Source: Pseudomonadota bacterium
Lineage (GTDB): Bacteria > Myxococcota_A > Polyangia > Polyangiales > JAKSBK01
Length of the DNA: 64,000 nt
Assembly: GCA_022361155.1 (NCBI GenBank)
Contig: JAKSBK010000095.1
Coordinates: 27,462-91,461 of the forward strand
Direction: 5' to 3'
Of the stretch, positions 1 to 64,000 are shown piece by piece. Both the position numbers and the translations under genes were made by a program. Numbering within the stretch: the first letter of the stretch is position 1; the number at the start of each line of letters is the position of its first letter. The notes under the pieces are model-generated. The model searched no databases and was not told the DNA's origin. It saw nothing but the letters and a program-made list of their open reading frames with translations.

Positions 1-90
1 TTTTGACTATCTCCTTGAAATAGCGCTGCTATTCCGGGATCGATTCGCCGGCCCGAGCGACGCCAATCGCTCGCAGACTTAGGTACGAAA

Positions 91-567
91 TCATGGACGC
101 AGGACACTAGTGAACAACAAGTGAGCGATCAGGCCCATGCTTGTCGTAACGCAAAGCAGGATCAGCGATGCGGCGTAGCGGTCGTTTCGTCGCTTCATGC
201 GCGCCGAGGCTGTGGCGAAAGCGAGCAGGCACGATAGCAGGCCCATGATCATCAAGGGAAAGGCGAGCTCGACTCGACCGGTGTCCCAGTGCGCCGGGGG
301 GTCGTTTCCCAGGAAACGATCGAACATGGTCGGCTCATCCGGTCTTGCGCTGAGCCAGAGCAGGATGCCGGCCAGGGTGAACAGCCAGCCTGTGGCCACA
401 CACCAGCTGCCGAACCTGCTCATGAAGTCGGGCCCGTTGCGCCGTTCACTCCGAGCCCGGGGCAATGGGCGGTGCCGGTCGATCAGGTTGCTCACCCACG
501 CGCACAACGGTCGCGGCACGCACCCCTTGAATCGGGCCATTGACCCACATATAGGCTGTTGCCGCAC
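91..567 (-). CDS. hypothetical small integral membrane protein
   Basis: 158-codon ORF. The C-terminal two thirds carries three hydrophobic helices (WCVATGWLFTLAGILLWL, LAFPLMIMGLLSCLLAFA, LILLCVTTSMGLIAHLLF). The real start may be the internal Met at 423. Confidence 0.4.
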   Translation of the reverse strand: MRQQPICGSMARFKGCVPRPLCAWVSNLIDRHRPLPRARSERRNGPDFMSRFGSWCVATGWLFTLAGILLWLSARPDEPTMFDRFLGNDPPAHWDTGRVELAFPLMIMGLLSCLLAFATASARMKRRNDRYAASLILLCVTTSMGLIAHLLFTSVLRP

Positions 568-701
568 AGCTAGCCTGTAGACCTACCCCGCGTGCGGGCT
601 CGAGCACACCGAGCTAACCTGCGGCGGTCACCAGCTTCGAGCCCGAGCAGCTTCACCGCTGCTTGACAGCCAGGCTAGCGCGAGATTGGATGCCCTCCCC
701 T

Positions 702-790
702 GGAGGAGTGGCCGAGCGGTCGAAGGCGGCGGACTTGAAATCCGTTGTGCCCGCAAGGGTACCGGGGGTTCGAATCCCTCCTCCTCCGCC
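702..790 (+). tRNA. tRNA-Ser (anticodon UGA), class II with long variable arm
   Basis: GGAGGAG acceptor pairs with CTCCTCC at the 3' end. Anticodon stem GCGGA/TCCGT has loop CTTGAAA (anticodon TGA). Variable arm is TGTGCCCGCAAGGGTAC. T-loop is GGTTCGAATCC. Confidence 0.9.
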
Positions 791-1159
791 CATTCCGCTC
801 CGATGACCGTGGGGCGAACGAGACAGGCAGCGCCAGGAAACGAGTCTTGTGCCAACGCTGGGTTTACGTGTACAAGGACAAGCTGGTGCGCCTGTCTGGA
901 GGCCCAAGTGGACCGCATTGCGCATCGGGCGGGACCTGCGCAGCGTGGAGGCATGAAGCGGACCCCTGTTGAACGACTGCAAGGGATGGAGGCAGGGATG
1001 GAAGCCGTGCGGCGAACCGGCTGTGAAGGACTCCGACCAAAGTGCGCCGGCCGAGTCTCTTAATAGGGAAGCGGCAGGTAGCGGCGCAGATAGACCCGAC
1101 CAGCACAGCAGACAGACCAACAAAGACCCATAGACCCAACTAGGGACCCAATAATAGGT

Positions 1160-3187
1160 GTGGACATGCGATTGAGCTTTTCTTTGCTTCGGGGGGTTGG
1201 AGCAGCGCTCATCCTGCCGCTGGCGGCATGCAGCGGCGACACGCCCGTACGGACGGCCGGGACCGGAGGGCAGGCCGGTACGGTTGGTGTGGGCGGCCGG
1301 GCCGGCACGATCGGTGTGGGCGGCCGGGCCGGCACGATCGGTGTGGGCGGCCAAGGCGGCACGATTGGTGTAGGCGGCCGGGCCGGCACGATCGGTCTGG
1401 GTGGCCAGGGCGGCACGATCGGTCTGGGTGGCCAGGGCGGTGGCTTTGGCGGCATGGGTGTAGCCGGAGTAGGCGCCGGTGTGGGCGGTACTGTCGTTGG
1501 CCCGGGTGGCTTCGGCGGCATCGGCGGCCCTGCGGGCATGGGCACGCCGCCCGATCCATTGACCGGGGCATGTTTGGTTCCAGGCACCTTGCAGTGCTTT
1601 GGCCAGTGCGTGGACTACAACCAGGACATCTTCAACTGCGGCGGCTGCGGTGTGATATGCGAGCCGGGCGCGGGATGCATAGCAGGCGCATGCCTGTGTC
1701 CACCGGGGAGCGTCGACTGCGTCGACGCTTGCGCGAATCTGCTGACATCGCCTACGGACTGCGGCGCGTGCGGCATCAATTGCGGTCCGGGCGGCGTTTG
1801 CGTCAACGGGCAGTGCCAGTGCCCTCCCGGCACCCAGCAGTGCAACCCACCCGGCCCTGCGACCCAGGCCTGCTTCACGAACTTCGAGTCGGATCCCTTC
1901 AACTGCGGCGGCTGCGGGGACTCCTGCGCGGTGGGCGAAATCTGCGTCGGCGGCCAGTGCCAGTGCGCGATTCCAGGCCAACAGGTCTGCGATGGTCAGT
2001 GCACGGACTTCCTGAACAACCCCTTTGACTGCGGTGGCTGCAACCAGCCCTGTGGGCCGGGAGGGTTTTGTGCCAACGGCCAGTGCCAGTGCGCGCCCGG
2101 GCAGCAGTACTGCCCGAATACTGGCTGCGCAAACCTCAACATGGATCCGCTCAGCTGCGGTGGATGCGACAACCAGTGCGATCCAGGCGCGCTGTGCATC
2201 GGCGGCACCTGCACCTGCTCCGGACAGACCTGCAACTTCAATCCGCCGGGCCCCGGAGGCTCACAGCAGCGCTGCGTAAACGGCGGATTCAACATCGACC
2301 CCATGAACTGCGGCAGCTGCGGCAACGAGTGCGGTCCCGGCAGCATGTGCCTGAACGGCCAGTGCTTGTGCCCGCCTCCAACCGTTGCGTGCACCCCGGG
2401 CGGTCCCGGCACGGTGGGCCTGAACACCTGCGCCAACCTGCTCACCGATCCGCTCAACTGTGGAACCTGCGGCACGGCGTGCGCATCGGGCGCCACCTGC
2501 GCCGGCGGTGTCTGCCAGTGTCCGCCCGGCCTGACCGCTTGCCCTCACGGCTGCGTCAATACGATGACGAACCCGCAGGACTGCGGCATCTGCAACAACG
2601 CCTGCCCGTCCGGTGGCGACTGCCTCAACGGCCAGTGCCTACCTTGCCCGCCAGGGCGCCAATTCTGCGGCGGCGGCTCGGTGCAGACGGCAGAGGGCTG
2701 CCGCCTGAGCACACCCAACTGGGAAGACACCGACCCGTTTAACTGCGGTATGTGCGGATTCCGGTGTCCGCGGGGCGCACACTGCGAGGGTGGCCAGTGC
2801 ATTTGCCCGCCTGGCGAGATCAACTGCGGTCGTTTCTGTGCGCTCCCCGGGCACTGCCCAGAGTACGCCCAGTGCACGCGGAATCCCAACATGGGAGGCG
2901 GCTTCTGCCGGCCCAACGGCCAATGCCGGGACAACGACGTGTGCTGCCGGCGTAGCGCTAGCACGGGTTCGTGGTGCGCCGACCCATGCAGCAGCAACGC
3001 GGAGTGTCCGCCAGCACCCTTTGCACTTCCGGTCCCGAATCCCGCCGTTCCGGTTTGTCAGGACATCGGTGGTGGGCGCTGTGCCCTGGATTGCACGTTC
3101 GGCCGCCAGTGTCCTTTGGGCATGCGCTGCCGCTCGGTGCCGTTCGGCGGCGGTGGAAATAACCCCTCCCAGATCTGTACCTGGTAG
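1160..3187 (+). CDS. secreted lipoprotein with Gly-rich nonapeptide repeats and nine Cys-rich (Stig1-like) repeats
   Basis: Signal peptide with lipobox LAAC (Cys24). Six to seven GG[RQ][AG]GT[IV]G[VL] repeats. Nine copies of [DN]P.[ND]CG.CG..C..G..C..G.C.C. A further Cys-rich tail follows. Confidence 0.85.
   Translation: MDMRLSFSLLRGVGAALILPLAACSGDTPVRTAGTGGQAGTVGVGGRAGTIGVGGRAGTIGVGGQGGTIGVGGRAGTIGLGGQGGTIGLGGQGGGFGGMGVAGVGAGVGGTVVGPGGFGGIGGPAGMGTPPDPLTGACLVPGTLQCFGQCVDYNQDIFNCGGCGVICEPGAGCIAGACLCPPGSVDCVDACANLLTSPTDCGACGINCGPGGVCVNGQCQCPPGTQQCNPPGPATQACFTNFESDPFNCGGCGDSCAVGEICVGGQCQCAIPGQQVCDGQCTDFLNNPFDCGGCNQPCGPGGFCANGQCQCAPGQQYCPNTGCANLNMDPLSCGGCDNQCDPGALCIGGTCTCSGQTCNFNPPGPGGSQQRCVNGGFNIDPMNCGSCGNECGPGSMCLNGQCLCPPPTVACTPGGPGTVGLNTCANLLTDPLNCGTCGTACASGATCAGGVCQCPPGLTACPHGCVNTMTNPQDCGICNNACPSGGDCLNGQCLPCPPGRQFCGGGSVQTAEGCRLSTPNWEDTDPFNCGMCGFRCPRGAHCEGGQCICPPGEINCGRFCALPGHCPEYAQCTRNPNMGGGFCRPNGQCRDNDVCCRRSASTGSWCADPCSSNAECPPAPFALPVPNPAVPVCQDIGGGRCALDCTFGRQCPLGMRCRSVPFGGGGNNPSQICTW
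1265..1426 (+). repeat. 27-bp in-frame tandem repeat (6 units plus a degenerate 7th) encoding GGRAGTIGV
   Basis: Units start at 1265, 1292, 1319, 1346, 1373 and 1400. Units 2 and 3 are identical (ggcggccgggccggcacgatcggtgtg). Confidence 0.9.
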
Positions 3188-3245
3188 TCGCATCCACAGG
3201 CGCCGGCGCTCGGGACCCTCAGGTCTGGCCGCCGGCGCCAAAACC

Positions 3246-5489
3246 CTAACGGTTGGCTTCGTCGAGACGCCGCATGCCTTCCAGGAGCAGGCTCTCTGGA
3301 GGCAGCTGGATTATGCGTTGATCGGGCTGAGCGTGGGGATCGAGCTCGAACTCGCCGCTCGTGAGCACGAGCATGGCGTAGAACGCCTCCTCTCCGGTGA
3401 GCTCGCCGAAGCACGCGCCAAAGATCTGCCCCTCGCTGAAGTCGATGCTGCCTTTCTGGCGGTTGGCCGAGATCGAGAGCCGTCCGCTCTTGCGTCCGTG
3501 AAACAGGATTTGGACCACGTCGGGCAACGACATCTCGCTGAGCGAGCCACTGACGCCGCGTTTGCCCTTGCGGTCTTTGGGCTTCGCGAGCACCTGCTGA
3601 ATCTTCAGCGCTACTACGTCCGCAGCCGAGGGTTTTGTGATGTAGTCGGCGGCCCCGAGCTCGAAGCCCTTTTGCACACTCGCGCTGGATGCGTGCCGCG
3701 TCAAGAAGATGAACGGTACCTCCGCAGTCCCTTTCGTCTCACGGATCTTGCGTAGCAGATCGAAGCCGTCTCGAGGCGAGAGCTCCACTTCACTGACGAT
3801 GACATCGAAGTCGGTGCCAGCCATTTCCTGAAGCGCCCTTTGCGAGTCGCGCACAGCGGTGACGTCGAAGCCGCGTTCGATCAGCCTCAGCTCGAGCACG
3901 GTAGCCTCTTCCGGATCCGGCTCCACGAGCAGCGCGCTGCCGCTGCCGGAAAGGAGCTTCGCGCGCAGATCGTCGCCCAACACGACGTAACGGAACAGAT
4001 CGATCAGATTGGGATCGAACAGCACGCCCCCGTGCTCGGCCAGCTGCTCCCACGCTTCCTGCGCCGAGAGCTTCCTGCCGGCGGGGTTGCGTGCACGGCT
4101 CGTGAGGTCGGTGTAACTCTCCACGATGGCGAGCACTCGAGACCCAAGGGGAATCCCGGAGCCGCTCAGCCGATCCGGAAAGCCCGTGCCGTTGTAGCGC
4201 TCATACAGGTGCATGAGCGACTTGATCGCGCTCTTGGGCAGACGCACGGACTCGAACAGCTTGATCGGCGTGAGGTAGCTCTTGCGAGCGCGCGCGTTGT
4301 GGCTGTCGTACTGGGCGACGTTGAACGCAGTCAGGTGAGGACTGGCGCTCTTGCCAACGTCGTGCAGGTAGGCGGCAGTCAGAAGAGCGTCCGCTTCCTC
4401 GCCGGACAAACCGAGCCGCTCACCCATGCGCCTGCAGATCCTGCAGACCTGCGCGGAGTGGCCCCGGAGCTCGTCCCGGTCCTGCTCGAGCAACGTCACC
4501 AGCACATTGAGCGTCTCGAGGTAGTCGTGGCGTGGGACCGCCCGCGTCGCTGCCGCGTCGTGGGTGGCAACCGCGCTATCGATGCGGGCGGGCTCGGCTG
4601 CTGCTGCCTCGGGAGGAGCCGCGGCTTCAGGGGCTACCCCGGCAGGTGGCAGCGGCGCCAAGCCTTGAGCTCGGCGATCGAGGACGGAGACCGGAACCGT
4701 CGCCTCTTGACCACCGAGCAAGACGGCGACGGGCGCTGGAAGTCCCGCCGGCGCCTGCGCAGCCGTGTCCAGGCCCGGACCAGCCACCGGTGCGATGGGC
4801 ACGGCGCGCGGCAGCTCCCGGGGGGGCTCCGAGGACGGCCCGCGATCCGTGTCGGCGGCTGGGATAGGATGGTCCGGGCCCTTGGTGGGCGTCGAGACCC
4901 AGGGAGCGGCCGGGAGCGACAAGGACGCCGAACTGTCCATCGAGCCCGCGTACCGCTCCAGGTTGCGGAAGGCCGCTCGGTCGCCGTCGTAATGCAGTGC
5001 AATCGCCGCGCGGATGGCGCCCGTGCGAGCAAGCAGGAGCTTGACGCGCCTGACGCGACTCGCGAACTGAAGATGCTTGCTGAGCTCCAGGTCCGTTGGG
5101 TCGTTCACCAGTACGAACAAGGTGTGCTGGCCGCCGTCGTAGCGCACCGGAAACGCCCCGAGCTCGTGCGCGACCTTCGCAGGTAGCAGCTTGAGCAGGG
5201 CCGGGCTCAGACGAAGCCGCTCGAGCTTGGAGGTCGACAGAAACTGGGTCCGGCATAGCTTGCCCAGGATCTTGAGCAGCTCGAGCTCGGGAAGGATCCC
5301 CAAATCTACGATGGCGTCGTCCAACCCGCACCCGAAGTTGTAGGCATGCTGCTCGCAAGCGTTTGCTTGCGCCTGTGTCAGCTGTCCTTGGCTAACGAGT
5401 CGCCGCAGGGTACGGGCGCCGGCACTGGAGGAACCTGATCGACCCACAGATTTGACTAGTGTAGCGCACGCGCGGGCGAACCGAAGCAT
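3246..5489 (-). CDS. multidomain c-di-GMP signalling protein: T2SSE_N/MshEN-like, Pro/Ala linker, HD-GYP, response-regulator receiver, DUF4388
   Basis: N-terminus LVSQGQLTQAQANACEQ...LVNDPTDLELSKHLQF resembles the GspE N-terminal domain. HD-GYP motifs are GHSAQV..AAYLHDVGK and ERYNGTGFPDRLSG..IPLGSR. The REC domain has ALLVEPD..DVIVSEVEL..DYITKP. The C-terminal segment is GSLSEMSLPDVVQILFHGRKSGRL (DUF4388). Confidence 0.85.
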   Translation of the reverse strand: MLRFARACATLVKSVGRSGSSSAGARTLRRLVSQGQLTQAQANACEQHAYNFGCGLDDAIVDLGILPELELLKILGKLCRTQFLSTSKLERLRLSPALLKLLPAKVAHELGAFPVRYDGGQHTLFVLVNDPTDLELSKHLQFASRVRRVKLLLARTGAIRAAIALHYDGDRAAFRNLERYAGSMDSSASLSLPAAPWVSTPTKGPDHPIPAADTDRGPSSEPPRELPRAVPIAPVAGPGLDTAAQAPAGLPAPVAVLLGGQEATVPVSVLDRRAQGLAPLPPAGVAPEAAAPPEAAAAEPARIDSAVATHDAAATRAVPRHDYLETLNVLVTLLEQDRDELRGHSAQVCRICRRMGERLGLSGEEADALLTAAYLHDVGKSASPHLTAFNVAQYDSHNARARKSYLTPIKLFESVRLPKSAIKSLMHLYERYNGTGFPDRLSGSGIPLGSRVLAIVESYTDLTSRARNPAGRKLSAQEAWEQLAEHGGVLFDPNLIDLFRYVVLGDDLRAKLLSGSGSALLVEPDPEEATVLELRLIERGFDVTAVRDSQRALQEMAGTDFDVIVSEVELSPRDGFDLLRKIRETKGTAEVPFIFLTRHASSASVQKGFELGAADYITKPSAADVVALKIQQVLAKPKDRKGKRGVSGSLSEMSLPDVVQILFHGRKSGRLSISANRQKGSIDFSEGQIFGACFGELTGEEAFYAMLVLTSGEFELDPHAQPDQRIIQLPPESLLLEGMRRLDEANR

Positions 5490-5555
5490 CTATGGGCCCA
5501 CCCGGGAGCGAACTTTGCCGCTTCGTCGCCTCCGGCTACCTCGGGGTGCGACCGG

Positions 5556-6080
5556 ATGATGCATGTATGCCATGCTGGGCAGCGTGGCATGAACCGAGGG
5601 ATTGCCAGGTATCCCATCGTGGCGGCAGGCAGCGACCGCCTTGGCGGTCTTTTTGCCCGGCTCGCGTCATGGGCCCGCTCCGTGTGGAATTTCGCTACCT
5701 GCGTAGCCCTAATCACGTTGCCGATGCCGGCGCGCTCGCAGGATGCTCCGCAAGCGACCACCCCTCGGCCCTGCTCTTTGCTCTGGCGGCGCGTCAACAG
5801 CCCTGCGCACGCCAGAGCGGACGTGCTCGTCGCTCAAGCCCGGGCTCACCTGAAGGCGTTCTCGCGCGCGAGGCAGCAGCACGCTGGCTGGGTCACGCGG
5901 TGCCGGATCGCCCACGCTCATCCACCGAGTGGAGATTCACGACCGGCGCGCCGTGGTCGCGCGCGTGCCCTGCAGCGCTGGTTGGCGCGGGAGATGCGGG
6001 ATCGGGTGCACCTCGACAACGCGCTGGCCCGGCTGGAGCAGGCTCGACGACTCGCGCCGTCGGATCCCGCCATACTCTAG
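5556..6080 (+). CDS. hypothetical protein (possible signal peptide; weak call)
   Basis: 174-codon ORF with high third-position GC. It has a hydrophobic stretch WNFATCVALITLPMPARSQD. I recognise no family. It is convergent with the AOS gene. Confidence 0.3.
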   Translation: MMHVCHAGQRGMNRGIARYPIVAAGSDRLGGLFARLASWARSVWNFATCVALITLPMPARSQDAPQATTPRPCSLLWRRVNSPAHARADVLVAQARAHLKAFSRARQQHAGWVTRCRIAHAHPPSGDSRPARRGRARALQRWLAREMRDRVHLDNALARLEQARRLAPSDPAIL

Positions 6081-6102
6081 CTGCCTTGGCTCACGTAAAG
6101 GA

Positions 6103-7332
6103 CTAGGGCTCCATCGGTCCGAGATCCTCTCCCGACAACACATAGAAGGCTTCACCGTAGGCCGCCAGGAGCTCGAGCGCCTTGTCCATGTCCTCGCGGC
6201 TGTGTCCGCGTGTGACATTGAGCCTGAGCCGTTCTTCGCCTTGCTTGACCCCCGGATAGGTGATGGGCACCATCATCACACCGTTTTCGAGCAGGGCCAT
6301 GTGCATGAACAGCGCCTTGCGCTCGTCCCGGCACATGACGGGCATGATGTGGGTGTCGCTGATGCCGAGGTCGAAGCCAATCTGTAGCAGCCTGCTGCGC
6401 ATGTAGCGCGCGTTTTCGTGCAACTCCTGCACCAAGGCCTCCCCCTCTGCCTCCAACATGTCCAAGATCACGGACGCCGTGGCTACGAGCGGCACGGGCA
6501 ACGACGCGCTGAACAGAAAGGAGCGAGCGTAGTGTTGCACGTGCTCGACGACATCGATCGTGCCGAGCAACACGCCCCCGATTGCGCCGAAGGTCTTCGA
6601 AAACGTGGTTACGCTGATCGGAACGCGCCCGCGCAAGCCCAGATGCTCGATCACACCGGTTGCCCGCCTTCCCAGCGTCCCGGTCCCGTGGGCGTCATCG
6701 CAGATCAACACGGCGTCGTGGCGTTCACAAACCTCCACCAGCTCGGCGAGTCGGGCCATGTCCCCGTCGAGGGAATAGATGCCCTCCACGAGAACCAAAG
6801 CGTTGGGGCGATCGCTGGTCCTCAGGCAGCGTTCAAGCGAGCGAGCGGAGTTGTGATTGAAGAAGCGTACTTCCGGTTGCCGGCCGGGAGTACCTGCCGC
6901 CAGAAAGGTACCGTCCAAGATGCAGGCATGGCTCAGATTGTCGAGGACGATCGTCGTGTCCTTGTCAGCCAGCGACATGATCGTCCCGACCATGGCCTGG
7001 TAGCCGGTTGTGAAGATCAGCGCCCTGTCGTAACCGAACCAGGCCGCGAGGCGTTCTTCGAGCTCCACATGCGCTGTAGTCGTGGCCTGGACACGCGACG
7101 AGCTGAGCCCGCACGCGAACCGATCTACCGCGGCTCTGGCAGCCTGCTTCACCAGAGGATGCGTGGTTAGGCCCAAGTAGTCGTTGGAGCTGAAGTTGAC
7201 GATCGGTTTGCCCTGGATCGTGGTATGCAATCCCCCGCTTTCGAAGGGCCTGAAGAACGGGTAGACTTGACGGCTTTGTGCGTCGCGCACGCGCGACAGC
7301 TGCGAACGTGCCTTGTCGTCAGCCCAGCTCAT
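6103..7332 (-). CDS. alpha-oxoamine synthase family PLP enzyme (serine palmitoyltransferase / 8-amino-7-oxononanoate synthase-like)
   Basis: Motifs VNFSSNDYLGL, DDAHGTG and the PLP-lysine context TFSKTFGAIGG. Start taken at ATG 7332 (MSWADDK), which overlaps the upstream gene stop by 14 nt. The longer track ORF (to 7572) runs into the upstream gene. Confidence 0.9.
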   Translation of the reverse strand: MSWADDKARSQLSRVRDAQSRQVYPFFRPFESGGLHTTIQGKPIVNFSSNDYLGLTTHPLVKQAARAAVDRFACGLSSSRVQATTTAHVELEERLAAWFGYDRALIFTTGYQAMVGTIMSLADKDTTIVLDNLSHACILDGTFLAAGTPGRQPEVRFFNHNSARSLERCLRTSDRPNALVLVEGIYSLDGDMARLAELVEVCERHDAVLICDDAHGTGTLGRRATGVIEHLGLRGRVPISVTTFSKTFGAIGGVLLGTIDVVEHVQHYARSFLFSASLPVPLVATASVILDMLEAEGEALVQELHENARYMRSRLLQIGFDLGISDTHIMPVMCRDERKALFMHMALLENGVMMVPITYPGVKQGEERLRLNVTRGHSREDMDKALELLAAYGEAFYVLSGEDLGPMEP

Positions 7333-8533
7333 GACCCTCTTGCTCGCAGCGTCGTACGACCACGACCGAGACGTTGCCATAGTAGCCGAGCGTGATGACG
7401 ACCGCGGTGCGCGGGCGCGAGCGCAGCGCGCGTCCGACGAGCGGCACCACGGGTGCGCCCGCGAACCAGGCCAGCACCGTGGCAAGCGCAAACGCCCCGC
7501 TCGCGCCCAGGGTCTCTCCCAACAGGGCCTTTGGCAGCGCGGTGCTGATGTCGGCTCCGAAAAACTCCTCAACGGCGTTCAGCTCGGTGGAGTCGAAATG
7601 CGGAATGCCGCAAGCCGCGCTGCAAACGACGTCCACGTCCTGCGGGCTCAGACAGGCGTCTGCGAGCGCGTTGCGAAGCGCCCGCAAGATCGCCGACTTC
7701 GACACGTGCACGAGCGAGGCCTCCGAAGGAGGCGGCTCGAAGCCGGCGCCATAGCCCACTATCTCGGCGCGGATGCAGGCGCCTCTGGCTTTGGCGGCCT
7801 CTGGAGGCTCGATGCACAAGTAGACGGCGCCCTCACCCAGCCGCATACCCTTGCTGGCCGGTGAGCCGGGCGCGAAACCGGACGGTTGCTCCGCCAGTGC
7901 CCCCAGCTTGCGGAAGGCCAGGTACAACGGCTCGCTCAGCACTTCGCCGCCGCCCACAAGGAACATGTCGGCTCGATGGTGAGCCAGGTGGTTTTGACTG
8001 CTCAGGACGCCGTCGAGCGCCCCGCAGTTGCCGTCTACGATCGTCACATTCGGCCCACGCAGGTTCTCCCAGATACCCACGTAGGCGGAAGGCGAATTGA
8101 TCACCGTGTTCGGGAATCGATTGGGATTCAGAAAACGAGGATCTTCGAACTCGGCTACCAGATTCAGCTCGGTGATCGCGTCAAGCGAACCGTACGCCGT
8201 GGCCGAGCATACGCCCACGCGTTCGGGTGAGCCCGTGAGGTGCGAACCGTTGCGCTTGATGCGGGCGTCTTCGAGTGCGAGCTTGGCGGCGACGATGAGG
8301 AATTTCGTCAGCCGATCGAAATTACGCAAGCCTTTGCGTCCCAGGTAGGAGCCCGCGTCGAAGTCGCGCACCTGCGCCGCAAGCGTGTTGCCGGCGTGCT
8401 GCGGCGACAACACGTCCAGTGGAGGTCCAAACGCATGTTCGGCCGCGGCCCCGCCTCGCAGCAGCTCGAAAAACCGCCTTCGGCCCACGCCCAAGGGGCC
8501 AACGACGCCCAGTCCGGTGACGGATAGCTTCAC
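7319..8533 (-). CDS. ketosynthase-like partner protein lacking the Cys-His-His triad (CLF/KS-beta-like)
   Basis: Thiolase-fold KS homology begins at KLSVTGLGVVGPLG. The active-site position aligns as DGNCGAL against AACAAGN in the neighbouring KS. The two His positions read AACGIP and LGETLG. Start proposed at GTG 8533. Confidence 0.8.
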   Translation of the reverse strand: MKLSVTGLGVVGPLGVGRRRFFELLRGGAAAEHAFGPPLDVLSPQHAGNTLAAQVRDFDAGSYLGRKGLRNFDRLTKFLIVAAKLALEDARIKRNGSHLTGSPERVGVCSATAYGSLDAITELNLVAEFEDPRFLNPNRFPNTVINSPSAYVGIWENLRGPNVTIVDGNCGALDGVLSSQNHLAHHRADMFLVGGGEVLSEPLYLAFRKLGALAEQPSGFAPGSPASKGMRLGEGAVYLCIEPPEAAKARGACIRAEIVGYGAGFEPPPSEASLVHVSKSAILRALRNALADACLSPQDVDVVCSAACGIPHFDSTELNAVEEFFGADISTALPKALLGETLGASGAFALATVLAWFAGAPVVPLVGRALRSRPRTAVVITLGYYGNVSVVVVRRCEQEGHELG

Positions 8534-8547
8534 CAGGGCACCCGGTG

Positions 8548-8594
8548 CGTCAAGGGCCCGCGGAAGAATAGCTCGTGTGTTTCGGCGAGGACCG
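8548..8594 (-). repeat. copy 1 of a ~50-nt intergenic repeat family (in the KS / KS-like spacer)
   Basis: The minus-strand sequence is cggtcctcgccgaaacacacgagctattcttccgcgggcccttgacg. It matches copy 2 at 34/39 positions and copy 3 at 38/51 positions (hand alignment, no gaps). Confidence 0.75.
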
Positions 8595-8702
8595 GGCGCC
8601 GCTGGCGAGGCGCGACGAGGAGTATTGGGGATACTTCGAGGAGGAGCAACATGGCCAGCGGTGGTCGGAACCGGCGAAGTGGATGGGTTATTCTTCCGGG
8701 CC

Positions 8703-9935
8703 CTAGGACAACGCCGTTTCGGGCAGGCGACCCGCGCGGGCGAACGCGAGCACCGCATCGTAGCCACCAAAGGCAAGGGCGTTGTTCAAGACCACACCGC
8801 TCGGTCCCCGAGTAGCCTGGTTCGCCACCAGGTTGATGTCGCATTCGGGGTCCGGCGTTTCGTAGCCGACCGTGGGGGGGTAGACGCCAGTTTGCACCGT
8901 CATCACGCAGGAGACGGCTTCGAGCGCGCTAGCGGCACCCATGCAGTGACCCAGCATGCCCTTCATGCTGCTTACGGGAACGGGGCGCTCGCCAAACACT
9001 TCGCGAATCACGCGCGACTCGATGCGATCGTTGGCGTGGGTACCCGTGCCGTGTGCATTGATGAAGTCCACTTCATCCACGGCAAGTCCGCTTTCGTCGA
9101 TGGCGGCTTGCATTGCTGTGCGGATCCCGGCGCCCTCGGGGTGCGGGCGGGTGATGTGATGAGCGTCGCAAGCGAGCCCGCAGCCGCCGATTTCGGCGAG
9201 CGGTGAAGCTCCGCGTGCGGCCGCGTGACGCTCGGATTCCAGAATGAGCATTGCCGCACCCTCACCCAGGATGAGGCCCTTTCTGTTCTTGTCGAACGGC
9301 TGGCAACGCTGCCGTGCCATAGCCCCCAAGCGCACGAAGCCAGCGAACTCGAGACGCTGCAGGATCTCACTGGCTCCGCTGATGGCGACGTCGGCACGGC
9401 CGGCGCGGATGTGGTCCGCTGCAAAACCAATGGCATAATTGCCGGCCGCACATGCCGCGGGCAGTGTTTGAACCATGCCCTGCGCGCCAAACGCCCGAGC
9501 GATGTGAATCGGCAGCAGCGTCGTGCCGTATCGGGGGATCTTGCCTTTGTCCACCGCCTCCACGCCCTCGCGGAACCATGTGCTCTCGAGCTCTCCGATG
9601 ATATCGGCCTCACCCATGGTGGTGCCTACAACGACCGCGGTGCGCTCGCCGGCGAGCAGGCCGCTGTCGAGCTTTGCGTCCTCCACGGCCATGCGCGCCG
9701 CCGCGAGCCCGAAGGCGGAGCAGCGGCCCATCCGGCGTGCCTCGGCCCCGGTCAGGAAGTCACGGGGCCGGAAGCCCTTGACCTCCCCGGCAAAGCACCG
9801 GTCGAGGCCGCGCGTGTCGAAGGTCTCGATCGGGCTGAAGCCGCAGCGTCCCGCCACCATGGAATCCCAGAACGCCGTGCGTCCAAGACCCAGCGAGCTA
9901 ACAACCCCCAGACCGGTAACAAAGACTCGCCCCAT
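8703..9935 (-). CDS. beta-ketoacyl-ACP synthase (FabF/KAS II-like, catalytically complete)
   Basis: MGRVFVTGLGVV N-terminus. Active-site Cys in LPAACAAGNYA. His in NAHGTGTHAND and GMLGHCMGAAS. Start taken at ATG 9935. Confidence 0.9.
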   Translation of the reverse strand: MGRVFVTGLGVVSSLGLGRTAFWDSMVAGRCGFSPIETFDTRGLDRCFAGEVKGFRPRDFLTGAEARRMGRCSAFGLAAARMAVEDAKLDSGLLAGERTAVVVGTTMGEADIIGELESTWFREGVEAVDKGKIPRYGTTLLPIHIARAFGAQGMVQTLPAACAAGNYAIGFAADHIRAGRADVAISGASEILQRLEFAGFVRLGAMARQRCQPFDKNRKGLILGEGAAMLILESERHAAARGASPLAEIGGCGLACDAHHITRPHPEGAGIRTAMQAAIDESGLAVDEVDFINAHGTGTHANDRIESRVIREVFGERPVPVSSMKGMLGHCMGAASALEAVSCVMTVQTGVYPPTVGYETPDPECDINLVANQATRGPSGVVLNNALAFGGYDAVLAFARAGRLPETALS

Positions 9936-9971
9936 GCGAGTGGACCTATGAGCGCACGTGACAGCTTCTAG

Positions 9972-10015
9972 CCAATCGTGACACCTTGCGCAAGCAAGGC
10001 GCATCGGCCGATTGG
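9972..10015. promoter_or_regulatory. nested inverted repeats in the divergent promoter region of the biosynthetic cassette
   Basis: Outer arms are CCAATCG (9972-9978) and CGATTGG (10009-10015). Inner arms are CCTTGC (9984-9989) and GCAAGG (9994-9999). They overlap the palindrome TTGCGCAA (9986-9993). Confidence 0.3.
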
Positions 10016-10040
10016 CCTAAATCCAAGGTGCTTGCCGCGC

Positions 10041-10069
10041 TTGACAGCTCCTGAACCTGCCCATAGATA
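10041..10069 (+). promoter_or_regulatory. candidate sigma-70-type promoter for the FAAL-ACP-ACP-thioesterase operon
   Basis: TTGACA (10041-10046), a 17-nt spacer, then TAGATA (10064-10069), about 75 nt upstream of the FAAL start. Confidence 0.4.
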
Positions 10070-10142
10070 GTGCGCCCACCCGAAACCTGGGACCGAGCAT
10101 GAGGCGCCGCCGCAGGGTCGATGGGCGTTGCTTTGCCGGTCC

Positions 10143-11843
10143 ATGCGACCGCGTTGTGATGGCGTGACCCAGCCCGCAGCACAGACGCTCGTTTCCGCGC
10201 TCGAGCAGCTGCCCAACGACAGCGAGCGAGGCTTCCGCTTCCTCGACCCGCAGGGGCAGGAGCGCAACTACCCCCAACGAGCGATCCGCGCCGAAGCCAA
10301 GCGCCGCGCCGCGCTGTTGCTACAGCACGGCCTGCGCAAGGGTGACCGGGTCGTCGTCGCCGTTGCTCAGGAAGACGAGTTCGTGCTGAGCTTCCTTGGT
10401 GCGGTGGTGGCCGGTCTGGTGCCGGTCCCGGTATCCGCAACCCCTTTGCTCAGAGCGGTCGATGGCCACCTTGGCACGCTGCGCCATGTGAGTCGGGCCT
10501 CCGGAGCGCGGGCTGTCGTCGTGATGGAACGCAACCGCTCGCTCCTTGGGGAGTTGTGGGATGGCCAAGATTTCGCGCCCCGGTTGCTCAGTGTGGAGGC
10601 AGACTTGGCGGGTGCACCGCAAGCGGACGTCGCCCTACCCCGGGTGACCCCCCAAGATCCATGTTTTGTGCAGTTCACCTCGGGCAGCACGGCGCTGCCC
10701 AAAGGCGTGACGATCACGCATGCCAACCTGGTCCGAAATGCCCGAGATTTCCTGGGGCCTTCGGGGCTCGATCGACGCGACGACGATCTTGGGGTGAGCT
10801 GGCTGCCGCTGTTTCACGATATGGGATTGATCGGCTTCATCTTGGGCACGCTGATCTGCGATATCCCGGTGGTTATCCTGCCCACGGCTGCCTTCGCGCG
10901 CAATCCGCGCAGCTGGCTCGAAACGATTCACAGCGTCAGAGGCACGATCACCTATGCCCCGAACTTCGCATACGGGTTGGCTGCCAAGCGCCTGCGCGAG
11001 CGCGATCTGGCTCGTTTGGACCTGAGCTGTCTACGCGTCGCCGGCTGCGGGGCAGAGCCGATCAACCCCGACACGATGCGCGCCTTTGCCCGGCGCCTCC
11101 AGCCGACCGGTTTTCGAGCCGAGGCCTTGCTGCCGTCGTACGGCATGGCGGAGGCAACACTCGCGATCACTTTTCATCCGCATGGCACGCCCCTGGCTAC
11201 CGACCGCGTCGATTCGGTGGCGCTCAGGGCTGGGCGAGCGACGCAAAGCGAGCGTGTCGCGCAAAGCACCGAGCTGGTTTCCTGCGGCCGGCCCTTTCCG
11301 GGCCATGAGCTGCGTACCGTCGACGAGCAGGGCCGGAAGCTTGGGGATCGGCAGGTAGGCGAAATCGTGGTGCGGGGTCCCAGCGTGAGCCCGGGCTACC
11401 ATAACGATCCAGCGGCGAGCGCTGCCAGCTTCAGAAACGGATGGTTGCACACGGGCGACCTCGGCTACCTGGCGGGCGGCAATCTGTACATTTGTGGGCG
11501 CGTCAAAGACCTCATTATCGTCCGCGGAGCGAACTACTACCCGCAGGACATCGAATGGTTGGTGAGCAGTCTTGAGGGCGTTCGGCGTGACAACGCGATC
11601 GCGTTTGGTGTGGTGCAGGACGGCGAGGAGCGGCTCGTCGTGGCGGCGGAGTGTGCCTCTGCGGACGCGCAACGGCTGCGCGAGGCCATCGCCGCCCGGG
11701 TCTCCGAGGCCACCGGGCTGGCTGTTGCTCGCGTCAGCGCCGTGCGGATCGGTGCCCTACCCAAGACGACCAGCGGAAAAGTTCAGCGACGCAAGACCAA
11801 GCAGCTCTTCGAGGAGGGGAAGCTCGAGGAGCACGGTCCCTGA
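10143..11843 (+). CDS. fatty acyl-AMP ligase (FAAL / FadD32-like adenylating enzyme)
   Basis: FVQFTSGSTALPKGV (A3 core), WLPLFHDMGLIGF, GDLGY, the insertion-containing FAAL-style C-terminal half, and LPKTTSGKVQR. The start is ambiguous (TTG 10128, ATG 10143 or GTG 10164). Confidence 0.88.
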   Translation: MRPRCDGVTQPAAQTLVSALEQLPNDSERGFRFLDPQGQERNYPQRAIRAEAKRRAALLLQHGLRKGDRVVVAVAQEDEFVLSFLGAVVAGLVPVPVSATPLLRAVDGHLGTLRHVSRASGARAVVVMERNRSLLGELWDGQDFAPRLLSVEADLAGAPQADVALPRVTPQDPCFVQFTSGSTALPKGVTITHANLVRNARDFLGPSGLDRRDDDLGVSWLPLFHDMGLIGFILGTLICDIPVVILPTAAFARNPRSWLETIHSVRGTITYAPNFAYGLAAKRLRERDLARLDLSCLRVAGCGAEPINPDTMRAFARRLQPTGFRAEALLPSYGMAEATLAITFHPHGTPLATDRVDSVALRAGRATQSERVAQSTELVSCGRPFPGHELRTVDEQGRKLGDRQVGEIVVRGPSVSPGYHNDPAASAASFRNGWLHTGDLGYLAGGNLYICGRVKDLIIVRGANYYPQDIEWLVSSLEGVRRDNAIAFGVVQDGEERLVVAAECASADAQRLREAIAARVSEATGLAVARVSAVRIGALPKTTSGKVQRRKTKQLFEEGKLEEHGP

Positions 11844-12117
11844 TCCGCATCGGTCACCAGCTTCCGGCACGAAGGTGGTGCGCCAAGGTCAGGCCGACCA
11901 GCTCCCGCGAGCTCAGGTGGCGCTGCGGCACGCGCCTGCTATAGCGCGGTGCGGTCCATGGGCGATCGCCCGGCTGCAACCTTGCTGCTGATGGGTCCCA
12001 GGGTACCGAAACGCCGCCAAAGTCAAGTGTCATGAACGAGCCAATCTGCGTGGACGACCGGGGGGGTTTGCGCGTATAAGGCATGCTGCGCGCGCCTCAT
12101 GGAGAGAAGGAGCGGAG

Positions 12118-12372
12118 ATGACTCGGGCTGAGCTGTTGGAGATGTTTCGATCCATGGCGAGCGAGATCGCGGAGAAGGATTTCAGCCATGTGGCCGAGGA
12201 CGCCGCGATCAAGGATCTGGGAATCGACTCCCTGGGTATGCTCGAGCTGGTCGGTGAGATGGAACGTACCCTGGAGGTACGCATTCCCGATGACAACCTG
12301 GTGGGTGTGCAGACCGTCCGGCAGTTGCTCGAACTGGTAGAGCGGCGCTTGCGCCCGATTCGGACGGCGTGA
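12118..12372 (+). CDS. acyl carrier protein
   Basis: 84 aa with phosphopantetheine motif LGIDSLGMLELV. A strong SD (gaaggagcggag) sits before the ATG. Confidence 0.9.
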   Translation: MTRAELLEMFRSMASEIAEKDFSHVAEDAAIKDLGIDSLGMLELVGEMERTLEVRIPDDNLVGVQTVRQLLELVERRLRPIRTA

Positions 12373-12491
12373 TCTTGACCAGCGGCAACTCGGCAAGGGC
12401 AAGGCTGGTGTACGCTGGCTGAGCGGGGCGCGCGCAGGACGCGGACAGGTAGACGGCGGATCCAAGAGCGATGCACGATCCAGGGGAAAGC

Positions 12492-12725
12492 ATGGGCCGG
12501 CAAGAACTGAGGGAGAAGCTACGGGCCATCGTTGCCGAGGTTAGCGAGGTCGACGATGTGCCCGACTCCAAGCCATTCAAAGACCTGGGCATCGACTCGA
12601 TGATGGCGATCGAGATCGTGGCGGAGGTGGAGCGGACCTTCCGGATCAAGATCCCGGAGGAGGAACTGGAGCAGATCACCAACCTGGATAGCGTGGTCGC
12701 GCTGGCTGAGGCCAAGCTGGCGTGA
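12492..12725 (+). CDS. acyl carrier protein (second, divergent copy)
   Basis: Motif LGIDSMMAIEIV. ATG 12492 is preceded by aggggaaagc. ATG 12471 is an alternative start. Confidence 0.88.
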   Translation: MGRQELREKLRAIVAEVSEVDDVPDSKPFKDLGIDSMMAIEIVAEVERTFRIKIPEEELEQITNLDSVVALAEAKLA

Positions 12726-12741
12726 GCGCAGACGCGCACCC

Positions 12742-13155
12742 ATGCAGCCCCCCCCGCAGGCCCGAACCAGCATCTATCGCCGCGTGGTCGACTACGTGGA
12801 CAGCGACCAGAGCGGAGTGGTGCATCATTCTGCGTACTTTCGCTACCTCGAAGCTGCGCGCATCGATCTGCTCGAGGCACGGGGACTGTGCTACGCGCGC
12901 ATGGAACGCGAGCAGCGGCTTGGCCTGCCGGTGGTGGAGGCGCAGCTTTGGTACCGTTCCCCAGCGCGCTGCGGGGATGCCCTGGTCGCGCTGAGCTGGA
13001 TCGGCCTCTTGACCGCAGCGCGCCTGTGCGTAGAGACGAACCTGGAACACGAAGGACGCCTGGTCCTCGAGGCGCGGATCACGCTCGCCTGCGTCGATCT
13101 ACGTACCGGACGAGCCCGCAGGCTGCCGGAGCAGCTACGCACAGCGCTTGGCTAG
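12742..13155 (+). CDS. hotdog-fold acyl-CoA/ACP thioesterase (4HBT / YbgC-like)
   Basis: 137 aa with VDSDQSGVVHHSAYFRYLEAARIDLL, typical of the 4HBT family. It starts 17 nt after the second ACP. Confidence 0.8.
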   Translation: MQPPPQARTSIYRRVVDYVDSDQSGVVHHSAYFRYLEAARIDLLEARGLCYARMEREQRLGLPVVEAQLWYRSPARCGDALVALSWIGLLTAARLCVETNLEHEGRLVLEARITLACVDLRTGRARRLPEQLRTALG

Positions 13156-13166
13156 TCTAGCTACAG

Positions 13167-14396
13167 CTAACGGCAGCGGCGATTGGCCGGATCACAGACA
13201 AAGCGCACGTGGATGTGCTTGTCGTGCCCTTTGGCATGCCGAACCACGGTCGTTTTTGCGAAACGGGGGTACTGCACGATCTCGCGCAAACGTTCGCGGC
13301 TGATGCCCGTGGCCCTGGCGGCTCGGTAGAGCCTACGCTGGCACCTGCGATCGAGGAAGATGTAGCGCACCTGCCCGGTGTCGAGCAACGCCTTGATCAG
13401 GCCCCAGGTCGCTGGCCAATCCACTTCAGAGGCGCGTCGGGCCTGGGTACCCTGCGGCAGGTGCTCTTTCAGTGGCAGCCAGATATCCACGTCGCGGCCA
13501 CTCTGGTGCGACTGATGAGGCCACAAGCGCCCGCCGCGCCGGCGGCTTATGTCGCTGACCACCAAGGCTCCCCGGTAGCTGCTAGCGTTTCGCCAATCGG
13601 CGACCGCCCGCTGCAGGTTACGGACCGTGTGGCTCGAGCCGAAGGCGCGGTCGGGTTGCCTGCGGGTATAAAGGACGTCGTTCTTCGGTAGCCGCACGCC
13701 TCGCCTGAGCCTGCCGCGATCGGGGCGTCCAAGGCTGCGCCCGCGGCTTGCCACCGGCTTGAGCAACTGGTCGCTTCCCAGGGCGACGGGAGGCGCGGGG
13801 GGCAGCCCGGGATTGGGTCCGGTGCGGTCTGCGCTGGTCCAAACCTGCAAGCGCTGGCCTGCACGAAAGCGAAAAGGAACGCGTCGATTCCATTTGCGCA
13901 GCTCTTTGCGGTCTATCCCGTAACGGGCGCTGATGGCATCCCAGGTGTCTCCGAAGCGTACCTTGTAGATCGTGCGCTTGCGTACCGGTGGTACCACCCG
14001 GGCACCCACCCGCAGGAACTGGCCTGCGCGTAGCCGCGGGCGGCGAGCATTCAGGCCGTTCCAGCGGACGATCTCGTCGGCGGTCACGTGGTAGCGTTTG
14101 GCGACGTCCCGGACGTTCTCGCCCGGAAGAATCTCATGTCGCAGCCACGTACGCTCTCGGGTGGCTGCCTCGATGCTGGGTCGTAGACGGTAGCCGTCGA
14201 TGCGAAACGTACCCAGCACAGGGGGGGTCGCCGCAGCCGGCGTGCTCAGCATGAGCAACCCCGACAGCCCACCGAGCGCACAGAGCAACAGCGCGCTCAG
14301 GGCAGTCAGCCTGCGCCCGACGGTTGCGCCAATCCAAGTCCGGCTGCGTGCTCCACGCCAGCCGGACCGTAGCTCTCTTGTCCGATAACGGTGCAA
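13167..14396 (-). CDS. LysM-domain murein endopeptidase (MepA / peptidase M74-like C-terminal domain)
   Basis: LysM repeats HEILPGENVRDVAKRYHVTADEIVRWN and YKVRFGDTWDAISARYGIDRKELRKWN. The C-terminal domain has HQSHQSGRDVDIW and HAKGHDKHIHVRF. Start is uncertain: TTG 14396 gives a signal-peptide-like N-terminus, while the track ORF extends to 14591. Confidence 0.8.
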   Translation of the reverse strand: MHRYRTRELRSGWRGARSRTWIGATVGRRLTALSALLLCALGGLSGLLMLSTPAAATPPVLGTFRIDGYRLRPSIEAATRERTWLRHEILPGENVRDVAKRYHVTADEIVRWNGLNARRPRLRAGQFLRVGARVVPPVRKRTIYKVRFGDTWDAISARYGIDRKELRKWNRRVPFRFRAGQRLQVWTSADRTGPNPGLPPAPPVALGSDQLLKPVASRGRSLGRPDRGRLRRGVRLPKNDVLYTRRQPDRAFGSSHTVRNLQRAVADWRNASSYRGALVVSDISRRRGGRLWPHQSHQSGRDVDIWLPLKEHLPQGTQARRASEVDWPATWGLIKALLDTGQVRYIFLDRRCQRRLYRAARATGISRERLREIVQYPRFAKTTVVRHAKGHDKHIHVRFVCDPANRRCR

Positions 14397-14568
14397 AGCT
14401 AGCTCACAAGGCTGTTCCAGTATACGAGACAATCGAGATGAAGCACTACTGATCCGCCCGCTGGATCGCCCCGTTGGAGAAGATCGTACGGCAGATAGCG
14501 CAGGTTCTTGCGCAATTCTCGCGCTGGAGGGCTTCGCCAACGGGGCAAGCGCGGTCACGCCTCGGACG

Positions 14569-14618
14569 CCGGTGTCCGGGCCGAAACACACGAGTTACTC
14601 TTCGGCGGGCCCTGAACG
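14569..14618 (+). repeat. copy 2 of the ~50-nt intergenic repeat family
   Basis: The sequence is ccggtgtccgggccgaaacacacgagttactcttcggcgggccctgaacg. It shares a 15-nt perfect run (gccgaaacacacgag) with copy 1. Confidence 0.75.
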
Positions 14619-14704
14619 ACGAACTGGCCACTCGGGTTTGAGCCGGGCCGTTGTACTAGGAGTGCACGTGTCGCCGAGCGTCTTCGGTACCGCAGACAAT
14701 GAAC

Positions 14705-14720
14705 AAATATCGAAATATTT
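14705..14720. promoter_or_regulatory. AT-rich inverted repeat upstream of the oxidoreductase operon
   Basis: AAATAT-cgaa-ATATTT lies in an otherwise GC-rich spacer, about 105 nt upstream of ATG 14825. Confidence 0.25.
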
Positions 14721-14824
14721 CAGTGGAGATTAAGTGGCGGCCCAATGGAGATCCGTGGGAGCAACCGCGCGAAAGGCCGGCACGGTAGGCACGTGCTTCC
14801 GATCGCAAGCGCACAGGCGGACCG

Positions 14825-16192
14825 ATGCATATCGTGGTCGTTGGCAACGGCGTAGCGGGAATGGAGGCGGCCCTGTCGCTGCGCTCGGCAGACGAGTCGC
14901 TTGAGCTTACGGTGGTCTCCGAGGAGTCCGACAATTTCTTCTCGCGTACGGCGCTGATGTGGGTGCTGTGCGGGCAGCTCAACCACGCTGACATCGAGCC
15001 CTACGAGCGTGGTCTGTACGAGCGGGCCCGCCTAAGGCGCATCAGGGCGCGCGCCGTGGGACTGGACGCCCGCGGCAAGCGACTGCTGTTGGCGGGCAAT
15101 CGCACCGCATTGAGCTACGATCGGCTCCTGATAGCGTGCGGCTCACGGCCTCGCCGACCTCCTTGGCCCAACGCCGACCTCAGGGGCATCGGTCACTTTG
15201 TCACGATGCAGGATCTGGAGTGGCTGGAGCAGGAGCTGTACGCCGGACCGGGTCAAGGTCGGCCTCCCCGACCCGATCAGCACCTTGGCGCAACAACGGA
15301 TGATTCCCCCTACTTGCCCCGTGCGCCGGCCGCAACCCTGAGGTCGCGCCTTGCCGGCGAGCCGGCCGTGATCGGAGGAGGCCTGATCGGCATCGAAGCG
15401 GTCGAGGTCTTTGTGGCGGCTGGGCGTCGCCCGCGTTTCTTCATCCGAGAGGAGTGGTTCTGGCCGATCGCGCTCGATGCACGCGAAGCCGCTTGGGTCG
15501 CGCAACGGCTCCGCTCGCACGGCGTCGACGTGCTGCTCGATCACGAGATCACCGGGTTCGAAGGCGACGAACAGGGCACGGTGCGCTGCGTCCGCACGGC
15601 CTCGGGCGAGCATGCGTGCGATGTGGTGGTCGTCGCTATCGGTGTGGAGCCCAACACCGGATGGCTTGCCGACTCGGGGCTCGAGCTCGACGAGCTCGGA
15701 GGTATCGTGGTCGGGGACGACTTGAGGACCTGCCTGCCCTCGGTATTCGCTGCGGGCGACTGCGCTTCGGTGCGTTGGGAGGATGGCACGCGGCGTCCGG
15801 AACAGCTCTGGTATACCGCACGCGATCAGGGACGCGTCGCGGCGCGTGCCCTCATGGGAGAGCCGGTTCGCTACGATCGAGGCACCTGGTACAATGCGGC
15901 AAAGCTGATGGACATCGAGTACACGACGGTGGGGCAAGTAAACCGGCGCCTGTCCGGAGAACAAAACTGGTTTCACGAAGAGATGGGTGCTGTGCGGAGC
16001 ACCACGCGGATTGTGAGCATGGCTGACCGCATCGTGGGGTTCAACGCCTTGGGTCGCCGCTGGGATCACGATCTGGTGGCGCGATGGATCGAGGAGCGCC
16101 GTACGCTGCCGTGGGTCATCGCGCATCTAAGCGAAGCGTCCTTTGACAGCGAGCTTGTGCCGCCGCCGCAACTGCCGCACACGAACGTCTAG
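14825..16192 (+). CDS. FAD/NAD(P)-dependent pyridine nucleotide-disulfide family oxidoreductase
   Basis: N-terminal dinucleotide fold MHIVVVGNGVAGMEAA, a second fold PAVIGGGLIGIEAVE, and VFAAGDCA near the C-terminal FAD contact. Confidence 0.85.
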   Translation: MHIVVVGNGVAGMEAALSLRSADESLELTVVSEESDNFFSRTALMWVLCGQLNHADIEPYERGLYERARLRRIRARAVGLDARGKRLLLAGNRTALSYDRLLIACGSRPRRPPWPNADLRGIGHFVTMQDLEWLEQELYAGPGQGRPPRPDQHLGATTDDSPYLPRAPAATLRSRLAGEPAVIGGGLIGIEAVEVFVAAGRRPRFFIREEWFWPIALDAREAAWVAQRLRSHGVDVLLDHEITGFEGDEQGTVRCVRTASGEHACDVVVVAIGVEPNTGWLADSGLELDELGGIVVGDDLRTCLPSVFAAGDCASVRWEDGTRRPEQLWYTARDQGRVAARALMGEPVRYDRGTWYNAAKLMDIEYTTVGQVNRRLSGEQNWFHEEMGAVRSTTRIVSMADRIVGFNALGRRWDHDLVARWIEERRTLPWVIAHLSEASFDSELVPPPQLPHTNV

Positions 16193-16220
16193 TTTCTGGT
16201 ATTTGCCAGGGCCCCTACCC

Positions 16221-17303
16221 ATGGATCTGCAAGGACAAGATGGACTGCTGCACACGTACCGCGAACCGTGGCGGCGACGCGCCCCTGCGGCGTGGCTGCT
16301 TGGCGCGCTGCTTTTCTTGTTTTACCTGACGCTCTACTTCAGCGACTACCTCGATCCGGTTGCGCGGGCTGCGGGCCTGCCAAACCGATGGTTCCTCTAC
16401 GGGGCGCTCTACTCGTTGGCTATGACCGCTGGCGCCGTCTACTACCTCAAGCGTCACGGCAACAGTCGCTACAACCGCGTGCGCATCGCCGTGAACGTCG
16501 CGGTTCAGTACGTGCTCGCGTTTCTCCTGCCCTACGCCATGTTCGCGTTGCAGCAGAAGGACTACTACTTCTCCTATTTGTGGCCGCTGAAGATCGACGC
16601 CCTCTACCCGAGCTCGCTCACCTACTACCCGCTGTATATCGGGCTGTACGCCATCGGCGCCTCCCTGGTCGCCGCCCCCGTGCTGGCGGTCGTGTACGGC
16701 AAGCGCTGGTATTGCTCCTGGATCTGCGGCTGTGGCGGGCTCGCCAATACCTTTGGAGACCCCTTCCGGCATCTGGCCGACAAGTCCACGAAGTCGTGGC
16801 GTTTGGAGCAAGTGTCGGTTCATCTGGTGCTGCTGGTCGCGATCACCACGACGGCCTTGGTAGGCCTCGATTTCTTCATCGGAGACAAGCACCCCGGCTT
16901 TCACGCGATCGTCGGGGACATGCGCTCCGGCTATGGGCTCGTGGCTGGCGCGATCCTGTCCGGAGTCGTGGGCGTGGGCGTGTATCCCGTGCTCGGCCCG
17001 CGGGTGTGGTGCCGCTTCTTCTGCCCCATGGCGGCCATGCTCGGGCTGTTTCAAAAACTCGGGCGCTTTCGCATTCGGGTCAAGCCCAACATGTGCATCT
17101 CGTGCGGCAACTGCAGCGCGTACTGCGAGATGGGCATCGACGTGCGTTCCTACGCCCAGAGCAACACGAGCTTCACCCGCGCCTCGTGCGTTGGCTGCGG
17201 CATGTGTGCGCACGTTTGCCCTCGGGGCGTGCTCAGGCTCGAGAGCTCCTGGCCACGCTCAAAGGACAAGGCACGGCAACAGCTGCGTGTCCTGGATATC
17301 TGA
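16221..17303 (+). CDS. polytopic membrane 4Fe-4S ferredoxin-domain protein (NapH/MauN-like)
   Basis: Multiple TM helices. Cys motifs WYCSWICGCGG and WCRFFCPMAAM. Two ferredoxin motifs, CISCGNCSAYCEMG and CVGCGMCAHVCPRG. Start taken at ATG 16221. Confidence 0.85.
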   Translation: MDLQGQDGLLHTYREPWRRRAPAAWLLGALLFLFYLTLYFSDYLDPVARAAGLPNRWFLYGALYSLAMTAGAVYYLKRHGNSRYNRVRIAVNVAVQYVLAFLLPYAMFALQQKDYYFSYLWPLKIDALYPSSLTYYPLYIGLYAIGASLVAAPVLAVVYGKRWYCSWICGCGGLANTFGDPFRHLADKSTKSWRLEQVSVHLVLLVAITTTALVGLDFFIGDKHPGFHAIVGDMRSGYGLVAGAILSGVVGVGVYPVLGPRVWCRFFCPMAAMLGLFQKLGRFRIRVKPNMCISCGNCSAYCEMGIDVRSYAQSNTSFTRASCVGCGMCAHVCPRGVLRLESSWPRSKDKARQQLRVLDI

Positions 17304-17539
17304 GGATCCACCCCAAAGCGCAGATAATTGCGCACTCCAGGTGTCATGAAGGCTTGCGTCGCGACCGCAATGCTACACGGTTCGCAGAGCGGAAAACGAA
17401 TCGCGGAAGTGCTCGACTCGGGCGCGGCTGTCTCGAAGGGCGCCGGATTCAGGACGCTTGCTTGAACTTCGCTTCGCCCCTGCGCTAAAACCCCAGCATC
17501 CTGAGATTGTCCCGAACTCCCCAACCCGTAGGAACCAAC

Positions 17540-19357
17540 ATGCTCACGGCCAAACGCACCGCTTGCTTGCTGTCCGCGGCGCTAGGTCTCACCCTGCTGC
17601 CGCCCGCCGTCAGCCACGCTCAGAGCGTTCGCGTGGTCGTGCGGCCCTTTTCTGGCAAAGGCCGCGTAGCGCTCAGAAAGGCGGTGGTGGATGTGTTCTC
17701 GGACCGGAGCAGCATTCGCCTGGTGCCCAACGCCGATGCGGAGAAGGCCGCGCGCGAGCTCGGCGTCAGGCTGCATCGCAAGCGCGGAAAGATCGGCGCG
17801 GCTGGTGAGCTGGAACTATCGGCGTGGATCGAGGGAGCGATCGAGGGCGCCAAGCGCAACTGGCAGATCACCGTACGCGTCTACAACGGCCTGGACGGCG
17901 ACAAGCTGGACGAGGCCACCTTCCAGGCCAAAAGCCTGAACGGGCTTTCAAATATCCTTTCCCAGACCCTCTGGAATCGCCTGGGCGCGTCGGTTGAGCT
18001 CAGCAGTCCCCCCCTGCGCAAGCTACGACGGGCACCACCGCCCGCGCCCGCACCGGTGGCGACCCCGGCACCGGCCCCCCCCCGCAAGCGAGCCCGGGCC
18101 GCAGCGGACGACCTCTCGGCGCGGCCAGCGATCGGGTTTGGCACGCGCACCGTGGTGTTGCCGTTTCGGGGCCCAAGCAACAGCGTTGTACACCAGTCGG
18201 TCGTGAGCGCGCTGTTCAGTCAGCCGTCGGTCGTGCTCGTGCCGAGCAAGGCCGTGGCAGCGGCGGCCAAGAGCGCCCGTGCTGACCTGGCATCCGCCAG
18301 CGGGCGCGGAACCGTGGCCCAAAAACTGCGCGTGGCGACCTTCATCGCCGGGGAGGTCGAGAAGGACGGCAAGGACTACCAGGCGCGCATCCGCGTGCTC
18401 AATGCCTCGGACGGCGACCAGCTCGATGACGCGAAGTTCGCGGCGGCCGGCCTCGACAAGGTTGCCCGGCAAGTACAGGGCCGGCTGTGGGCGGAGCTCG
18501 GTGACGCCATCCGCCTGGGGCGCGCGCCCGGGGCAGCTCCCGCTGGCGCCCACGCGGCAGCCGGAGAGCATGGAGGCGGCGATCATGGGGGCGATCACGG
18601 CGGCGGGCACCATGGGATCGGGGTCATCGATACGCTACCGGCCCACGCCACTCGAGATGCTGGCGAATCACCGCTCGAAGTCGTTGGTGGCGAGCGCAAG
18701 GGCATCCGGGCGGAAGGCTATTGGTTCCCGCTTCGCCATCTGGGCAGCAGCTTCCTGGGCAACCTTGGAGCGGACGTGCGCTTGCGCGTGCACATTTCGA
18801 CCGACCAGTTCAGCGGTCCGATCGGCTACCAGCTAGGCGTGCGCTATCGCCTGCCGCTGGGCAAGCACGAGATCGCAGCCGTTGCAGGGCTCCTGTACGA
18901 GCCCACCGAAAAGACCGAGGATCTTCCAGGTGTCACCAACCCCGAGGATATGTTTCCAAGGCAAATCGGAAGCTACAGCTATTTGCGATACGGCGCCGAG
19001 GCGCGCTTTCTGGTTGTTGGGCAGTTGACGCTCGGCCTGCGGGGCCATTTGCTAACGGCCACGACGGCCCAAGAAAACGTGGATCCGGGGCACTGGGCCC
19101 CGAACGGCGGCTTTGATGGGGAGTTTTATCTGGCCCACCCGCTGGGATCCCGGATCGAGCTGCGCTTCGGAGTCGGGCTGCAGCACATCGACTACGGCCG
19201 TGTCTTGCTTCCAGGGCAGGACCCGGACTCGGCCACCGCTGCCGACACCGAGTTTGCCACCATTCTGGCCGCTATGTGGAGCCTCGACGGAATCGCAGGA
19301 ACCGCACGTGAGGGCCAATCGTCGGGCGCAGGCTCGCATGGCGGAGGGCACCACTAG
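17540..19357 (+). CDS. secreted protein with duplicated N-terminal module, His/Gly-rich tracts and a beta-barrel-like C-terminal region
   Basis: Signal peptide MLTAKRTACLLSAALGLTLLPPAVSHAQ. Two homologous ~150-aa modules (VRVVVRPFSG...WNRLG and RTVVLPFRGP...WAELG). HGGGDHGGDHGGGHHG and a terminal GSHGGGHH. The C-terminal part has alternating hydrophobic strands. Confidence 0.7.
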   Translation: MLTAKRTACLLSAALGLTLLPPAVSHAQSVRVVVRPFSGKGRVALRKAVVDVFSDRSSIRLVPNADAEKAARELGVRLHRKRGKIGAAGELELSAWIEGAIEGAKRNWQITVRVYNGLDGDKLDEATFQAKSLNGLSNILSQTLWNRLGASVELSSPPLRKLRRAPPPAPAPVATPAPAPPRKRARAAADDLSARPAIGFGTRTVVLPFRGPSNSVVHQSVVSALFSQPSVVLVPSKAVAAAAKSARADLASASGRGTVAQKLRVATFIAGEVEKDGKDYQARIRVLNASDGDQLDDAKFAAAGLDKVARQVQGRLWAELGDAIRLGRAPGAAPAGAHAAAGEHGGGDHGGDHGGGHHGIGVIDTLPAHATRDAGESPLEVVGGERKGIRAEGYWFPLRHLGSSFLGNLGADVRLRVHISTDQFSGPIGYQLGVRYRLPLGKHEIAAVAGLLYEPTEKTEDLPGVTNPEDMFPRQIGSYSYLRYGAEARFLVVGQLTLGLRGHLLTATTAQENVDPGHWAPNGGFDGEFYLAHPLGSRIELRFGVGLQHIDYGRVLLPGQDPDSATAADTEFATILAAMWSLDGIAGTAREGQSSGAGSHGGGHH

Positions 19358-19455
19358 CCCATATGTAGCCAATTGTAGGCGTGCGCGAGGGGTCCCAGGC
19401 CTCATACTGTTAGTATGGGCACTACTGGGCATATCCCTGAACGTAGAACCCCAAG

Positions 19456-20067
19456 TTGGATCGGTCGCCGGCTGTTCACGGAGGTGGAGAGGCGGAACCC
19501 GGCTTGAGGACGTTGTGGGTTGCGCTGCTGTTGTCCGGTTGCACCGCCGGCTTGCCGCGGGGGGCCACGACACCCGACGGGCCGCAGCGTGCGGCGCTCT
19601 CGGCCGCGATCGAGACCTGGCGCGCAGCCGGCCTTCCGTGGCGGGCTCAGTGTGACGAGGAATACACGCGCCTGCATATCGTAGTGGCGCCTCCCGATAC
19701 CTTCACACACGTTTGCCGTAACCGGCCGCTCAAGGCTGGCGGCAGGCTGTATGCATGCTCGCTCACGCAGCGGGAACACACCTGGCCCTGGTCGGTGCTC
19801 GACAGGGACCGTGTTCCGTTGCTGGTGATCAGCGCGCTCGAGCCTCGGGATCACCGCCGGCGGCTGGTTATCCACGAGGCCATGCACTGGCTCGGCCACT
19901 GCTCGGGCAAGGGCATCGATTACGGCCATGCTGATGTTCGTGTATGGCAGCGAGTCCTGGGCGTTGCCGAGCAGCGAATGAAGTCCAGGCTGGCGGCGGC
20001 GAAGCACGGCTTCGGGCCCCGCCACGCGCTCATGTTCGGAGGGATACCGGCCGAAAACAGAAGGTGA
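19456..20067 (+). CDS. putative lipoprotein with HExxH metallopeptidase-like motif
   Basis: Lipobox LLLSGC. The TTG 19504 start gives MRTLWVALLLSGC. Motif VIHEAMHWLGH. Confidence 0.55.
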   Translation: MDRSPAVHGGGEAEPGLRTLWVALLLSGCTAGLPRGATTPDGPQRAALSAAIETWRAAGLPWRAQCDEEYTRLHIVVAPPDTFTHVCRNRPLKAGGRLYACSLTQREHTWPWSVLDRDRVPLLVISALEPRDHRRRLVIHEAMHWLGHCSGKGIDYGHADVRVWQRVLGVAEQRMKSRLAAAKHGFGPRHALMFGGIPAENRR

Positions 20068-20079
20068 GGCCACCCGCCG

Positions 20080-20310
20080 GTGAGCAGATCCCCAAGAAAA
20101 GCCCGTCGTTGCCGTCCTAGGCCCAGCCCCGACAACGCGGCTGCGGTGACCGGCCCCCGCGAGGGAACGCTGGCGCCTCACGCGCCTGCCGAATCGGAGT
20201 CCATGGCCCATCTACGCAAGGACAAGGTCGCGCGCTTGCGCCGGGCCATCAAGAACGGTTCTTTTCGCGTCGATGTCGATCGCCTGGTGGACGAGATGCT
20301 GGGTCTCTGA
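20080..20310 (+). CDS. FlgM-family (anti-sigma-28-like) small protein
   Basis: The C-terminus KVARLRRAIKNGSFRVDVDRLVDEML closely follows the FlgM C-terminal helix pattern (compare Salmonella [26 protein letters not shown]). The N-terminal half is basic and disordered. Confidence 0.6.
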   Translation: MSRSPRKARRCRPRPSPDNAAAVTGPREGTLAPHAPAESESMAHLRKDKVARLRRAIKNGSFRVDVDRLVDEMLGL

Positions 20311-20355
20311 CACGCGGGCGCTCTGCCGTGCCTCGCGGCGTGCTCAATCGGGCGC

Positions 20356-20832
20356 GTGGACATGGCCGGGCCAGCATGCTTAGTTAGCCCAAAGGGGGGC
20401 GGAGGGTTCCCGATGGGACGCGAGGGTATCGACCCACAGCAAGCCGACCGGGAATTGAGGACGCGGGCTGCCCGTATCCGCTCGGAGGATCTCGAGCGTA
20501 TCCTGGAGCGAAAACAGGAGTTGCAGAACAAGCTGGAGCACGTTCCCGGCAAGTTCGGCCAGCTCGTCAATCAGGTCAAGCTCCTGTTCGAGATGATCAA
20601 GGACTACTGGCAGGGCAACTACAGCACCGTGCCATGGACCTCCATAGCCATGGCGGCCGGAGCGCTTCTGTATTTCCTGGCCCCTATCGACCTCATGCCC
20701 GATTTCTTCCCCGGGGTCGGATACGTGGACGACGCGCTGGTCGTGGCGCTGGCGATCAACGCGCTGCAGGAAGATCTGCGCGCGTATTGCGCGTTCAAGG
20801 GCTACGACTTCGCCAAGTACTTTGGGGGTTAA
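20356..20832 (+). CDS. DUF1232 (YkvA-family) membrane protein
   Basis: Signature LAPIDLMPDFFPGVGYVDDALVVALAINAL. The start could be the internal Met at 20413. Confidence 0.75.
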   Translation: MDMAGPACLVSPKGGGGFPMGREGIDPQQADRELRTRAARIRSEDLERILERKQELQNKLEHVPGKFGQLVNQVKLLFEMIKDYWQGNYSTVPWTSIAMAAGALLYFLAPIDLMPDFFPGVGYVDDALVVALAINALQEDLRAYCAFKGYDFAKYFGG

Positions 20833-20887
20833 GGTACTGGCCACCCTGCGTTGCAAGCTAGCCGGCCGGTGATACACAGCGGCTGCG

Positions 20888-22291
20888 ATGGCCAGCCAGC
20901 CTGCCAGGGGTACCCGGGATTTCTTGCCTGACGACGTGCGCAAGCGCGAGCACGTGACGTCCATCATCCGGCGCGTGTACGAGTCGCACGGTTTCGAGGC
21001 GCTCGAGACGCCGTGCTTCGAGCGCCTCGAGACCCTGCTCGGCAAGTACGGCGAGGAAGGGGACCAGCTGCTGTTCAAGGTGCTGTTGCGGGGTCAGCCC
21101 CTGGTCAGCGGAATCCGACAGGCCGCGGAGCTGCTCGAGCGCTCGGGCACGGTCGTGCATGGACGCAGCGGTGAGACTGCGCCGGCGGCCGAGCAGCGCC
21201 TCTCGGATCTCGGCCTGCGCTACGATCTCACGGTCCCGCTGGCTCGCGTGGTCGCGGCGCATCAGGGCAAGCTTCCTGCCGTGTTCAAGCGCTACCAGAT
21301 TCAGCCGGTGTGGCGCGCGGATACCCCCGGGAAAGGACGCTTCCGCGAGTTCTACCAGTGCGACGTGGATGTGATCGGCTCCTCCTCGCTGCTGGTAGAG
21401 GCAGAGGTGGCGAGCGCGGCCTGCGAGTGCATGCAGCGGCTGGGTTTCGCCTCCTTCCGCGTGCGGCTCAACCATCGCTTGCTGCTCAAGGCCGTGATGC
21501 AGCGTGCCGGCATCGCCGCTCACCAGCAGCTCGCCGCCATCACCGCGCTCGACAAGCTCGACAAGATCGGCCTGCCCGGCGTCGAAAAAGAGCTGCTCGC
21601 TCGCGGCATCGAATCCGCAAGTTGCACGAGGCTACTCGAGATCGTGGGCGAGTCTGCAAGCATGGTCACCATGCGCGAACAGCTGAGTGGTAGCGACCTG
21701 GGCCGGCAGGCGTTGTCCGATGTGGATCGCGTACTCGAGCTGGCCGCGCTGACACCGGCTGCGCGTCATCTGGAGTTCGACGTCTCGTTGGCTCGTGGGC
21801 TCGGCTACTACACGGGCTGCATCTTCGAGATAGCCGTCCCCGATCTTGCAGGCTCGCTGGGGGCCGGCGGGCGCTACGATGGGCTGATCGGCATGTTTCT
21901 AGGCAAGGACATGCCCGCTTGCGGCATCTCGCTTGGGCTCGAGCGTATCCTGGTCGTGATGCAAGAGCGCGGGATGTTCCCTGCTGCCATGGCCCACGCA
22001 GACGTCGTCCTGAGCGCGACGCATGAAGACGACCTTGGAGCAGCCCTGGTGCTCAGCCAGAAGCTGCGCTCTGCGGGCCTGCGAGTGGACCTGCGACCCA
22101 AAGCCACCAAGCCGGGCCCGCTGCGCAAGTATGCCGACGCCCGCGGCGTTGTGTCCGCGGTGTGGTTCGAGCGCGGACAGGCCGATCACCTCAAGATCTG
22201 GCGCAAGGAGCGCGGAGTCCTGGGCGGTGACCTGTCTCCCGAGGCCCTGCTGACCGAGCTGATCCGTCCGAACCAAGCCCCGTCCGGATAG
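20888..22291 (+). CDS. hisS: histidine--tRNA ligase
   Basis: N-terminal PARGTRDFLPDD, class II motifs (FRYERPQ-equivalent WRADTPGKGRFREFYQCD, GGRYDGL), and a C-terminal anticodon-binding domain. Confidence 0.95.
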   Translation: MASQPARGTRDFLPDDVRKREHVTSIIRRVYESHGFEALETPCFERLETLLGKYGEEGDQLLFKVLLRGQPLVSGIRQAAELLERSGTVVHGRSGETAPAAEQRLSDLGLRYDLTVPLARVVAAHQGKLPAVFKRYQIQPVWRADTPGKGRFREFYQCDVDVIGSSSLLVEAEVASAACECMQRLGFASFRVRLNHRLLLKAVMQRAGIAAHQQLAAITALDKLDKIGLPGVEKELLARGIESASCTRLLEIVGESASMVTMREQLSGSDLGRQALSDVDRVLELAALTPAARHLEFDVSLARGLGYYTGCIFEIAVPDLAGSLGAGGRYDGLIGMFLGKDMPACGISLGLERILVVMQERGMFPAAMAHADVVLSATHEDDLGAALVLSQKLRSAGLRVDLRPKATKPGPLRKYADARGVVSAVWFERGQADHLKIWRKERGVLGGDLSPEALLTELIRPNQAPSG

Positions 22292-22478
22292 GACTGTCCG
22301 AAGACCTGGACACAGCACCGCGCGGCTCACCGTTGCCACTCGAGGACGCGGCGGCCGGCACGGTTGGATCGGCCGGAGGACGGTGACCGATGAGGGCCGA
22401 TTCTCCCGTCTCGAAGCAGGCTACGTGCGCAGAGCGACCGTGCCCGGAGCACTCGATTGGAATCGGCAATCCCCGGAA

Positions 22479-23624
22479 CTACCCCAGCGCCCAGAAGGCG
22501 GCGGCCACAGCCCCAGCCACGCTGAGGCCGAGCGCAAAGCCCACGAGGACCAGGGGCACGGGCGAGCGCGCGCTCGGCGGTGGTGTGGGCGTGGCCGCGG
22601 CCGAGCTGCCGACTCCCACGTGCGCGTCGTTGGATGGAGCCGACACCGGCCCAGTCGGCTCGGTGGCAGCGGCCCGCGCGGACCGGGTCTTCGTGCTTGG
22701 GACGGCCGCGCCCGCTATCGCATGGCGCGCGCTACTGACGGCGGCGCCTGTTAGGCAGCCCTTGAGCGCGAGCCCGAATTCCGCGGCAGTAGGATAGCGC
22801 TTGCCCGCGTCCTTCTCGAGCGCCTTCATGATTGCGGTCTCGAGCTGGGCCGAGAATTGCTTGCTCTTGCTGCGATCGTTGAGTCGAATGGGCTCGCTGG
22901 TCACCTGGGCCTTCATGAACTCGAGCGCGTTGCGCGCGTCAAAGGGCAACCTGCCGGTGAGCAGCTCGTACAAGATCATGCCGAGCGCGTAGATGTCCGA
23001 GCGTGCGTCGAGCTCCTTGCCCTGGGCTTGTTCCGGGCTCATGAACTCCGGCGTCCCAAACACCATGCCCTGCTTGGTCAAGATGATCGAGTCGGGCCGC
23101 ATCTGCTTTTGGGTGACCTTGGCCAGTCCGAAATCGAGCACCTTCGGGTAGTCGCGGATGCCACCCTGCTGGGTCAGGAAGATGTTCTCCGGCTTCAGAT
23201 CGCGGTGAATGATGCCCAGCTTGTGGGCCTCGTCGAGTGCGCCGCAAACCTGTACCATGATGTTGAGCGCTCGCTCCGGCCCCATGGGGCCTTCGGCGCG
23301 CACGACCTGGGCCAGATTCCGCCCCTTCAGGTACTCCATTACGAAGTAGGCGCAACCGTTGTCGAGCTCGCCGAAAAGGAATACCCGGGCGGTATGGGGA
23401 TGAGACAGCTGACTCATGGCGCGCGCCTCACGCCGGAAGCGCGCGCTCACGTCGGCTCGCGCAGCGTACTTGGAATGCAGCACCTTGATAGCCACTTCGC
23501 GGTTCATGCTGGGCTGCTGGGCCAGATAAACCGAGCCCATGCCTCCGGTGCCGATCCTCGACGTGATGCGAAACTGCCCTGCAACCTCTTTGCCCAGGAG
23601 GGAGTCAGCCACAGCACTCAGCAT
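22479..23624 (-). CDS. Ser/Thr protein kinase with C-terminal membrane anchor
   Basis: GTGGMGSVYLA, AIKVL, HRDLKPENIFL, DFGLAK, and GTPEFMSPEQ. The C-terminal TM helix is PLVLVGFALGLSVAGAVAAAFWAL. Confidence 0.92.
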   Translation of the reverse strand: MLSAVADSLLGKEVAGQFRITSRIGTGGMGSVYLAQQPSMNREVAIKVLHSKYAARADVSARFRREARAMSQLSHPHTARVFLFGELDNGCAYFVMEYLKGRNLAQVVRAEGPMGPERALNIMVQVCGALDEAHKLGIIHRDLKPENIFLTQQGGIRDYPKVLDFGLAKVTQKQMRPDSIILTKQGMVFGTPEFMSPEQAQGKELDARSDIYALGMILYELLTGRLPFDARNALEFMKAQVTSEPIRLNDRSKSKQFSAQLETAIMKALEKDAGKRYPTAAEFGLALKGCLTGAAVSSARHAIAGAAVPSTKTRSARAAATEPTGPVSAPSNDAHVGVGSSAAATPTPPPSARSPVPLVLVGFALGLSVAGAVAAAFWALG

Positions 23625-23715
23625 ACCATTGTTAGCGCGTTTCCGTGGGCCATGACAGACTCGACCCCGAACCCAACATCGACTCTTTCGCCCGCTTCTT
23701 GACGGTGCAGCGCCG

Positions 23716-24882
23716 GTGACAACGAGCCGCCCACCAGCGAGGCACGCCTCGCCTTACCCGTACGGGCGCTGGCCCAAGCTGAGCCGCGGCCAGGTGGAGC
23801 TGCTCCGTCGCTGCGTGCACCGATTCGCTGGTATCGAACTGGGTATGGCTCTCGATACCGCCAGCAAGCTGCTCGGCGCGCCCGTACGGTTCCGACTCAC
23901 CGGGGCTCGGCCGGGGCCGCCCGAAGATGCCTTGCCGCCGGATGGCCGGCCCGTGGTGGTCGCGGTGATCGACGACGCCGCAGGCCATTTGTGGGTCGCT
24001 GAGATCGACCAGCTGCTGGCGGCCGTGGTGGTGGACCGTGCGCTCGGGGGCGACGGCAACTCGGGCATCGGGCGCGGGGTGTTCCCAGCGGACGAGTTCT
24101 CCAAGGGGGTGCTGGCCTACGTGCTGGCACGTTTACTGGCTCCCAGCGGGCAATGCTTGTGCGCGATCGATGTCCGACCCGAACGGATCAGCTCCCTGAA
24201 GCGGTCAGCGCCCTGCGATGCCGGCGCGTGCTTCGAGGTCTGGGTCGAGCCCGTCCGCGGCCATGTGCAGCTGTGGACCAGCGCGTCCGCGTGGTCCTCT
24301 TGCGGCGCGCCGCAGCTGCCCCCGGCCCGACTGCCGGACACGCTTGCGCGCACACTGCCGTTTGCGCTAGCCGCCGACGCGGGCCAGGCCCAGCTCGAGC
24401 TTTCGGAGCTGCGGTCGCTGCTCCCTGGCGACATACTGGTGCCTGACGCCTGCGCGCTGTGCAGGGTCGAAGACGGCTGGCGGGGCCGAGCAGAGCTATC
24501 GCTCGGGGGCACAAAGCACACGCACTGCTCCTGCCATGTGCACGATGAGGCTCTGGTGATCGAGCGTGTTCTTCGAGTACAAGACGGGGCCATGGGCGAC
24601 AGCAAGTCTCACGAAGCGGAACAGGAGCCTTTTGACCCGCTCGTCCCCGCAGGCGACACACCGATCGAGCTTCGAGTGGAGCTCGCTCGCTTCCATCTGA
24701 CCCTGGCGGAGCTCGCAGCCCTACAGCCCGGTCAGGTCCTGAGCACGGGACGGCGGATAGGGGAGCACGTGGTGTTGCGAGCCGGCCCGGCGGCCATGGC
24801 CACGGGCGAGCTCGTGGACATCGAAGGCGAGGTCGGCGTGCGCATCGTTCGCGTGGCCGAGGACCCGGCCGCGGCTTCTTGA
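23716..24882 (+). CDS. SctQ/YscQ/FliN-like protein (SpoA domain at C-terminus)
   Basis: The C-terminal ~70 aa, IELRVELARFHLTLAELAALQPGQVLSTGRRIGEHVVLRAGPAAMATGELVDIEGEVGVRIVRV, fits the FliN/SpoA pattern. GTG start. Confidence 0.7.
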   Translation: MTTSRPPARHASPYPYGRWPKLSRGQVELLRRCVHRFAGIELGMALDTASKLLGAPVRFRLTGARPGPPEDALPPDGRPVVVAVIDDAAGHLWVAEIDQLLAAVVVDRALGGDGNSGIGRGVFPADEFSKGVLAYVLARLLAPSGQCLCAIDVRPERISSLKRSAPCDAGACFEVWVEPVRGHVQLWTSASAWSSCGAPQLPPARLPDTLARTLPFALAADAGQAQLELSELRSLLPGDILVPDACALCRVEDGWRGRAELSLGGTKHTHCSCHVHDEALVIERVLRVQDGAMGDSKSHEAEQEPFDPLVPAGDTPIELRVELARFHLTLAELAALQPGQVLSTGRRIGEHVVLRAGPAAMATGELVDIEGEVGVRIVRVAEDPAAAS

Positions 24883-25895
24883 CTGGACCCGCCTCGCGCG
24901 GGTGCTCGGGCAGGCCGCGGCAAAGCCGAGCAGACCGTGGTTCGGACCCTCGGGCTCACGGCGGCCTCTTGTTGGGTGCGCGCGGCAGGGCGAGGTAGAG
25001 AGCGTCGCTGCGGGCAAGCTTTGCGGGGGCGTCGCTGGGCGCGGGACGCGGGCGGCGATCGTCGGGGATGGCTCGTGATGCGCCGGGGATGGCTCGTGAT
25101 GCGCCGGGGCGGTGCCACGTCGCGGCCCGAAGGGGCGGCCACCGACGGTAGTGCGCCCATCGGTTCAGGCTCCACGGCCTGCAGAGCTTGGCTGCTCGGG
25201 CTCGATCCCCCTGACCCGGCAGCTCCCGCGCCGCTCCGGAACAGGCGCTGCCACAAGCGGGCCCCTGGTCGCACGGCCCAGGCAAGTGCGACCGCGAGCA
25301 AAACGCAGGCGACGGCATAAAACCCGACGCACGCGCTCAGGCCCCTGCGCAGCGCCAGCATGAGCCGGCGAATCCCGGATGCGCTCGCTCGAGCGGCACC
25401 GGGCACGAGCTCGCTACGCGCACCCTTGGTGTCCGTGGCGGTCACGCTTCGATCGTTGCGCCGCGAAGGTAGCGGTGGGGGCATCGCGGGCGCGTAGGGT
25501 AGGGTGAGGCGTGCGCCGGTCGAGCTGCGCGCTGCAAGCAGGGCCTGCTCGCTGCCGCGGGACTCACCCTGGTGGGAGTCGTGCACCGCGGATCGCCCGG
25601 CTGCGGTGTCGCTGGCGCGCTGCTCCAGGAAGGGCGACTCGTAGCCCAAACGCATCACCAGTCGCGGCACCTCGTCTTCGATCACGATGCCCACCGACTC
25701 GATGAGGCAGCGACGTCGGGACTCGTCGCGTACCCCGGTCCGCAGCTTCAGGAATGGAAGAACCTGCTCGACCGTCATCCCGCGCCCGTCGCGCCGGGTG
25801 ACGCGCGCGTTGATCGCCGCCGTCACGGTTTCCAAAAGGAGCCGCTCGTTCGTTTCTTGGTCGAGCTCGATCGACGGTGCTTGTGCCATGCTCAT
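24732..25895 (-). CDS. hypothetical single-pass membrane protein (weak call, low-complexity C-terminal half)
   Basis: 387-codon ORF. The N-terminal ~95 aa look globular. One TM helix (VGFYAVACVLLAVALAWAV). The Pro/Arg/Ser-rich tail overlaps the convergent SctQ-like gene by 151 nt. Confidence 0.4.
   Translation of the reverse strand: MSMAQAPSIELDQETNERLLLETVTAAINARVTRRDGRGMTVEQVLPFLKLRTGVRDESRRRCLIESVGIVIEDEVPRLVMRLGYESPFLEQRASDTAAGRSAVHDSHQGESRGSEQALLAARSSTGARLTLPYAPAMPPPLPSRRNDRSVTATDTKGARSELVPGAARASASGIRRLMLALRRGLSACVGFYAVACVLLAVALAWAVRPGARLWQRLFRSGAGAAGSGGSSPSSQALQAVEPEPMGALPSVAAPSGRDVAPPRRITSHPRRITSHPRRSPPASRAQRRPRKACPQRRSLPRPAARTQQEAAVSPRVRTTVCSALPRPARAPARGGSSQEAAAGSSATRTMRTPTSPSMSTSSPVAMAAGPARNTTCSPIRRPVLRT
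25064..25105. repeat. perfect 21-bp tandem duplication
   Basis: ggggatggctcgtgatgcgcc occurs twice head to tail (encodes PRRITSH x2 on the minus strand). Confidence 0.9.
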
Positions 25896-26030
25896 CGCCT
25901 CCGCGCACTGCCCACGGTCTCAACGTCACCGAAGCCCGCGCGCGCGTCCACTTACTGCATCAAATAGGTACGATCTCGGTACCGGCAGTACGCGGCTGTC
26001 TTACAGTGTTGCTGGCCGCACGCTGGCCTC

Positions 26031-27932
26031 GTGCTAAAGCGTCGGCGAACGGTTGAGATGACACGCCAATCCCAGCAGGCGCGGAGCGGGGTCGAGGCGG
26101 CGGATAACCGGCCGCTGGGCAGCCGCTCGCTGCGAAACGTCGCGATCGTGGCGCATGTCGATCACGGCAAGACGACGTTGGTCGACGCGATGCTGCATCA
26201 AACCGGCGTTTTCCGGCGCAACGAGCAGGTGCCTGAGCGGGCGCTGGATTCGCACGACCTCGAGCGCGAGCGCGGTATCACGATTCTGGCCAAGCACACG
26301 TCGGTCCAGTATCGCGGCACGCGCATCAACATCATCGACACGCCCGGTCATGCCGATTTCGGCGGTGAGGTAGAGCGAACCCTGATGCTCGCAGACGGGG
26401 CGCTTCTGATAGTGGACGCGGCAGAGGGACCCTTGCCGCAGACCCGCTTCGTGTTGCAGCACGCGCTCGGGCTGGGGCTGCCGATCGTAGTCGCCATCAA
26501 CAAGATCGACCGGCACGATGCCCGTCCGGACGAGGTCTTGAGCGAAGTCTTCGATCTGTTCTGCGAGCTCGAGGCCAGCGACGAGCAGGCCGATTTTGCG
26601 ACGCTCTATACGATTGGAAAGCTCGGTCAATGCAAACGGGCCATGAGCGACGATCTCGGCGATCTGGGACCGTTGTTTGAAACCCTCATCGCGCGCATAC
26701 CGCCTCCCGAAGACGGCTCGGGCAAGCCCTTGCAGATGCTTGTGGCCAACATTCAACACGACGACTACGTCGGGCGGCTCGGCATGGGACGCGTCGTGCA
26801 GGGCAGCCTGCGCCCTGGGCAGCTGGTGATGCACCTGCACAAAGACGGCGAGCGGCGTGCGAGCGTCGGAAAGCTCTACCGCTATGAGGGCTTGCGAAGG
26901 GTCGACGTCGAGGATGCCTGCGCCGGCGACATCGTGTCGTTCTCGGGGATCGAGGAGCTGCAGATCGGCGACACCGTCACGGCCCTGGATACGCCTGTGC
27001 CCCTGCCGCGCATCGAGATCAGCGACCCGACCATCAAGATGCGCTTCCAGGTGAACAGCTCCCCCTTTGCGGGCCAGAGCGGACAGTTCATCACCTCGAG
27101 ACATCTGCGAGACCGCCTGCAGCGCGAGGCGCGACGCAATTTGGCTATGCGCTGCAAGCCGACCGATCAGCCCGATGCCTTCACGGTCTACGGCCGAGGC
27201 GAGCTCATGCTTGCCGTGCTCGTCGAGAACATGCGCCGCGAGGGCTACGAGCTTTCGCTGGGCACGCCCGAGGCGGTGCAAAGAGACCGCGGCGGCGTCA
27301 TCGAGGAGCCCTTCGAACGGGCGGTCGTGGACGTTCCAGAGGAGCACGTCGGCGTGGTCACGTCCAAGCTCGGTCAGCGTGGCGCGCATATGATCGCCAT
27401 GTCGAGTCCCTTGAGCGGTCGCGTACGCTCCGAGTTCCGGATTTCGTCCCGCAACCTCATAGGCTACCGTTCCGAGTTTCTCACCGACACCCGCGGCACG
27501 GGACTGCTCACCACGCTATTTGACGGCTGGGCCGCACCCTCCTGCGTGAAGGTATGTCGCAAGCGAGGTGCCATGGTTGCCGACCGCAAGGGCAACACCA
27601 CCCCTTATGCGTTGTTTCAGCTGCAACCGCGCGGCCGCTTGTTCGTGGGTCCAGGCCGCCGGGTTTATGAAGGCATGATCGTGGGTGAGCACAACCGCGC
27701 CAACGACCTCGATGTCAATGTGACCCGGGAGAAGAAGCTCACCAACATCCGAGCAGCAGGTCGCGACGAAAACGTGGTCCTGAGCCCACCTTTGGAGCTT
27801 GACGTGGAAACCGCGATGGAGTTCATCGACAGCGACGAGCTGGTGGAGGTCACGCCCGATGCGGTCCGGGTGCGCAAGAAGATCCTCTCCTGCAACCGCC
27901 GCCCCAAACGTACCGCCTTGCTGGCGGGGTGA
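26031..27932 (+). CDS. typA: translational GTPase TypA/BipA
   Basis: [39 protein letters not shown]-like domain order. The start may be the Met at 26058. Confidence 0.95.
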
Positions 27933-28214
27933 TTGCCGGCGCGAGTGTCACGAAGCTCTTTGCGCGGGCATGGGGCTTGCTGCCGCTTGGCTGCCCGGAG
28001 CCTGTTCGCCGGCTTTCCAAACCGGGACGTCGCAAGCGCTGCCTCCCGATGCTGGCCGAACGACCGGTGCTTCGGGCAGCGGTGCTTCGGGAAACGGCAG
28101 CCCAGGCGTGCCTGGCGCCGGTGTAGTCGCCGAGCATCAAGCCAAGCTGCAGGGCGTCGAGCTTGCAGGCAGTTCCTAGCCCGCTTCGGTCGCCGAGGTT
28201 TGGGACGCAGGACA

Positions 28215-29537
28215 CTACATGCGGAGCGGAGGATCCGAGCGCACACCGAGCAGGAGCTCGCGTGCCACGGCTACCATGAAAATGGAGCCGGCAACCACGA
28301 GCAGGCCGCGCTCTCCCGCGTCCCCTTGCGCTCGCTCCAGGCCTGCCCTGGGATCGGGGCAGCACGTACCGGGCACGACTTGGTGCAGTGTCTCCGGTGG
28401 GGCGGCACGAGGCAGCGGTGGGGCCGCGTACACGACGCTGTCCACGTGGGGGCGCAGGCTATGGAGCATGCCCGCGTAATCCTTGTCCGCCATCGTGCCA
28501 AAGAGCAGCGCCACCTTGCGGCCGTTCCGGTGGGCGGTGACGAAACTGGCTAGCGCCCGGCAGCCATCGAGGTTGTGCGCTGCATCCAGCAGGCAGGCCG
28601 GCTTTCCGGGCAGCCACTCGTTGCGACCCGGCCAGCGGGTGCGCTCGAGGCCTTGTCGGATGGCGGCCTCTGCAACGGGAAAGCCGATCCGCTCGAGCTG
28701 CAGCGCCGCCACGACCGCGCAGCTCGCATTGTGAACCTGGTGAGTTCCCTCGAGCCCGCAACGCAGCCCCTGCAGCCGCTGCTCGCCCAGCGCCAGGTCG
28801 AACGAGCCGCTCGCTTGCCATGGACGGGGCTCGAAGTCACGGCCGGCGCACAACGTCGGCACACCCAGCTCCCGGGCGCGGCCGGCGATCACGCTGAGCG
28901 CGCTCGGCTCACGCACGCCCACGATCGCAGGAACCGCGCACTTGAGAATGCCCGCCTTCTCGCGCGCGATGCTCGCCAGATCCGTGCCCAGGATGCGGCC
29001 GTGATCGTGACCGATATGCGTGATGACCGATAACACCGACGGCGCTGCATTCGTCGCATCGAGGCGCCCGCCCAGACCGACCTCGAGTATGGCGATGTCG
29101 CAGCGCCGGTCACGGAAGTGCTGGAACGCCATCAGGGTGGTGAGCTCGAAAAAGGTCAGGCGTGGCGCACCCGGCTGCGCGAGCGCCCGACTGAGGGCCT
29201 GGTGGCGCCCAGCCACTTCGCGCTGCGTGATCGCGCGCCCGTTCACACGTATCCGCTCCACGAAGCGATGCAAGTGCGGCGAGGTGTACAGGCCTGTACG
29301 GTATCCCGCAGCCTGCAGCGTTTCGGCGAGCATGACCGAAACGCTTCCCTTGCCGTTGGTTCCAGCCACGTGCACGAAGGGCGTGGCGAGCTCGGGCGAG
29401 TCGAGCAGGGCGAGCGCCTCGTGCATGCGCTCGAGGTCGAGTTTGACGCCGCGGGCCTGAAGTGCGTAAAGACCCCTGAGGGCTTCGCGGTAGCTCGCAC
29501 GCACAGTCCTTGGGTACGGCGAAGGCAGCGGCTGCAT
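28215..29537 (-). CDS. folC: bifunctional folylpolyglutamate synthase / dihydrofolate synthase
   Basis: HVAGTNGKGSVS P-loop, Mur-ligase middle and C-terminal domains. Start taken at ATG 29537, just after the accD stop. Confidence 0.9.
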   Translation of the reverse strand: MQPLPSPYPRTVRASYREALRGLYALQARGVKLDLERMHEALALLDSPELATPFVHVAGTNGKGSVSVMLAETLQAAGYRTGLYTSPHLHRFVERIRVNGRAITQREVAGRHQALSRALAQPGAPRLTFFELTTLMAFQHFRDRRCDIAILEVGLGGRLDATNAAPSVLSVITHIGHDHGRILGTDLASIAREKAGILKCAVPAIVGVREPSALSVIAGRARELGVPTLCAGRDFEPRPWQASGSFDLALGEQRLQGLRCGLEGTHQVHNASCAVVAALQLERIGFPVAEAAIRQGLERTRWPGRNEWLPGKPACLLDAAHNLDGCRALASFVTAHRNGRKVALLFGTMADKDYAGMLHSLRPHVDSVVYAAPPLPRAAPPETLHQVVPGTCCPDPRAGLERAQGDAGERGLLVVAGSIFMVAVARELLLGVRSDPPLRM

Positions 29538-29544
29538 GCGGCTT

Positions 29545-30381
29545 TCAGCCCACGAGATGCGACAAGACCCTGGCGATCGTGGCACGCATCTCGCGGCGCT
29601 CGGCGATCATGTCCAGCATGCCGTGCTCGAGCAGAAACTCCGAGCGCTGGAAGCCTTCCGGCAGCTTCTGACGGATGGTGTTTTCGATCACGCGGGCGCC
29701 TGCAAAGCCAATGCGTGCCCGCGGCTCCGCGATGTTGACGTCGCCGAGCAGCGCGTAGCTCGCTGCAACGCCGCCTGTTGTGGGGTCCAGGAGCACGCTC
29801 ACGAAAGGCACCCCCTCGTCTCGCATCCTGCCCAAGGCGGCGGCCGTCTTCGCCATCTGCATGAGCGAGAGCACGCCTTCCTGCATGCGCGCGCCGCCCG
29901 AGGAGCTGAGCACGACAGCGGGGTGCCGGCGCTCTGCTGCCCGCTCGAAGGTCGTGGTGATCTTCTCCCCGACGACCGAGCCCATGGAGCCGCCCAGAAA
30001 TCGAAACAGGAGCAGGCTCATTTCCACCGGCCGGCCCTCGATCGCGCCCGTGCCGGTCAGGACGGCATCGTTTACGCCTGTCTTCTTGATCGCTGCCTTG
30101 ATCCGGTCCGGATAGCGCTTGCTGTCCTTGAACCCCAGGGGATCCATGGAAACCAGCGCCTGCTCGGCCTCGGTCCAGGATCCGGGGTCGAGCAACAAGT
30201 CGAGCCAGGCTTCTCCGCTGAGCCGGTAGTGGAAACCGCAGCCCGGGCAGACCTCGATGTTGGCGTTGAACTCTTCGGCTGTGCGGGTTTCGCCGCAATT
30301 CTCGCAGCGACGGAAGATACCCTCACCGAGCGTGCGCTTCTTCTCGTTGCGGGCCGCCCTGTTTTTGGTGAACCAACCCAT
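29545..30381 (-). CDS. accD: acetyl-CoA carboxylase carboxyltransferase beta subunit
   Basis: MGWFTKN start, zinc ribbon CENCGE...CPGCGFH, and GGSMG/GGARMQEG carboxyltransferase motifs. The track ORF extension to 31044 is Arg/Gly-rich junk that overlaps pgeF. Confidence 0.93.
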   Translation of the reverse strand: MGWFTKNRAARNEKKRTLGEGIFRRCENCGETRTAEEFNANIEVCPGCGFHYRLSGEAWLDLLLDPGSWTEAEQALVSMDPLGFKDSKRYPDRIKAAIKKTGVNDAVLTGTGAIEGRPVEMSLLLFRFLGGSMGSVVGEKITTTFERAAERRHPAVVLSSSGGARMQEGVLSLMQMAKTAAALGRMRDEGVPFVSVLLDPTTGGVAASYALLGDVNIAEPRARIGFAGARVIENTIRQKLPEGFQRSEFLLEHGMLDMIAERREMRATIARVLSHLVG

Positions 30382-30446
30382 CGGCGCGCTGCGCATAGCA
30401 CGAAGTGTCGGGGGCGGGTAGACCTCGCATGCGCGCCCCCAGCCTG

Positions 30447-31259
30447 CTAGCGCTGGCCGGCGCGCCGGCCGACCACGACCGCCAGATGCCGGCCCGAACG
30501 CGGCCCGTCTCGGCGATACGAAAAGAAGCGCTCGGGCTCGCAGCGCGTGCAGCCGTCGATGTCCTCGATGCGCTCGGAGCCCAGGCCACACGCCCGAAGC
30601 TGGGCGCGTGCCACCGCCGAAAGGCTCACCCGCGGGCGCGGCCGGCGACGGTCTACGACGCGCTGGTCCCCGGCCGCGCCGGCGAGCTCGGTCGCCACGT
30701 CTTGACCCACCTCGAAGCAGCAGGCTCGGATGTGGGGGAAGACGGCGGCTAAAACGCGCGCGCCAGCTCCCCGACCGGGCCCGGCCAGGACCGCCACGGC
30801 GGCGGCAATCACCCCGGACACCAGGCCTCGCCAACCCGCGTGAACCGCAGCCGCGCCGCCGGTTGCCGGGTTTGCCAGCAGCAGCGCGATACAATCGGCC
30901 ACACGCACGCCCGCCGCCAGTCCATGATGGCGCACGACGATCGCGTCTCCCTGGCGTTGCCGGAAGCGCTCCGGACTCTGTTCCGGATGCGCGATGTGTA
31001 CCGCGGAGCCATGAACCTGGCTCAGCTCGAACAGTCGCGCGCACGAGTAGCCCAGCGAGGCAGCGAGCCGGCGGTGGTTGTCCTGCACCTGCTCCGGGGC
31101 GTCGCCCAGATCACGCCCGAGGTTGAGCGAATCGAACGGCGCCGAGCTCGAGCCACCTGCGCGTAGCGACATGCCATGCCGGAAACCGGCCGCTAGCAAC
31201 AGAGACGACTGCAGGGCAAGCGCCTGCGTGCCCGAAACCTTGGTGGAGTCCGAAGCCAT
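30447..31259 (-). CDS. pgeF: purine-nucleoside phosphorylase / polyphenol-oxidase family protein YfiH (PgeF, DUF152)
   Basis: SAPFDSLNLG, QVHGSAV, VRVADCIALLL, AAVHAGWRG, and CTRCEPERFFSYRRDG. Start at ATG 31259. Confidence 0.88.
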   Translation of the reverse strand: MASDSTKVSGTQALALQSSLLLAAGFRHGMSLRAGGSSSAPFDSLNLGRDLGDAPEQVQDNHRRLAASLGYSCARLFELSQVHGSAVHIAHPEQSPERFRQRQGDAIVVRHHGLAAGVRVADCIALLLANPATGGAAAVHAGWRGLVSGVIAAAVAVLAGPGRGAGARVLAAVFPHIRACCFEVGQDVATELAGAAGDQRVVDRRRPRPRVSLSAVARAQLRACGLGSERIEDIDGCTRCEPERFFSYRRDGPRSGRHLAVVVGRRAGQR

Positions 31260-31314
31260 GAGCCGGCCTGCGTTGCGTTCGATCGCCACGTCCCCTATCT
31301 TCCCTGCCTCCTCT

Positions 31315-31328
31315 TGCTTGTACAAGCA
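31315..31328. promoter_or_regulatory. 14-bp perfect palindrome TGCTTGTACAAGCA followed by AAGCAGCAG direct repeats
   Basis: It lies in the 146-nt divergent spacer between pgeF (31259) and the first SCP2 gene (31405). AAGCAGCAG occurs at 31324-31332 and 31337-31345, with a degenerate copy (aagcaagcg) downstream. Confidence 0.3.
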
Positions 31329-31404
31329 GCAGACACAAGCAGCAGGCACGAGAAGCAAGCGCACAGCGTAACCGCAACCCGCGATGCGGAGCTCAGCTCG
31401 CAGC

Positions 31405-31836
31405 ATGCACAGATTTCCATCGGCCGAGTGGACGGCAGCGTTCAAGGACGCGGTCAACGAGAACCCCGATTATGCTCGCGCGGGCGCCGACTGGACCCAC
31501 GGCGCCGTGCTGATGGTGGTCGCAGCCGACTCGAACCTGGGCATCGATCGGGACATGGGGATGCTGCTCGATGTGCATGCTGGCCGCTGCAACGCCGCTA
31601 GCTTCGTCGACGCGGACACCGGCCGGGGCAAGGCGCCGTTCGTGATCGAGGGCAGCTACGCCCGCTGGCGCTCGGTGATCGAGGGAGAGCTCGACCCCAT
31701 CAAGGCCATGATGCAGGGCAAGCTGAAGCTGACCAAAGGCCACCTGCCTACGATAATCCGCTACGTGGAGTCGTCGCGTCAGCTTGTCAGCAGCGCACAA
31801 AGAGTGCCCACCGAGTTCGTACAATCCCATGAGTAG
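31405..31836 (+). CDS. SCP2 sterol/lipid-binding domain protein
   Basis: EWTAAFKDAVNENPDY...DPIKAMMQGKLKLTKGHLPTIIRY is the typical SCP2 C-terminal signature. Confidence 0.8.
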   Translation: MHRFPSAEWTAAFKDAVNENPDYARAGADWTHGAVLMVVAADSNLGIDRDMGMLLDVHAGRCNAASFVDADTGRGKAPFVIEGSYARWRSVIEGELDPIKAMMQGKLKLTKGHLPTIIRYVESSRQLVSSAQRVPTEFVQSHE

Positions 31837-32275
31837 CGACGATTCGCCCGAGCAGTCCCAGGTAGCCCTTGCTCCAGGCAGCGAGAAAAACGGTCTGGCC
31901 TGCATGCTGGCGGACCTGCTGCGACAAAACCTGCGTGACAAGCCGGCCAAGCGAGCCGACTTCGGGCGCATTTCCGGCCGCGTGACGTTGGTGGCGGAGG
32001 ACGCAGAGGTCTCGCTCACGTTGGAGTTCTGCGCGGGACGCGTCGTTGTCCACCACGGCGTCGTAGGGCTTCCCGATGTCACGCTTCGTGCCGACAGCGA
32101 GACCGTCATCAACCTCTCCCTGCTCGAAGTTGGACGGCTCGGGCTGCCGAGCCCGCGGGGGAAAGCCGTGCGGACCATGGCCGAGGCGCTGCGCCAAGGC
32201 CGGCTGCGGGTCTACGGCGCCCTCGCGAACCTGCCCATGCTGCTGCGGCTGATACGCCTCATGTCGGTCAACTGA
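31829..32275 (+). CDS. SCP2 domain protein (second, divergent copy)
   Basis: LADLLRQNL...VTLRADSETVINL...GRLRVYGALANLPMLLRL. The ATG overlaps the preceding stop region by 8 nt. Confidence 0.7.
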   Translation: MSSDDSPEQSQVALAPGSEKNGLACMLADLLRQNLRDKPAKRADFGRISGRVTLVAEDAEVSLTLEFCAGRVVVHHGVVGLPDVTLRADSETVINLSLLEVGRLGLPSPRGKAVRTMAEALRQGRLRVYGALANLPMLLRLIRLMSVN

Positions 32276-32334
32276 GGGGCGGAAGAGCCGCGATCGCGCG
32301 CAGCGAAGCGCTTGCCATCGCCGGCGCAAACCCG

Positions 32335-32706
32335 TCCCGCAACACCGGACCGAGCAGCTCAACCGGAGCTGACGCCCGCGGCAGCGCTGACTTCAACGCT
32401 GACCTCGACCTGCACTTGAACCGACGCCTGCAGGGCGGAAAGCCTGCTCGCGGCGGCCGAGATCCCGATCTGCCCCTGGTCATAGTGTCCGGCGCGATCG
32501 GTGAAACGTCGGCCGTCGAGATGATGAAGGCCGGGGCGCATGACTACCTGCGCAAGGACCAATTGTCACGACTCGTGCCCGTCGTCGAGCGGGAACTGCG
32601 CGAAGCGAAGATGCGGCGTGAGGCACGTCAAGTCGGCCGCCCGATTAGCTGCTCTATCGTGCCCGCATGCGCGGCGAGTAGCAGCCGGCGGGATCGTGGC
32701 CTATGA
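32335..32706 (+). pseudogene. remnant of a response-regulator receiver domain (C-terminal half only)
   Basis: DPDLPLVIVSGAIGETSAVEMMKAGAHDYLRKDQLSRLVPVVERELREA is a good alpha3-to-alpha5 REC segment. The upstream in-frame sequence (ADFNADLDLHLNRRLQGG) only faintly recalls the phospho-acceptor region. There is no N-terminal DD pocket and no credible start. Confidence 0.5.
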
Positions 32707-33496
32707 GGGACCCGTGAGCTTGTTCACCCAATATGCCCGCGCCACCCAGGAACGACTGAGGCAGCGGGGCTCGCGTCCGACGCTGATTGAAGCGCACCTG
32801 TCCCGCCTGCCCCCACCTGTGCGGCGCTACCTGCGAAAGGCGGGAGTCCTCGGCCGGCCGCGAGTGCACCACTTCAAGGCCAGCTGGCAGGGACGGATTC
32901 GCGCCGGCGCTGACGAGCCATGGATGGAGTTCACCGCCGAGCAGCATAATTGGCCGAACGAGCCGGCCCGCTTCTTCTTCATGAAGGCCAAGCGCAGCGG
33001 CGTGCCGCTCGATGTGTACCACGCGTTTGCCGGCGGGACGGCCAGTATGCGCGTGCGGCTGCTGTCGCTTTTTCCGCTGGTTGACGCACGCGGCCCCGAG
33101 ATGACTCGCGCGGAAACCGTCACGCTGTTCAACGACATATGCGTGCTGGCCCCAGCCGAGCTTGTCGACCCGGAGATCCACTGGCAGCCCCTGAACGACC
33201 GGTCGGCGCGGGGGCACTACACGGTCGGTTCGAACACGGTCAGCGCCGTGCTGTGGTTCGGTGAGACCGGCGATCTCGTCGACTTCGTTTCGGACGACCG
33301 CCTCGCTGCTTCACGTGACGGCAAACACTTCGTCCAGCAGCGCTGGTCGACCCCCGTCGGGCAGTACAGAAACTTCGGCCCCGTGCGCGTGCCCGGCCGC
33401 GGTGAAGGTCGCTGGCATCCGCCCGAGGGCGAATACGCGTACTTGGAAATCGAGCTACTCGATCTGCAGCTCAACCCAGGCGTCCAACCCAGCTAG
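32696..33496 (+). CDS. conserved hypothetical protein
   Basis: High-GC3 ORF with globular composition (EFTAEQHNWPNEPARFFFMKAKRSGVPLDVYHAF...). I cannot name a family with confidence. Start guessed at GTG 32696 or 32714. Confidence 0.6.
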   Translation: MAYEGPVSLFTQYARATQERLRQRGSRPTLIEAHLSRLPPPVRRYLRKAGVLGRPRVHHFKASWQGRIRAGADEPWMEFTAEQHNWPNEPARFFFMKAKRSGVPLDVYHAFAGGTASMRVRLLSLFPLVDARGPEMTRAETVTLFNDICVLAPAELVDPEIHWQPLNDRSARGHYTVGSNTVSAVLWFGETGDLVDFVSDDRLAASRDGKHFVQQRWSTPVGQYRNFGPVRVPGRGEGRWHPPEGEYAYLEIELLDLQLNPGVQPS

Positions 33497-33502
33497 AACC
33501 CC

Positions 33503-34309
33503 ATGACGCGAACGATGAACGACATGGATTTCCTGCACCGTCAACTCCCGGTCGTGAACAAACGCGTGCACCGGCTGGGGCTTGCATTCAACTACGGGGT
33601 GGACGCTCAGGGTGTGCAGGCAGCGCTCGACAAGGGGGTGAACTACCTGTTCTGGACCAAATTCCGTACGGGCGAGTGCCACGAAGCGATCAAGGCGGCG
33701 CTCCAGCGCGATCGCGAGCGCTATGTGCTCGCAAGCGGGCCGGCGCTGGCATTCCTGGGTGGCAGCGTGCGACGTTCCGCCGAGAAGCTGCTGCGCTTGT
33801 TCGGGGTCGACTACATCGATGTGTTTCAGGTGTTTTGGCTCGGCAAGATGTCCGCCTTCACCCAATCCGTACAGCGAGAGCTCGTGAGGTTGCGCGAACA
33901 GGGGTTGGCGCGGGCCATCGGGGTATCCATCCACGATCGGCCGCGCGCGGCTCGGCTGGCCGTTGACTCGCCCCTCGATTTGCTGATGCTGCGCTACAAC
34001 GCCGCGCACCCCGGCGCCGAGACCGATATCTTCCCCAGCTACGCGCAGCGCCGTCCGCTGACGGTCGCCTACACCGCAACCTCATGGCGCAAGCTGCTCA
34101 AGCCACCCAAGGGCTGGGACGGAGAGGCCATGTCTGCCGGCGACTGCTACCGCTTCTGCCTCTCGAGCCCCCACGTAGACCTCGTCCTGTGCGGTGCGGG
34201 CAGCGGCCAGCAGCTGCAGGAGAACCTGCGCGCCTTGGGCAGGGGCTCGCTGTCACCCGAGGAGGACGAGCGGATCCGTCGCTTCGGCCGCGCCGTGCGG
34301 GGTGCGTGA
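33503..34309 (+). CDS. aldo/keto reductase family oxidoreductase
   Basis: VDYIDVFQVFW, GLARAIGVSIHD, and LLMLRYNAAH, with overall TIM-barrel AKR-like length and order. Confidence 0.75.
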   Translation: MTRTMNDMDFLHRQLPVVNKRVHRLGLAFNYGVDAQGVQAALDKGVNYLFWTKFRTGECHEAIKAALQRDRERYVLASGPALAFLGGSVRRSAEKLLRLFGVDYIDVFQVFWLGKMSAFTQSVQRELVRLREQGLARAIGVSIHDRPRAARLAVDSPLDLLMLRYNAAHPGAETDIFPSYAQRRPLTVAYTATSWRKLLKPPKGWDGEAMSAGDCYRFCLSSPHVDLVLCGAGSGQQLQENLRALGRGSLSPEEDERIRRFGRAVRGA

Positions 34310-34403
34310 GACGATCCGCCTCCGATTCGAGCCGGTATCCGACCCCGTTCGGCGCCGGGGTCGGATCCAGACAGCCGCTGCGCAAGACCCCCGCGATCAC
34401 CGG

Positions 34404-34487
34404 TGCGGACGAGAGGATTTGAACCTCCACGGGGTTTCCCCCACCAGATCCTTAGTCTGGCGCGTATGCCAATTCCGCCACGTCCGC
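34404..34487 (-). tRNA. tRNA-Leu with anticodon AAG (class II)
   Basis: The minus strand reads GCGGACG TG GCGGAATTGGCATACGCG CCAGA CTAAGGA TCTGG TGGGGGAAACCCCGT GGAGG TTCAAAT CCTCT CGTCCGC A. It is colinear with E. coli tRNA-Leu. Loop CTAAGGA places AAG at positions 34-36. Confidence 0.85.
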
Positions 34488-34709
34488 GCTTGCTAGGACC
34501 CGTCCAACAATGACCTTTCGGGATCGACGACGGCCGGTGGTCAGGGCCGGCGAAAACGGGAAAGTCATGTTGGGACGGGCCTGCAGTTGGCACATGTAGC
34601 CACGCGGACCGGCTCGGTCAAGCAGTGGGTTGCCGTGGCGAACGGACTACCTGTTCAAGACTGCGCGCTATCCGCCGAATTGGGTCGACGCTGCGGCGAG
34701 GCTTGGACT

Positions 34710-35081
34710 ATGGTCCGCTTCGTCATGTTCCAACAAGTGCTCAAAGAATGCGTGACAAAGACCGAAGGGGCGATAGCCGGCGTCCTGATGGGCTTCGACG
34801 GCATCGCGGTGGACCAGTACGTCGGGGCCGAAGAGGAGGTGGGCGTCGAGAGCGTGGGCATGGAATACAGCGTGGTGCTGTCGCAGATCAAGCAGGCCGC
34901 CCAAATGCTGGGCATCGGTCCAGCTCGTGAGGTCGCCATCAAGGCGGAGCACATGACCGCCGTGGTACGCATGCTCAGCGACGAGTATTTCGTGGCATTG
35001 GCACTCAAGCCCGAGGGCAACGTGGGCAAGGCCCGCTATCTGCTGCGCGTGGGTGCACCCAGACTCGCGGCGGGGCTGTAG
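34710..35081 (+). CDS. Roadblock/LC7 (MglB-like) domain protein
   Basis: 123 aa with GAIAGVLMGFDGIAVDQY...TAVVRMLSDEYFVALALKPEGNVGKARY, typical of Roadblock/LC7. Confidence 0.8.
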   Translation: MVRFVMFQQVLKECVTKTEGAIAGVLMGFDGIAVDQYVGAEEEVGVESVGMEYSVVLSQIKQAAQMLGIGPAREVAIKAEHMTAVVRMLSDEYFVALALKPEGNVGKARYLLRVGAPRLAAGL

Positions 35082-35096
35082 GTGTGTCCCTAGCTC

Positions 35097-35573
35097 ATGG
35101 CCGCGCTCGAGCCAACCCTGCGCGTGCTGGTGCTGCATGGACCGAACCTGAACCTGTTGGGCACGCGCGAGCCCGAGCACTACGGCAACCGCTCGCTGGC
35201 GGAGATTGACGGAAGGCTCGCCGAGCTGGGCGCTGCCCTCGGCTGCCACGTCGACTGCCGCCAGAGCAACCACGAGGGTCAACTGATCGACTGGATTCAG
35301 CAGGCCCGCGGCCAGCATAGCGGACTGGTTATCAATCCAGGTGGCTTCACCCATACCTCGGTGGCCCTGCGGGATGCGATCAGCGCTTGCGGCCTGCCGA
35401 GCGTGGAGGTGCACATCTCGAATACGCAGCGCCGGGAGCGGTTCCGTCAGCGCTCGCTTACCGCTCCGGTTTGCGTGGGCAGCGTCGTCGGTTTCGGACC
35501 CGGCGCCTACAGCCTTGGCTTGCGGGGCTTGATCGACTATCTGAAGGCACTCCCAGCGGGCTCCTCCCCGTAG
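35097..35573 (+). CDS. aroQ: type II 3-dehydroquinate dehydratase
   Basis: VLVLHGPNLNLLGTREPEHYG, QSNHEG, INPGGFTHTSVALRDA, and VEVHISN. Confidence 0.95.
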   Translation: MAALEPTLRVLVLHGPNLNLLGTREPEHYGNRSLAEIDGRLAELGAALGCHVDCRQSNHEGQLIDWIQQARGQHSGLVINPGGFTHTSVALRDAISACGLPSVEVHISNTQRRERFRQRSLTAPVCVGSVVGFGPGAYSLGLRGLIDYLKALPAGSSP

Positions 35574-35612
35574 CACGCGGGGGCGAGCCCTCCCGTCCGC
35601 GCAGGCCGCACC

Positions 35613-36086
35613 ATGGATATCGATCTCAAGCAGCTTCGCGAGCTCATGCGAGCGATCAAGGAATTCGGGCTGTCGCAGCTCGTCGTCGAAAAGGGCGACG
35701 AACGGATCGAACTGCACCGCGTCGCCAAGGTCTCGAGCGAGGCGCCCGCCTTGGCGGGCCCGGCGACCCAGTCGGAGTTGCCGCCCTCGATGCGGGCCGA
35801 GAGTACGCCGGCGGTGGTTGCGCCCAAGGTGACCGAAGACCCCAACACGGCCTACGTCACGTCGCCGTTCGTGGGCACCTTCTACCGTGCTCCGTCTCCG
35901 GGCGAAAAACCCTACGTCGAAGTCAACCAGCACCTGGCACCCGGACAAGTGCTCTGCATCGTGGAAGCGATGAAGCTAATGAACGAAATCGAGGCGGAGT
36001 ACGAATGCACCGTACTCGAGATCCTGATTCAAGACGCGCAGCCCGTGGAATATGGTGAGCGCCTGTTCAAGGTTCAGAAAGTATAG
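35613..36086 (+). CDS. accB: acetyl-CoA carboxylase biotin carboxyl carrier protein
   Basis: Biotinyl-lysine motif CIVEAMKLMNEIEAE and a Pro/Ala linker. Confidence 0.95.
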   Translation: MDIDLKQLRELMRAIKEFGLSQLVVEKGDERIELHRVAKVSSEAPALAGPATQSELPPSMRAESTPAVVAPKVTEDPNTAYVTSPFVGTFYRAPSPGEKPYVEVNQHLAPGQVLCIVEAMKLMNEIEAEYECTVLEILIQDAQPVEYGERLFKVQKV

Positions 36087-36146
36087 ACCCCGCGGGCCCT
36101 TAGCAGGCGCCCGGCTTGGCGGGCGCCCCCGGACCGGCCGCAGCCC

Positions 36147-37499
<1,353 letters not shown>

Positions 37500-37556
37500 C
37501 CGCGTAGTTGGGAGGACCGTAGACTTCGGGGTCGGTGGCCGACGAGGCACCGTTCT

Positions 37557-40478
37557 GTGAGTATCGACCGCTCCAAAGTCCTTGCCGCCGCTCAGAAACA
37601 TCTGCAACGCGGCAATTACGACCGGGCCCTTGAGGAGTACCAGCGCCTGGTGCGCGCCGACCCCAACGACGTCCGCACCCTCCTCAAGATCGGCGACTTG
37701 CGAGCGCGGCAGGGGAACGGCGCCCAGGCCATCGAAGCCTACGACATGGTCGCGAAGCACTACGCCGAACAGGGCTTCTTCCTGAAAGCGGTCGCAGTCT
37801 ACAAGCAGATCCTCAAGCTGGAGCCACAACGGCTCGAGGCGCGCACGAAGCTCGCCGAGATGTACGAGATGCTCTCTCTCGTCAGCGACGCGCTCAACAC
37901 CTACGAGCAAGTCGCAAACAGCTACGCGGAGCGCGGTGACACGGCGTCCGCCATCACTTCGCTCCGCCGCATGGTCGACCTGGATCCGGAAAACGTGGCG
38001 TCGCAGATCAAGCTGGCCGAGGCTCTATCCAAGGCCAAGCTGAACCAGGAAGCCGTGGCAGCGTTTCGGGTGGCCGCCGGTCTGTTGCGACAGCAAGACC
38101 GAGAGGATGACTACGTCAAAGTCGCGGAGCGGCTGCTATTTCACCGGCCGGACGAGGCTCCTCTGGCTCAAGAGCTGGCCCGTGTGTACTTGAACCGCGG
38201 CGAGGCCAAACATGCGCTCGCCAAGCTGCAACCTTGCTTCCGGGCCGATCCCAGAGATTGCGACACGCTCGAATTGCTCGCGCAGGCCTTTCGTGCTTTG
38301 GGTCAGGTCCAAAAGGCTGTCGCCGTTTACCGTGAGATCGCCAAGTTACACCACGAATCGGGGCGGTTGACGGAACGGGCGGCCGCGCTCGAACGTATCG
38401 TCGAGATCGATCCCGGTGATGTGGAAGCGCGAACCACCTTGGCGAGCATGCGGCCGGCCAACGCGCTCGTGACGAGCGGCGCCCACCGTGTTCCGAGTGC
38501 TGGCGAGGGGGAGGAAGAGATCGTCGAGATCGACGACGACGCCCTCGAGCTCCTGGAGAGCGAGGCGCCACCTTCGGGCGCCCCGCGACCGCTGTCGCTT
38601 CCCCCGACCGCCGCGGCCCCGCTGGCCGCGTCGCTCCGGCCCCACGCTGCCGCCCTTTCCGGGACGAATGCCCCACCCGTCGGGCCGGGTGAGGGGCAGA
38701 TCGAGAGGCTCCTCGAAGAGTGCGAGGTCTTTACCCGGTACGCACTCCACGACAAGGTAATCAGCCGCCTCGAAAGCATCCTCGTGCTCGATCCCTCGCA
38801 CGTGACCGCCCACGAAAAGCTCAAGGAAACGTTCCTCAGCATCGGCGACACACGAAGAGCCGCCGCACAGGCGGCACGGCTCGCCGACGTGGTGAGAGGC
38901 GACGACCCGGAAGCGTCCGACAGGTACTTGGCGGAGGCACGCGAGCTGGCTCCCGATGCCCTGCAAGAGCCGGTAGAGCAAGCAGGGCCGCGGACTGCCG
39001 CTCCCGAAGCGCCGGACTCGGCCTCGGACGAAGACGACAGCGTCATCTTCATTGATGAGGAGCAGCGGCTCAGCCGGATCACCAAAGGGGTCGAGGCGGG
39101 GACCGGCAGCTCGCAGCGCTCCTCGACCGCCGGCACGGGCTCGGGCGAGCTCCGTCCCACCAATCCTCTGCCAGCATCGGATCCGATGCTGCAGGACCAG
39201 GTTGCACGGGAGGCCGAGGCGCTGGCAGAGGCCTCGCCGCAAGAGCTGGCCGCGTCGTCCCCGCTTCGGGTCGTTTCTGGGGCGGCGGAAGAAGGCGACG
39301 GGGGCAGGATTCAGGCAAGTGAGCCGCCCGCGTCCGAGTCGGCCTCTAGCGCGCGCCAAGCTTCGCACGCGTCGAGCGATGTCTCGGACGCCGGCGCGGC
39401 CGAGCTTGCCCAAGAGATCGAGGAGACTCTCGAGGAGGCCGACTTCTACGTTGCACAGGGATGGTTGTCCGAAGCTCGAAGCCTGTTGCTCGACGCCCTC
39501 GGGGAGCATCCAGGCGCCCACGTCATCGAGGACAAGCTGAGGGAGCTCGGAGGCAACGCTGCCGCTCAGCCGCTGGACGGGGCAATGGACAACGACGCTC
39601 CAGGGTCTGTGGTCGCCGACGATCAACGGGCCGACGAGCGAGCGTCGTCCCCTGAGCCGGGCAACGACGACAGCAGCGGCGAACGAGCCACCCAGCTGGC
39701 GGTCACCACGATCCCAGGGCCGGCGATCGCCGGCGAGGACGAACAGGCCACCACGGACACCAGCGCGAGCCTGCCCGAGGTGGAAACGACCCTCACCAGC
39801 GATGACCTCATCGAGATCGACGAGGACGACAGCGCTGTGCTCGAAGCGGTCAGCCTCGCGCCCCCCGCCTCCAGCGGCGAGCGGTCTACGAGCCCAGCCG
39901 CCGATGAGCGTTCGCCAACCGAGTCGGAGGCCCCGACGGCAGCCCAAACGAAAGAGGCCCTGGATGAGCCCCCGGCATCCGAGCCGGCCATGGAAGAGGT
40001 CCTCAGCCAATTCAAAGAAGGCGTTCGAAGAGAGGTCGGCCAGGGCGATTCGCAGACGCACTACGATCTCGGAATTGCTTACATGGAAATGGGATTGCAT
40101 GACGACGCGATTCAGGAATTCGAGCTGTGTCTCGACAGCGACGAGCACCGCTGCATAGCCGAGACGATGATAGGCCTCAGCAACGTCGCCAAGGGCGACT
40201 TTGCCAATGCCGTTCACCACTTCACCGAGGGGCTCAGGGCTCCGCGCCGCGATCACGCAAACGAGCTCGCGTTGTACTTCGAGCTCGGCAACGCTCATGA
40301 GCTGCTGGGCAACGCCGCCCTTGCCCTCGACAATTACAGGCACGCCCATCGACTCGATCCCGGGTTCCGTGATGTCAAGACACGCCTCGAACGCCTGACC
40401 AGCCGGCTCGAGGCGACAGCCGAGGAAGCCGACGAGGTCGACCGCCTCTTCGACAACATCCTGATCAAAGGTGACTAG
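37557..40478 (+). CDS. TPR-repeat protein with long acidic low-complexity central region
   Basis: N-terminal TPRs (GNYDRALEEYQRLVRADPND...), a roughly 480-aa Asp/Glu/Ala/Ser/Pro-rich middle, and C-terminal TPRs (HYDLGIAYMEMGLHDDAIQEF). GTG start. Confidence 0.85.
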   Translation: MSIDRSKVLAAAQKHLQRGNYDRALEEYQRLVRADPNDVRTLLKIGDLRARQGNGAQAIEAYDMVAKHYAEQGFFLKAVAVYKQILKLEPQRLEARTKLAEMYEMLSLVSDALNTYEQVANSYAERGDTASAITSLRRMVDLDPENVASQIKLAEALSKAKLNQEAVAAFRVAAGLLRQQDREDDYVKVAERLLFHRPDEAPLAQELARVYLNRGEAKHALAKLQPCFRADPRDCDTLELLAQAFRALGQVQKAVAVYREIAKLHHESGRLTERAAALERIVEIDPGDVEARTTLASMRPANALVTSGAHRVPSAGEGEEEIVEIDDDALELLESEAPPSGAPRPLSLPPTAAAPLAASLRPHAAALSGTNAPPVGPGEGQIERLLEECEVFTRYALHDKVISRLESILVLDPSHVTAHEKLKETFLSIGDTRRAAAQAARLADVVRGDDPEASDRYLAEARELAPDALQEPVEQAGPRTAAPEAPDSASDEDDSVIFIDEEQRLSRITKGVEAGTGSSQRSSTAGTGSGELRPTNPLPASDPMLQDQVAREAEALAEASPQELAASSPLRVVSGAAEEGDGGRIQASEPPASESASSARQASHASSDVSDAGAAELAQEIEETLEEADFYVAQGWLSEARSLLLDALGEHPGAHVIEDKLRELGGNAAAQPLDGAMDNDAPGSVVADDQRADERASSPEPGNDDSSGERATQLAVTTIPGPAIAGEDEQATTDTSASLPEVETTLTSDDLIEIDEDDSAVLEAVSLAPPASSGERSTSPAADERSPTESEAPTAAQTKEALDEPPASEPAMEEVLSQFKEGVRREVGQGDSQTHYDLGIAYMEMGLHDDAIQEFELCLDSDEHRCIAETMIGLSNVAKGDFANAVHHFTEGLRAPRRDHANELALYFELGNAHELLGNAALALDNYRHAHRLDPGFRDVKTRLERLTSRLEATAEEADEVDRLFDNILIKGD

Positions 40479-40505
40479 TACTGGGACTAGGACTAGGACC
40501 TGCCC

Positions 40506-41354
40506 TTGAGAATCGAAGCGTCCTTTCTAGAAATCGCCTCGGCGTATCGGTTCGTGTTCCTTGACGCTTACGGCGTGCTCAAGAACTCCACGGGCATGAT
40601 CCAGGGCGCCGCGGAGACCCTGCTCAAACTGGGGGAACAGGGTAGCGACTGCTACGTGATTACAAACGACGCGTCCCGCTCTCCAGGCCAAATGGCGCGC
40701 AGCTACTGCCACCCGCGCTACGGCGAGCTGGTCCCCGTCGAGCACATCATCTCCTCGGGTATGCTGGCCAGTGACTTTCTTGCCTCCAAGGTCCGCCCCG
40801 GTCGTGTAGCCTACGTCGGCAAGCCGTCGTCCGCCTACTACATCGAGTCCGCGGGACACACGCCGCTGCCGGTCGCTCAGTGCGCCGACGACCACGCCAT
40901 AGATGCTCTCGTGCTGCTCGATGACGAAGGTTTCGACTGGTTTTCAGATATCAACCGCTGCGTCAACCTACTGCGGCGTCAGAATGTACCCGTCGTCGTG
41001 GCCAACACCGACCTGTCCTATCCGGCCAGCGAAACCGATGTCTCGATCGCAGTAGGAAGCCTGGCCAATATGATCGAAGGAATCATCCAGAAAACCTTCA
41101 TTCGTTTTGGCAAGCCGGACACTCAGATATTTGATTTCGCATACGACCTAGTGCTGACTCGCGATCCGCTCACAAGCAAGAAGCAAGTCTTGATGGTCGG
41201 TGACACACTACATACAGATATCCTGGGCGGAAACAAATTTGGAATAGACACGCTGCTGGTTCTCTCGGGAAATACACAGGAACGCGATGCCGAGGTTCGA
41301 ATCCACGCTACGGGTATCCTGCCAAACTTCGTTTGCGCATCGATCGCGACCTGA
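40506..41354 (+). CDS. HAD-superfamily subfamily IIA hydrolase (NagD-like phosphatase)
   Basis: Motif I FVFLDAYGVL, motif II VITNDAS, and motif IV MVGDTLHTDILGG. TTG start. GC content is visibly lower than the flanks. Confidence 0.8.
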   Translation: MRIEASFLEIASAYRFVFLDAYGVLKNSTGMIQGAAETLLKLGEQGSDCYVITNDASRSPGQMARSYCHPRYGELVPVEHIISSGMLASDFLASKVRPGRVAYVGKPSSAYYIESAGHTPLPVAQCADDHAIDALVLLDDEGFDWFSDINRCVNLLRRQNVPVVVANTDLSYPASETDVSIAVGSLANMIEGIIQKTFIRFGKPDTQIFDFAYDLVLTRDPLTSKKQVLMVGDTLHTDILGGNKFGIDTLLVLSGNTQERDAEVRIHATGILPNFVCASIAT

Positions 41355-41363
41355 GGTCCCGTC

Positions 41364-42419
41364 CTAAGACACGCACCGGCGCAGCATCCGAAGATCCATG
41401 GCGTCCAGCGCCGGCAAGTGCAGCTTGACCACTTTTTTGCGCAACCTGCGGCAAATTCGGGGGCGGAAGAAATGCTCTCCATCCTTCACAACATAGTTGA
41501 GCACGAAGAAACGATAAAGCTCTGGCAAGAGCAGAAGCTCTTCTGGAGCCAAAGGGCGCACCCGAGAATAGGTTCTCAGGAATAGGCAAAAGCGTGGATC
41601 CAGCAACGTGTTGGGAGCGTAGGAGAATTCGCTCCGATCGCCCATCGAGCTCACGACGCGACTCGCGAAGTAGAAATCAAGAAGCGGCGAGCCCAAGCGG
41701 AACCAATCGTAGTCCCACCGGCTGAAGAAACGGAAGTGACCCGATTGGAAGATCACGGAAAAATTGCCCGTGTTCCAGTCAATCAGCACAGGAATCTTCA
41801 GAGTCTGATGGTATTCGAGGCGCTCCAGATTCGACGACAGCACGTCGATCTGGCCTCGGAGGAAATCGGCTTCCACGACCGAAAGCGGAAACTCGAAGAC
41901 CCAGCGCTCGTTCGAGAGACGGTGAGCGAGATCCGCCAGATCCGACTCGATGCTTTTGGCTGTCCCCGGAACCTGCTCGCGTACTTCCCAGCTCTGGACG
42001 TGAAACCGTGCCAACGCCTCGGCGAGGTCCACGATCTGGGACCCGGACAGGATCCTGGGCAAGCGGTCCTTGACCACGACGTCCACGTAAAAGACGACCC
42101 AATGACGACCCTCGTTGTACACGTACACCTTGTCGTCCTTGCAGACCGCCCGCGCCAAGAAACTTGCGTAAGGCCCATGCGACAGCGCCTCGGTCCAGCC
42201 TCGGATACTCTCGTGGTCGTCGTAGAAATCGCGAAAGCGACCGTAGGAGGAGACCTTCGTCACCAACGTGGTCCCGTCGTCGAGCGTTACTCGAAACACC
42301 TGGTTCGTGGATACGCTGGTGCTTACCTCGACGGCATCGACGAGGCACCGGCCGTCGGCGAGCTCGAGCCAAGCCCTCTGCACGATGCCGGGAGGGGGCC
42401 ATGATGGGCGAGATGGCAT
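41364..42419 (-). CDS. aminoglycoside-phosphotransferase (APH/CotS/choline-kinase) fold kinase
   Basis: Catalytic-loop equivalent VLIDWNTGNFSV and Mg-binding region SRWDYDWFRLGSPLLDF. Start taken at ATG 42419. Lower GC than the flanks. Confidence 0.75.
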   Translation of the reverse strand: MPSRPSWPPPGIVQRAWLELADGRCLVDAVEVSTSVSTNQVFRVTLDDGTTLVTKVSSYGRFRDFYDDHESIRGWTEALSHGPYASFLARAVCKDDKVYVYNEGRHWVVFYVDVVVKDRLPRILSGSQIVDLAEALARFHVQSWEVREQVPGTAKSIESDLADLAHRLSNERWVFEFPLSVVEADFLRGQIDVLSSNLERLEYHQTLKIPVLIDWNTGNFSVIFQSGHFRFFSRWDYDWFRLGSPLLDFYFASRVVSSMGDRSEFSYAPNTLLDPRFCLFLRTYSRVRPLAPEELLLLPELYRFFVLNYVVKDGEHFFRPRICRRLRKKVVKLHLPALDAMDLRMLRRCVS

Positions 42420-42543
42420 GCACCGGTAGTGTAGCCGGCTGGCCCCGCCATTGCAGGACCGGCTGGTAGGCGGGACGTGCCGGCCGCCAGCTCGTCGCCG
42501 GGGGGTCTTGCGTCGCAATCATGCGACCGCTAGTACCCGACAC

Positions 42544-43428
42544 GTGCGCTGGGATGTCGACCCGATCATTGTTGAGCTCGGTCCGCTGGAGCTGCGCTGG
42601 TATGGACTCTTCTTCGCCTTTGGGCTGCTGTTGGCGGCCCGAGCGTATCCGCGCATCTTCGCCCGCCGGGGGTTGGCCGAGGAACACGCGCAGCGGCTCA
42701 CCCTGTGGCTGCCGGTCGGAATGATCCTCGGGGCGCACCTCGTTCACCTCATCTTCTATGAGCCACGCTCGTTCATCGAGCAGCCGCAACGCATCATCGA
42801 GATCGGAAAGGGCCTCTCGAGCCACGGCGGCGCGCTGGGCGCTGTTGTCGCACTACTTATCTACGTTCGGCGCCGTGGCCTCGATCTGCATCGGTACCTC
42901 GACGCTTCGCTCATCGGAGCCATCTGGATCTTTCCATGGGTTCGGATTGGCAACTTCTTCAACTCCGAGATCTACGGAAAACCCACGGACCTACCCTGGG
43001 GGGTTGTCTTTGCGCTCCGGCAGCCGGAAGCTCGTCACCCAACTCAGCTCTACGAGGCCTTGGGGGGGTTTGCCCTGTTGTGGTTCGCCTACTGGCTCGA
43101 CCGCAACTACCGAGCCCGACTGCGCGACGGCGCGACTTTTTATCTGCTGACCGGCACCTACTTCGTTGGCCGCTTTCTTGTCGAGTACTTGAAGGCCTAT
43201 CAAGTACTGGACCCCGGCCTTCCACTAACCATGGGCCAATGCCTGAGTTTACCGGTGGTCGCTCTGTCAGCGTACATGCTGCTAGCTTCCAAGGATCACA
43301 ACATCAGGACAGCCAGACCCAAAGAGTCGCGCGACACGACCCTGGAGCTGAAGTCAGGACGAAACGGCAAGGGCAGGAAGAAACGCAAGGGCGGCGGCAA
43401 GAACCGGAGACGCCTGAAATCTGCCTAG
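42544..43428 (+). CDS. lgt: prolipoprotein diacylglyceryl transferase
   Basis: LRWYGLFFAFGLL, GLSSHGGALG, NFFNSEIYGKPTDLPWGVVF, HPTQLYEA, and FYLLTGTYFVGRFLVEY. GTG 42544 start. Lys/Arg-rich C-terminal tail. Confidence 0.92.
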   Translation: MRWDVDPIIVELGPLELRWYGLFFAFGLLLAARAYPRIFARRGLAEEHAQRLTLWLPVGMILGAHLVHLIFYEPRSFIEQPQRIIEIGKGLSSHGGALGAVVALLIYVRRRGLDLHRYLDASLIGAIWIFPWVRIGNFFNSEIYGKPTDLPWGVVFALRQPEARHPTQLYEALGGFALLWFAYWLDRNYRARLRDGATFYLLTGTYFVGRFLVEYLKAYQVLDPGLPLTMGQCLSLPVVALSAYMLLASKDHNIRTARPKESRDTTLELKSGRNGKGRKKRKGGGKNRRRLKSA

Positions 43429-43430
43429 TC

Positions 43431-43459
43431 AGACAGGCTTGACCGAGCCAAGCCTGTCT
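43431..43459. terminator. bidirectional hairpin between convergent lgt and SDR genes
   Basis: Perfect 11-bp stem AGACAGGCTTG / CAAGCCTGTCT with a 7-nt loop, lying between the two stop codons. Confidence 0.55.
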
Positions 43460-44297
43460 AGTCGTTGCGCTGCTCCCGGACGCGCTGCAACGCCCTGCGA
43501 AACTGGGAAGCAAGCTGCGAACCGAGAAAAGCGCGTGGCAGCAGCGGCGCGAGGGCAAGCTGCAAGCGGTTGAACCTGCGCGGCACGTACATGTAACGGC
43601 GCGCGGCAAAGGCCTCGACAGCCTCGCGAGCACAGGCGTCGGCAGCCTGAACCATGATGCTCTTTGGGCTCCACGTGTGGACCGTTCCGGATAGATGTAT
43701 CATCTCGGTGTCGATCGCAGCGGGCACAAAAGTCGTCACCGATACGTCTTTGTTGTGCAGCTCGTGGTGCAGACCTCGTCCCAGCGTCGTGATGAAGGCC
43801 TTGGTGCTGGAGTAAGCCGTCTGGTAGGGCACCGGTATGAGAGCAGTGAGGCTCGTGACGAGCATCAGCCCTCCGCCGCTGCCGTTCTCGATCAGATGGG
43901 GCACGGCGAGATGCACGAGCCGCGCAACGCTGGTCACATTGGTCGCCATGAGTTTTTCGAAGGCGGACCAGTCCAGCTCGAGATGCTCGCCGAAGTGGGT
44001 TACGCCCGCGTTGAGAATGGCCCCGTAGAGCACCCGACCCTGCACTGCCTGCCGAAACAGGCGGTCGGGCTCTCCGTTCCGTGAAAGGTCGGCAGGGACG
44101 ATTTCTACCTGTACACCCGCACCTTTCGTAAGCTCCCCACGCAAGGCGTCCAGCCGATCCCTGCGGCGTGCCGTGAGTACCAAGTTGGCACCATGTCGAA
44201 GCGCGAGCTCGCGAGCGATCTCCCGGCCCAGCCCGGACGAGGCGCCGGTCACGAGAACCCACCGCGACCGAAATTCCATTCTCCCCATAATTGGCAT
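43458..44297 (-). CDS. short-chain dehydrogenase/reductase (SDR)
   Basis: WVLVTGASSGLGREIA (TGxxxGxG), NAG, and YSSTKAF (YxxxK). Candidate starts at 44297, 44288 or 44279. Confidence 0.88.
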   Translation of the reverse strand: MPIMGRMEFRSRWVLVTGASSGLGREIARELALRHGANLVLTARRRDRLDALRGELTKGAGVQVEIVPADLSRNGEPDRLFRQAVQGRVLYGAILNAGVTHFGEHLELDWSAFEKLMATNVTSVARLVHLAVPHLIENGSGGGLMLVTSLTALIPVPYQTAYSSTKAFITTLGRGLHHELHNKDVSVTTFVPAAIDTEMIHLSGTVHTWSPKSIMVQAADACAREAVEAFAARRYMYVPRRFNRLQLALAPLLPRAFLGSQLASQFRRALQRVREQRND

Positions 44298-44597
44298 CCA
44301 AGCGCCCCTCCTGTTTGCGGTCTCACCGACTGCCCGCCCCGCCACAGGTCCACGTTCGCGCCCATCGCCTGCCGTCGCTGGGCACCTGGCTGTGTGACGC
44401 AAGCCCTCGCAAAGTCAAGCCAACGCCACAGCTGCTGCCAGCGCCGGCGACGCTGTACCCCAAGGGTAGCCTGAACGTTCGGATCGGTTGACCGAGAACA
44501 CGCTCCCCGGTACTCACTGGTTTGCACCTGGTTCCCTTCCACAAACCGCCGATCGCACGACCCGGGCGCCGCTGGAACCCGACACCGGGCCGTTTCT

Positions 44598-45317
44598 TTG
44601 ACTCGATCGGTGCTTGGAGGCATCTTCAGAAAGGAGCGCATGCAGGCCATCGCACAAGCCCGCGAGCAAGCTGATCCCACGCCGGACTCCGGACCGCTGT
44701 CGGTAGTCTTCGCCGACGCGGCGGCTATCAAAAAGCTCGCGACACTCGGTGAAGGGGAGCTCTCGCTCGTACCCCCGTTCCATATCTCCGACGAGGACTC
44801 GTACCTCATAGTCCCCGACGACATCGGCATGGAAATCGTGGATATCCTGCGTGATGCGGATGGCGAGCTGCTCCACGAGACTTTGAGGGACAGCCTGGTC
44901 GCAGTAGGCAATATCGAGCGCCGTGGGCGAGGACAGCTCAAGCTCGATGTGGAGTCTTGCCACGTACCGCAGGTCTTACTACGTGGGGGCCTGCCCTACA
45001 TGCGCAGCGTGCTCGTATCGCGCGCGGACGATCCCGTGCGTACGCTCAACACGCTGGACCACACCCAGTGCACGATGTTGAGCGCACTCGTCGACGAGGA
45101 AGGACTCGATAGGGTCCTGCGACGCAGCGAGTACATCGGCGTCTCATGGAAGGCACCGGCGTGCGCGTCCGAACCGCTTCAGCACCTCGACCCCACGTAC
45201 GTCTGGTCCAGGCGACTAAACGCCTCGAGCATCGGAATAGAGCTCGCCTTGTTCCAGGAATACGACGAGCTGATCGCCTTGTTGCGTCCCGCCAAGCTGC
45301 TGCTCGAGTCGGGCTAG
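44598..45317 (+). CDS. hypothetical protein
   Basis: 239-codon ORF with coding-like composition and no family I recognise. Possible start at the Met at 44640. It lies directly upstream of the sigma-factor gene. Confidence 0.5.
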   Translation: MTRSVLGGIFRKERMQAIAQAREQADPTPDSGPLSVVFADAAAIKKLATLGEGELSLVPPFHISDEDSYLIVPDDIGMEIVDILRDADGELLHETLRDSLVAVGNIERRGRGQLKLDVESCHVPQVLLRGGLPYMRSVLVSRADDPVRTLNTLDHTQCTMLSALVDEEGLDRVLRRSEYIGVSWKAPACASEPLQHLDPTYVWSRRLNASSIGIELALFQEYDELIALLRPAKLLLESG

Positions 45318-45369
45318 CGGTTTGCGCACGGCCCCAGCTTGTGGGAGAACGCCTGCGGGCCTGGGAGCA

Positions 45370-46443
45370 ATGGACGACCCGAAAAAAGAGGATAAAACGG
45401 GCGCTTCGAAGCATACGCAAGACGACGACCACAATCGCGACCCCATCGAGGCAGGGCGCGACCCCATCGAGGCAGAGATCGTGGAGAGCTCGACTGTCGA
45501 GCCGCTCCAGGCGGAGGTTGCCGGCGTCCCAGCCTCGGACGCTGACGAGACCAAATCGGCCGCTTCGAGCCTCGCCAGCCGGAACCTTGGAGGCGTGAGG
45601 CTTGCTCGCTACGACGCGCTCCAGGTCTATATGCGCGACGTGCAGCGCTACGCGCTGCTCGAGCCCGACGAGGAGCGGCGACTCGCTGCGCGCTATCGCA
45701 AGACGGGTGACGTGGACGCGGCCGCACAGCTGGTCACGGCCAATTTGCGGCTCGTGGTGAAGATCGCCTACGACTACCGTCGTGCCTATCGCAACCTGCT
45801 TGATTTGATACAGGAAGGCAACATCGGGCTCATGCAGGCGGTGAAGAAGTACGACCCTTATCGAGGCGTCAAGCTGTCAACCTACGCCGCCTGGTGGATT
45901 CGCGCCTACATCCTGCGATTCATCCTGAACAACGCCCGCCTGGTGAAGCTGGGGACGACCCAGGCGCAACGCAAGCTCTTCTTCAATCTCCGAAAGGAGA
46001 AGGCCAAGCTAAGCGCGTTAGGCATCGATGCGACACCCGAGGTCGTGGCCAAACGCTTGAAGGTGCCCACCGAGGAGGTCGTGCAGATGGACCGGCGGCT
46101 CGCCTCGGGCGATCTATCCCTCGATGCGCCCTCCGGCCGTGAGGGGTCGTCGAGCACGCGAGTAGAACTGCTTCCTGCAGAGTCCAAACGCATCGATGAG
46201 CTGCTCGCCGACGAGGAGTACGGTACGCTGCTCAAGAGCAGAATCCACCAGTTTGGCAACACCCTGTCCGGCAAGGAGGCCCGAATCTTCGATGAACGGC
46301 TGCTCGCCGAAACCCCACGGACCCTGGCCGAGCTGGGCAAGGAGTTTGGAGTAAGCAGAGAGCGAGTCCGGCAATTGGAGAAGCGTCTGCAGGGAAAGCT
46401 CAGAGCCTATTTGGATGACGAGCTACGCAGCGCGGCAACGTAG
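45370..46443 (+). CDS. RNA polymerase sigma factor, sigma-32 (RpoH) family
   Basis: Region 2 has LVKIAYDYRRAYRNLLDLIQEGNIGLMQAVKKYDP..STYAAWWIRA. RpoH-box-like QAQRKLFFNLRKEK. Region 4 has LAELGKEFGVSRERVRQLE. Acidic N-terminal extension. Confidence 0.9.
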   Translation: MDDPKKEDKTGASKHTQDDDHNRDPIEAGRDPIEAEIVESSTVEPLQAEVAGVPASDADETKSAASSLASRNLGGVRLARYDALQVYMRDVQRYALLEPDEERRLAARYRKTGDVDAAAQLVTANLRLVVKIAYDYRRAYRNLLDLIQEGNIGLMQAVKKYDPYRGVKLSTYAAWWIRAYILRFILNNARLVKLGTTQAQRKLFFNLRKEKAKLSALGIDATPEVVAKRLKVPTEEVVQMDRRLASGDLSLDAPSGREGSSSTRVELLPAESKRIDELLADEEYGTLLKSRIHQFGNTLSGKEARIFDERLLAETPRTLAELGKEFGVSRERVRQLEKRLQGKLRAYLDDELRSAAT

Positions 46444-46445
46444 CG

Positions 46446-47345
46446 GTGACCTCGGCCCAGTCGCGTTCCAGGAGAAAGGCCGTTCCTGCCGGACGGGGGC
46501 GTCTGTCCATCGTAGCGACACCCATCGGCAACCTCGAAGACATCACGCTACGCGCGCTAAGCGTCCTGCGTTCGGCGGACCTGATTCTTGCCGAAGATAC
46601 GCGTCGAACTCGAGCCCTGTGTGCGCGGCATCACATCGTGCGGCGCGTCCACAGCTTTCACGCCTACTCGGGAAGGCGCGAGCTCGAGCGACGGGTCGAG
46701 GATCTACGGGCGGGCGCGCACATCGCGCTGGTCAGCGACGCCGGGACCCCCTTGCTCAGCGACCCAGGCGCGGATTTGGTGCGGGCGGCGCACGAAACGG
46801 GTGCCAGGGTAGAGTCGCTGCCCGGCCCAAGCGCCATTACCTGCGCGCTGGCGGGAGCTGGGCTTGGAACCGACGATTTCCGCTTTGTTGGGTTCCTACC
46901 GCGCAAGGGTCGGGGCCGACGCCAACGGTTGGAGGAGATCGCTCGCGCTGACTACGCGACCGTGTTGTTCGAAGCACCGTCCCGGCTGGGCGCAACGCTG
47001 GACGAGCTCGCGAGGCTGTCACCGAGGCGCGCCGCCGCGGTGTGTCGTGAGCTCACGAAGATCCACGAGGAGTTTGTCCATGGCACGCTGACCGAGCTCG
47101 CAGCACACTTCGCCGGGAAGGCCCGCGGAGAGACCACCGTTGTCGTGGGGCCGGCACAGACGACCAGGGAAGCACGAATTGCCGAGGGACCCCTGCAAGC
47201 GCTCGTCAGCGATGCACTACAGCAAGGTCAGAGCCCGCGGGACGCTGCGCGTTGGGTCGCACGCAGCGCGGCTGTGGGCAGGCGCGATGCGTACGCGCGC
47301 GTACTGGCCGAGTTGAGGCGGCGCACGCGAAACTCCCAGCTATAG
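46446..47345 (+). CDS. rsmI: 16S rRNA (cytidine1402-2'-O)-methyltransferase
   Basis: LSIVATPIGNLEDITLRALSVLRSADLILAEDTR, SDAGTPLLSDPG, and the tetrapyrrole-methylase fold. Confidence 0.92.
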   Translation: MTSAQSRSRRKAVPAGRGRLSIVATPIGNLEDITLRALSVLRSADLILAEDTRRTRALCARHHIVRRVHSFHAYSGRRELERRVEDLRAGAHIALVSDAGTPLLSDPGADLVRAAHETGARVESLPGPSAITCALAGAGLGTDDFRFVGFLPRKGRGRRQRLEEIARADYATVLFEAPSRLGATLDELARLSPRRAAAVCRELTKIHEEFVHGTLTELAAHFAGKARGETTVVVGPAQTTREARIAEGPLQALVSDALQQGQSPRDAARWVARSAAVGRRDAYARVLAELRRRTRNSQL

Positions 47346-47366
47346 CTAGCTTTGGCCGAGCTAGCT
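47344..47366. terminator. hairpin formed by two self-complementary AGCTAGCT octamers
   Basis: AGCTAGCT (47344-47351), a 7-nt spacer, then AGCTAGCT (47359-47366), in the 30-nt gap between convergent genes. Confidence 0.35.
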
Positions 47367-47375
47367 GAGCCAGAG

Positions 47376-48731
47376 CTAGAAATGCCCTGTTGCGTGCGTG
47401 TAGACCTCGACGAGAACCTGCCCCTCGAGCCGAAAGCGCTGCCCTGGTTGGTCGATCACGGCCCTGTGCTGCGGATTCGGGGTGCCTGCACCGCATGCGA
47501 GACTGCCGGTCGCTGCGATCGTGTTGTCGAAACAACGGTTGCCGCCCGTGATCCAATGCGGCGTATCGCGAGCCAGCCGAACACCGGCGGTGAATCCCAC
47601 GTAGCGTGCCGCGCGAATGACTACACCGGCCTGAGCTGCCATACGCGCGTACGAGTCGGTATCTGTGAGGCCGGCGAAGCGCGGCATCGGACCGGGGGTA
47701 GGATCACGGGCGGTAGGATCCATCAGCGTGAGAAAGGGACTGCTCGAGGTGCCTAGTGCATCAAACAGGGGGCCATAGTCGCGGCCGCGAGACAAGCGGC
47801 TGCACAGCAATCGAAGGTCCACGGTAACTCGCTGGAAGCGGGCACGGCTCTCCCAGGGTACGATTGCGACGCCCACAACCGCTTCGACGCTGCGTGGAGG
47901 GCGGGTCAGTGCCCCGCGCGGCAGCCCCTGGCCAACACCAAACACGGCACGGTTGGCGACCGGCCATTCCGCCTGAAACGCTACTCCAGCCAAGGGCTCC
48001 AGGTAACGGTAACGGCGCGACGTTCGCGTCTCGAAGCGCAAGGCATGGGTACCACGGCTGACTGCCCGCGCCTTTCCGGCGCGCATGGGTTCACCCAGCC
48101 CGAAGCGCCCCTCCACCATCGCCACCCAATTGGGAAGGCCTGGACGGCGGAACTGGTTCGTCAGGCCCCAGGCAAGTCCGAACCCCACCCAATCGAAACC
48201 CGAACGCGCTGGTCCCTGGTAGTGAGCTCGGTCCCCGAGAGCAAACAAGCGATCGTATTGCAGACGGTCCCGGGGCGCGGGCGGCCTGCTATAGAACGAG
48301 CTGGGGACGGGCGCGAGCAACGCGCTATCGATCTCGCTCGCAGTGCGTCCTGCGGGGACACGAAGCAGCCTTTCGTCGCTTAGTACCAAAGGGAGGGTCG
48401 AGTAGAGCATGAGATCCCGATAGAGGCCCACCCTAAGCCCCACGACGAGGTTGTTGGTGCTGTGGACGTGGTCAAGCATATGAATGTGGTGCGCTCGGCC
48501 GGCTGGCGAGCCTGCCCCTTCGCGTACGACCCGGCCGGCCACACGCCGTCGAACGAAGCCTATCCGCACGTCCATGTCGAACCCCTTCTGTTCGTCAAAC
48601 GCGTCGATGACGTCCGTGTAGCTGGCGGGTTCTGCCATCAGGCGCACCTCGTTCTGCTGGGCGTTGACAGATTCAGCACCCAGGCCGAACAACGCGAGGG
48701 CGAAGGGCAACCTCGAGCTGCACCCGTTCAC
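47376..48731 (-). CDS. secreted hypothetical protein (outer-membrane-like composition)
   Basis: GTG start and signal peptide NGCSSRLPFALALFGLGAESVNAQQ. Rich in Arg/Gly/aromatic alternating segments. Ends in an aromatic residue (...VYTHATGHF). Confidence 0.65.
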   Translation of the reverse strand: MNGCSSRLPFALALFGLGAESVNAQQNEVRLMAEPASYTDVIDAFDEQKGFDMDVRIGFVRRRVAGRVVREGAGSPAGRAHHIHMLDHVHSTNNLVVGLRVGLYRDLMLYSTLPLVLSDERLLRVPAGRTASEIDSALLAPVPSSFYSRPPAPRDRLQYDRLFALGDRAHYQGPARSGFDWVGFGLAWGLTNQFRRPGLPNWVAMVEGRFGLGEPMRAGKARAVSRGTHALRFETRTSRRYRYLEPLAGVAFQAEWPVANRAVFGVGQGLPRGALTRPPRSVEAVVGVAIVPWESRARFQRVTVDLRLLCSRLSRGRDYGPLFDALGTSSSPFLTLMDPTARDPTPGPMPRFAGLTDTDSYARMAAQAGVVIRAARYVGFTAGVRLARDTPHWITGGNRCFDNTIAATGSLACGAGTPNPQHRAVIDQPGQRFRLEGQVLVEVYTHATGHF

Positions 48732-48898
48732 ACTAGTCCTTCAACCGCGTGACCTCGATCGCCCTCACGGCCGGTCTGGCGCCGTCTTCCGCGTCCTCCT
48801 CCTTGAAATGGGACCTGCCATTCCTGTGTCGTCGTCCTTGCATCCGGCACCAGCTCCACCGCGATCATCGATCAATGTCACGCGTTTGAAGGACTAGT
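48732..48898 (-). promoter_or_regulatory. long-range 20-nt inverted repeat (19/20) bracketing the intercistronic spacer
   Basis: The arms are 48732-48751 (actagtccttcaaccgcgtg) and 48879-48898 (cacgcgtttgaaggactagt). The upstream arm contains the PP2C stop codon. The downstream arm contains the GAAGGA Shine-Dalgarno 5 nt before GTG 48731. Confidence 0.5.
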
Positions 48899-50180
48899 CC
48901 TGTACGGCCTCGCTCACGAGCGGATCCACTTCTTCCATGGACAGTCTTCCCCGCGCGTCGCCCAGCTCCTTCGAGGTACTGCGCAGACGCTTTGCAAGGA
49001 CACCCAGAAAGCTCCACAGCAGTTTCACAGCAACGTCGTGGTCCTCCCTCACGATGTCGAAGAACTGCTTGCGACGCAGCACGATGAGCTTGGACTCCAA
49101 GATGCTCGTAACGCTCGCGCTGCGAGGTGCCCTGTCGATCAGCGCCATTTCTCCAAAATGCTGGCCAGCACCAAGAACCACGATCTCGTTGTCTCCCGAG
49201 TGCACACGAACCTCACCCGAGAGCACGATGTAGAGCTCTTCACCGTCGTCGCCCTCCTTGACGATGACCTCGTCGGGTCCGAAGCACTTGCTTTCGGTAA
49301 AACCCATCACCCGTACGAGCTCCTGATAGGTCAGGTAGCGGAAGACCGGCATCTTGTGCAGGACCTCCAACTTGAGATTGACCTCTCGAGCAAGCGGATC
49401 CGGGCCAGCTTCCTCGGGCGCCTCGAGCACGATCGCGCTAACGTGGTCGGCACCTCCTCGCTGTCGAACCGCATTGATGAAGAGCTGGGCGACTTGATCG
49501 GACGGGCCTTCCTCGAAGGTCTTGCGAATGTCGCTTGGCTCGAGATGCCCACTCAAGGCATCCGTGCACATTAGAAGACGATCGCCCGGCAGCAGGTCGA
49601 GATCGAACGTGTCCGCCTCGACGCTTTGGTGAAAGCCCACGGCTCGCGTAACGACGTTCTTGTATTCCAGCTTCTCGGCCTGTCGCTGCGTCAATCGGCC
49701 ACGCTTGAGCAGCTCGTTTATCAGAAGATGGTCTTCCGTGAGCTGGTGCACCGAACCCTCGCGGACGAGGTACACTCGCGAGTTGCCCACATGCGCCAGG
49801 TAGCCCCGCGAGCCAACGACCAGCAGCGCGTCCAGCGTCGTGCCGGCGCCCCGCTTCGAGGGCTCGGCTTCGGCCCGGGCAAACACGGCCGCGCACGCCT
49901 GCTGCAATGCCTTTTCCATCAGGCGCAGCAAGTCTTCGCGGGCCCTTGGCGACAGCCCGTTCTTCACGCCGTCGATGACCGCGGTTTCGGCGAGCAGGAC
50001 TTGGCGAAAAGTTTGTACCGCCAAACCGCTCGCTTCCGCGCTCGCCTCGTGCGATCCGACGCCGTCAGCCACCAGAAACAAGCCGAGGTCGCCATCCACA
50101 AGCACGCTGTCCGCGCCAGCACGTGAGGCGTTGCCGGAGTCGGCCGAGGACCAGAAACGCAGGGCCTTTCCTTCACTCAT
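48894..50180 (-). CDS. PP2C-family Ser/Thr phosphatase fused to a cyclic-nucleotide-binding domain
   Basis: The PP2C part has LFLVADGVGSH, TTLDALLV, and LLMCTDAL. The cNMP-binding part has GDDGEELYIVLSGEV...FGEMALIDRAPRSASV. Confidence 0.9.
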   Translation of the reverse strand: MSEGKALRFWSSADSGNASRAGADSVLVDGDLGLFLVADGVGSHEASAEASGLAVQTFRQVLLAETAVIDGVKNGLSPRAREDLLRLMEKALQQACAAVFARAEAEPSKRGAGTTLDALLVVGSRGYLAHVGNSRVYLVREGSVHQLTEDHLLINELLKRGRLTQRQAEKLEYKNVVTRAVGFHQSVEADTFDLDLLPGDRLLMCTDALSGHLEPSDIRKTFEEGPSDQVAQLFINAVRQRGGADHVSAIVLEAPEEAGPDPLAREVNLKLEVLHKMPVFRYLTYQELVRVMGFTESKCFGPDEVIVKEGDDGEELYIVLSGEVRVHSGDNEIVVLGAGQHFGEMALIDRAPRSASVTSILESKLIVLRRKQFFDIVREDHDVAVKLLWSFLGVLAKRLRSTSKELGDARGRLSMEEVDPLVSEAVQD

Positions 50181-50235
50181 GGCGTGATTTAACTATGCCC
50201 GCCGGGCACGCGTCAATATCGACCGGCCGGAGCAG

Positions 50236-51180
50236 CTACCGGTTTGGGCCCATACGCCGGCCCCAACGGCGCGAGCGCAGGCCCAGCCAAACGACCGGCA
50301 ACACCCACAGCAACCCAGCCGGCGGGCGCCCGCCCGCACCGGGGGGACCGCTTAGGCTGCAAAGCGGTGCGAAGAAACTCCCCGACAGGGGATCGAAGCA
50401 TGTCCGCAACTCGTTGCCTGACAGGTTGCCCATACCATCGACCGCGACGATCGCCACGCACACCGGGCTGCCAAGCTCGTCGGGCCCAAGGACGAATCCG
50501 GTGTTCACGCTGCCGCCGGCAAGGTGACGTTCCCTCCTGCGGAGCACCGGCGCCTGCAGGTCCTCGGCGTTCGTCAGAAAGACCAGATACTCCAGGCTAC
50601 CCTCGGATCCCGAAGTCACCGCGGGCGGAAAGATCAGCGAAACAAGCCGGCTGCCGTCCGGTCCACCACAACTTGCAGCGGGATCGGTGGACACCTCCAG
50701 AGGTCTGGCTCCAGGGGGAAACATGGGGGGATCGACGCCCAACGTCTCACCCGTCTTGAAGCAGGTCTGAGCTCTCGCGAGCGTGCTGGGCGAACCCTGG
50801 GCCGTGACGACGTCGGCCCAGTACCAGGTACTGTTCCTGAAGCTGCGATCAGGCGTGAAGGCCAGCGTATGGGAGTCGAGTTGCCGGAGGGCTCCCGCGA
50901 TGCGGCGGACCGCGTCCTTCGGCGTACAGGTCGTGGCGTCGAGCTCGAGCAGCGTAAAGGGGTTGGCGTTGAGCTTCGATACCTCGATCGAGTGGCGAAA
51001 GCGCATTATGATGTGCGCGTCGAGCGTCACTCCCTGGGCGCCGCTGGCCGGAATCCACTCGACGCGCTGCTGGGACGCCGGCATAGCGCCGCAGCCCACG
51101 TCCTGGCCATGGGCCGTCCCCTGCATTGCCAGCGCGGCCCATGCGGCCACAGCGATCAACGCCGGCGTGCGAGCAGACAT
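50236..51180 (-). CDS. secreted protein with MYXO-CTERM-like C-terminal sorting signal
   Basis: Signal peptide MSARTPALIAVAAWAALAMQGTAHG. The C-terminus is Cys-containing (LCSLSGPPGAGG), then a hydrophobic helix (LLWVLPVVWLGL), then RSRRW. Start at ATG 51180. Confidence 0.75.
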   Translation of the reverse strand: MSARTPALIAVAAWAALAMQGTAHGQDVGCGAMPASQQRVEWIPASGAQGVTLDAHIIMRFRHSIEVSKLNANPFTLLELDATTCTPKDAVRRIAGALRQLDSHTLAFTPDRSFRNSTWYWADVVTAQGSPSTLARAQTCFKTGETLGVDPPMFPPGARPLEVSTDPAASCGGPDGSRLVSLIFPPAVTSGSEGSLEYLVFLTNAEDLQAPVLRRRERHLAGGSVNTGFVLGPDELGSPVCVAIVAVDGMGNLSGNELRTCFDPLSGSFFAPLCSLSGPPGAGGRPPAGLLWVLPVVWLGLRSRRWGRRMGPNR

Positions 51181-51248
51181 GACTTGCCAGTATAGCCGGA
51201 GCGGCATGCATCGGCAGCGTCCACGCCGACATGCTATGAAACGCTGCC

Positions 51249-51740
51249 GTGAGTGAGCATCACGATATACCGTTCGCCCCCACCCATGGCGAGGCTGACT
51301 ACTTCGCACGGCAGGCTAGCGAAGGCGTAGCCCTTGCAGCGACGGTGGCCGGTGATCCCGGCGCCGGCCTCGCGGCTGCGGGCTTGTCGCCGGCCTTGCG
51401 TGAGGTCGCGTGCGCTGTCGCCCGAGAGCTTTCGCTGCTGAATCAGATGGGTCGCAGGCAGGAAGTAGCCCGCCTCGCCCATAGCTACGCCGGGCCACTG
51501 TCGCTGACCGACGCCGCACGACTCGGCGGGTTGCCGCACCGGGCACGGGCCCTTGTACGCAGCCAGCGGCTCATCGCGGGGGCGGCCGAGGAGCCCTCGG
51601 ACGTGCCTGGCCGCCCTGCGCTGCGCGAGGGCTTCGCGGCGGACCCCGGTCTTCGCAGCGCCCTTCGACGCGCTCTGGAGATGCCGCTTCAACCCGACGG
51701 CCCTCCTGCGCGAGGGGAAGCATTGAGCAGGGTCGATTGA
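51249..51740 (+). CDS. hypothetical protein, translationally coupled to the SctL/FliH-like gene
   Basis: 163-codon Ala/Arg-rich ORF with a GTG start. Its stop overlaps the next start by 4 nt. Confidence 0.45.
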   Translation: MSEHHDIPFAPTHGEADYFARQASEGVALAATVAGDPGAGLAAAGLSPALREVACAVARELSLLNQMGRRQEVARLAHSYAGPLSLTDAARLGGLPHRARALVRSQRLIAGAAEEPSDVPGRPALREGFAADPGLRSALRRALEMPLQPDGPPARGEALSRVD

Positions 51741-52324
51741 GCAGGATCATACGTGCGAGGCCTCAGGCGGGGACGCCTTCGGACCGAGCCGAACCTCGGG
51801 CACCGGATGGGCCCAACGAGCTGCGGGCGCTGCTGGAGTCGATGCACTACCGCAGCGCTCTCGTAGACGGCGCACGCGAGGAGCTGATCGAGCTCGCGAC
51901 CGAACTGGCGCGGCTTGTGATCGGCAACGAGCCGAGCACCCGACCCGATGTGATTGCACGCTGGGCAAGCGACCTGCTTGACCGCACCCGCAGAGCACGC
52001 ACGGCTGTTTTGACGGTCAACCCACGGGACGAACCCTCGGCACGGCAGGCCCTCGAACAGCTCGAGGCGACACGTCCATGGCTGCAGTCGCTCAGCGTGC
52101 GGGCGGATCCCGAGGTGGGCCGTGGGGGTTGCGTTGTCCATACGGACCTCGGCCGGCTCGATGCGCGCGTGGAGGTAAGGCTCGCTGCCCTGGCCGGTGC
52201 TCTGACCTCTGTCACCGGGGATTGCACACGGCTCCCAGCGCGCCCGCGACAACCCAGCGACCACAGGCTAAACACGAGCGGTGAGCGAGAACCGGATTCG
52301 GAGCCCCCACACACGGTCACCTGA
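51737..52324 (+). CDS. FliH/SctL (YscL/HrpE)-family protein
   Basis: The C-terminal block LTVNPRDEPSARQALEQL...SVRADPEVGRGGCVVHTDLGRLDARVEVRLAAL follows the FliH/SctL signature (ADP..GGC..ET..G..DA....L). Confidence 0.65.
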   Translation: MSRIIRARPQAGTPSDRAEPRAPDGPNELRALLESMHYRSALVDGAREELIELATELARLVIGNEPSTRPDVIARWASDLLDRTRRARTAVLTVNPRDEPSARQALEQLEATRPWLQSLSVRADPEVGRGGCVVHTDLGRLDARVEVRLAALAGALTSVTGDCTRLPARPRQPSDHRLNTSGEREPDSEPPHTVT

Positions 52325-53279
52325 AGCGGCAGGCTCTGGCGCCGGCGCCGGGCGGGCCGGTCCGCGCTGGGGATTGGCGCTTGTCCTTTTTGCAATGACC
52401 CTGGTATCCACCACGTACGTGGGCGCGGCGGCGATGGCGGGCGAGGACCCGCTGGCGGGTGGGCGCTGGTCCGCCGGCTTCGCCTTCTCGATCCCTCTGA
52501 TGACGATCTTGCTGTCGCACGAGCTGGGTCACTTCTTCGCGGGCCGCTACCACGGGATCGACGTGTCCGCGCCCTATTTCATTCCGATGCCGGTTTTTCT
52601 GCTCGGCACCATGGGCGCCGTCATCGTCATCCGCGGCCCGATTCGTACACGCAACGCGCTGCTGGATGTCGGAGCGTCGGGACCGCTGATCGGGCTGCTC
52701 GTGGCGCTGCCCGTGCTGGTGTACGGACTGCTGGAATCGCCGGTACAGCCTATCCCGGACGCTCCGGTGCTGATCGAAGGCCGCTCCATACTCTACGTGG
52801 CGCTGCTCTATCTCACCAAGGGCCCGATAGCCGATGGCTACGACGTGTTTCTGACTCCGACCGCGCTGGCGGGATGGGCCGGGCTATGGGTCACCATGCT
52901 CAATCTGATTCCGGTGGGACAGCTGGATGGAGGGCACGTCGCGTACGCGCTGTTCGGTGAACGGCAGCAATCGCTGTCGCGGCGCTTTCGCGCGGCGCTG
53001 CCGTGGCTGGCCGCGGGCGTGGGGTTGGCGTACGCGGCGAGCGCGTATGCTCGAGGCAAACAGGGCGATGCGCTCGTAGGAGAATTGCAGGCCGGTTTGC
53101 CATGGCTCGTATGGTGGGTCGTGCTCGGCCTCATGCGTAGAATGTCACCCGAGGAGCACCCACCAACCGATGCGGGGCCCTTATCGGCACCTCGCAAGGT
53201 GGTCGCGCAGGTCACACTCGGCCTCTTTCTCCTGCTGTTCATGCCGGCCTGGCTCCGAGTGAGCTCGGGTGCGCCGTAG
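52281..53279 (+). CDS. site-2 protease family (peptidase M50) intramembrane metalloprotease
   Basis: HELGHFFAGRYHG (HExxH in a TM helix) and NLIPVGQLDGGHV (second zinc-ligand motif). Multiple TM helices. It overlaps the preceding gene by 44 nt if GTG 52281 is used. Confidence 0.88.
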   Translation: MSENRIRSPHTRSPEAAGSGAGAGRAGPRWGLALVLFAMTLVSTTYVGAAAMAGEDPLAGGRWSAGFAFSIPLMTILLSHELGHFFAGRYHGIDVSAPYFIPMPVFLLGTMGAVIVIRGPIRTRNALLDVGASGPLIGLLVALPVLVYGLLESPVQPIPDAPVLIEGRSILYVALLYLTKGPIADGYDVFLTPTALAGWAGLWVTMLNLIPVGQLDGGHVAYALFGERQQSLSRRFRAALPWLAAGVGLAYAASAYARGKQGDALVGELQAGLPWLVWWVVLGLMRRMSPEEHPPTDAGPLSAPRKVVAQVTLGLFLLLFMPAWLRVSSGAP

Positions 53280-53365
53280 GGCCGTTGGGGCGGCCACGCG
53301 GCTCGGGTTGCTCGCCGCGTCGAATTCTCGGCTCCCTGCCTCCAAACTGGTAGGTTGCAAGCCTA

Positions 53366-55123
53366 GTGCCCCCGCGGACTCACCGCTGCGGATTCAACAC
53401 CGCCGTTCCATCACTCGACCGTGATGGCTCGACCAACGCCCCCCATGCTGGCGCGAACGGCCTCGGTGCGCGGTCGCCATGGGTGCTGGTGTGCCTGCTG
53501 GCCGTGGCGGTCTGGAGTCAGCCGGCCCGGGCCTGGACCAGGGCGTACATCACCAGCGCCAAGAGTCACGTTCAACTGCTGAGCCCAGCTCGAGTGCGGG
53601 TTGTCCTCGTGCTCACGTTGCAGGTACGTGGTGGCTGGCTCACGCACCTGGACATCGCAGGACTGGACCGCAGCCTGCTGCTCGACCCGCTCAAGCCGCC
53701 CTGGATCGAGGGGGCCAAGGGAGACAAGTACCGGCCGCTCGCAAGGCTGATGCGTGACGGCACCTTGCGTTTGAGCTTCCCCAACAAGCGGCAGGCCCCC
53801 TGGCGCGGGCGCTACCACGTGGTGGTGATGTACACGAGCGCTATCGCGGGCTCCGTCGCTGGGGACCACACCCGCTACGAGTGGACGCTCCCTGCCTGGC
53901 GAGGCGGCTTGACCGATGTGCGCATTTCGGTCGCGGCTCCGGCGGGCTCTTACGCAGAGCGCTACCCAGAAGGACACGACCAGGTCAGCCGGCGAGAGCT
54001 CCCCTCCCTGACCCTGCTGAGTTGGCGCAAGGTCCATCTGCCGCGTACGCTGCCCTGGACGGTGCGCTTCGCCGTGCCGAGCGGCGGCGCTGTGACCGGT
54101 CAGGTTGATCAAGCCGGCCGACCTCCCCCGGTCGCATTGGAGGTCAAGGCGCCAGCATGGTGGGTCTCGGGGCTAATCGCACTGCTGACGCTCCTCAAGC
54201 TGCACACAGTGCGGGTTGTCGTGCTGCGCCGCCGCCTGCGGCGACGTCCCCTGCTGCAGCTGCGCTCCGGGCGGGTTCGATGCTTTTTGGCGGTGACGCT
54301 GGCTGCAGCGTCGCCCGCAGCCTTCGGCTTCGCCCCGTGGGCAGGCGTGGCGCTGCTGGCCCTTTGCGTGGCTCTTGGGCTCGATCGAAGCTTCGTGCGC
54401 CTACCCGAGGCCGCGACCGCCTCGTGGCGCCCGCTCGAGGCCGGCGATCGCAACCGCGTCCGTGCCGGGCGCTGGCTGGACGTGCTCGGCGGAGCAGCTT
54501 GGTTTGATGCCACGACGCCCCTCGGGGCCGCGCTCTTGCTGCTCGCGATGGCCCTGACCGCCACGCTCCATGCGTCCGGTCACCGGGAGGCGCAGTGGGC
54601 CGCGCTGTCGTGGGCACTGGCCACACCGCTGTGGCTGTCGGCCACCCGAAAGCAGTTGCCCCCCGCCCTGGCCGATCGCGTCGCGCTGCTCGATCGTTAC
54701 GCCCACTCGCTGCCTGGACAACCGCGAAGCGCGGTCGAAGTGAGTCTCGAGGTGTTGGCATCCGAGCTTTGGCGCCTCGGCGACGCGCGGCTTGCGCTGC
54801 GGATGACCCCCCAGGCAGCCGCAGAGGCACGGCTGCATCTATGCATTCAGGAACACTGGCGCGGGGGAAGCTACGGCTTGCGCGCGTGCTGGGTGTGCGA
54901 CGCCGGCGCCGGTTCGACCTTCGCCGGCTCGGCCTTCGCGAATGCGCTCGAAGCCGCGCTCCCCGGCGGCACATGGACACGCGGTCAATACGTTCGGCCG
55001 GTTCTGGACGGGACAGCAGAGCTCGACGCCCTCAAAGCCGCGCTGCGCCAGGCGGCGAGCCATCCTGCCAAGGCGCCACCTACCCCTACGATCACTTCGA
55101 TAGTCGCTGACGCAGCGGCATAA
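53366..55123 (+). CDS. hypothetical membrane protein
   Basis: 585-codon ORF. Signal/anchor WVLVCLLAVAVWSQPARA, an extracytoplasmic domain of about 200 aa, then several TM helices. No family recognised. Confidence 0.6.
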   Translation: MPPRTHRCGFNTAVPSLDRDGSTNAPHAGANGLGARSPWVLVCLLAVAVWSQPARAWTRAYITSAKSHVQLLSPARVRVVLVLTLQVRGGWLTHLDIAGLDRSLLLDPLKPPWIEGAKGDKYRPLARLMRDGTLRLSFPNKRQAPWRGRYHVVVMYTSAIAGSVAGDHTRYEWTLPAWRGGLTDVRISVAAPAGSYAERYPEGHDQVSRRELPSLTLLSWRKVHLPRTLPWTVRFAVPSGGAVTGQVDQAGRPPPVALEVKAPAWWVSGLIALLTLLKLHTVRVVVLRRRLRRRPLLQLRSGRVRCFLAVTLAAASPAAFGFAPWAGVALLALCVALGLDRSFVRLPEAATASWRPLEAGDRNRVRAGRWLDVLGGAAWFDATTPLGAALLLLAMALTATLHASGHREAQWAALSWALATPLWLSATRKQLPPALADRVALLDRYAHSLPGQPRSAVEVSLEVLASELWRLGDARLALRMTPQAAAEARLHLCIQEHWRGGSYGLRACWVCDAGAGSTFAGSAFANALEAALPGGTWTRGQYVRPVLDGTAELDALKAALRQAASHPAKAPPTPTITSIVADAAA

Positions 55124-55652
55124 TAATGCTGTCGATACCTCGTACCGCGCGCACGACCTCGTCCTCTTCGACGTCGAAATCGACCAGAGCGCTCTGGATC
55201 TCGTCGTAGAGCCAGGTGCTGCCCTCGTCGTGCAGAGCGCACGACCTCGCCGTGTGCCCCTTGAGCTTGAGCTTGTGGGCGCTTGCGGCCGCTTTCTCCA
55301 AGACGAACACCGCTTCCCCAAGATACGAACGACTCGCGCTGAGACGATCCTCGAGCCCGACAAACAGCTCCGGCGAGAACCGCCGGTGCGCCGACATCGC
55401 GTCGGGTGCGGTCTGCTGCAGCTGCTCCAGGACGAGGTTCATCACGAGCACGTCATCGACGTACTGCAGCACGCCACGTGCACCGGGAATCACATTGGCG
55501 CTCGAGAGCCAATGCAGCAATACGCCGGCCGCTGCCACGCGGCCATCGTCGGGAACATCGGGGTCCTCCACGATCCTCAGCATCGCCTTGAGGCTATGAG
55601 GCAGCCCGATGATGGCCTCCCGGATGAACTCTATGAACCGCTCTCGCGACAT
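55092..55652 (-). CDS. hypothetical protein with DUF1232-like core motif
   Basis: 186 aa. VIPGARGVLQYVDDVLVMNLVLEQL resembles the YkvA/DUF1232 core. Convergent 32-nt overlap with the preceding gene. Confidence 0.55.
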   Translation of the reverse strand: MSRERFIEFIREAIIGLPHSLKAMLRIVEDPDVPDDGRVAAAGVLLHWLSSANVIPGARGVLQYVDDVLVMNLVLEQLQQTAPDAMSAHRRFSPELFVGLEDRLSASRSYLGEAVFVLEKAAASAHKLKLKGHTARSCALHDEGSTWLYDEIQSALVDFDVEEDEVVRAVRGIDSIIMPLRQRLSK

Positions 55653-55661
55653 GGGTCACGC

Positions 55662-57740
55662 CTACTCAGGTATCAAGTCTCGTCCCGCAGGGCAAGCGAT
55701 CTCAACACCCGTCTCTCCCATGTCGGTACGCAGTATCTTGAACTCCACGCGCCGGTTCTTCTCCCAAGCCGCGGGATCGTGGCCGGCATCTACAGGACAG
55801 CGCTCGCCGTAACCCGCGCTTCGCAAACGATCGGGCATGATCCTGCGTGACAGCAGGGCGTCCACCACCGATGCCGCACGGGCCCGCGTCAGCTTGATGT
55901 TGTACGCATCGCTCGCGCGCTCGTCCGCGTGGCCCTGAACCTCCACCAGGCGCAGCTGCGGGTTGCCTTGCAGCGTTGCCGCTACCGCATCGAGGATGGG
56001 GAAGCTGCGTGGCAAGATTTCGGCGCTGTTCGTGGCGAAGTAGATCTTGTCGAGAACGACGATTTGATCCTCCTCTACGATGACCGAGCCCTCATCCGGG
56101 CAGCCGTCCTCATCCGCGGTCCCGTTGTAGGTTTCGGGATCGTTGGGACACTCGTCGTCGCGATCCAGAATCCGATCTTGGTCGTTATCCAGATCGGGAC
56201 AACCGTTGTCGTCCTCGAACTGGTCGATGTCCTCCGGATCCTCCGGGCACATGTCGTCGGAGTCCAGAATCCCATCCTTGTCGTTGTCCGGATCGGGGCA
56301 GCCGTTTTCGTCCTCGAAGCCGTCTCGATCCTCCGGGTCATCAGGACACTCGTCCGCGTTATCGAGAATTCCGTCGCCGTCACGATCCCCGAGCGACTCC
56401 TCCGGGCAGCCGTCGTGGTCTGCGTCGCCGTCGTGGTCCTCGGGGATCAGTGGGCACTCGTCGTCCACATCGAGGAGCCCGTCTCGGTCGTTGTCCGGAT
56501 CGGGGCAACCCTCGGCGTCCTCGAAACCGTCGAAATCTTCCGGCTCATCCGGACACTGGTCGACGTCATCCTTGTAGCCATCGCCGTCCCGGTCGCCGAT
56601 CGAAGGCTCGAACACGAAACCCAGCACCGCCCGAAGCTCCGCGGTATTGACGCCCTGCTGGACCTCGGCCCCCCCGGCCAGGGTCAAGTAGCTGTTGCGC
56701 TCCACGAAGACCTTTATCCCTCCAAGCGCCTCGACTCCGAGGCCCCCGCGCTGCCCGAACGCACCCATGACCTGGGCGCCGTAGGCTTCCCCAACAAGCT
56801 CGAGCGGTCCACCGATGCGCAGGCTCGTGGCCAAGCCGAACGTGATCAGGTCGTCGTACCGAATCTCGTCGCCTCCCATGGGCAGGGACGGACAGGTGGC
56901 GTTGGTGACCACACCGGTCGCGGGCTGCGCCTGGCAGTATGGTGGTGGCGGCGAAACGGGCGGCACCAGCGCAAGAGGATCCGAGCGGGCATTCAACCGG
57001 ACCGTGGCGCCTGGCGACGCGTTGAAACGGTAGCCCGCGTTCAGGCCAACCCGAAACCGAGACACGGGCATCCACTCGACGGCCAGGCTTGGCCAGACCG
57101 AGATCCCCGGCTCCCCGCTGAACGCCGCCGTATTGCCGGTTGGCAGCCCCAGCTGCAGCGTCAATGCGACGCCCAGCGGATCGTATTCGGCCCGCAACAG
57201 ACGTGCCTTGGCGTGCAACACCAGATCGCCAATGCCCTGAGCGTTGAGACCCGAAGGAAGCGCGACGTCGTTGTACAGGTTCGGGATCACGGTCTTCGGA
57301 CCGCTGAGCACCTGAATCGGAAGCTGGCCGCCCAGCACGAAGCGATTGAGCAAACCGTAGTTGAAGCTGAGCGTTCCGGTGAACGCTCGCGCGACCAGGT
57401 GCTTGTTACGCTCGAGCATCTCAGGCGAGGACGCCAAACCTCCCCCGATAGAGACGTCCGGATTGTACGTGAAGCCCTGATACGGAAGGATGTCCGAGCC
57501 GAGGTCCAGAATGAGACCGAAGCTGTAGTCCTTGTGGCCAAGCACGTCGGTGCCGTTGAGCGCGAGGTAGCCCTTGGAGTCGATGGGCTGTCTGAACAGG
57601 CGCACGTCAAGACCCCCACCGCTCGTCAGCTCGGCGGTCTGAGCGACGGCATCCACGCTGGGCGTCAGGGCAAGTGCAAGGACACACCCAATACGGCCAA
57701 TCCAGGAGTGCGGTACCCACCCACTCAGGTGGTGCAGCAT
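55662..57740 (-). CDS. OmpA-family outer membrane protein with thrombospondin type 3 (calcium-binding) repeats
   Basis: Signal peptide and an N-terminal beta-barrel-like region. Seven or more D.D.DG..D..D.CP repeats. The C-terminal OmpA domain has IYFATNSAEI...GHADERASDAYNIKLTRARA. Confidence 0.92.
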   Translation of the reverse strand: MLHHLSGWVPHSWIGRIGCVLALALTPSVDAVAQTAELTSGGGLDVRLFRQPIDSKGYLALNGTDVLGHKDYSFGLILDLGSDILPYQGFTYNPDVSIGGGLASSPEMLERNKHLVARAFTGTLSFNYGLLNRFVLGGQLPIQVLSGPKTVIPNLYNDVALPSGLNAQGIGDLVLHAKARLLRAEYDPLGVALTLQLGLPTGNTAAFSGEPGISVWPSLAVEWMPVSRFRVGLNAGYRFNASPGATVRLNARSDPLALVPPVSPPPPYCQAQPATGVVTNATCPSLPMGGDEIRYDDLITFGLATSLRIGGPLELVGEAYGAQVMGAFGQRGGLGVEALGGIKVFVERNSYLTLAGGAEVQQGVNTAELRAVLGFVFEPSIGDRDGDGYKDDVDQCPDEPEDFDGFEDAEGCPDPDNDRDGLLDVDDECPLIPEDHDGDADHDGCPEESLGDRDGDGILDNADECPDDPEDRDGFEDENGCPDPDNDKDGILDSDDMCPEDPEDIDQFEDDNGCPDLDNDQDRILDRDDECPNDPETYNGTADEDGCPDEGSVIVEEDQIVVLDKIYFATNSAEILPRSFPILDAVAATLQGNPQLRLVEVQGHADERASDAYNIKLTRARAASVVDALLSRRIMPDRLRSAGYGERCPVDAGHDPAAWEKNRRVEFKILRTDMGETGVEIACPAGRDLIPE

Positions 57741-57929
57741 TTACACTGACCCCTCGACCTCTCGCTCACATCCCAGACCTTCGGCGTGGGAGGCGAACTA
57801 TCACGTAACGTTTAATCGTGTCAAACTCACGAGACCGCCGAACTGCCAGTGTAACAGGCGACGTAACCGTTCAGGCCCCTGGAAGTCGGTTTTTCGGCCA
57901 AAACGCTGCCGGCCGCGCAGGCGACCGGT

Positions 57930-59633
57930 CTATTTCTCCGAGTAGGTTTCGAGGATTCGCAAGTACCCCGCGGTGCGCCTTGATCCCGGATAACGCTCGC
58001 TATAGCTCTTCATCGCCCTAAGGGCGTCGTCCATCAGACCTGCCGCCCTGTAGGTCTCTATGAGAATCGCCCACTGCTGCGCGGTACGCGCCTGACCGTT
58101 GCCTAGGGCCTGGATCACACAGGCTTGATCGCCTCGCACCAGGCAGTCGTTGACGACCTTGTCGAGGTCGGCTGGATCGGCTTCCGGCGCTGGCTCCTGA
58201 TTGGCGGCCCGGACCTCCTTGACGGCCGCCGGTTGTGGGCTCCTTGCGGCTCGTCGACGCGGGCGACGACGCCGAGGCGCCGGCGCCCGCACGACCTTGG
58301 CGGGCGCGGGTTGCTTCAAGGCGTCAAGCCGCGTCTCCAAGGTCTCAAGCTCCTGAAGTACCTGCTGTGGCAGATCGGACAGCTTGCGCACCGCACGCAA
58401 CTCGGCGTCCGCCCCCGTCGTGTCCTTGGCCTCGATCATCCGGCGCAGCTGCTCGAGGCGCTCGCCGGCATACCGTCGCGCGGCCTCCGCAAGCTCCGGC
58501 TTCGCAGCAAAAGCGCCATCAGGCGAAAGCTGCGAGAAGTGCAAGTAGGCGCCCTTGGCGTCCCCCTGCTCGAGCGCGTGCTTGCCGGCGGCGTAGGCCT
58601 GCTGATCGTCGAGCTGAAGGCGTGCCCTGTCCCTGCAGGCCCTGGCTGCGCGGTCGCGAGGCTCCCGTTTCAGAGCGCGCTTCGCATGCCTTACGGCGAG
58701 CGCATAGTCGCCCGCGGCCACGGCCGCCTCGCACCGCGCCCGTAACTCGGCGACGCTCTCCCGCTTGTCGATCCTCGTGACACCTCGAGTCACCGGCGGA
58801 TTGTCGGGCGCCGGTTCGACCTTGGCGCTCCCGCCGGACCCGGGTGTGGTTCCCTGGCTAGTCGCAAACCAAATGGCCCCGGCCAGGCAGGCCAGAGCGA
58901 CGCTTGCGAAGACCGCCGGAGCCAGCCGGCGTTGCGCGACGGGGACATCGATGATGTATTGCGCTGCCTCCTCGGGATCGAAGAGGAAATCGAGTCCAGC
59001 CGGCACATACCGCAACACGGCGCGCCCGACCTGGATGACATCGCCCGGACCGAGCGTCGCCTCGGTCACGGGAGCGCCGTTGAGGTAGGTCGTTAGCGGT
59101 GTTCCCGAGTCGATGAGACGGAACACTCCGTTTTGCCCGTGAATCTGGGCGTGCTCGCGGGCCACCGTGCGATCGTTGAGCTGGATATCCATGTTGGTGG
59201 CGCGGCCCATCCGGTAGACCCCGTCCGACAGCGAGAACTCGGCACCCGGCGTGGCTCCACCTATCATCACCACGCGCGGCGGTAACTGAGCGGGCTGGGT
59301 TGGGATCGCTGCCGCCACGGGGGCAGGAGGACTGTCGGTGTCCCGGTCAAGCTCGATAGCGAGGACGTAGTCACCGATCGAGAACTTGTCGCCGGCCTGA
59401 AGCTCCGGCTCGCCCTCCACCCGCTGGCCGTTCAGGTAGACCCCGTTGTACGATTGTAGATCCCGCAGATGGTAGGCGCCGTTGTACCGCCGCAGCTCGG
59501 CATGCTGCCTCGAGACGTTGCGCTCGGTCAGGCGAATGGTGTTTCCTTCCGTTCGGCCGATCGCGATTTCGTCACGCACCAGCGGCACCACGGTCGTCCG
59601 ACCTTCATCATCGGAGATGACAAGCTTGTACAT
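57930..59633 (-). CDS. dual-FHA-domain membrane protein with TPR-like C-terminal region
   Basis: FHA1 has IAIGRTEGNTIRLTERNVSRQHAEL...NGVYLNG. FHA2 has YRMGRATNMDIQLNDRTVAREHAQI...TYLNG. TM helix VFASVALACLAGAIWFA. Helical repeat tail. Confidence 0.9.
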   Translation of the reverse strand: MYKLVISDDEGRTTVVPLVRDEIAIGRTEGNTIRLTERNVSRQHAELRRYNGAYHLRDLQSYNGVYLNGQRVEGEPELQAGDKFSIGDYVLAIELDRDTDSPPAPVAAAIPTQPAQLPPRVVMIGGATPGAEFSLSDGVYRMGRATNMDIQLNDRTVAREHAQIHGQNGVFRLIDSGTPLTTYLNGAPVTEATLGPGDVIQVGRAVLRYVPAGLDFLFDPEEAAQYIIDVPVAQRRLAPAVFASVALACLAGAIWFATSQGTTPGSGGSAKVEPAPDNPPVTRGVTRIDKRESVAELRARCEAAVAAGDYALAVRHAKRALKREPRDRAARACRDRARLQLDDQQAYAAGKHALEQGDAKGAYLHFSQLSPDGAFAAKPELAEAARRYAGERLEQLRRMIEAKDTTGADAELRAVRKLSDLPQQVLQELETLETRLDALKQPAPAKVVRAPAPRRRRPRRRAARSPQPAAVKEVRAANQEPAPEADPADLDKVVNDCLVRGDQACVIQALGNGQARTAQQWAILIETYRAAGLMDDALRAMKSYSERYPGSRRTAGYLRILETYSEK

Positions 59634-59805
59634 CCGTCCAGTGTGTTAGCTTATCCCATCGTCAGTGTTGGCCCGATTCCCGCGGCGGAAGGTATTGTAC
59701 CATGTCACGGGCAGCGCGAAGGCGACCCTGGAAAGTATACCAAAGTCCGAACTGTCCGGTAAGACCCGGACGCGGGGCAGCGCTGGGCGGCCCCTTGGAG
59801 CACGG

Positions 59806-59852
59806 CGGTCCTCGCCCAAATGCGTAAGTTGTTCTTTCGCGGGCCCTTGGCG
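59806..59852 (+). repeat. copy 3 of the ~50-nt intergenic repeat family
   Basis: The sequence is cggtcctcgcccaaatgcgtaagttgttctttcgcgggcccttggcg. It ends 18 nt upstream of the mtnP GTG. Confidence 0.75.
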
Positions 59853-59870
59853 TGCTAGCTTCCTCGCCCC

Positions 59871-60755
59871 GTGAGCCAGACCATGTCGCCAGCAACCTTG
59901 GGAGTTATCGGAGGCAGCGGCCTGTATCGGATGGAAGGCTTGGCTGACGTCGACGAGATCGAGGTCAGCACCGCGTTCGGCAATCCGTCCGACCGCATCG
60001 TGCAGGCCAGGCTCGGGCAGGTGCGCTTTTTGTTTCTGCCTCGTCACGGCCGGGAACATCACCTGCCGCCGCATCGGATCAACTACCGGGCCAACATCCT
60101 CGCCCTCAAGCAGCTCGGCGCTCAACAAATCGTCAGCGTGTCGGCGGTGGGCTCGCTCGACGAGCAGCTGCGGCCGGGAGAGCTCGTGCTCGTGGACCAG
60201 TTCCTCGACCGCACGACCAAGAGGGCCAACACCTTCTTCGAGGATCACGGCGTCGTCGTTCACGTGGGGCTTGCGGACCCGATCGACCCGGCCTTGGCCG
60301 ACGCCATCACCGAGTCCGCCGAGCGGGTGGGCGTGCACGTGCACCGGGGCGGGACGTACGTGTGCATCGAAGGGCCCCAGTTTTCGACACGCGCAGAGTC
60401 GCACCTCTACCGGGCCTGGGGCGCCGCGGTAGTGGGCATGACCAACCTGCCGGAAGCCCGCCTGGCAAGAGAAGCCCAGCTTCCCTACGCGAGCATGGCG
60501 TGGGTGACGGACTACGATTGCTGGCACCAGACCGAGGCGCCCGTCAGCGTGGAGGCCGTGCTCGCCGTGCTGCAAGCGAACGCACGCAACTCACAGCGAA
60601 TACTGTCCGAGCTGACCTCGCGCCTGCCGGACCCGGCCAAGAGCCCAGCCTCGAAGGCTCTCGAGGATGCCGTCTTGACAGACTTGGCGGGCCTTCCCCC
60701 CGCAACGTTGGCCGACCTGGGGCCGCTCCTTGCTCGACCGAAAGGTAACGCATGA
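59871..60755 (+). CDS. mtnP: S-methyl-5'-thioadenosine phosphorylase
   Basis: LGVIGGSGLY, FLPRHGREH..PPHRINYRANI, VGMTNLPEARLAREA, and WVTDYDCW. The start is GTG 59871 or ATG 59883. Confidence 0.92.
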   Translation: MSQTMSPATLGVIGGSGLYRMEGLADVDEIEVSTAFGNPSDRIVQARLGQVRFLFLPRHGREHHLPPHRINYRANILALKQLGAQQIVSVSAVGSLDEQLRPGELVLVDQFLDRTTKRANTFFEDHGVVVHVGLADPIDPALADAITESAERVGVHVHRGGTYVCIEGPQFSTRAESHLYRAWGAAVVGMTNLPEARLAREAQLPYASMAWVTDYDCWHQTEAPVSVEAVLAVLQANARNSQRILSELTSRLPDPAKSPASKALEDAVLTDLAGLPPATLADLGPLLARPKGNA

Positions 60756-61663
60756 CCTCGATGCTCGTCGTCGGCTCGGTCGCCTTCGACACGCTCCACA
60801 TCGCGCAGCAGGTGTATCCGCGGGTGCTGGGCGGCTCTGCCACCTACGCTTCGCTCGCCGGCTCGATGTTCACGGGCGTGCGCCTGGTAGCCGTCGTGGG
60901 ACGGGATTTTCCTCGGGATGCCAAGCACACACTGAGCGAGCGGGGCGTCGATCTGGCGGGACTCGAGCAGCGCGATGGCAAGACCTTCCACTGGGAGGGC
61001 CGCTACTCCGATGATTTCGGCGCTCGCACCACGCTGCGCACGGACCTCAACGTCTTCGCGGATTTTCGCCCCGAAATCCCGGACTCGTGGCGCCAAACGC
61101 CTTTCCTCATGTTGGGCAACATCGATCCGTCCCTGCAGCTGCTGGTCTTGGATCAGGTGACCGCACCGCGCTTGGTGGTGGCCGACACCATGAATTACTG
61201 GATCGAAGGCAAGCCTGCAGAGCTGAAGCGAGTGCTCGAGCGCGTGCATGTGTTGGTCATCAACGACGAGGAAGCTCGACAGCTGGCTCGCGTGCCCAAT
61301 CTCGTTCGGGCAGGCCGCGCCCTGCAAAAAATGGGCCCCTCGGCGGTGATCGTAAAGAAGGGAGAGCATGGAGCTCTCCTGTTCGATCGCGAGGAGATCT
61401 TCACGGCACCGGCGCTACCCCTCGACCAGATCTCGGACCCGACGGGAGCCGGCGACTGCTTCGCTGGAGGTCTGCTCGGCTTTCTCGCCAGCCGCGGAGA
61501 CGTGAGCCCCGCTTTGTTGCGGCGCGGCGTCGTCTACGGCTCGGTCGTGGCTTCCCTGTGCGTGGAGGGAATCGGTCCCGAACGCCTGATCAGCGCATCA
61601 AACACGGACCTGCGCCGGCGCTTTGCCCATTTTCGGCAGCTTGTGGCTTTTGGTGAGGGGTAA
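60752..61663 (+). CDS. PfkB-family carbohydrate/nucleoside kinase
   Basis: GGSATYASL and the C-terminal DPTGAGDCFAGG signature. The ATG overlaps the mtnP stop by 4 nt. Confidence 0.88.
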   Translation: MTSMLVVGSVAFDTLHIAQQVYPRVLGGSATYASLAGSMFTGVRLVAVVGRDFPRDAKHTLSERGVDLAGLEQRDGKTFHWEGRYSDDFGARTTLRTDLNVFADFRPEIPDSWRQTPFLMLGNIDPSLQLLVLDQVTAPRLVVADTMNYWIEGKPAELKRVLERVHVLVINDEEARQLARVPNLVRAGRALQKMGPSAVIVKKGEHGALLFDREEIFTAPALPLDQISDPTGAGDCFAGGLLGFLASRGDVSPALLRRGVVYGSVVASLCVEGIGPERLISASNTDLRRRFAHFRQLVAFGEG

Positions 61664-61799
61664 GACCCCGTTCCAGAGCTCGCTCCAGTCGCCCGGCTTG
61701 CGGCGTGGAACCGGGCAGTACCGGCGGGGTCGCCGACGCAAGCGCCGACACATCGGCTGCAGGCGACGCCAACGTGCCGGTATCACACAAGTTACGGAG

Positions 61800-61881
61800 T
61801 GCCGGGGGCGGGACTCGAACCCGCACACCACTGGGGTCGGCGATTTTAAGTCGCCTGCGTCTGCCATTCCGCCACCCCGGC
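61800..61881 (-). tRNA. tRNA-Leu (anticodon UAA), class II
   Basis: The minus strand reads GCCGGGG TG GCGGAATGGCAGACGCA GGCGA CTTAAAA TCGCC GACCCCAGTGGTGT GCGGG TTCGAGT CCCGC CCCCGGC A. Confidence 0.9.
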
Positions 61882-61892
61882 GTTTCCAGGGA

Positions 61893-62306
61893 TCACAACG
61901 TCCTCGGTGCCGGCGAATCCGAAGGGCGCCGGCCGGGACCAGGCACCTCGGGCTCGATGCCGCATGGACGATTCTGTCTATCGACACGCACGACGCGGGG
62001 TTGGTGGCGCCTTGCCTCTTCCTCGGTTAGCTCGCCAAAAACCGCCAGAATCACCATGTCACCCGGTCGGTTGTGGTGCGCCGCAGCCCCGTTTACGCAC
62101 ACCACGCCGGACTGTCGCGGGCCGGGCAGCAGGTAGGTGGCGAGACGTGAGCCGCGTGTGATGTTCCACACGTGGACCTCCTCGTGGGCAAGCATACCGG
62201 CCGCGTCCATGAGGTCGGCATCCACGGTCAGGCTCCCCTCGTAGTCGAGATCCGCGTGCGTGATGACGGCCCGATGAATCTTGCCCAAGAACATGCGACG
62301 ACGCAT
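61893..62306 (-). CDS. panD: aspartate 1-decarboxylase
   Basis: [29 protein letters not shown], including the self-processing G-S site, and [13 protein letters not shown]. Confidence 0.95.
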
Positions 62307-62323
62307 CTGTACCCTAATGGATT

Positions 62324-62414
62324 GTGCCCTGCGATGGTGCCCTGCGATGGTGCCCTGCGATTGTACCCTGCGATGGTGCCCTGCGCTTGCAGCCCGCGAT
62401 CGTAGCCTGCGATG
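62324..62414. repeat. 13-bp tandem repeat, 7 head-to-tail copies (consensus GTGCCCTGCGATG)
   Basis: Units start at 62324, 62337, 62350, 62363, 62376, 62389 and 62402. The first two are identical and later ones diverge progressively. A degenerate unit lies at 62309-62321. The panD ATG is at 62306. Confidence 0.9.
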
Positions 62415-62567
62415 ATCGCCGTGAAGACAGCCCCCTTGAGCCCCTCCCGAGAGAGCCCTGCGCCCGGTGTAGCGTCGCCGCCTGAGGGTCGCAAGGGCGC
62501 GTCCTCGGCCGTTGAAGGCATGCGTCTAATTGCGAGCGCAGCCTGAATCGTGGTAGCGCGTGCCGTT

Positions 62568-64000
62568 GTGACCACCAGCTATCCACGCCCATCGTCCCGC
62601 ACCATCGCCTGGCAGGGCGGCATTCTGCTGCTTGTGTTGTTGATGTTCTCGCTTCCAGCGTTGGCGCACTTTTACATCGACTACCAGTGGTTTCGTTCGG
62701 TCGGGCACGAGGATGTCTTCGTCACGCTGCTATCGACGAAGGCCTGGTTGGGCGCGGGGGTGGGACTGGTGACGCTGGCCTTGCTCCTGGCCAACCTACA
62801 GTTCGCTCTGCGTGCCTCGGCTGGACTGACCTCGGCCAAGCTCACCGATCCCGATGGCATCCCGCGAGTCGATCTGGGGCAGGCGGCCAAGCGGCTCGTG
62901 CTGCCCATGAGCATCGCCATCGGGCTGGTGTCGATGCTCAGCAACCTGGCGAAATGGGACCTGTGGCTGAAGTTCTCCCACGCGATGGAGTTCGGAACCG
63001 CGGACCCCATCTTCGACCGAGACGTGGGCTTCTACCTATTCCGACTCCCGCTGCTCGAGACGCTGACGGGGCTGTTCCTGTGGACCGTGGGCTTCATCGC
63101 GCTGACGTCCGGCGCCGTCTACTTGATGCGGGGCGCCATTGCGAGCTCGGTCGGGCAAATCAGCGTTCATCCCAGAGCCCGTCATCATCTCGCTGTGCTC
63201 GCGGGGCTTTTCTTCCTCGGTCTGGCCTGTGACACCTACTTGGACGCATACGGTCTGCTCTACTCGGAGCTCGGGCCCATGACCGGTGCGAGCTACGCGG
63301 ACGTGAACGCGCGCCTGCCGGCGCTGAGAGTAAAGGCTGCCGTCGCGTTGCTGGCCGGGGGCGTCCTCGTGTACGCCATCCTGCAGACGCGCCCGGCCTA
63401 CTTTGCGGCGGCTTTTGCGGGCTACATCGCCACACACGTATTGGGCGTGGGCCTCTACCCCTATCTCGTGCACCGCTTCAATGTCGTTCCCAACGAATTC
63501 GAGAAGGAGAGCCCGTACCTTCAACACAACATCACGGCCACTCGCGCCGCCTATGGTCTCGAAAACGTCCTCGAGCGTGAGCTCAGTGGCGAGATCGCGC
63601 TGACCCGGCAGGACATCGAGCGAAACGAGCCCACGGTGGCCAATATCCGGCTATGGGATCATCAGCCGCTGCTGGACACGTTCGCTCAGATCCAAGAGAT
63701 CCGCACCTATTACGAGTTCGCGTCGGTGGACAACGATCGCTACGAAATCGAGGGCCGGCTGCGGCAGACCATGCTCTCGCCACGCGAGCTGTCGACTCAG
63801 AGCCTTCCCAACCGCACATGGATCAACGAGCGCTTTACCTTCACACACGGCTACGGCCTCACACTCGGTCCAGTCAACGAGGCAACGAACGAAGGGCTGC
63901 CGGTCCTGATGATCAAGGACATCCCACCTGGTGCAACGCAAGCATCGGTGACAGTGACGCGTCCATCCATCTATTACGGCGAACTGTCCAACGACCACGT
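62568..64000 (+). CDS. UPF0182-family large membrane protein (5' part; continues beyond the window)
   Basis: Not in the ORF track because it is open-ended. GTG 62568 (or 62550) start. Reads IAWQGGILLLVLLMFSLPALAHFYIDYQWFRSVGHEDVF, multiple TM helices, then RLWDHQPLLDTFAQIQEIRTYYEFASVDNDRY, which is characteristic of UPF0182. Confidence 0.85.
   Translation, partial: MTTSYPRPSSRTIAWQGGILLLVLLMFSLPALAHFYIDYQWFRSVGHEDVFVTLLSTKAWLGAGVGLVTLALLLANLQFALRASAGLTSAKLTDPDGIPRVDLGQAAKRLVLPMSIAIGLVSMLSNLAKWDLWLKFSHAMEFGTADPIFDRDVGFYLFRLPLLETLTGLFLWTVGFIALTSGAVYLMRGAIASSVGQISVHPRARHHLAVLAGLFFLGLACDTYLDAYGLLYSELGPMTGASYADVNARLPALRVKAAVALLAGGVLVYAILQTRPAYFAAAFAGYIATHVLGVGLYPYLVHRFNVVPNEFEKESPYLQHNITATRAAYGLENVLERELSGEIALTRQDIERNEPTVANIRLWDHQPLLDTFAQIQEIRTYYEFASVDNDRYEIEGRLRQTMLSPRELSTQSLPNRTWINERFTFTHGYGLTLGPVNEATNEGLPVLMIKDIPPGATQASVTVTRPSIYYGELSNDH

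Follow-up and report, generated by a model that had tools for sequence, protein, structure and literature searches.

A conserved four-domain PATAN protein from Polyangia with a remodelled HD-GYP domain and a putative pseudo-receiver

The canonical MshEN motif consists of two tandem 24-residue sequences of the form RLGxx(L/V/I)(L/V/I)xxG(L/V/I)(L/V/I)xxxxLxxxLxxQ. The G11L and G40I variants of MshE show poor, if any, c-di-GMP binding, and XpsE lost c-di-GMP binding via comparable changes (Wang et al. 2016, PMC5013675), and c-di-GMP binding is also absent from the N-terminal GSPII-A domain of PilF (PMC12002112). Reported HD-GYP phosphodiesterases are all di- or trinuclear and carry the metal-ligand motif H…HD…H…HH…D, the shorter H…HD…D being the signature of a mononuclear site (PMC8177086). 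In PmGH, each of the substitutions H250A, H276A, H277A, and D183A abolishes activity (PMC4159591). In RpfG-family and NosR phosphodiesterases, an HD-GYP domain and a receiver (REC) domain occur in one protein.

In the cyanobacterial PatA-type PATAN-REC regulators PixE, PixG, LsiR, and PatA, PATAN stands beside a receiver-fold domain and acts as the output, binding the GspE-N-containing N-terminal region of PilB1 and PilC-NTD (bioRxiv 10.1101/2021.06.11.447907). On its own, PATAN from PixE binds both the N-terminal domain of PilB1 and PilC-NTD and is enough to reverse phototaxis, and GspE_N and PATAN co-occur (bioRxiv 10.1101/2021.06.11.447907). Binding of PATAN to PilB is established for Synechocystis PixE only, and the PATAN–PilB link comes only from cyanobacterial PATAN-REC proteins. 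In M. xanthus, PATAN proteins co-occur with the pilus regulator SgmX (PMC11580455).

The gene described here occupies positions 3246..5489 on the minus strand of the window (the whole 64-kb stretch of DNA analysed; all features given below lie on this strand) and is complete, with 747 codons and a stop. The ORF list, the translation, codon-position GC contents of 0.70/0.48/0.79 (GC1/2/3) with a codon bias as in coding DNA, and at least 116 full-length homologues identify it as a real gene. The ATG at 5489, the first start codon after a stop, is a tentative start: an in-frame GTG lies at codon 15, and direct reading of the DNA revealed no clear ribosome-binding site. The N-terminal tail (residues 1–20, 5430..5489) is unconserved and modelled with pLDDT below 50, and alignments to homologues start at about residue 6–26.

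Pfam searches gave the order MshEN/GspE-N (PF05157, residues 89–172, E = 3.7e-13), a disordered Pro/Ala linker, HD-GYP (HD_5, PF13487, residues 329–495, E = 4.4e-21; HD, PF01966, residues 343–403), REC (Response_reg, residues 520–626, E = 5.8e-18), and PATAN (DUF4388/PatA_N, PF14332, residues 647–745, E = 6.7e-23), a succession that an earlier note had read correctly from the sequence and that lies far above chance. An AlphaFold2 model built on a 117-sequence alignment shows four confident domains, within which most 10-residue blocks average pLDDT >90, and disorder at residues 1–20 and ~186–316; the pTM of the full-length model is 0.45. The linker (residues 186–316, 4542..4934, pLDDT <50) is indeed rich in Pro and Ala (residues 176–320, 145 in all, include 34 Ala and 25 Pro), but it spans ~130 aa by pLDDT or ~155 aa as the gap between Pfam domains, shorter than the ~190 aa first estimated. 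Its length in homologues ranges from 61 to 265 aa.

The full-length four-domain homologues, numbering at least 116, share 45–53% identity. Searches of GTDB species genomes gave 254 relatives, and every named record among the 80 listed belongs to Polyangia, including Chondromyces apiculatus DSM 436, Polyangium spp., Byssovorax, Sorangium, and Sandaracinaceae. When the HD-GYP segment alone was used as query, 147 representatives were recovered, 96 with all four domains, the remainder being mostly short fragments or divergent sequences. Invariant columns are concentrated in PATAN (29/103) and HD-GYP (28/186), with 8/119 in REC and 4/165 in the N-terminal domain, making PATAN and the remodelled HD-GYP domain the most conserved parts of the protein. 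In their source annotation, the relatives appear as "RpfG family c-di-GMP phosphodiesterase" or "HD domain-containing phosphohydrolase".

The N-terminal domain (residues 22–185, 4935..5426) combines a four-helix subdomain (~22–80) with an α/β subdomain, the part recognised by Pfam MshEN. Its membership of the GSPII/MshEN fold is supported by PF05157, by the confident model, and by phmmer matches to PilF residues 14–114, PilB, and MshE (5HTL), the PilF segment being its closest solved sequence relative. Compared with the MshEN domains of MshE and PilB, the fold, the Pfam family, the hydrophobic helix pattern, and the turn glycines (Gly18 and Gly47) are retained, but the Arg-Leu-Gly start and the terminal Gln of both 24-residue motifs of MshE are lost. 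HMMER alignment to 5htl places the MshE c-di-GMP site (53 residues, Arg9–Gln61) at residues 26–78 (5256..5414) and gives the changes L10T, G11L, I19Q, L25A, L29E, and Q32A in motif 1 and R38G, G40D, and Q61L in motif 2. Thr27/Leu28 thus stand for Leu10/Gly11, Ala49 for Gln32, Gly55 for Arg38, Asp57 for Gly40, and Leu78 for Gln61, so that both tandem motifs lack the Gly at their third position and the terminal Gln, and the second also lacks the Arg at its first.

These replacements extend across the family (n = 117), where Gly11 is replaced by Leu in 96 members, Gln32 by Ala in 104, and Gly40 by Glu in 104. Even the relaxed MshEN motif from the literature matched 0/117 family members, against 2/2 motifs in the V. 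cholerae MshE control. In its lost motif residues, the domain is like the non-binding XpsE/GspE-N and the PilF GSPII-A domain and unlike MshE. The earlier note had taken this part for an MshEN-like c-di-GMP receptor module and had named absence of the binding residues as the finding that would count against it; the fold stands, but at the level of sequence the residues are missing, and a receptor function of the MshE type is not predicted.

The HD-GYP domain (residues 320–505, 3975..4532) was aligned to 4mcw, 4r8z, 9rbz, and 5z7c. It retains the fold and the HD dyad (His376-Asp377, invariant in the family), together with His344, Lys380, and Glu457, which corresponds to an H…HD…D/E tetrad plus Lys. 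The extended set H…HD…H…HH…D is incomplete, three of its seven core metal ligands being gone: His250 is replaced by Tyr405, and His276/His277 by Leu428/Tyr429 (codons at 4203..4208, checked by translation). Among 142 representatives, the His-His position reads Met or Leu followed by Tyr in most and His-His in none, a pair that the five canonical HD-GYP proteins aligned alongside do have; Tyr429 is invariant in the 117 family members, and the His250 position is variable in the wider subfamily. Asp183 is replaced by Arg338, and the c-di-GMP contacts KPG, Tyr285, and Arg314-x-x-Lys317 are also lost. KPG reads Asn390-Val391-Ala392; the G-x-G-F-P loop keeps its Gly and Pro with Phe437 for the Tyr of GYP (Phe in 115/117); Arg314 is Asn468 (Asn in 116/117); and Lys317 corresponds to Arg471 in the family, with Gly at this place in the query.

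Without the second-metal histidines and the c-di-GMP contacts, the domain should neither hydrolyse nor bind c-di-GMP in known ways, and its earlier assignment as a c-di-GMP phosphodiesterase, for which missing metal ligands had been named as the decisive counter-evidence, appears untenable on sequence grounds. Likeness to RpfG-family and NosR proteins is limited to the presence of HD-GYP and REC in one protein. The best NCBIfam match, NF053512 (NosR family), scored 132.4 bits against a curated cut-off of 400 and covers the HD-GYP part only; here HD-GYP precedes REC, in reversed order, the metal ligands are incomplete, and the receiver has no acceptor Asp. Two sequence features were considered and set aside in this domain. 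The invariant Arg342, two residues before His344, does not mark a reversion to an HD phosphatase, the canonical HD-GYPs in the alignment also having Arg, and His427 is not a shifted stand-in for the His-His pair, position 427 being variable in the wider subfamily.

The receiver (residues 518–636, 3582..3938) has a REC fold by Pfam, by alignment to 3gt7 and 3t6k, and by Foldseek (TM 0.9 on target receivers). In HMMER alignments to these two receivers, Glu523/Pro524 occupy the positions of CheY Asp12/Asp13 and Glu567 (codon 3789..3791, checked by translation) that of the phospho-acceptor Asp57, which bears out the earlier reading of LLVEPDPEE as lacking a DD pair and of DVIVSEVEL as carrying Glu for the acceptor Asp. 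The acceptor-site Glu is conserved, occurring in 116 of 117 family members and, in the wider subfamily, in 101 of 118 representatives. Pro, Ala, Ser, or Thr takes the place of Asp13, and at the Asp12 position the query has Glu where the family has Asp; the domain thus has neither the acceptor Asp nor the full acidic Mg2+ pocket (Asp12, Asp13). The switch residues are in place, with Ser/Thr at 597 in 117/117 and an invariant Lys619 (CheY Thr/Ser87 and Lys109).

Pseudo-receivers with a replaced acceptor Asp include plant pseudo-response regulators (Glu) and M. xanthus FrzS, and such domains serve as protein-interaction or conformational modules. They share with the present receiver the fold and a non-phosphorylatable acceptor position. 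Judged by its residues, the receiver is predicted to be a non-phosphorylatable, conserved pseudo-receiver, as the earlier note had suspected in calling it atypical, and it may be locked in one conformation. Retention of Thr/Ser87 and Lys109 alongside Glu57 makes a fixed "on-like" state conceivable. Many of the best Foldseek matches to the receiver are BeF3-activated forms; these were not accepted as evidence of an "on" state.

The PATAN domain (PatA_N/DUF4388, residues 645–747, 3249..3557) is the most conserved part of the protein. It covers PF14332 over essentially its full length (profile positions 1–121 of 122), its model has a pLDDT of 92.5 and a pTM of 0.84, and the query matches 60/62 strongly conserved columns. 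Comparison with the PatA-type regulators shows several differences. PATAN is C-terminal and follows REC, reversing the PatA-type order of N-terminal PATAN then phosphorylatable REC; the receiver has Glu for the acceptor Asp; two extra domains are present; the PATAN model has no α-helical insertion; and the protein is from Polyangia, not cyanobacteria. The GspE-N-type domain, which PATAN binds in a separate protein in the PatA-type systems, is here fused into the same polypeptide as PATAN.

Taken as a whole, the gene is this organism's representative of a conserved cytoplasmic signalling protein with four domains, in which three classical signalling domains are kept as folds, presumably with their canonical chemistry off. 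The earlier proposal of a phosphodiesterase able to sense its substrate and to respond to phosphorylation as well is not borne out at the level of sequence, in view of the MshEN motif count, the lost HD-GYP ligands, and the Asp-to-Glu change in the receiver. With the hallmark residues gone from both c-di-GMP domains and from the receiver, a scaffold or adaptor is more likely than a self-sensing phosphodiesterase. Our preferred reading, to which we assign a probability of roughly 45%, is a c-di-GMP-blind, non-phosphorylatable adaptor with PATAN as output and the pilus motor as a possible target; what the comparisons show is the architecture, its conservation, and the replaced residues, and we infer the inactivity, the scaffold role, and the pilus-motor target. 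The N-terminal domain resembles the N-terminus of the pilus ATPase PilB minus the c-di-GMP motif, the HD-GYP domain keeps a mononuclear-type H…HD…D/E tetrad and Lys together with His385 and Tyr429, and the receiver, with Glu fixed at the acceptor and no Asp13, would not be phosphorylated and would perhaps hold one locked conformation. PATAN, under the strongest constraint, is the proposed output; by analogy with the cyanobacterial PatA-type regulators, its docking partner may be the type IV pilus motor. Alternatively, it may reach across the flexible linker to the protein's own PilB-like N-terminal domain.

A simple adaptor has to be weighed against the conservation of the HD-GYP pocket. His344, His376, Asp377, Lys380, and Asp/Glu457 are each present in at least 133 of the 137–140 aligned representatives, and two family-specific residues are near-invariant, His385 (139/140) and Tyr429 (133/142). 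Such conservation suggests that the pocket still has a specific role, in metal binding, ligand binding, or catalysis, and makes a purely inert scaffold unlikely; the pocket may still hold a metal or another ligand. It also speaks for the domain still being an enzyme, a metal-dependent phosphohydrolase with a rebuilt site consisting of the tetrad and possibly His385 and Tyr429. Its substrate would be something else than c-di-GMP (such as pGpG, 3′,3′-cGAMP, another nucleotide, or a phosphoprotein), and the flanking domains would localise or regulate it. Enzymes with a mononuclear H…HD…D site work as phosphatases (PMC8177086), Bellini et al. consider hydrolysis by the M-H metal pair alone to be possible, and 28 invariant columns are unlike a decaying pseudo-enzyme. 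However, no enzyme of the HD-GYP fold is known with a mononuclear site (PMC8177086), Arg replaces Asp183, the putative general acid, the Glu185 position varies across the wider subfamily (Glu/Asp in only 78/137), the nucleotide-contact residues are replaced, and the nearest structural match is the inactive DvhD. We consider a rebuilt phosphohydrolase unlikely.

That structural match (Foldseek on the HD-GYP part: DvhD of Desulfovibrio vulgaris, 9RBZ, E = 1e-8, TM 0.73 on target, with 4r8z also found) bears on another alternative, a non-canonical second-messenger receptor with a remodelled pocket that would recognise c-di-GMP, or some other nucleotide, by a new binding mode and would switch the PATAN output. 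DvhD, in which the HD dyad and the His-His pair are missing, is catalytically inactive and binds c-di-GMP through the Lys of KPG, the Tyr of GYP, and the Arg/Tyr of RxYR (PMC13090378), so a degenerate HD-GYP domain can act as a receptor. The His-His pair is gone from both proteins, but the rest differs: DvhD has SQ for the HD dyad and retains KPG, the GYP Tyr, and RxYR, whereas this family retains HD and has Asn-Val-Ala, Phe, and Asn468…Arg471 (consensus N-P-F-R). The DvhD contact positions are accordingly Asn, Phe, and Asn/Phe in the family, and Asn390, Phe437, and Asn468 with Ala at the last position in the query.

Both the HD-GYP domain and the N-terminal domain have family-specific conserved polar residues; the candidate pockets are the HD-GYP pocket and an N-domain loop carrying a conserved K-R-R…H-V-E-E in the family. 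Myxobacteria are reported to use both c-di-GMP and 3′,3′-cGAMP. The polar contacts of DvhD, PmGH, and MshE are nevertheless all absent. The loop of the window protein reads Y-N-F-G-C-G-L-D-D, with the family K-R-R…H-V-E-E lost and only 6/12 conserved columns of that subdomain matched, which argues against an essential ligand site there. A receptor of this kind is improbable.

Equally doubtful is a more elaborate scheme in which the HD-GYP domain is a re-engineered metal or ligand site (the tetrad plus His385 and Tyr429, which may replace the second-metal histidines) and not a dead enzyme, sensing or processing a molecule other than c-di-GMP and gating PATAN via the locked pseudo-receiver, with PATAN engaging the type IV pilus motor or the protein's own PilB-mimicking N-terminal domain; if true, the shells of three classical domains would together form a kind of signalling logic not described before. 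Least probable is an active HD-GYP phosphodiesterase allosterically controlled by c-di-GMP binding to the N-terminal domain, with the receiver adding input: all four Pfam families match, relatives carry the automatic RpfG annotation, conservation extends to the HD dyad, Lys380, Asp/Glu457, and the G-x-G-F-P loop, and PA4781 also has GFP instead of GYP, but the relaxed MshEN motif is absent from the whole family (with Gly11 changed to Leu and Gly40 to Asp/Glu), His250, His276, His277, and Asp183, each essential in PmGH, are replaced family-wide, KPG, Tyr285, and Arg314 are gone, and in the receiver Glu stands at the acceptor site and Pro in place of Asp13.

None of these findings amounts to a novel type of system; degenerate signalling domains are a familiar idea, and the four domains themselves are well known. 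The residue-level comparisons do indicate that these relatives should not be counted as c-di-GMP phosphodiesterases in censuses of myxobacterial signalling, nor in censuses of MshEN receptors or of phosphorylatable response regulators. With a PilB-like GspE-N domain and PATAN fused in one natural protein, the family offers a concrete and conserved test case for the PATAN/GspE-N association that studies of cyanobacterial phototaxis have proposed, and an HD-GYP scaffold with a conservedly replaced second-metal site is of interest for the evolution of HD-domain metal sites.

The gene stands alone, its 3′ neighbour being convergent and its 5′ neighbour divergent. Neighbourhoods were compared on three long homologous contigs and by clustering the ORFs of 61 loci. 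The neighbours of homologues vary by clade, comprising TPR and KS-KS-AMP-ligase genes, a 1014-aa Ser/Thr kinase (22/61 loci), or L13/S9/UvrB/Asd, and a conserved operon partner was therefore rejected. No pilus, mglA, or polarity genes adjoin the gene, either in the window or at its homologous positions on these contigs and among the 61 loci, which counts against the preferred reading, and no pilus or other PATAN genes were found among the ~40 ORFs scanned elsewhere in the 64-kb window. The window has in common with the homologous loci only a KS-KS-AMP-ligase block and a TPR remnant. The exact sequence of the window protein has no database record; a 333-aa fragment is 99% identical to it.

The open reading frame at 3246-5489 on the minus strand runs uninterrupted for 747 codons, and the GC content at codon positions 1, 2 and 3 (0.70/0.48/0.79) is strongly biased for a window of 63-69% G+C. 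Pfam places MshEN at residues 89-172 (E 3.7e-13), an HD-GYP-type HD_5/HD domain at 329-495 (E 4.4e-21), Response_reg at 520-626 (E 5.8e-18) and DUF4388, currently named PatA_N and called PATAN in the literature, at 647-745 (E 6.7e-23), confirming the domain order of the earlier note. An AlphaFold2 model built with 117 homologues shows four confident folded domains, with mean pLDDT above 90 in most of their 10-residue blocks, and disorder at residues 1-20 and 186-316. The Ala/Pro-rich linker (59 Ala or Pro among the 145 residues at 176-320) measures ~130-155 aa instead of the ~190 aa first estimated, and spans 61-265 aa among relatives.

At least 116 full-length relatives that share all four Pfam domains and are 45-53% identical overall came from a protein search, and scanning species genomes, one for each species, gave 254 relatives. 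The named records among the 80 relatives listed are all Polyangia, from Sandaracinaceae and Polyangiaceae, and include Chondromyces apiculatus DSM 436, Polyangium spp., Byssovorax and Sorangium. When only the HD-GYP segment served as query against 1.84 billion representative proteins, 145 matches at E ≤ 1e-30 were set apart from ~16,000 general HD-GYP matches at E ≤ 1e-10. All four domains occur in 96 of the 147 best representatives and the rest are mostly short fragments or divergent sequences, indicating that this variant HD-GYP is essentially confined to the four-domain architecture. The protein thus represents a conserved family rather than a one-off fusion. The public protein library held no record of the exact full-length protein; a 333-aa metagenome fragment there (P0138) is 99% identical to its C-terminal part, implying earlier sampling of this organism or of one very close to it.

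Alignments of the HD-GYP domain with PmGH (4MCW), PA4781 (4R8Z), V-cGAP3 (5Z7C) and DvhD (9RBZ) are mutually consistent. His344 (PmGH His189), the HD dyad His376-Asp377, Lys380 (PmGH Lys225) and Glu457 (PmGH Asp305; the subfamily has either Asp or Glu) are kept; in the wider subfamily, 133 or more of the 137-140 representatives aligned conserve each of them. Replaced are PmGH His250 by Tyr405 (Tyr, Val, Phe, His or Ala in the subfamily), His276/His277 by Leu428/Tyr429, Asp183 by Arg338, KPG by Asn390-Val391-Ala392, the GYP Tyr by Phe437 and Arg314 by Asn468. Most of 142 representatives have Met or Leu then Tyr at 428-429, and none has His-His; five canonical HD-GYP proteins in the same alignment carry His-His there (5/5), Tyr at 437 (4/5) and Arg at 468 (3/5), which confirms the register. 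In PmGH, H250A, H276A, H277A and D183A each abolish activity (PMC4159591). A review of HD-domain enzymes gives H…HD…H…HH…D as the motif of all known HD-GYP phosphodiesterases, which are di- or trinuclear, and H…HD…D as the mark of mononuclear sites (PMC8177086); as aligned, the surviving residues are exactly this mononuclear-type tetrad. The best structural match (Foldseek E 1e-8) is DvhD, an HD-GYP protein without HD and His-His that does not hydrolyse c-di-GMP and is a metal-free receptor, whose contacts with the ligand are Lys of KPG, Tyr of GYP, and Arg and Tyr of RxYR (PMC13090378). Unlike in DvhD, all of these contacts are replaced in the target family. By known criteria, then, neither hydrolysis nor binding of c-di-GMP is expected of this domain.

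The pattern of conservation points to a remodelled domain, beyond simple decay. There are 28 invariant columns, and the family-specific His385 and Tyr429 occur in 139/140 and 133/142 of the subfamily, a strong constraint suggesting that the pocket likely retains a specific function: metal binding, another ligand or altered catalysis. The specific, conserved change itself, replacement of the second-metal site alongside a kept H…HD…D tetrad, is new. A rebuilt HD-GYP-derived hydrolase acting on another substrate would accommodate the kept tetrad and the constraint, and with the second-metal residues replaced we consider it unlikely. A non-canonical nucleotide receptor would fit the same constraint, and with every DvhD-type contact replaced it is a still less probable reading.

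The N-terminal domain aligns by HMMER (query residues 31-136) with residues 14-114 of Vibrio cholerae MshE (PDB 5HTL), mapping the 53-residue MshE binding region Arg9-Gln61 onto query residues 26-78. Relative to MshE, motif 1 of the query has Leu10 replaced by Thr, Gly11 by Leu, Ile19 by Gln, Leu25 by Ala, Leu29 by Glu and Gln32 by Ala, and motif 2 has Arg38 replaced by Gly, Gly40 by Asp and Gln61 by Leu. Across the 117 family members, the Gly11 column is Leu in 96, Gln32 is Ala in 104, Arg38 is His in 88 and Gly40 is Glu in 104. The relaxed MshEN motif of Wang et al. was found in 0/117 family members, and both copies were found in the MshE control. MshE variants G11L and G40I bind c-di-GMP poorly, if at all, and XpsE loses binding through G11V, L29R, R38G, G40L, Q61V and related changes (PMC5013675). 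Among solved structures, the closest match by sequence is PilF residues 14-114; the N-terminal GSPII-A domain of Thermus PilF is a c-di-GMP non-binder, attributed to small motif deviations, a capping helix and inter-subdomain contacts (PMC12002112). On this alignment evidence, the MshEN fold is kept and the c-di-GMP site is absent. Within the protein, conservation is lowest in the helical subdomain, where the query agrees with only 6/12 strongly conserved columns. Between its degenerate half-motifs the family conserves a loop, A-K-R-R-x-x-H-V-E-E, which in the query has diverged to A-Y-N-F-G-C-G-L-D-D (residues 49-58; window 5316-5345, minus strand).

In the receiver (CheY numbering), Glu567 occupies the phospho-acceptor position, Pro524 that of Asp13 and Glu523 that of Asp12. 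Glu567 is found in 116/117 family members, one of Pro, Ala, Ser and Thr occupies position 524, and Ser/Thr597 and Lys619 are retained; among wider-subfamily representatives the acceptor position is Glu in 101/118. These residues indicate a conserved pseudo-receiver, for which normal phosphoryl acceptance is predicted to be impossible, bearing out the earlier note on this domain. The note's view of the N-domain as a c-di-GMP receptor is not supported by the sequences, with no family member matching the relaxed motif and Gly11 and Gly40 replaced in most members, nor is that of an active phosphodiesterase, with four residues each essential in PmGH replaced. With the binding motif, three of the metal ligands and the acceptor Asp missing, a self-sensing c-di-GMP phosphodiesterase is highly improbable. 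The protein probably performs no canonical c-di-GMP binding or hydrolysis and is probably not phosphorylated.

PATAN is the most constrained part of the protein: invariant columns number 29/103 in PATAN, 28/186 in HD-GYP, 8/119 in REC and 4/165 in the N-domain. The query agrees with 60/62 strongly conserved PATAN columns, and PATAN modelled alone gives a confident fold (pLDDT 92.5), with no relative detectable among solved structures. In Synechocystis, the PixE PATAN alone binds the GspE-N-containing N-terminal region of the pilus ATPase PilB1 and the PilC N-domain and suffices for phototaxis reversal, and the authors of that work note a GspE_N domain in some PATAN proteins (bioRxiv 10.1101/2021.06.11.447907); in Myxococcus xanthus, co-occurrence of PATAN proteins and SgmX, a pilus regulator, is described (PMC11580455). 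The evidence best supports an adaptor, c-di-GMP-blind and non-phosphorylatable, whose output is PATAN; to this model, combined with a pilus-motor target, we assign a probability of about 0.45, and the pilus motor as the specific target is a tentative choice, less likely than not. In this adaptor, the PilB-like N-domain on its flexible linker could serve as an internal decoy for PATAN or, alternatively, as a second docking module. The four domains, degenerate HD-GYP, motif-less GspE-N, pseudo-receivers and GspE_N-PATAN co-occurrence were each known; their union in a single conserved Polyangia family is new. The analysis corrects the annotation of the family and offers a testable handle on PATAN function, with no new principle yet.

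The gene is solitary, with a convergent neighbour downstream and a divergent neighbour upstream, and no pilus, polarity or c-di-GMP genes adjoin it or were found among the ORFs scanned in the rest of the window. The product of the downstream neighbour (1160-3187, plus strand) is 675 aa long and carries Cys-rich repeats of Stig1-like type (PF04885, E 1.4e-22); homologous loci have an unrelated gene of 223-262 aa at this position. Upstream, a short TPR-like ORF (5556-6080, plus) is weakly similar (35.6% over 104 aa) to the TPR protein lying divergently upstream of homologues, and probably represents a TPR gene that has been truncated or has diverged; a longer overlapping ORF (5492-6106) has a non-coding codon bias. 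Beyond it, a class I/II aminotransferase (6103-7572, minus), two ketoacyl synthases (7319-8776 and 8703-10004, both minus), a DIP2-like AMP-ligase (10128-11843, plus) and a 4HBT thioesterase (12742-13155, plus) form a small lipid or polyketide-like block (6103-13155), in which the KS-KS-AMP-ligase portion, together with ACP genes, shares synteny with two homologous loci, L001 and L003.

TPR and KS-KS-AMP-ligase neighbours recur in some homologous loci, and elsewhere the neighbours are either a Ser/Thr kinase of 1014 aa or genes for ribosomal and repair functions. The kinase (~1010 aa; Zn-ribbon, Pkinase, AAA_16, TPR), absent from the window, sits two genes further downstream than the family gene in 22/61 homologous loci (L001 11077-14121; L002 10948-13962; L003 11382-14438), which could reflect synteny or a functional link. 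Within the window, a Ser/Thr kinase gene (22479-23624, minus) lies beside another gene (23716-24882, plus), whose 388-aa product has a FliN C-terminal domain (PF01052, E 1.4e-18); the ORFs scanned included no other flagellar gene. A PP2C phosphatase fused to a cyclic-nucleotide-binding domain (48894-50180, minus) and a protein with two FHA/YscD-cytoplasmic-like domains (57930-59633, minus) are additional signalling genes unrelated to the target family.

Follow-up and report, generated by a model that had tools for sequence, protein, structure and literature searches.

A conserved fatty acyl-AMP ligase, ketosynthase and alpha-oxoamine synthase cassette of uncultured Polyangia as a candidate module for long-chain amino-ketone synthesis

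Results

Gene content and layout of the cassette

The window, a stretch of 64,000 nucleotides, contains a compact cassette of seven genes arranged in two divergent groups (Table 1). Pfam and NCBIfam confirmed that all seven are real and intact and carry the domains proposed in the first-pass annotation, and the 14-nt overlap that it described, in which the end of KSb runs into the start of AOS (7319-7332), was confirmed. The shared control region, given there as about 200 bp, reads as 207 nt; it contained no consensus sigma-70 promoter, no Rfam match and no BirA-type operator. The motif C(G/T)TGACA(G/C)CT occurs in it three times and shows no conservation between loci. A gap of 169 nt lies between KSa and KSb in the window; in orthologues the two genes abut. 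The absence of reductive and ceramide-forming genes noted earlier also holds near the cassette: Pfam annotation of the window revealed no KR, DH or ER close by, tblastn detected no CerR homologue in the window or in any of 80 related loci, and no GNAT ceramide-synthase-type acyltransferase was recognisable near the cassette, bCerS having been judged only from the Pfam annotation of flanking genes.

Table 1. Features of the cassette, with positions in the window
Feature	Position	Strand	Basis
AOS, PLP-dependent alpha-oxoamine synthase, SPT-like, 409 aa	6103..7332	-	Pfam Aminotran_1_2
KSb, ketosynthase-like partner without catalytic triad (CLF-like), 404 aa	7319..8533	-	Pfam ketoacyl-synt N + C
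KSa, complete FabF-like ketosynthase (Cys-His-His), 410 aa	8703..9935	-	NCBIfam fabF
Divergent intergenic control region between KSa and FAAL, 207 nt	9936..10142	.	direct sequence reading
FAAL, AasR-like family; ORF 10128-11843 opens at TTG 10128, likely start ATG 10143	10143..11843	+	
ACP1, accessory carrier protein	12118..12372	+	Pfam PP-binding
ACP2, core carrier protein	12471..12725	+	Pfam PP-binding
4HBT/YbgC-type hotdog thioesterase, accessory	12742..13155	+	Pfam 4HBT_2

KSa scored 386 bits against the NCBIfam fabF model (cut-off 494) and is 34% identical to E. coli FabF, with its catalytic Cys-His-His plus Lys in place and the motifs ACAAGNYAIG, DAHHITRPHP and NAHGTGT conserved; its best solved relative is 9s5h_B (2e-113). 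KSb, most similar among solved proteins to 9s5h_C (8e-41), is present in public annotation as the same 404-aa protein (P0121, "hypothetical protein"). In KSb, Asn replaces the catalytic Cys, and the DGNCG motif around it is conserved to 90% or more among 59 sequences; both His are missing. The first-pass annotation had called KSb devoid of catalytic residues; loss of the triad stands, but the stripping is not total, as the Lys is kept and a conserved Cys lies one residue past the catalytic position.

FAAL combines Pfam AMP-binding and DIP2-like C-domains, with conserved WLPLFHDMGLIG and YAPNFAY motifs. Among NCBIfam families it matches NF006624 (PRK09192, "fatty acyl-AMP ligase") best, with 502 bits for a cut-off of 600 and 427 bits for the next family. 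AasR, the acyl-ACP synthetase encoded in sphingolipid clusters of proteobacteria, belongs to this family, and that of E. coli BL21 scores 870 on the model. FAAL is 36% identical to E. coli BL21 AasR over its full length (552 aa, E 1e-105), which strengthens the link drawn earlier to sphingolipid loci of the Caulobacter type. Both carrier proteins match Pfam PP-binding and conserve the serine, ACP1 (2.8e-11) within LGIDSL and ACP2 (1.1e-15) within LGIDSMM. Among solved proteins, ACP1 is closest to the T. maritima ACP, followed by type II PKS ACPs and AcpM, and ACP2 to the anammox amxACP (7qv0_D, 7auf_A) and 9s5i_E. The thioesterase matches 4HBT_2 at 2.1e-15, scores under the cut-off of the NCBIfam YbgC/FadM families and conserves the catalytic Asp region Y.(T/S)D..G..HH.

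Conservation across Polyangia

The cassette recurs in many uncultured Polyangia known from MAGs. Gene content was counted in 52 species-level loci having at least 9 kb upstream of AOS, and neighbouring genes were checked in the broader set of 80 related loci. KSa and KSb stand alongside AOS in 43/52 loci, ACP2 is likewise present in 43/52 and FAAL in 34/52, while ACP1 (30/52) occurs nearly always with FAAL, the thioesterase in only 16/52, and all seven genes together in 12/52. The common core comprises only five of the seven genes, ACP1 and the thioesterase being often absent. KSa and FAAL are divergent in 45 loci, with a median spacer of 155 nt, and the flanks vary from locus to locus. Gene content, intact catalytic motifs, synteny, family relationships and the status of KSb as a dead partner are directly established.

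Between families AOS retains 70-80% identity, and the housekeeping contexts in which the cassette is found vary; this pattern is better explained by a core lipid pathway than by a natural-product cluster of sporadic occurrence. Several clades have unrelated genes, for an outer-membrane beta-barrel-like protein or a lipoprotein, inserted between KSb and AOS, one has an SDR directly downstream of AOS, and some genomes carry AOS with no KS pair within 10 kb. In one nested clade ACP2, divergent from AOS, is the only cassette gene kept beside it, and AOS there differs at just 7 fixed positions, all conservative.

Placement of AOS

AOS matches Pfam Aminotran_1_2 at 4.8e-51 and conserves the PLP Lys (TFSK), a His (LSHACILDG) and DDAHG, with 212/409 positions at least 90% conserved in 81 sequences. 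It falls below every NCBIfam equivalog cut-off, with scores of 322 for bioF (cut-off 426), 309 for SPT-CFB (640) and 285 for Kbl (460); the bioF score equals the background of a true Spt, that of E. coli scoring 333. Among solved proteins S. multivorum SPT is closest to AOS (6e-71, 243 bits), ahead of the Thermus BioF/Kbl enzyme (222 bits) and of Kbl and E. coli BioF (about 200), and in pairwise comparison AOS gives 239 bits with S. multivorum SPT against 189-191 with E. coli BioF and Kbl. In an NJ tree AOS forms a distinct clade outside those of E. coli BioF, Kbl and Spt and of Sphingobacterium SPT; placement inside the BioF clade, which together with the lack of another bioF the first-pass annotation had named as fatal to its proposal, is contradicted by both tree and model scores. 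The clade carries its own loop, SSSR-V-QAT. Compared with the loop walling part of the acyl site in S. multivorum SPT, that of the cassette AOS is one residue shorter and has no Phe.

Among 1.84 billion representatives, the nearest neighbour outside the AOS orthogroup is P0362, a 49% identical AOS to which an SDR is fused. The TSC10 3-ketodihydrosphingosine reductase alone matches the specific C-terminal part of that SDR (3.9e-10; next 8e-4). This KDSR-like fusion belongs to a sister lineage, outside the orthogroup of the cassette AOS. For the next neighbours the best NCBIfam model is the CFB-type SPT (378-537 bits), and P0382, about 40% identical to AOS, is a FAAL-ACP-AOS fusion. By sequence comparison, the closest relatives of the AOS clade are SPT-like.

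Discussion

We propose, with about even confidence, that the cassette is a conserved Polyangia lipid module in which FAAL loads an ACP, KSa/KSb extend the chain and the SPT-like AOS uses serine, and that its product is a long-chain alpha-amino-ketone from which a sphingoid-type base would be made. FAAL would adenylate a free fatty acid and pass it to a dedicated carrier, ACP1 if present and otherwise ACP2. KSa, as a heterodimer with the dead KSb, would take the acyl group on its cysteine and condense it with malonyl-ACP2, charged by housekeeping FabD, while KSb may shape the pocket and so set chain length. Housekeeping FabG, FabZ and FabI would most likely process the beta-keto group, giving a saturated acyl chain of defined length on ACP2, from which AOS and an amino acid, most likely L-serine, would yield CO2, holo-ACP2 and a 3-keto long-chain base. 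Unlinked enzymes would reduce and N-acylate this base, and the thioesterase, where present, may clear mis-loaded carriers. We infer all substrates here, serine included, as well as how many extension rounds take place, what becomes of the beta-keto group, that KSa and KSb form a heterodimer, and how ACP1 and ACP2 divide the labour. The first-pass scheme of activation, ACP loading, Claisen extension and decarboxylative condensation with an amino acid fits all findings in its domain calls and order, and as an interpretation is partly supported. Besides the SPT-like relatives of AOS, the SDR next to it in one clade favours the proposal. Against it count the lack, near the cassette, of a CerR homologue and of a bCerS recognisable by Pfam, the AOS score below the cut-off of the curated SPT model, the position of AOS outside both reference SPT clades in the NJ tree, its shorter acyl-site loop without Phe, the bioB gene beside the cassette in 7/80 loci and the restriction of the KDSR-like fusion described above to a sister lineage.

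The clade that keeps only ACP2 beside a nearly unchanged AOS points to acyl-ACP2 as the AOS substrate, whose chemical class is probably the same whether or not a KS pair is adjacent. The same clade bears on a different outcome, in which the beta-keto group is kept as in RedL and PigH and the product, instead of a standard sphingoid base, would be either a small diffusible molecule or an unusual head-group precursor; we consider this unlikely. FAAL would load a fatty acid on ACP1, KSa/KSb would perform exactly one condensation with malonyl-ACP2, and AOS would condense the unreduced 3-oxoacyl-ACP2 with serine or glycine to a 2-amino-3,5-diketone, which would cyclise to an alkyl-hydroxypyrrole or pyrrolinone or be reduced to a 3,5-dioxygenated base. 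RedL has the order A-ACP-KS-AT-ACP-AOS. Between them, PigI/PigG/PigJ/PigH supply an enzyme for adenylation, a carrier protein, a KS accompanied by a dead KS domain, two ACPs and an AOS. The cassette parts map one-to-one onto both, with weak matches to the PigJ model and the PigH ACP, and KR, DH and ER are neither in the cassette nor conserved beside it. Cispentacin offers a known example of type II PKS-like KS heterodimers that extend the chain on an adenylate-loaded ACP by one C2 unit, and AOS-family enzymes such as CqsA and LqsA make signals. KSa and KSb score 230 and 84 bits on the cispentacin AmcF model, but the likeness to PigJ and AmcF is at superfamily level only (PigJ 72 bits, cut-off 900; AmcF 230 bits, cut-off 325). 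Class-wide conservation at housekeeping level would be out of the ordinary if the product were a signal or of pigment type, the vicinity has no tailoring genes such as an O-methyltransferase or oxidase, and the AOS sister lineage carries a single KDS-reductase-like domain. An AOS nearly unchanged beside ACP2 but without an adjacent KS pair argues for an ordinary acyl-ACP substrate.

A biotin route is in our judgement similarly improbable. AOS would be a divergent BioF, and the remaining genes would make its substrate: FAAL would load a short dicarboxylate, for example glutarate, on ACP1, KSa/KSb would add one malonyl unit on ACP2, housekeeping FabG, FabZ and FabI would reduce the 3-ketopimeloyl-ACP2 as in the BioZ route, and AOS would convert pimeloyl-ACP2 and L-alanine to 8-amino-7-oxononanoate. 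In the BioZ route a glutaryl primer undergoes one KS step and then FAS-II reduction to pimeloyl-ACP, which would explain the missing KR, DH and ER, and a vitamin pathway would also fit the conservation level and the housekeeping context. At its N-terminus (MSW...YP...NFSSNDYLGL) AOS aligns well with E. coli BioF, and bioB (55-60% identical to E. coli BioB) adjoins the cassette in 7/80 loci, directly beside the thioesterase in two whose outer flanks differ (L008 and L044) and 4.7 kb from the ACP2 and AOS pair in five. This adjacency keeps the reading alive together with Desulfovibrio vulgaris, whose biotin synthesis depends on a special ACP and a FabF-like KS with genes next to bioF, as predicted (PMC545781) and supported genetically by RB-TnSeq (PMC10102598), although Trotter et al. 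found clusters of that type in only a few anaerobic phyla. However, bioB is never co-directional with the cassette genes, being convergent or separated by other genes, and bioA, bioD and bioC were found in none of the 80 loci. Since thiE/thiG adjoin AOS in more loci (about 14) than bioB does, vitamin-gene adjacency may be plain housekeeping synteny. AOS does not exceed true-Spt background on the bioF model, lies outside the E. coli BioF clade and is nearer SPT in every comparison, FAAL groups with long-chain FAALs and AasR, the divergent spacer holds no recognisable BirA operator, and the KDS-reductase-like fusion in the sister lineage would make no sense for KAPA.

It is very improbable that two unrelated functions lie side by side by ancestry, with KSa/KSb/ACP2, with or without FAAL/ACP1, making or elongating a special fatty acid and AOS acting independently on a CoA or AcpP thioester: such a view could draw on the genes inserted between KSb and AOS, the AOS genes with no KS pair within 10 kb, the anammox module that does without an AOS and the likewise long-lived housekeeping synteny around AOS, but KSa-KSb-AOS adjacency is kept in 43/52 loci despite all flanks changing, cassette genes overlap or abut in the window and many other loci, ACP2 remains with AOS even after loss of the KS pair, and related proteins include FAAL-ACP-AOS fusions.

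The closest solved relatives of KSa/KSb and ACP2 come from the anammox "ladderane" cluster, namely its KS heterodimer and its special ACP (KSa is 45% identical to P0241, KSb 30% to the second KS and ACP2 43% to the ACP), and this homologous module works without any AOS. To our knowledge, a KS pair occurs in none of the bacterial sphingolipid pathways described so far, and precedent therefore offers no explanation of its role here; if the proposal is true, the cassette would possess an extra chain-extending KS pair absent from the described pathways. In keeping with the earlier remark that the set matched no recognised pathway, we found no paper describing the seven genes together. The E. coli BL21 cluster has the order FAAL-CerR-ACP-spt. 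In a published phylogeny, delta-proteobacterial SPTs (Bacteriovorax, Myxococcus, Stigmatella, Sorangium) group with the Bacteroidetes type, and aasR/acpR-like operons were noted in Sorangium and Myxococcus (PMC9386255). Together, the FAAL, ACP and AOS of the cassette parallel AasR, AcpR and Spt, a validated system described by Padilla-Gomez et al. (PMC9386255).

Gene content and layout of the cassette

The first-pass annotation had described seven genes in two divergent operons, and Pfam and NCBIfam scans found all seven with the domains given to them: a PLP alpha-oxoamine synthase (AOS), a complete ketosynthase (KSa) and a ketosynthase-like partner (KSb) on the minus strand, and a fatty acyl-AMP ligase (FAAL), two acyl carrier proteins (ACP1 and ACP2) and a thioesterase on the plus strand. 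The 14-nt overlap between the KSb stop and the AOS start was confirmed, as was a shared control region of about 200 bp, the KSa and FAAL starts lying 207 nt apart. KSb is present in the public annotation as exactly the 404-aa protein, under the name "hypothetical protein". Alignments of 56 to 81 orthologues revealed conservation of the AOS PLP lysine, of the phosphopantetheine serine in each ACP and of the thioesterase Asp region. All seven genes look functional. In the orthologous loci L083, L084 and L101, KSa and KSb abut or overlap, unlike in the window, where the KSb reading frame remains open across the spacer separating them.

Features of the window and of related loci from other genomes (L numbers)
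Feature	Position	Strand	Assignment or remark
Secreted protein	1160-3187	+	675 aa; Gly-rich repeats, then many Cys-rich GxCxCPPG-type modules
Multidomain regulator	3246-5489	-	MshEN + HD-GYP (HD_5) + receiver + DUF4388; homologues near the cassette in L001, L014 and L015, not general
Gap downstream of AOS	5490-6105		About 600 nt
ORF in this gap (public gene call)	5492-6106	+	204 aa; no Pfam match; Arg/Pro-rich, wrong-frame-like sequence
Terminator-like hairpin	5634-5649	+	Downstream of AOS
AOS	6103-7332	-	Class I/II aminotransferase fold (Pfam, NCBIfam)
KSb	7319-8533	-	Ketosynthase fold (Pfam, NCBIfam)
KSb/KSa spacer	8534-8702		169 nt, non-coding
KSa	8703-9935	-	Ketosynthase fold (Pfam, NCBIfam)
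C(G/T)TGACA(G/C)CT copies	9957-9967; 9977-9987; 10040-10050		In the KSa/FAAL spacer
FAAL	10128/10143-11843	+	AMP-binding; best matches mostly fatty acyl-AMP ligase families (Pfam, NCBIfam)
ACP1	12118-12372	+	PP-binding (Pfam, NCBIfam)
ACP2	12471-12725	+	PP-binding (Pfam, NCBIfam)
Thioesterase	12742-13155	+	4HBT hotdog (Pfam, NCBIfam)
AccB and AccC	35574-37499	+	Biotin carboxyl carrier protein and biotin carboxylase; 22 kb from the cassette
Low-GC stretch	40500-45200		GC 0.58 vs about 0.65; no RNA genes; ordinary genes including HAD hydrolase, phosphotransferase-like protein and Lgt
Short-chain dehydrogenase (SDR)	43458-44402	-	Only 27% identical to the KDSR-like domain of the AOS relative P0362
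LpxL/LPLAT-family acyltransferase, divergent	L050:13476-14429	-	Also in 11 other loci
SDR directly downstream of AOS	L065:4130-4870	-	One other clade; also in 7 other loci
Anammox cluster	L088:7194-13449		MAG contig DAOMBN010000026.1; ACP-FabZ-KS-KS-phytoene-desaturase-like (PDH)-B12 radical SAM
bioB	L008/L101:3249-4205		
bioB	L044:2828-3781		
bioB	L079:4176-5162		
bioB	L061, L066, L075, L080		

The 207-nt KSa/FAAL spacer holds no sigma-70 consensus and no Rfam riboswitch or other RNA. Of the three C(G/T)TGACA(G/C)CT copies in it, two are spaced 20 nt and the third overlaps a promoter-like TTGACA-N17-TAGATA, but no more than about 10 of the 45 orthologous spacers contain the motif, and it is not conserved across loci.

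Distribution and synteny

Scanning a single genome for each species gave 80 loci, every one from uncultured Polyangia and with AOS proteins 70-80% identical, belonging to Polyangiales, Sandaracinaceae, Polyangiaceae and Labilithrix groups; the window is therefore assigned to a myxobacterium of this kind. We confirmed the cassette in dozens of Polyangia species-level genomes and found AOS relatives in about 250, and close homologues are plentiful in metagenomes from soil, freshwater and wastewater. At 74% identity or more there were over 120 AOS clusters, all with generic names or none, and the matches listed for AOS and KSb were filled by Polyangia orthologues, none of them named for a cultured strain.

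Gene presence was surveyed by tblastn in the 52 loci having at least 9 kb upstream of AOS. The KSa and KSb pair was present in 43, as was ACP2, followed by FAAL (34), ACP1 (30) and the thioesterase (16); all seven genes were found in 12 loci and a five-gene core of KSa, KSb, AOS, FAAL and ACP2 in 33. A divergent KSa/FAAL pair with a short spacer was seen in 45 loci. Some clades carry insertions between KSb and AOS, encoding an outer-membrane beta-barrel-like protein or a lipoprotein, with the neighborhood still intact. The flanks are unrelated housekeeping genes that vary with the clade (CTP synthase, thiE/thiG, aminoacyl-tRNA synthetases, kinases, MlaE), and the rest of the 64-kb window had no other pathway-related gene.

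In a neighbor-joining (NJ) tree of AOS, the loci with ACP2 alone divergent from AOS form one nested clade, and a second small clade has AOS with neither the KS pair nor ACP2 adjoining, so adjacency to the KS pair is ancestral. ACP2 is the carrier retained beside AOS after the loss of everything else, and ACP1 nearly always accompanies FAAL. Only seven fixed differences, all conservative, mark the AOS of the clade without an adjoining KS pair, so its substrate class is probably the same ordinary acyl-ACP.

Identity of the oxoamine synthase

The AOS scored below every curated NCBIfam family cut-off: 322 bits on the 8-amino-7-oxononanoate synthase (BioF) model TIGR00858 (cut-off 426), 309 on the CFB-type serine palmitoyltransferase (SPT) model (640), 285 on Kbl (460), 273 on BetaP SPT (500), 226 on AlphaP SPT (670), 213 on ALAS (339) and 178 on CqsA (428). 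The experimentally studied Spt of E. coli BL21, used as a control, passes the BetaP SPT model (599, cut-off 500) and also scores 333 on the bioF model, so a bioF score of about 320 represents the generic background of this superfamily. A CqsA/LqsA autoinducer synthase was rejected as the lowest-scoring family, and a cysteate acyltransferase as a weaker match whose product, sulfonolipid, is a Bacteroidetes lipid.

The best solved relative of the AOS is the SPT of S. multivorum (6e-71, 243 bits), compared with 222 bits for the Thermus BioF/Kbl enzyme and about 200 for Kbl and E. coli BioF; pairwise BLAST gave 239 bits to S. multivorum SPT and 189-191 to E. coli BioF and Kbl. Identities are 33% to S. 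multivorum SPT, 34% to E. coli Spt and 32% to E. coli BioF. Counterparts of the S. multivorum PLP-binding K244, of H138, of D210/H213 and of the C-terminal carboxylate-binding Arg align and are conserved in 81 sequences, but as catalytic residues common to all oxoamine synthases they do not discriminate for SPT. In S. multivorum SPT, the Gly80-Asn85 loop including Phe83 lines the acyl site (PMC10196870). Its counterpart in the AOS clade, SS(S/A)R-x-QA(T/H), has one residue fewer than the SRF(L/I)xGT found in SPT and Kbl, and lacks Phe83.

When 1.84 billion cluster representatives were searched exhaustively with HMMER, the AOS orthogroup proved to have very few of them. The nearest relatives are the proteins P0361 (58% identical), P0362 (49%), P0363 (47%) and P0367 (about 40%), beyond which lie many proteins whose best NCBIfam model is CFB-type SPT (378-537 bits), as well as multidomain fusions. 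P0362 (744 aa), for which a metagenome scan gave no close relative, is an AOS fused to a C-terminal SDR, and the family-specific C-terminal part of that SDR matches only yeast-type TSC10 3-ketodihydrosphingosine reductase (3.9e-10, next 8e-4), including the EN(K/R)TKP motif. Another AOS relative, P0382 (1093 aa), is a FAAL-ACP-AOS fusion.

In an NJ tree that included four reference enzymes (Spt, BioF and Kbl of E. coli and the S. multivorum SPT), the window AOS clade joined P0361-P0363 and P0367 in a lineage of its own outside all four, with star-like deep branches. The first-pass annotation had regarded placement inside the BioF clade, in an organism lacking another bioF, as fatal to its sphingoid-base or amino-ketone lipid proposal, and E. 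coli BioF clusters elsewhere. Taken together, these comparisons point to an SPT-like lineage that falls outside SPT in the strict sense.

The ketosynthase pair, its carrier and the acyl-ACP synthetase

KSa retains Cys-His-His and Lys across 56 sequences. In KSb, Asn occupies the Cys position within DGNCG (conserved in at least 90% of 59 sequences) and neither His has a counterpart, with Ser/Glu and Ala aligning there, but the Lys is kept. The proposal of a partner devoid of catalytic residues is therefore correct for the Cys and both His and incorrect for the Lys. The two proteins have the defining arrangement of type II KS-alpha/KS-beta pairs, a Cys-His-His subunit adjoined by a paralogue without Cys-His-His.

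Among solved structures, KSa and KSb match chains B and C of PDB 9s5h best, and ACP2 matches best the ACP of 9s5i along with the anammox-specific ACP (7qv0, 7auf). We confirmed 9s5h_B as an anammox (Brocadiales) protein, and the unpublished entries 9s5h and 9s5i represent the KS heterodimer of the anammox cluster and its ACP. As the homologous chains B and C were deposited together, we infer that KSa and KSb also form a heterodimer. KSa is 45% identical to the anammox active KS, KSb 30% to the partner KS and ACP2 43% to the ACP. In structural terms, the KS pair and ACP2 have their nearest relatives in these anammox proteins. ACP1 resembles type II PKS ACPs and AcpM.

The FAAL class is supported by Pfam AMP-binding and DIP2-like C-domains and by the dominance of FAAL families in the top NCBIfam ranks, and the motifs WLPLFHDMGL and APNFAY are conserved in orthologues. 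The best of 107 NCBIfam families is NF006624 PRK09192, at 502 bits and below its cut-off of 600, and the same family is the best for E. coli AasR (870 bits). FAAL is 36% identical to AasR of E. coli BL21 across 552 residues (E 1e-105). The specialized AcpR that serves Spt is loaded by AasR, an acyl-ACP synthetase, and aasR/acpR-like operons have been described in Sorangium, Myxococcus and Stigmatella "in different genomic contexts" (PMC9386255).

Proposed pathway and alternatives

We favor a sphingoid-type pathway for the cassette, at roughly even chances, because FAAL, ACP and AOS reproduce the AasR-AcpR-Spt logic, the AOS is SPT-like and one of its relatives is fused to a KDS-reductase-like domain. 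FAAL would load a fatty acid onto ACP1, or onto ACP2 where ACP1 is missing, KSa, paired with the dead KSb as a partner setting chain length, would lengthen it using malonyl-ACP2, and the AOS would join the acyl-ACP2 with serine. We lean towards reduction of the beta-keto group by housekeeping FAS-II enzymes. The SPT-like character of its nearest relatives and the KDS-reductase-like fusion in the sister lineage lend indirect support to the prediction that the AOS makes 3-ketosphinganine from L-serine and a long-chain acyl thioester.

For later steps, tblastn found no homologue of E. coli CerR in the window or any related locus, and no recognizable ceramide synthase (bCerS-type) gene lies near the cassette. 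The LpxL-like acyltransferase of 12 loci is part of a thiE-thiG-LPLAT-ABC block 3' of AOS, exclusively in the Polyangiaceae/Labilithrix clade. This enzyme, or the SDR downstream of AOS in another clade, could act on the AOS product. The ACP2/AOS clade also has an "epimerase" and a "hexapeptide transferase"; these are HpnA-like and CysE-like, lie beside a phosphoglucomutase and are probably unrelated.

A bolder version, which we regard as tentative and rather unlikely, is a hybrid polyketide-sphingolipid route in which a type-II-PKS-like heterodimer, working on a private ACP, would build or lengthen the acyl chain that the SPT-like enzyme receives. Its product would be a class-specific long-chain base, either of set length or bearing an additional 5-oxygen where the beta-keto group is retained, and would be a core lipid of the Polyangia envelope. 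The KS-pair/ACP module shares its ancestry with the anammox "ladderane" module. The alternative to this route is a sixth path to pimeloyl-ACP, dependent on FAAL and the KS pair and feeding a divergent BioF.

Such a biotin function, with FAAL loading glutarate and the KS pair adding malonate, seems improbable to us, even though the scheme would account for every gene and for the absence of KR, DH and ER. In the BioZ route, a single KS step on a glutaryl primer followed by FAS-II reduction yields pimeloyl-ACP. Searching with the E. coli bio and fab proteins (tblastn), we unexpectedly found bioB within 6 kb of the cassette in 7 of the 80 loci; it lies next to the thioesterase in L008 and L044, even though their outer flanks differ, and 4.7 kb from ACP2/AOS in five related loci. 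However, bioB is co-directional with the cassette genes in no locus, thiE/thiG adjoin AOS in more loci than bioB does, and bioA, bioD and bioC occur in none of the 80. A search of the window and about 85 related loci found no BirA-type operator. Model score, tree and pairwise comparison all argue against a BioF-like AOS, its sister lineage bears the KDS-reductase-like domain, and FAAL groups with long-chain enzymes. The AccB and AccC genes of the window are probably unrelated housekeeping genes. A precedent for the biotin scheme is Desulfovibrio vulgaris, where a specialized ACP and a FabF-like KS lie beside bioF; this route was predicted earlier (PMC545781) and has genetic support, as ACP/KS mutants of DVU2558-DVU2565 are biotin-dependent (PMC10102598). 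Compared by gene content, that cluster shares with the cassette a dedicated ACP and KS beside an AOS-family enzyme, but it has bioA, bioD, dedicated FabG- and FabZ-like genes, one KS and no FAAL, whereas the cassette lacks bioA, bioD, KR and DH.

We give an equally low probability to a product of the RedL/PigH kind, in which an unreduced 3-oxoacyl-ACP2 would condense with serine or glycine to a diketo-amine that cyclizes to an alkyl-hydroxypyrrole. RedL and PigI/PigG/PigJ/PigH proceed in the order of adenylation, carrier, KS with inactive KS partner, malonyl-carrying ACP(s) and release by an AOS, the release in prodiginine synthesis being a decarboxylative condensation with glycine or serine. 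The cassette parts correspond one-to-one to this list, but sequence relatedness is at superfamily level only, and the conservation pattern speaks against a pigment-type or signal product. The cassette contains no pyrrole-tailoring genes. Pks13/FadD32-type head-to-head condensation was rejected, as matches are only superfamily-level and the carboxylase and AT are absent. It is very improbable that the cassette serves two separate functions whose adjacency is merely ancestral.

Novelty and implications

The first-pass annotation did not recognize the gene set as a described pathway. Our full-text searches found no paper in which an oxoamine synthase occurs alongside a chain length factor, or a bacterial SPT alongside a ketosynthase cluster, and FAAL reviews make no mention of the cassette. 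To our knowledge, no bacterial sphingolipid pathway has a ketosynthase step. Work attributed to Keck et al. in 2011 reportedly found Sorangium to lack LPS and to have sphingolipids in its outer membrane.

If the cassette makes long-chain bases, it would explain how sphingolipids are made in a major myxobacterial group, of which Sorangium is a member, and would add a new ketosynthase step to bacterial sphingolipid synthesis; a biotin route would be a new means of making the pimelate moiety. Either way, it would give a functional handle on a KS-pair/special-ACP module whose anammox homologue has resisted assignment for 15 years. As a widespread, conserved and compact five-gene system, the cassette is expressible, and either outcome would be new.

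Comparison with known systems

As a functional analogue, the proteobacterial AasR-AcpR-Spt system (Caulobacter crescentus and E. coli B) comes closest. It likewise groups the genes for a FAAL-type acyl-ACP synthetase, an ACP dedicated to the pathway and a PLP alpha-oxoamine synthase, and acpR lies beside spt much as an ACP is divergent from AOS in one Polyangia clade. Unlike that system, the cassette has ACPs only weakly similar to AcpR and adds the KS/dead-KS pair, in most cases a second ACP, and in some a thioesterase. The Bacteroidetes-type SPT of S. multivorum (PDB 3a2b/8guh) differs from the cassette in its acyl-CoA substrate and in having no dedicated ACP or KS.

The anammox cluster is a putative ladderane cluster of unproven function (PMC10139942). 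Its partner KS also lacks the catalytic Cys, but has Val in place of the KSb Asn, and the cluster encodes a FabZ of its own together with a phytoene-desaturase-like enzyme and a radical SAM protein, and neither AOS nor FAAL; no FabZ, PDH or radical SAM gene lies near the cassette in the window, which sets it apart from anammox-type clusters. The Polyangia and anammox KS-KS-ACP trios are homologous modules in different contexts. Type II PKS KS-alpha/CLF pairs (actinorhodin 1tqy, ishigamide Iga11/12 6kxd, cispentacin AmcF/G) likewise combine an active KS with a partner lacking Cys-His-His, and the cassette KSs match their structures and models significantly, although these score below FabF and the anammox pair. 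Aligned by GP(N/S)-x6 register, the KSb Asn stands at the position of the CLF Gln (Asn-Cys replacing Gln), and the cassette lacks cyclases, KR and DH.

By analogy of architecture, the nearest system is RedL/PigIGJH, with the same activities in the same logical order. Its proteins are fused and multidomain, whereas the cassette is fully dissociated, has no AT and encodes neither a fused ACP-AOS nor an A-ACP-KS-AT-ACP-AOS protein, which places it outside the RedL/PigH-PigJ group; the PigJ model gave 72 bits against a cut-off of 900, indicating no specific sequence kinship. By these defining tests, the cassette belongs to none of the AasR-AcpR-Spt, anammox and RedL/PigIGJH systems, and we rate it as an SPT-type system of bacteria to which a type-II KS/KS-beta module for chain extension has been added.

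Follow-up and report, generated by a model that had tools for sequence, protein, structure and literature searches.

A conserved Polyangiales tRNA-Leu gene with a genomic AAG anticodon, a probable substrate for A34-to-I34 editing

The window (the whole 64-kb stretch of DNA that was analysed) has a G+C content of about 65% throughout and contains, according to ARAGORN, three tRNA genes only: tRNA-Leu(AAG), tRNA-Leu(UAA) and tRNA-Ser(UGA). The first of these was called as a tRNA-Leu with anticodon aag at 34402-34487 of the minus strand. It also matched the full Rfam model RF00005 (model positions 1-71) from 34487 to 34404 on that strand, with a score of 56.4 bits (E 1.7e-9, gathering score 29), which is near the 60.4 and 57.2 bits obtained for the other two tRNAs. 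The Rfam alignment sets the register of the anticodon arm, in which a stem of 5 bp (CCAGA/UCUGG) encloses the 7-nt loop CUAAGGA. The gene carries the marks of a class II tRNA, with a 14-nt variable region containing a 4-bp stem, G18G19 in the D loop, the discriminator A73 and G36-G37, while its CCA is incompletely encoded (A73 is followed by CCG). A score above the Rfam threshold, the tRNA-finder call, the long variable arm, A73 and G18G19 are what is expected of a bacterial class II tRNA-Leu. The original prediction had described a canonical class II tRNA-Leu with the loop CTAAGGA and the anticodon AAG at 34451-34453, and had proposed running a tRNA finder over the locus. The ARAGORN call (tRNA-Leu, aag) and the full-length Rfam match agree with this description, including its register, and add that the gene lies on the minus strand, which had been left unstated. 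The features of the locus and of its relatives are collected in Table 1.

Table 1. Positions of the features discussed in the text, in the window and in related or matching contigs.
Sequence	Feature	Position	Strand	Remarks
Window	tRNA-Leu(AAG) gene, class II	34404..34487	minus	84 nt up to discriminator A73; ARAGORN and Rfam RF00005
Window	Anticodon loop C32-U33-A34-A35-G36-G37-A38	34449..34455	minus	Rfam alignment and sequence
Window	Anticodon AAG	34453..34451	minus	CTT on the plus strand; A34 is the plus-strand T at 34453
Window	Imperfect hairpin, ~85 nt, arms ~21 nt	34497..34582		RNA fold -45.7 kcal/mol, z = -3.3
Window	Candidate sigma-70-type promoter	34593..34621	minus	TTGACC (34621-34616), 17-nt spacer, TACATG (34598-34593); read from the sequence
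Window	tRNA-Leu(UAA) gene	61799-61881
Window	Region with a GC dip	40479-44000		GC of the dip 0.598; dip 6 kb from tRNA-Leu(AAG)
Window	ORF without Pfam match	41364-42518	minus	In the region with the GC dip
Window	675-aa ORF	1160-3187	plus	Stig1 cysteine-rich family, Pfam PF04885, E 1.4e-22
L083 (GCA_041389625.1)	Syntenic tRNA-Leu(AAG)			Divergent from aroQ-accBC operon
L084 (2.6-Mb JGI contig)	Syntenic tRNA-Leu(AAG)			Divergent from operon
L085	Syntenic tRNA-Leu(AAG)	3435-3520		Same strand as operon
L086 (GCA_047601445.1, 9.5-Mb contig)	Syntenic tRNA-Leu(AAG)			Divergent from operon
L087 (GCA_964202905.1)	Syntenic tRNA-Leu(AAG)	8168-8254		Same strand as operon
L212	Syntenic tRNA-Leu(AAG)			Divergent from operon
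L213 (GCA_046351215.1)	Syntenic tRNA-Leu(AAG)	2985-3068		Same strand as operon
L130	tRNA-Leu(AAG) beside small ORF and aroQ			Divergent from operon
L083	tRNA-Gly(CCC)	20919-20994		~6.7 kb from TPR gene
L086	tRNA-Gly(CCC)	15796-15871		~0.05-0.8 kb from TPR gene (range for L086, L087 and L212)
L087	tRNA-Gly(CCC)	14722-14797		See L086
L211	tRNA-Gly(CCC)	11794-11869		~1.5 kb from TPR gene
L212	tRNA-Gly(CCC)	9870-9945		See L086
L108	tRNA-Leu(AAG), same anticodon arm	6194-6280		GC 0.625; acceptor stem GCCCGGG
L135	tRNA-Leu(AAG), same anticodon arm	627-711		GC 0.36; acceptor stem GCCCGGG
L189	tRNA-Leu(AAG), same anticodon arm	10468-10556		GC 0.47
L191	tRNA-Leu(AAG), same anticodon arm	170-252		GC 0.756

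One flank of the tRNA gene holds accD, a Cu-oxidase_4 family gene, an SCP2 gene, a DUF6544 gene and an aldo/keto reductase gene. On the other flank, a small ORF of about 120 aa (no Pfam match) is followed by aroQ, accB, accC and the gene of a large TPR protein. The G+C content is even around the tRNA, and a scan of ten neighbouring ORFs gave neither an integrase nor a phage gene. Nothing around the gene points to a mobile element, and its context is core chromosome.

The AccC protein of the window, whose exact sequence gave no record in the protein look-up, was used to find related loci. Its closest relative in a large protein collection is 99% identical and comes from an ENA metagenome, and it is followed by a series at 69-76% identity; the named sources of these relatives are Polyangiales, Myxococcota, Myxococcales or Sandaracinaceae MAGs, which assigns the window to a Polyangiales (Myxococcota) member that is uncultured or has been little sampled. 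In stretches of 13-21 kb read from the relatives, the same neighbourhood contains a tRNA-Leu(AAG) gene in ten more contigs of Polyangiales/Myxococcota, whose AccC, where measured, is 69-76% identical to that of the window. Seven of these are AccC relatives (70-76% identity) in which the tRNA lies between the Cu-oxidase_4/SCP2 genes and the operon made up of the small ORF, aroQ, accB, accC and the TPR gene. The other three (L130, L172 and L180) are metagenome contigs found by a DNA pattern scan, where the tRNA again has the small ORF and aroQ next to it. The window and these ten contigs, 11 in all, share A34. The contig with the 99% identical AccC (L081) stops inside the gene adjoining the tRNA, which places base 34 of this conspecific outside its span. 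At this locus, tRNA-Leu(AAG) is missing from L082, L211 (Sandaracinaceae MAG), L001 (Polyangiaceae MAG), and L003 and L005 (both Nannocystis), indicating that the feature marks a subclade and not all myxobacteria, though these relatives might carry the gene elsewhere in their genomes. A scan of the genome collection with AccC gave relatives of at most 63% identity, and the syntenic tRNA in none of the 40 loci scanned.

The orientation of tRNA-Leu(AAG) differs between the relatives (Table 1), the gene being divergent from the operon in the window and five relatives and on the same strand in three others. The surroundings of the tRNA have thus undergone small local inversions, in which the gene and its promoter were retained. 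A promoter-like TTGAC(A)-N16/17-TAnnnT motif is conserved 10-45 nt upstream of the tRNA in five relatives, in either gene orientation. A consensus promoter and terminator scan around the window tRNA gave nothing that passed, and the candidate promoter, a tentative assignment with a weak consensus, is located about 105 nt upstream of the gene, with a hairpin in between. The arms of this hairpin (CCCGTCCAACAATGACCTTTC / GGAAAGTCATGTTGGGACGGG) occur nowhere else in the window. The structure, which is situated between the candidate promoter and the 5' end of the tRNA and also upstream of the divergent operon containing aroQ, is absent upstream of the tRNA in five relatives, and it could have arisen as a small insertion or serve as a leader or in regulation. 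RNase P removes tRNA leaders, so the hairpin is no argument against expression.

Nine aligned copies are 84.5-98.8% identical to the window's tRNA. While the anticodon stem and loop are invariant across these nine orthologues, the acceptor, T and variable stems show compensatory changes, with 99.5% of the pair cells occupied by standard pairs. Five pairs are changed on both sides, compared with at most one in slid controls (which pair in 36-59%), and the observed covariation score was reached by none of 500 shuffles. Synteny, compensatory changes and the conserved promoter together rule out a recent accident as well as a pseudogene or an assembly error, and with the ARAGORN and Rfam calls they dispose of the outcomes that the original prediction had named as fatal to it (another anticodon, a pseudogene call or an assembly error). 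Selection thus keeps A34 in place.

The demand on this tRNA was estimated from the 46 likely genes of the window, in which leucine is encoded by CUG (40.9%), CUC (31.6%), UUG (14.0%), CUU (8.7%), CUA (4.2%) and UUA (0.5%). UUA is nearly absent even though the window contains a tRNA-Leu(UAA) gene. CUA is the least used A-ending codon of all eight four-fold boxes in the same 46 ORFs, at 4.9% of CUN versus 7.5-14.3% elsewhere. The original prediction had pointed to the abundance of CUC, which is borne out by a share of 31.6% against 8.7% for CUU. It had also stated that A34 tRNAs other than tRNA-Arg(ACG) are rare in bacteria and that CUY codons are normally read by a GAG anticodon, both of which are supported by the literature (PMC8266599, PMC11066159, PMC13249217). 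Unmodified A34 tRNAs read U-ending codons and strongly discriminate against C-ending ones (PMC11066159), and an unmodified tRNA-Leu(AAG) would therefore serve the minor codon CUU. A34 is found in all copies, the genome is GC-rich, and a change of A34 to G would give a good GAG tRNA; considering these together, A34 is best explained as the precursor of I34.

Inosine at position 34 reads U, C and A, and bacteria with a tRNA-Arg(ACG) have TadA as a general rule, on which we base the assumption that TadA is present here. The explanation that we consider likely as a whole is that of a functional chromosomal tRNA-Leu gene with a genomic AAG anticodon, probably derived from a tRNA-Leu(UAG), whose A34 is most likely made I34 by TadA. 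The transcript would be processed normally and then charged by LeuRS, which charges without reading the anticodon (PMC11028032). The resident TadA would deaminate A34 to give a tRNA-Leu(IAG), by which CUU, CUC and, more weakly, CUA would be read. Weak I:A decoding would fit the low usage of CUA, which is however widespread among bacteria.

Given a functional gene, we regard its editing to I34 as quite probable. S. pneumoniae tRNA-Leu(AAG) has exactly the same loop, CUAAGGA (PMC13249217 supplement), which also fits the consensus YUAMGRA of TadA-substrate loops in S. pyogenes (PMC11472039). The streptococcal TadA edits tRNA-Leu(AAG) both in vitro and in vivo (PMC11472039, PMC13249217), and TadA-dependent I34 has been demonstrated on tRNA-Leu(AAG) of Oenococcus oeni, Streptococcus pyogenes, S. 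mutans and S. pneumoniae (PMC11472039, PMC13249217, PMC8072771). The interpretation given in the original prediction is supported in part. Its premises regarding A34 tRNAs and codon reading were sound, but the broadened TadA specificity which it named as one implication is not new, having been shown in Lactobacillales by these same three studies. The Polyangiales gene is thus most likely to represent a new, independent case of the tRNA-Leu A-to-I editing known from streptococci. The phenomenon itself is already known, and what is new is the lineage, a GC-rich group of Myxococcota, and not the mechanism. Acceptance of A35 by TadA is not automatic, as the E. coli enzyme leaves streptococcal tRNA-Leu(AAG) unedited (PMC11472039), and two of the four A34 tRNAs of O. 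oeni are unmodified (PMC8072771). Searches for the enzyme covered a small part of the genomes. A TadA motif regex gave no deaminase motif in the window, and tblastn with E. coli TadA (an approximate query sequence) against 2.2 Mb matched only unrelated Acidobacteria-like and cyanobacterial loci, with no match in the window or the Polyangiales loci (about 64 kb and about 150 kb of multi-megabase genomes). Likewise, neither tRNA-Arg(ACG) nor another CUN-reading tRNA-Leu was found in the window or the fetched stretches of its relatives. A tRNA-Leu(GAG) and/or tRNA-Leu(UAG) may be encoded elsewhere in the genome and would make editing less necessary, so that the need for editing seen by the original prediction depends on these genes and on TadA.

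Such a tRNA-Leu(GAG) is part of the main alternative, according to which the tRNA is functional but keeps an unmodified A34, reading mainly CUU and perhaps some C-ending or all four CUN codons, with CUC left to the GAG tRNA. The broad reading is modelled here on reports for a few unmodified A34 tRNAs. The rejection of tRNA-Leu(AAG) by E. coli TadA (PMC11472039) and the lack of a visible TadA in the window and the fetched loci of relatives both speak for it. We nevertheless consider it unlikely, as CUU is a minor codon and fits the demand poorly, yet A34 persists in every one of the contigs despite their GC-rich background. In addition, tRNA-Leu(AAG) is edited in every bacterium tested so far (O. 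oeni, S. pyogenes, S. mutans), and the loop is the same as the edited streptococcal one.

Two further explanations are both very improbable. An error at 34453, or a decayed pseudogene copy of tRNA-Leu(UAG) or tRNA-Leu(GAG), could produce AAG by a single base change, and the promoter match of the window itself is weak. The same A34 is however found at the syntenic locus of ten contigs that are independent of each other, coming from different assemblies and samples; the covariance score is on a par with those of the neighbouring tRNAs, and all the stems are kept by compensatory substitutions. This reading was rejected on the comparative data. Equally improbable is that a mobile element or prophage brought the tRNA, which would then stand outside the decoding set of the host. 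Genes for tRNAs are common integration sites, an odd hairpin adjoins this one, and the G+C content dips 6 kb away, but the gene has housekeeping flanks whose order is conserved across relatives with 70-76% AccC identity, an even G+C content around it, and no integrase or phage gene among the ten ORFs scanned. The mobile-element reading was rejected since no integrase with direct repeats was observed to bracket the tRNA and the gene is present in relatives.

Editing to I34 by TadA being the preferred reading, the gene can be compared with known systems. Like the Lactobacillales tRNA-Leu(AAG), it is of class II, has a genomic A34 and the loop CUAAGGA, and occurs across a clade rather than sporadically. 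The hosts differ in composition, the Myxococcota being GC-rich (about 65%) and the Bacilli AT-rich, and so do the codons served: CUC would dominate here, whereas CUU and CUC both rose in streptococci, where editing is proven and not, as here, proposed. The anticodon stem is CCAGA/UCUGG, compared with CAGGA/UCCUG in S. pneumoniae tRNA-Leu(AAG), to which the overall identity is 70%, and both differences indicate an origin probably independent of the streptococcal gene. With tRNA-Arg(ACG), which is edited to ICG, the gene has in common A34 within a CU-A-x-G-R-A loop, and the Arg-box scheme, with an I34 tRNA for U-, C- and A-ending codons and a C34 tRNA for G-ending ones, could apply to CUN. It differs in amino acid and tRNA class, in having A35 instead of C35, and in having G37 compared with A37 of the E. 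coli tRNA (loop CUACGAA). The S. pyogenes study describes positions 35 and 37 as splayed outward in the TadA-RNA complex, with C35 relatively solvent-exposed (PMC11472039). The eukaryotic tRNA-Leu(IAG), produced by ADAT2/ADAT3, shares the anticodon and presumably reads the same codons, but is made by a heterodimeric enzyme whose sequence specificity is relaxed, while bacterial TadA is a homodimer which reads the loop sequence (PMC11472039). A GtRNAdb survey (2026) assigns almost all bacterial tRNA-Leu(AAG) genes to Bacilli and a few to Mycoplasma and Prochlorococcus (PMC13249217). The latter are also outside Lactobacillales and are likewise putative substrates of editing, but they belong to AT-rich bacteria with small genomes, while the Polyangiales lineage is GC-rich with large genomes (contigs of up to 9.5 Mb). 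No mention of tRNA-Leu(AAG) in Myxococcota was found in the searchable literature.

The closest resemblance of the anticodon arm is to tRNA-Leu(UAG). When the metagenome contigs were searched with ACGCRCCAGACTNAGGATCTGG, which covers the 3' strand of the D stem and the anticodon arm with N34 left free, at least 120 matches were obtained; among the matches listed, 113 had T at N34, 7 had A, and none had G or C. Over the whole of this stretch, the gene is the same as these metagenome tRNA-Leu(UAG) genes (113 among the matches listed) except at position 34. In the E. coli isoacceptors, which were taken by coordinates for the stem comparison (blastn of the window tRNA against E. coli genomes gave no match), the stem CCAGA/TCTGG is found only in leuW (UAG), where position 34 is U instead of A, and leuU (GAG) and leuV (CAG) have other stems. 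The tRNA body is not shared with the Lactobacillales tRNA-Leu(AAG), and the arm matches the Leu(UAG)-type genes. The gene thus probably arose from a tRNA-Leu(UAG) by a single U34-to-A change, as drawn from the identity of this arm (one shared 5-bp stem and its loop), and its origin is probably separate from that of the Lactobacillales gene. Once edited, its decoding range would have moved from CUA/CUG(/CUU) to CUU/CUC/CUA. A tRNA-Leu(UAG) at the orthologous locus of sister lineages was not seen, the aroQ neighbourhood being present in none of the 113 UAG loci among the matches listed. A single mutation turns the UAG loop CUUAGGA into CUAAGGA, which is compatible with TadA. This may be the reason for a recurrent rise of tRNA-Leu(AAG), and suggests a simple evolutionary path to a TadA-like substrate. 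Four unrelated metagenome contigs of widely differing G+C content (Table 1) also contain a tRNA-Leu(AAG) gene with this anticodon arm, and two of these genes have the same acceptor stem. They suggest that tRNA-Leu(AAG) arose repeatedly outside Bacilli.

The place of this tRNA in the leucine box can be read in several ways. It may have replaced the GAG tRNA, as in Lactobacillales, where UAG is retained, or the UAG tRNA, or both. The most far-reaching version, in which a tRNA-Leu(IAG) derived from tRNA-Leu(UAG) replaced both, so that CUN is read by IAG and CAG in the way that CGN is read by ICG and CCG, is in our opinion doubtful. If it were true, a GC-rich bacterium with a large genome could not decode leucine codons without TadA, and a change of U34 to A would be a second independent route to I34 expansion, with a co-evolved TadA specificity. 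The spread of wobble inosine to tRNAs other than tRNA-Arg is a hallmark of eukaryotes. Among bacteria, AT-rich Lactobacillales are the only ones for which such an expansion has been demonstrated, and there it has been linked to genome-wide recoding of leucine codons and to a TadA with a wider range of substrates. The tRNA-Leu(AAG) of GC-rich Myxococcota would be an independent natural replicate with the opposite composition, in which CUC dominates and UUA hardly occurs. Two questions could be addressed with it, namely whether TadA specificity co-evolves alike, and whether I34-carrying tRNA-Leu generally reshapes codon usage.

Some minor observations concern the surroundings of the locus. In five relatives, the TPR gene is followed at varying distances by a tRNA-Gly(CCC) gene (Table 1). 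This tRNA gene is absent from the window, where blastn finds no remnant of it; the corresponding region (40479-44000) has the GC dip and contains an ORF without a Pfam match. Elsewhere in the window, a 675-aa ORF matches the Stig1 cysteine-rich family, which has been described from plants. Such a match is unusual in a bacterial protein, and Cys-rich repeats alone may account for it.

Follow-up and report, generated by a model that had tools for sequence, protein, structure and literature searches.

What fills the odd 162-nt gap between two co-oriented genes on the chromosome of an uncultured Myxococcota-like MAG? Elsewhere in the window, by which we mean the whole 64,000-nt stretch of DNA analysed here, other co-oriented genes occur with gaps of 2, 4, 6 and -4 nt. 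The upstream gene (48894..50180) encodes a 428-aa PP2C phosphatase with a cyclic-nucleotide-binding domain (Pfam PP2C_2 and cNMP_binding). The downstream gene (47376..48731) encodes a 451-aa secreted protein, with a signal peptide and a C-terminal Phe, from a family that has no name and no Pfam or NCBIfam model. Both genes, and every feature of the spacer between them unless a strand is given, are read on the minus strand, which is the mRNA strand. We conclude that the 167-nt spacer is probably a lone MITE (miniature inverted-repeat transposable element) with TA-GTCCTTCAA termini, from a family without a name, that entered a pair of tightly coupled genes at the stop codon of the first.

The setting is that of an ordinary chromosome. 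Genes for lgt, an SDR, a sigma-70 factor, rsmI, an M50 protease and an OmpA-like protein make up the neighbourhood, and no transposase, integrase or reverse transcriptase was found within 7 kb on either side of the unit. In several Polyangiales-like genomes, the 451-aa family is syntenic with a PP2C-cNMP gene. Sandaracinus supplies the downstream protein's best named relative (41 % identity); database searches gave no relative closer than about 42 % identity, and a related-locus search of genomes gave none. The right-hand edge of the gap is set by the start codon, a GUG at 48731. An alignment of homologues supports this start: in all of them, a signal peptide and a conserved LxLMxEP block precede the position of the ATG chosen by NCBI. 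The ENA gene calls likewise use this GUG, and judging by the aligned proteins the true start probably lies 31 codons ahead of the one in the NCBI annotation MJD61_03120 (420 aa).

The spacer is dominated by an inverted repeat. A 20-mer, ACTAGTCCTTCAACCGCGTG, at 48732-48751 on the plus strand has its reverse complement, with one mismatch, at 48879-48898. This is the repeat that a sequence-only reading of the window had pointed out, and it is present where that reading placed it; none of 100 dinucleotide shuffles of the window yielded a comparable 20-mer pair. Its extent had been understated, since the 19/20-nt match is the outer part of 30-nt arms that are 90 % complementary (27/30). The 5' arm (48869..48898) holds the UAG stop of the PP2C/cNMP gene (48896-48894) and an anti-SD-like UCCUUC. 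The 3' arm (48732..48761) holds an SD-like GAAGGA (48742-48737) and abuts the GUG start (48731-48729). The mRNA strand thus reads ...GUA CAG GAC UAG UCC UUC AAA CGC GUG AC ... GU CAC GCG GUU GAA GGA CUA GU GUG AAC..., and the coordinates bear out the earlier placement of the stop codon in one arm and GAAGGA in the other, with GUG directly after.

On the mRNA strand, the whole spacer folds into one hairpin of ~62 bp. Beyond the 30-nt arms, pairing continues inward to about 48849/48780, and the stem contains long helices of 12, 8 and 7 bp that are almost perfectly paired. The folding calculation that the sequence-only reading had proposed gave -107.7 kcal/mol for the mRNA strand, against -66.8 +/- 3.9 kcal/mol for shuffled sequences (z = -10.4). 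The plus (antisense) strand reached -79.4 kcal/mol (z = -5.6). The mRNA strand folds ~28 kcal/mol better than the antisense strand because, of the differences between the arms, five are read as G.U on the mRNA strand and two as A.C. Among all inverted repeats in the 64-kb window with arms within 400 nt of each other, this hairpin ranks top.

The interior of the hairpin is asymmetric. Its inner and apical part (48780..48849) has a centre that orients the unit, and an inner stem segment pairs CUGGUGCCG (48853-48845) with CGGCGCCAG (48784-48776). The centre itself is purine-rich and poorly paired, with a small hairpin at 48824-48805. A strong SD-like purine run, AAGGAGGAGGA, lies in the poorly paired apex at 48804-48794, with no start codon downstream; it might serve as a ribosome standby site. 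The ENA gene caller places a 36-codon ORF inside the unit (48733..48843), running from an AUG at 48843 to a UAG at 48735-48733, 1 nt before the GUG at 48731. A protein look-up found this ORF at this locus only and returned no homologues, and it is probably not a gene.

The boundaries of the unit carry the marks of an insertion. From TA to TA the unit spans 163 bp (48734..48896; 61 % GC), reads 5'-TA GTCCTTCAAACGCGTGAC ... GTCACGCGGTTGAAGGAC TA-3' on the mRNA and forms a single long hairpin; without its TA flanks, the element proper occupies 48736-48894. Bacterial MITEs are shorter than 200 bp, have terminal inverted repeats and 5'-TA-3' ends, and yield transcripts that fold into one stem-loop joining the 5' and 3' ends and acting on neighbouring mRNAs (PMC2229807). 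IS630/Tc1-mariner elements characteristically target TA, of which a second copy arises on insertion (PMC2170065). The window unit is consistent with both descriptions: 163 bp, no conserved ORF, 30-nt terminal inverted repeats and a flanking TA on each side, in both cases in the context C-TA-G. The left TA (48895..48896), a putative target-site duplication, makes up the UAG stop together with the element's first base, G (48894). The right TA (48734..48735), its putative counterpart, is followed by G-U and then the GUG start.

Removal of a single period restores a compact gene junction. A 9-nt direct repeat, AGGACTAGT, has its left copy at 48893..48901 and its right copy at 48732-48740; the copies lie 161 bp apart, and the repeat reaches this length because the outer bases are palindromic. 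The left end carries a perfect 10-nt palindrome, GGACTAGTCC (48900-48891). Palindromic ends of this kind leave more than one possible length for the target-site duplication: TA, CTAG or up to the 9 nt of AGGACTAGT. Taking out one 161-bp period leaves ...CAG GAC TAG T GTG AAC..., in which stop and start are 1 nt apart, a junction of the type that other co-oriented genes in the window have. The empty site as reconstructed is GACTAGTGTG (spanning sequence ...GTACAGGACTAGTGTGAACGG...), and it places an AGGA at the distance from GUG that GAAGGA has today.

These features point to a simple series of events. The element would be a non-coding unit of ~160 bp with terminal inverted repeats of about 30 nt, mobilised in trans by a TA-targeting transposase of the IS630/Tc1-mariner kind. 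Its target would have been a junction reading ...CAG GAC TAG T GTG..., at the TA with which the PP2C/cNMP stop codon begins. Duplication of that TA on insertion would let the left copy and the element's first base G rebuild the UAG, while the right TA-G-T would leave the GUG start in place. The 5' end of the element would then happen to resemble an anti-SD at the stop, and its 3' end an SD five nt before GUG. The pairing of stop and anti-SD with SD follows because the element's inverted ends, GTCCTTC... and ...GAAGGAC, pair in the mRNA.

Related loci lack the structure. The nearest orthologous loci (L002, L004 and L006) keep local synteny, with PP2C proteins 58-59 % identical and 450-aa gene products 41-42 % identical to those of the window, and have the order PP2C, an extra gene, then the 450-aa gene. 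The extra gene is poorly conserved and has no Pfam domain (L002:2145-2978, 277 aa; L004:1322-2755, 477 aa; L006:1653-2840, 395 aa). The PP2C orthologues are also tightly joined to the next gene, which they overlap by 1 nt in L006 and precede by 7 nt in L004, much as the window pair would have been joined before insertion. The sequence-only reading had made its coupling switch depend on complementary arms in orthologues; in these three loci, at protein identities of 42-59 %, another gene stands at the position and no comparable hairpin is present. A tblastn search of the window junction found no similarity to a remnant of the middle gene.

The downstream gene is also differently equipped in these relatives. 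In L004, L005 and L006, the 450-aa gene has a promoter-like TTGAC-N17/18-TATTCT (TATCCT in L005) just upstream of its ATG (L004:2950-3000, L006:2950-3000, L005:2960-3000), ending about 9-10 nt before the ATG. This placement suggests that the mRNA of the relatives' 450-aa gene could be leaderless or near-leaderless. The 451-aa gene of the window is without this promoter-like site and abuts the hairpin unit instead. The 470-aa gene of L006 also has, ahead of its promoter-like site, a perfect palindrome of 18 nt, GTCAAGCGATCGCTTGAC (L006:2868-2885), which may be an operator.

Within the source population, five independent assemblies, ~99.9 % identical, all carry the identical unit (the window, L001, L016, L018/L023 and L024). 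Across these five, the surrounding sequence has SNPs at ~1 per kb, whereas the unit itself has none. None of the five has an empty site, and look-ups with rsmI and with the 36-aa ORF retrieved the filled locus only.

We searched widely for further copies of the unit. There was no second copy in the 64-kb window and about 0.5 kb of extra source sequence (about 65 kb in total), and none of the unit's GC-rich subfamily in plasmids or viral contigs. The arm 20-mer had 0 matches in 185,579 representative genomes and the arm 19-mer had 0 matches in JGI metagenomes, both collections that do not include the source organism. Translations of the unit's three open frames had 0 matches among 5.8 billion proteins, and a look-up of the 36-aa ORF gave no second genomic copy. 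No parent IS or transposase with the unit's termini appeared in the window neighbourhood or in plasmid queries with the terminal inverted repeats. About 70 Rhizobium matches to the window's terminal inverted repeat lay inside coding sequences with no inverted partner, and we discarded them as chance matches multiplied by orthology. A literature search for the terminal 11-mer returned unrelated primers only.

A two-arm pattern recovered three candidate relatives. The pattern, TAGTCCTTCAA-N(125-155)-TTGAAGGACTA, fixes 11 nt at each end with 125-155 nt between them, and it found one element on each of three metagenome contigs (L007:107-264, L008:1325-1481 and L009:661-818). These elements are 157-158 bp long, form end-to-end hairpins of -79 to -83 kcal/mol and have their own 25-30-nt inverted termini. 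TA plus termini of 9-10 nt (GTCCTTCAA) is common to all three and to the window unit; the search pattern imposed these termini and also required the TA flanks of the three, which are therefore not independent evidence of TA targeting. L007 and L009 are close relatives, and L008 has the same termini and centre in the opposite orientation. The flanks all differ, and host GC ranges from 40 to 56 %. The L008 element, on a contig of 56 % GC, follows the TAG stop of relA/spoT immediately and has a convergent ccoP on its other side, and the L009 element, on a contig of 41 % GC, lies between convergent ORFs beside type III CRISPR RAMP genes. At L008:1322-1327, the element abuts the relA/spoT-type TAG stop (ATC TAG | TAGTCC...), echoing the stop-codon insertion in the window, which suggests that TAG stops are favoured targets.

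The window unit is probably homologous to these three elements. With the alignment procedure repeated on decoys, the window unit shared 67 identical positions with L007, against 44.6 +/- 6.9 for the decoys, and 0 of 400 decoys reached 67. It matched 38 of 74 family-invariant columns, against 29.3 +/- 4.5 for the decoys, of which 4 of 200 reached 38. Pairwise local scores fell in the top 0.3 % of the empirical null (p about 0.003), and the interior similarity of the window unit is confined to the one orientation in which all four copies agree. A profile built from L007-L009 alone scored the window unit at 4.2 bits with an E of about 1, so the family link rests largely on the pattern-imposed termini, with size, architecture and a modest interior signal in addition; the interior similarity is only suggestive.

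All four elements also show a strand bias in their arms. In each, the differences between the arms are biased to G.U on one strand, and in the three elements whose context is known, the gene immediately upstream has the G.U-rich strand as its sense strand. The bias could reflect selection at the RNA level or a transcription-linked C-to-T bias. We rejected a strand-conserved wobble bias as a sign of RNA selection, since in homologous orientation it is not conserved: the ratio is 5:2 in the window, 8:1 in L007 and 5:2 in L009 but 0:4 in L008.

Folding calculations bear on what the hairpin would do to the downstream gene. In free mRNA with the hairpin, 27.8 kcal/mol is needed to make the stretch between the SD and +12 single-stranded. 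When a ribosome has the upstream UAG in its A site, and the nucleotides that it covers are held open, the same opening of the RBS costs 14.7 kcal/mol, and in the reconstructed element-free junction it costs 13.9 kcal/mol. By these computed values, the hairpin locks the RBS by about 13-14 kcal/mol extra and a ribosome on the UAG removes the excess. The coupling mechanism is physically sound because the opening cost falls from 27.8 to 14.7 kcal/mol, near the element-free 13.9 kcal/mol.

The coupling would work as follows. In a bicistronic mRNA, the ~62-bp hairpin would bury the -1 to -30 region of the downstream gene, and free 30S subunits would be largely excluded from the masked start. A ribosome terminating at the upstream UAG would melt the basal 12-13 bp and free the RBS held beside the stop. 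The downstream gene, having no promoter of its own, would then be translated mainly by, or just after, ribosomes finishing the upstream gene. A scan of 48500-49200 found no promoter or terminator in or near the unit, and a U-run is absent. The insertion would have been tolerated because downstream translation would stay dependent on upstream translation, as it was before. The sequence-only reading had described a built-in translational-coupling switch; its coupling is physically plausible (27.8 versus 14.7 kcal/mol), but a built-in or selected origin is improbable, the pairing being an automatic result of inverted termini. In this model, coupling is probably a by-product of insertion and not a purpose-evolved switch.

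The role of the SD itself is less clear. Of 48 longest-ORF starts in the window, taken uncurated, 6 have an SD-like tetramer upstream, a frequency close to chance for its composition, and the SD label of GAAGGA is uncertain because such motifs are this scarce. The source organism may rely little on SD-led initiation, and the SD itself may count for less than the masking of the start region.

The same observations can be read in other ways. A locally evolved, non-mobile hairpin could have been selected so that translation of the 451-aa gene strictly needs termination at the PP2C/cNMP stop, an origin we consider improbable. At its base, the helix does set stop codon and RBS directly across from one another, but this geometry, along with the TA flanks and the direct repeat, is what a TA-targeting insertion into TAG-T-GTG would be expected to leave. 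The extra 13-14 kcal/mol block on the RBS, lifted by a ribosome on the UAG, fits a selected switch as well, but a 62-bp hairpin is far more than SD masking needs, and SD motifs are not enriched at the window's starts (6/48). The five G.U and two A.C differences, through which the mRNA strand folds about 28 kcal/mol better, count for this reading too but are also explicable by C-to-T deamination of the non-template strand. The lack of a further copy in the 64-kb window, the representative genomes and the JGI metagenomes would suit a local origin; against it stand the elements that match the unit in termini and size but lie between convergent genes, at unrelated sites that are not such junctions, and the nearest orthologous operons, which are without the hairpin. 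A one-off local inverted duplication, by template switching or foldback and with no transposon involved, would also account for a unit that is single-copy across the data searched, and the perfect palindrome GGACTAGTCC at the left end could have seeded it. We regard this as highly improbable: neither arm resembles neighbouring sequence, the asymmetric centre and termini resemble independent elements from other organisms, and TA-bounded ends with clean restoration of the junction are not predicted.

Two further readings concern what the hairpin does and how far its family extends. The hairpin could act mainly on the RNA, either as an RNase III-type processing or stability site that uncouples the amounts of the two cistrons, or as an attenuator without a U-tract that lowers read-through. 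Such action is compatible with the MITE explanation and does not exclude it. The near-perfect double-stranded segments of the stem (12, 8 and 7 bp) recall Correia elements, whose hairpins, when co-transcribed, are bound and cleaved by RNase III (PMC2649163), and ERIC elements alter the stability of flanking mRNA segments (PMC2229807). A terminator-like U-run is absent, however, and cleavage in the basal stem would strip the RBS from a promoterless gene, which seems costly; we judge a mainly RNA-level role unlikely. A more ambitious reading holds that elements with GTCCTTCAA termini form an undescribed MITE family across distant phyla (40-65 % GC), with ends adapted to harmless landing in operon junctions, and that the window copy could have been exapted as a real switch that couples a secreted protein to a cNMP-sensing phosphatase gene. 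Insertion into a TAG stop would rebuild the stop, the outward GAAGGAC end would supply an SD, and the full-length hairpin would join stop and start so that coupling survives across 160 nt. Taken as a whole, this reading strikes us as distinctly unlikely. The plainer MITE explanation was the second choice of the sequence-only reading, which had suggested that the arms were MITE-like termini. It fits better, given the TA/CTAG flanks, the clean excision, the 163-bp hairpin without a conserved ORF, the three elements with the same termini at unrelated loci and the nearest orthologous operons without the structure.

Several established categories were considered and set aside. An integron attC is not indicated, there being no integrase within 7 kb and no fit to the RYYYAAC/GTTRRRY core sites, nor is a retron msd, with no reverse transcriptase within 7 kb on either side. 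The unit lacks the stem plus U-tract of an intrinsic terminator. It is not a Correia element, its termini (TAGTCCTTCAA...) differing from the 26-bp Correia repeat and its host being Myxococcota-like, not Neisseria. It is no described RNA family, as Rfam scans of the window and of L007-L009, at gathering and permissive thresholds, gave nothing relevant. The Rfam scan also placed three tRNA genes in the window, at 702-788 (+), 34404-34487 (-) and 61800-61881 (-), all unrelated to the hairpin.

If the MITE explanation is true, the locus is a clean natural example of a small transposon that sits between translationally coupled genes and leaves the operon unbroken. The target TA would lie in the stop, the first base of the element would restore that stop, and the folded ends would hold the following start close beside it. 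In terms of annotation, the explanation accounts for the odd 162-nt gap and supports the upstream GUG of the 451-aa gene. It also carries a caution, that MITE termini are not to be taken for purpose-built riboregulators. It introduces no new principle, since MITE hairpins in mRNAs and ribosome-dependent unmasking of an RBS are both already known.

The closest likeness is to MITEs that depend on IS630/Tc1-mariner elements. Members such as RUP of Streptococcus pneumoniae are, like the window unit, under 200 bp, non-coding, furnished with terminal inverted repeats and bounded by TA at both ends. Bacterial MITEs share with it a transcript that is one end-to-end stem-loop and an intergenic position (PMC2229807), as well as duplication of TA (PMC2170065). 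The named MITE families have no sequence similarity to the window unit, for which no cognate transposase was identified. Most described MITEs are AT-rich, whereas the unit is GC-rich (61 %) and single-copy in the about 65 kb examined.

Correia elements (CREE/NEMIS) of Neisseria offer a second parallel. They share the size class (153-157 bp), inverted ends of about 26 nt and an oriented core (PMC2649163). They also duplicate a TA target and are co-transcribed with their neighbours, where the mRNA hairpin alters expression (PMC2649163). The window unit differs in terminal sequence and phylum and has no evident IHF site or outward promoter. The proposed effects differ too, being translation coupling for the window unit and RNase III cleavage or promoter creation for Correia elements. 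ERIC/IRU elements of enterobacteria are likewise imperfect palindromes, of about 127 bp, that lie within operons and are transcribed; the stability of their hairpins depends on orientation, and they affect mRNA (PMC2229807). Their sequence is unrelated to that of the window unit, and their perfect termini are much shorter (7 bp).

The proposed coupling has known counterparts. In the coat-replicase region of RNA phage MS2 and in E. coli rpmI-rplT, an upstream ribosome opens a long-range pairing in which a translated segment further upstream masks the downstream RBS. The window differs from both in that its helix is not conserved in orthologues and its coupling comes from folding calculations. 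It differs also in the nature of the masking helix, which here would consist of the two ends of a transposon, about 160 nt apart, with the stop codon of the upstream gene within the helix.
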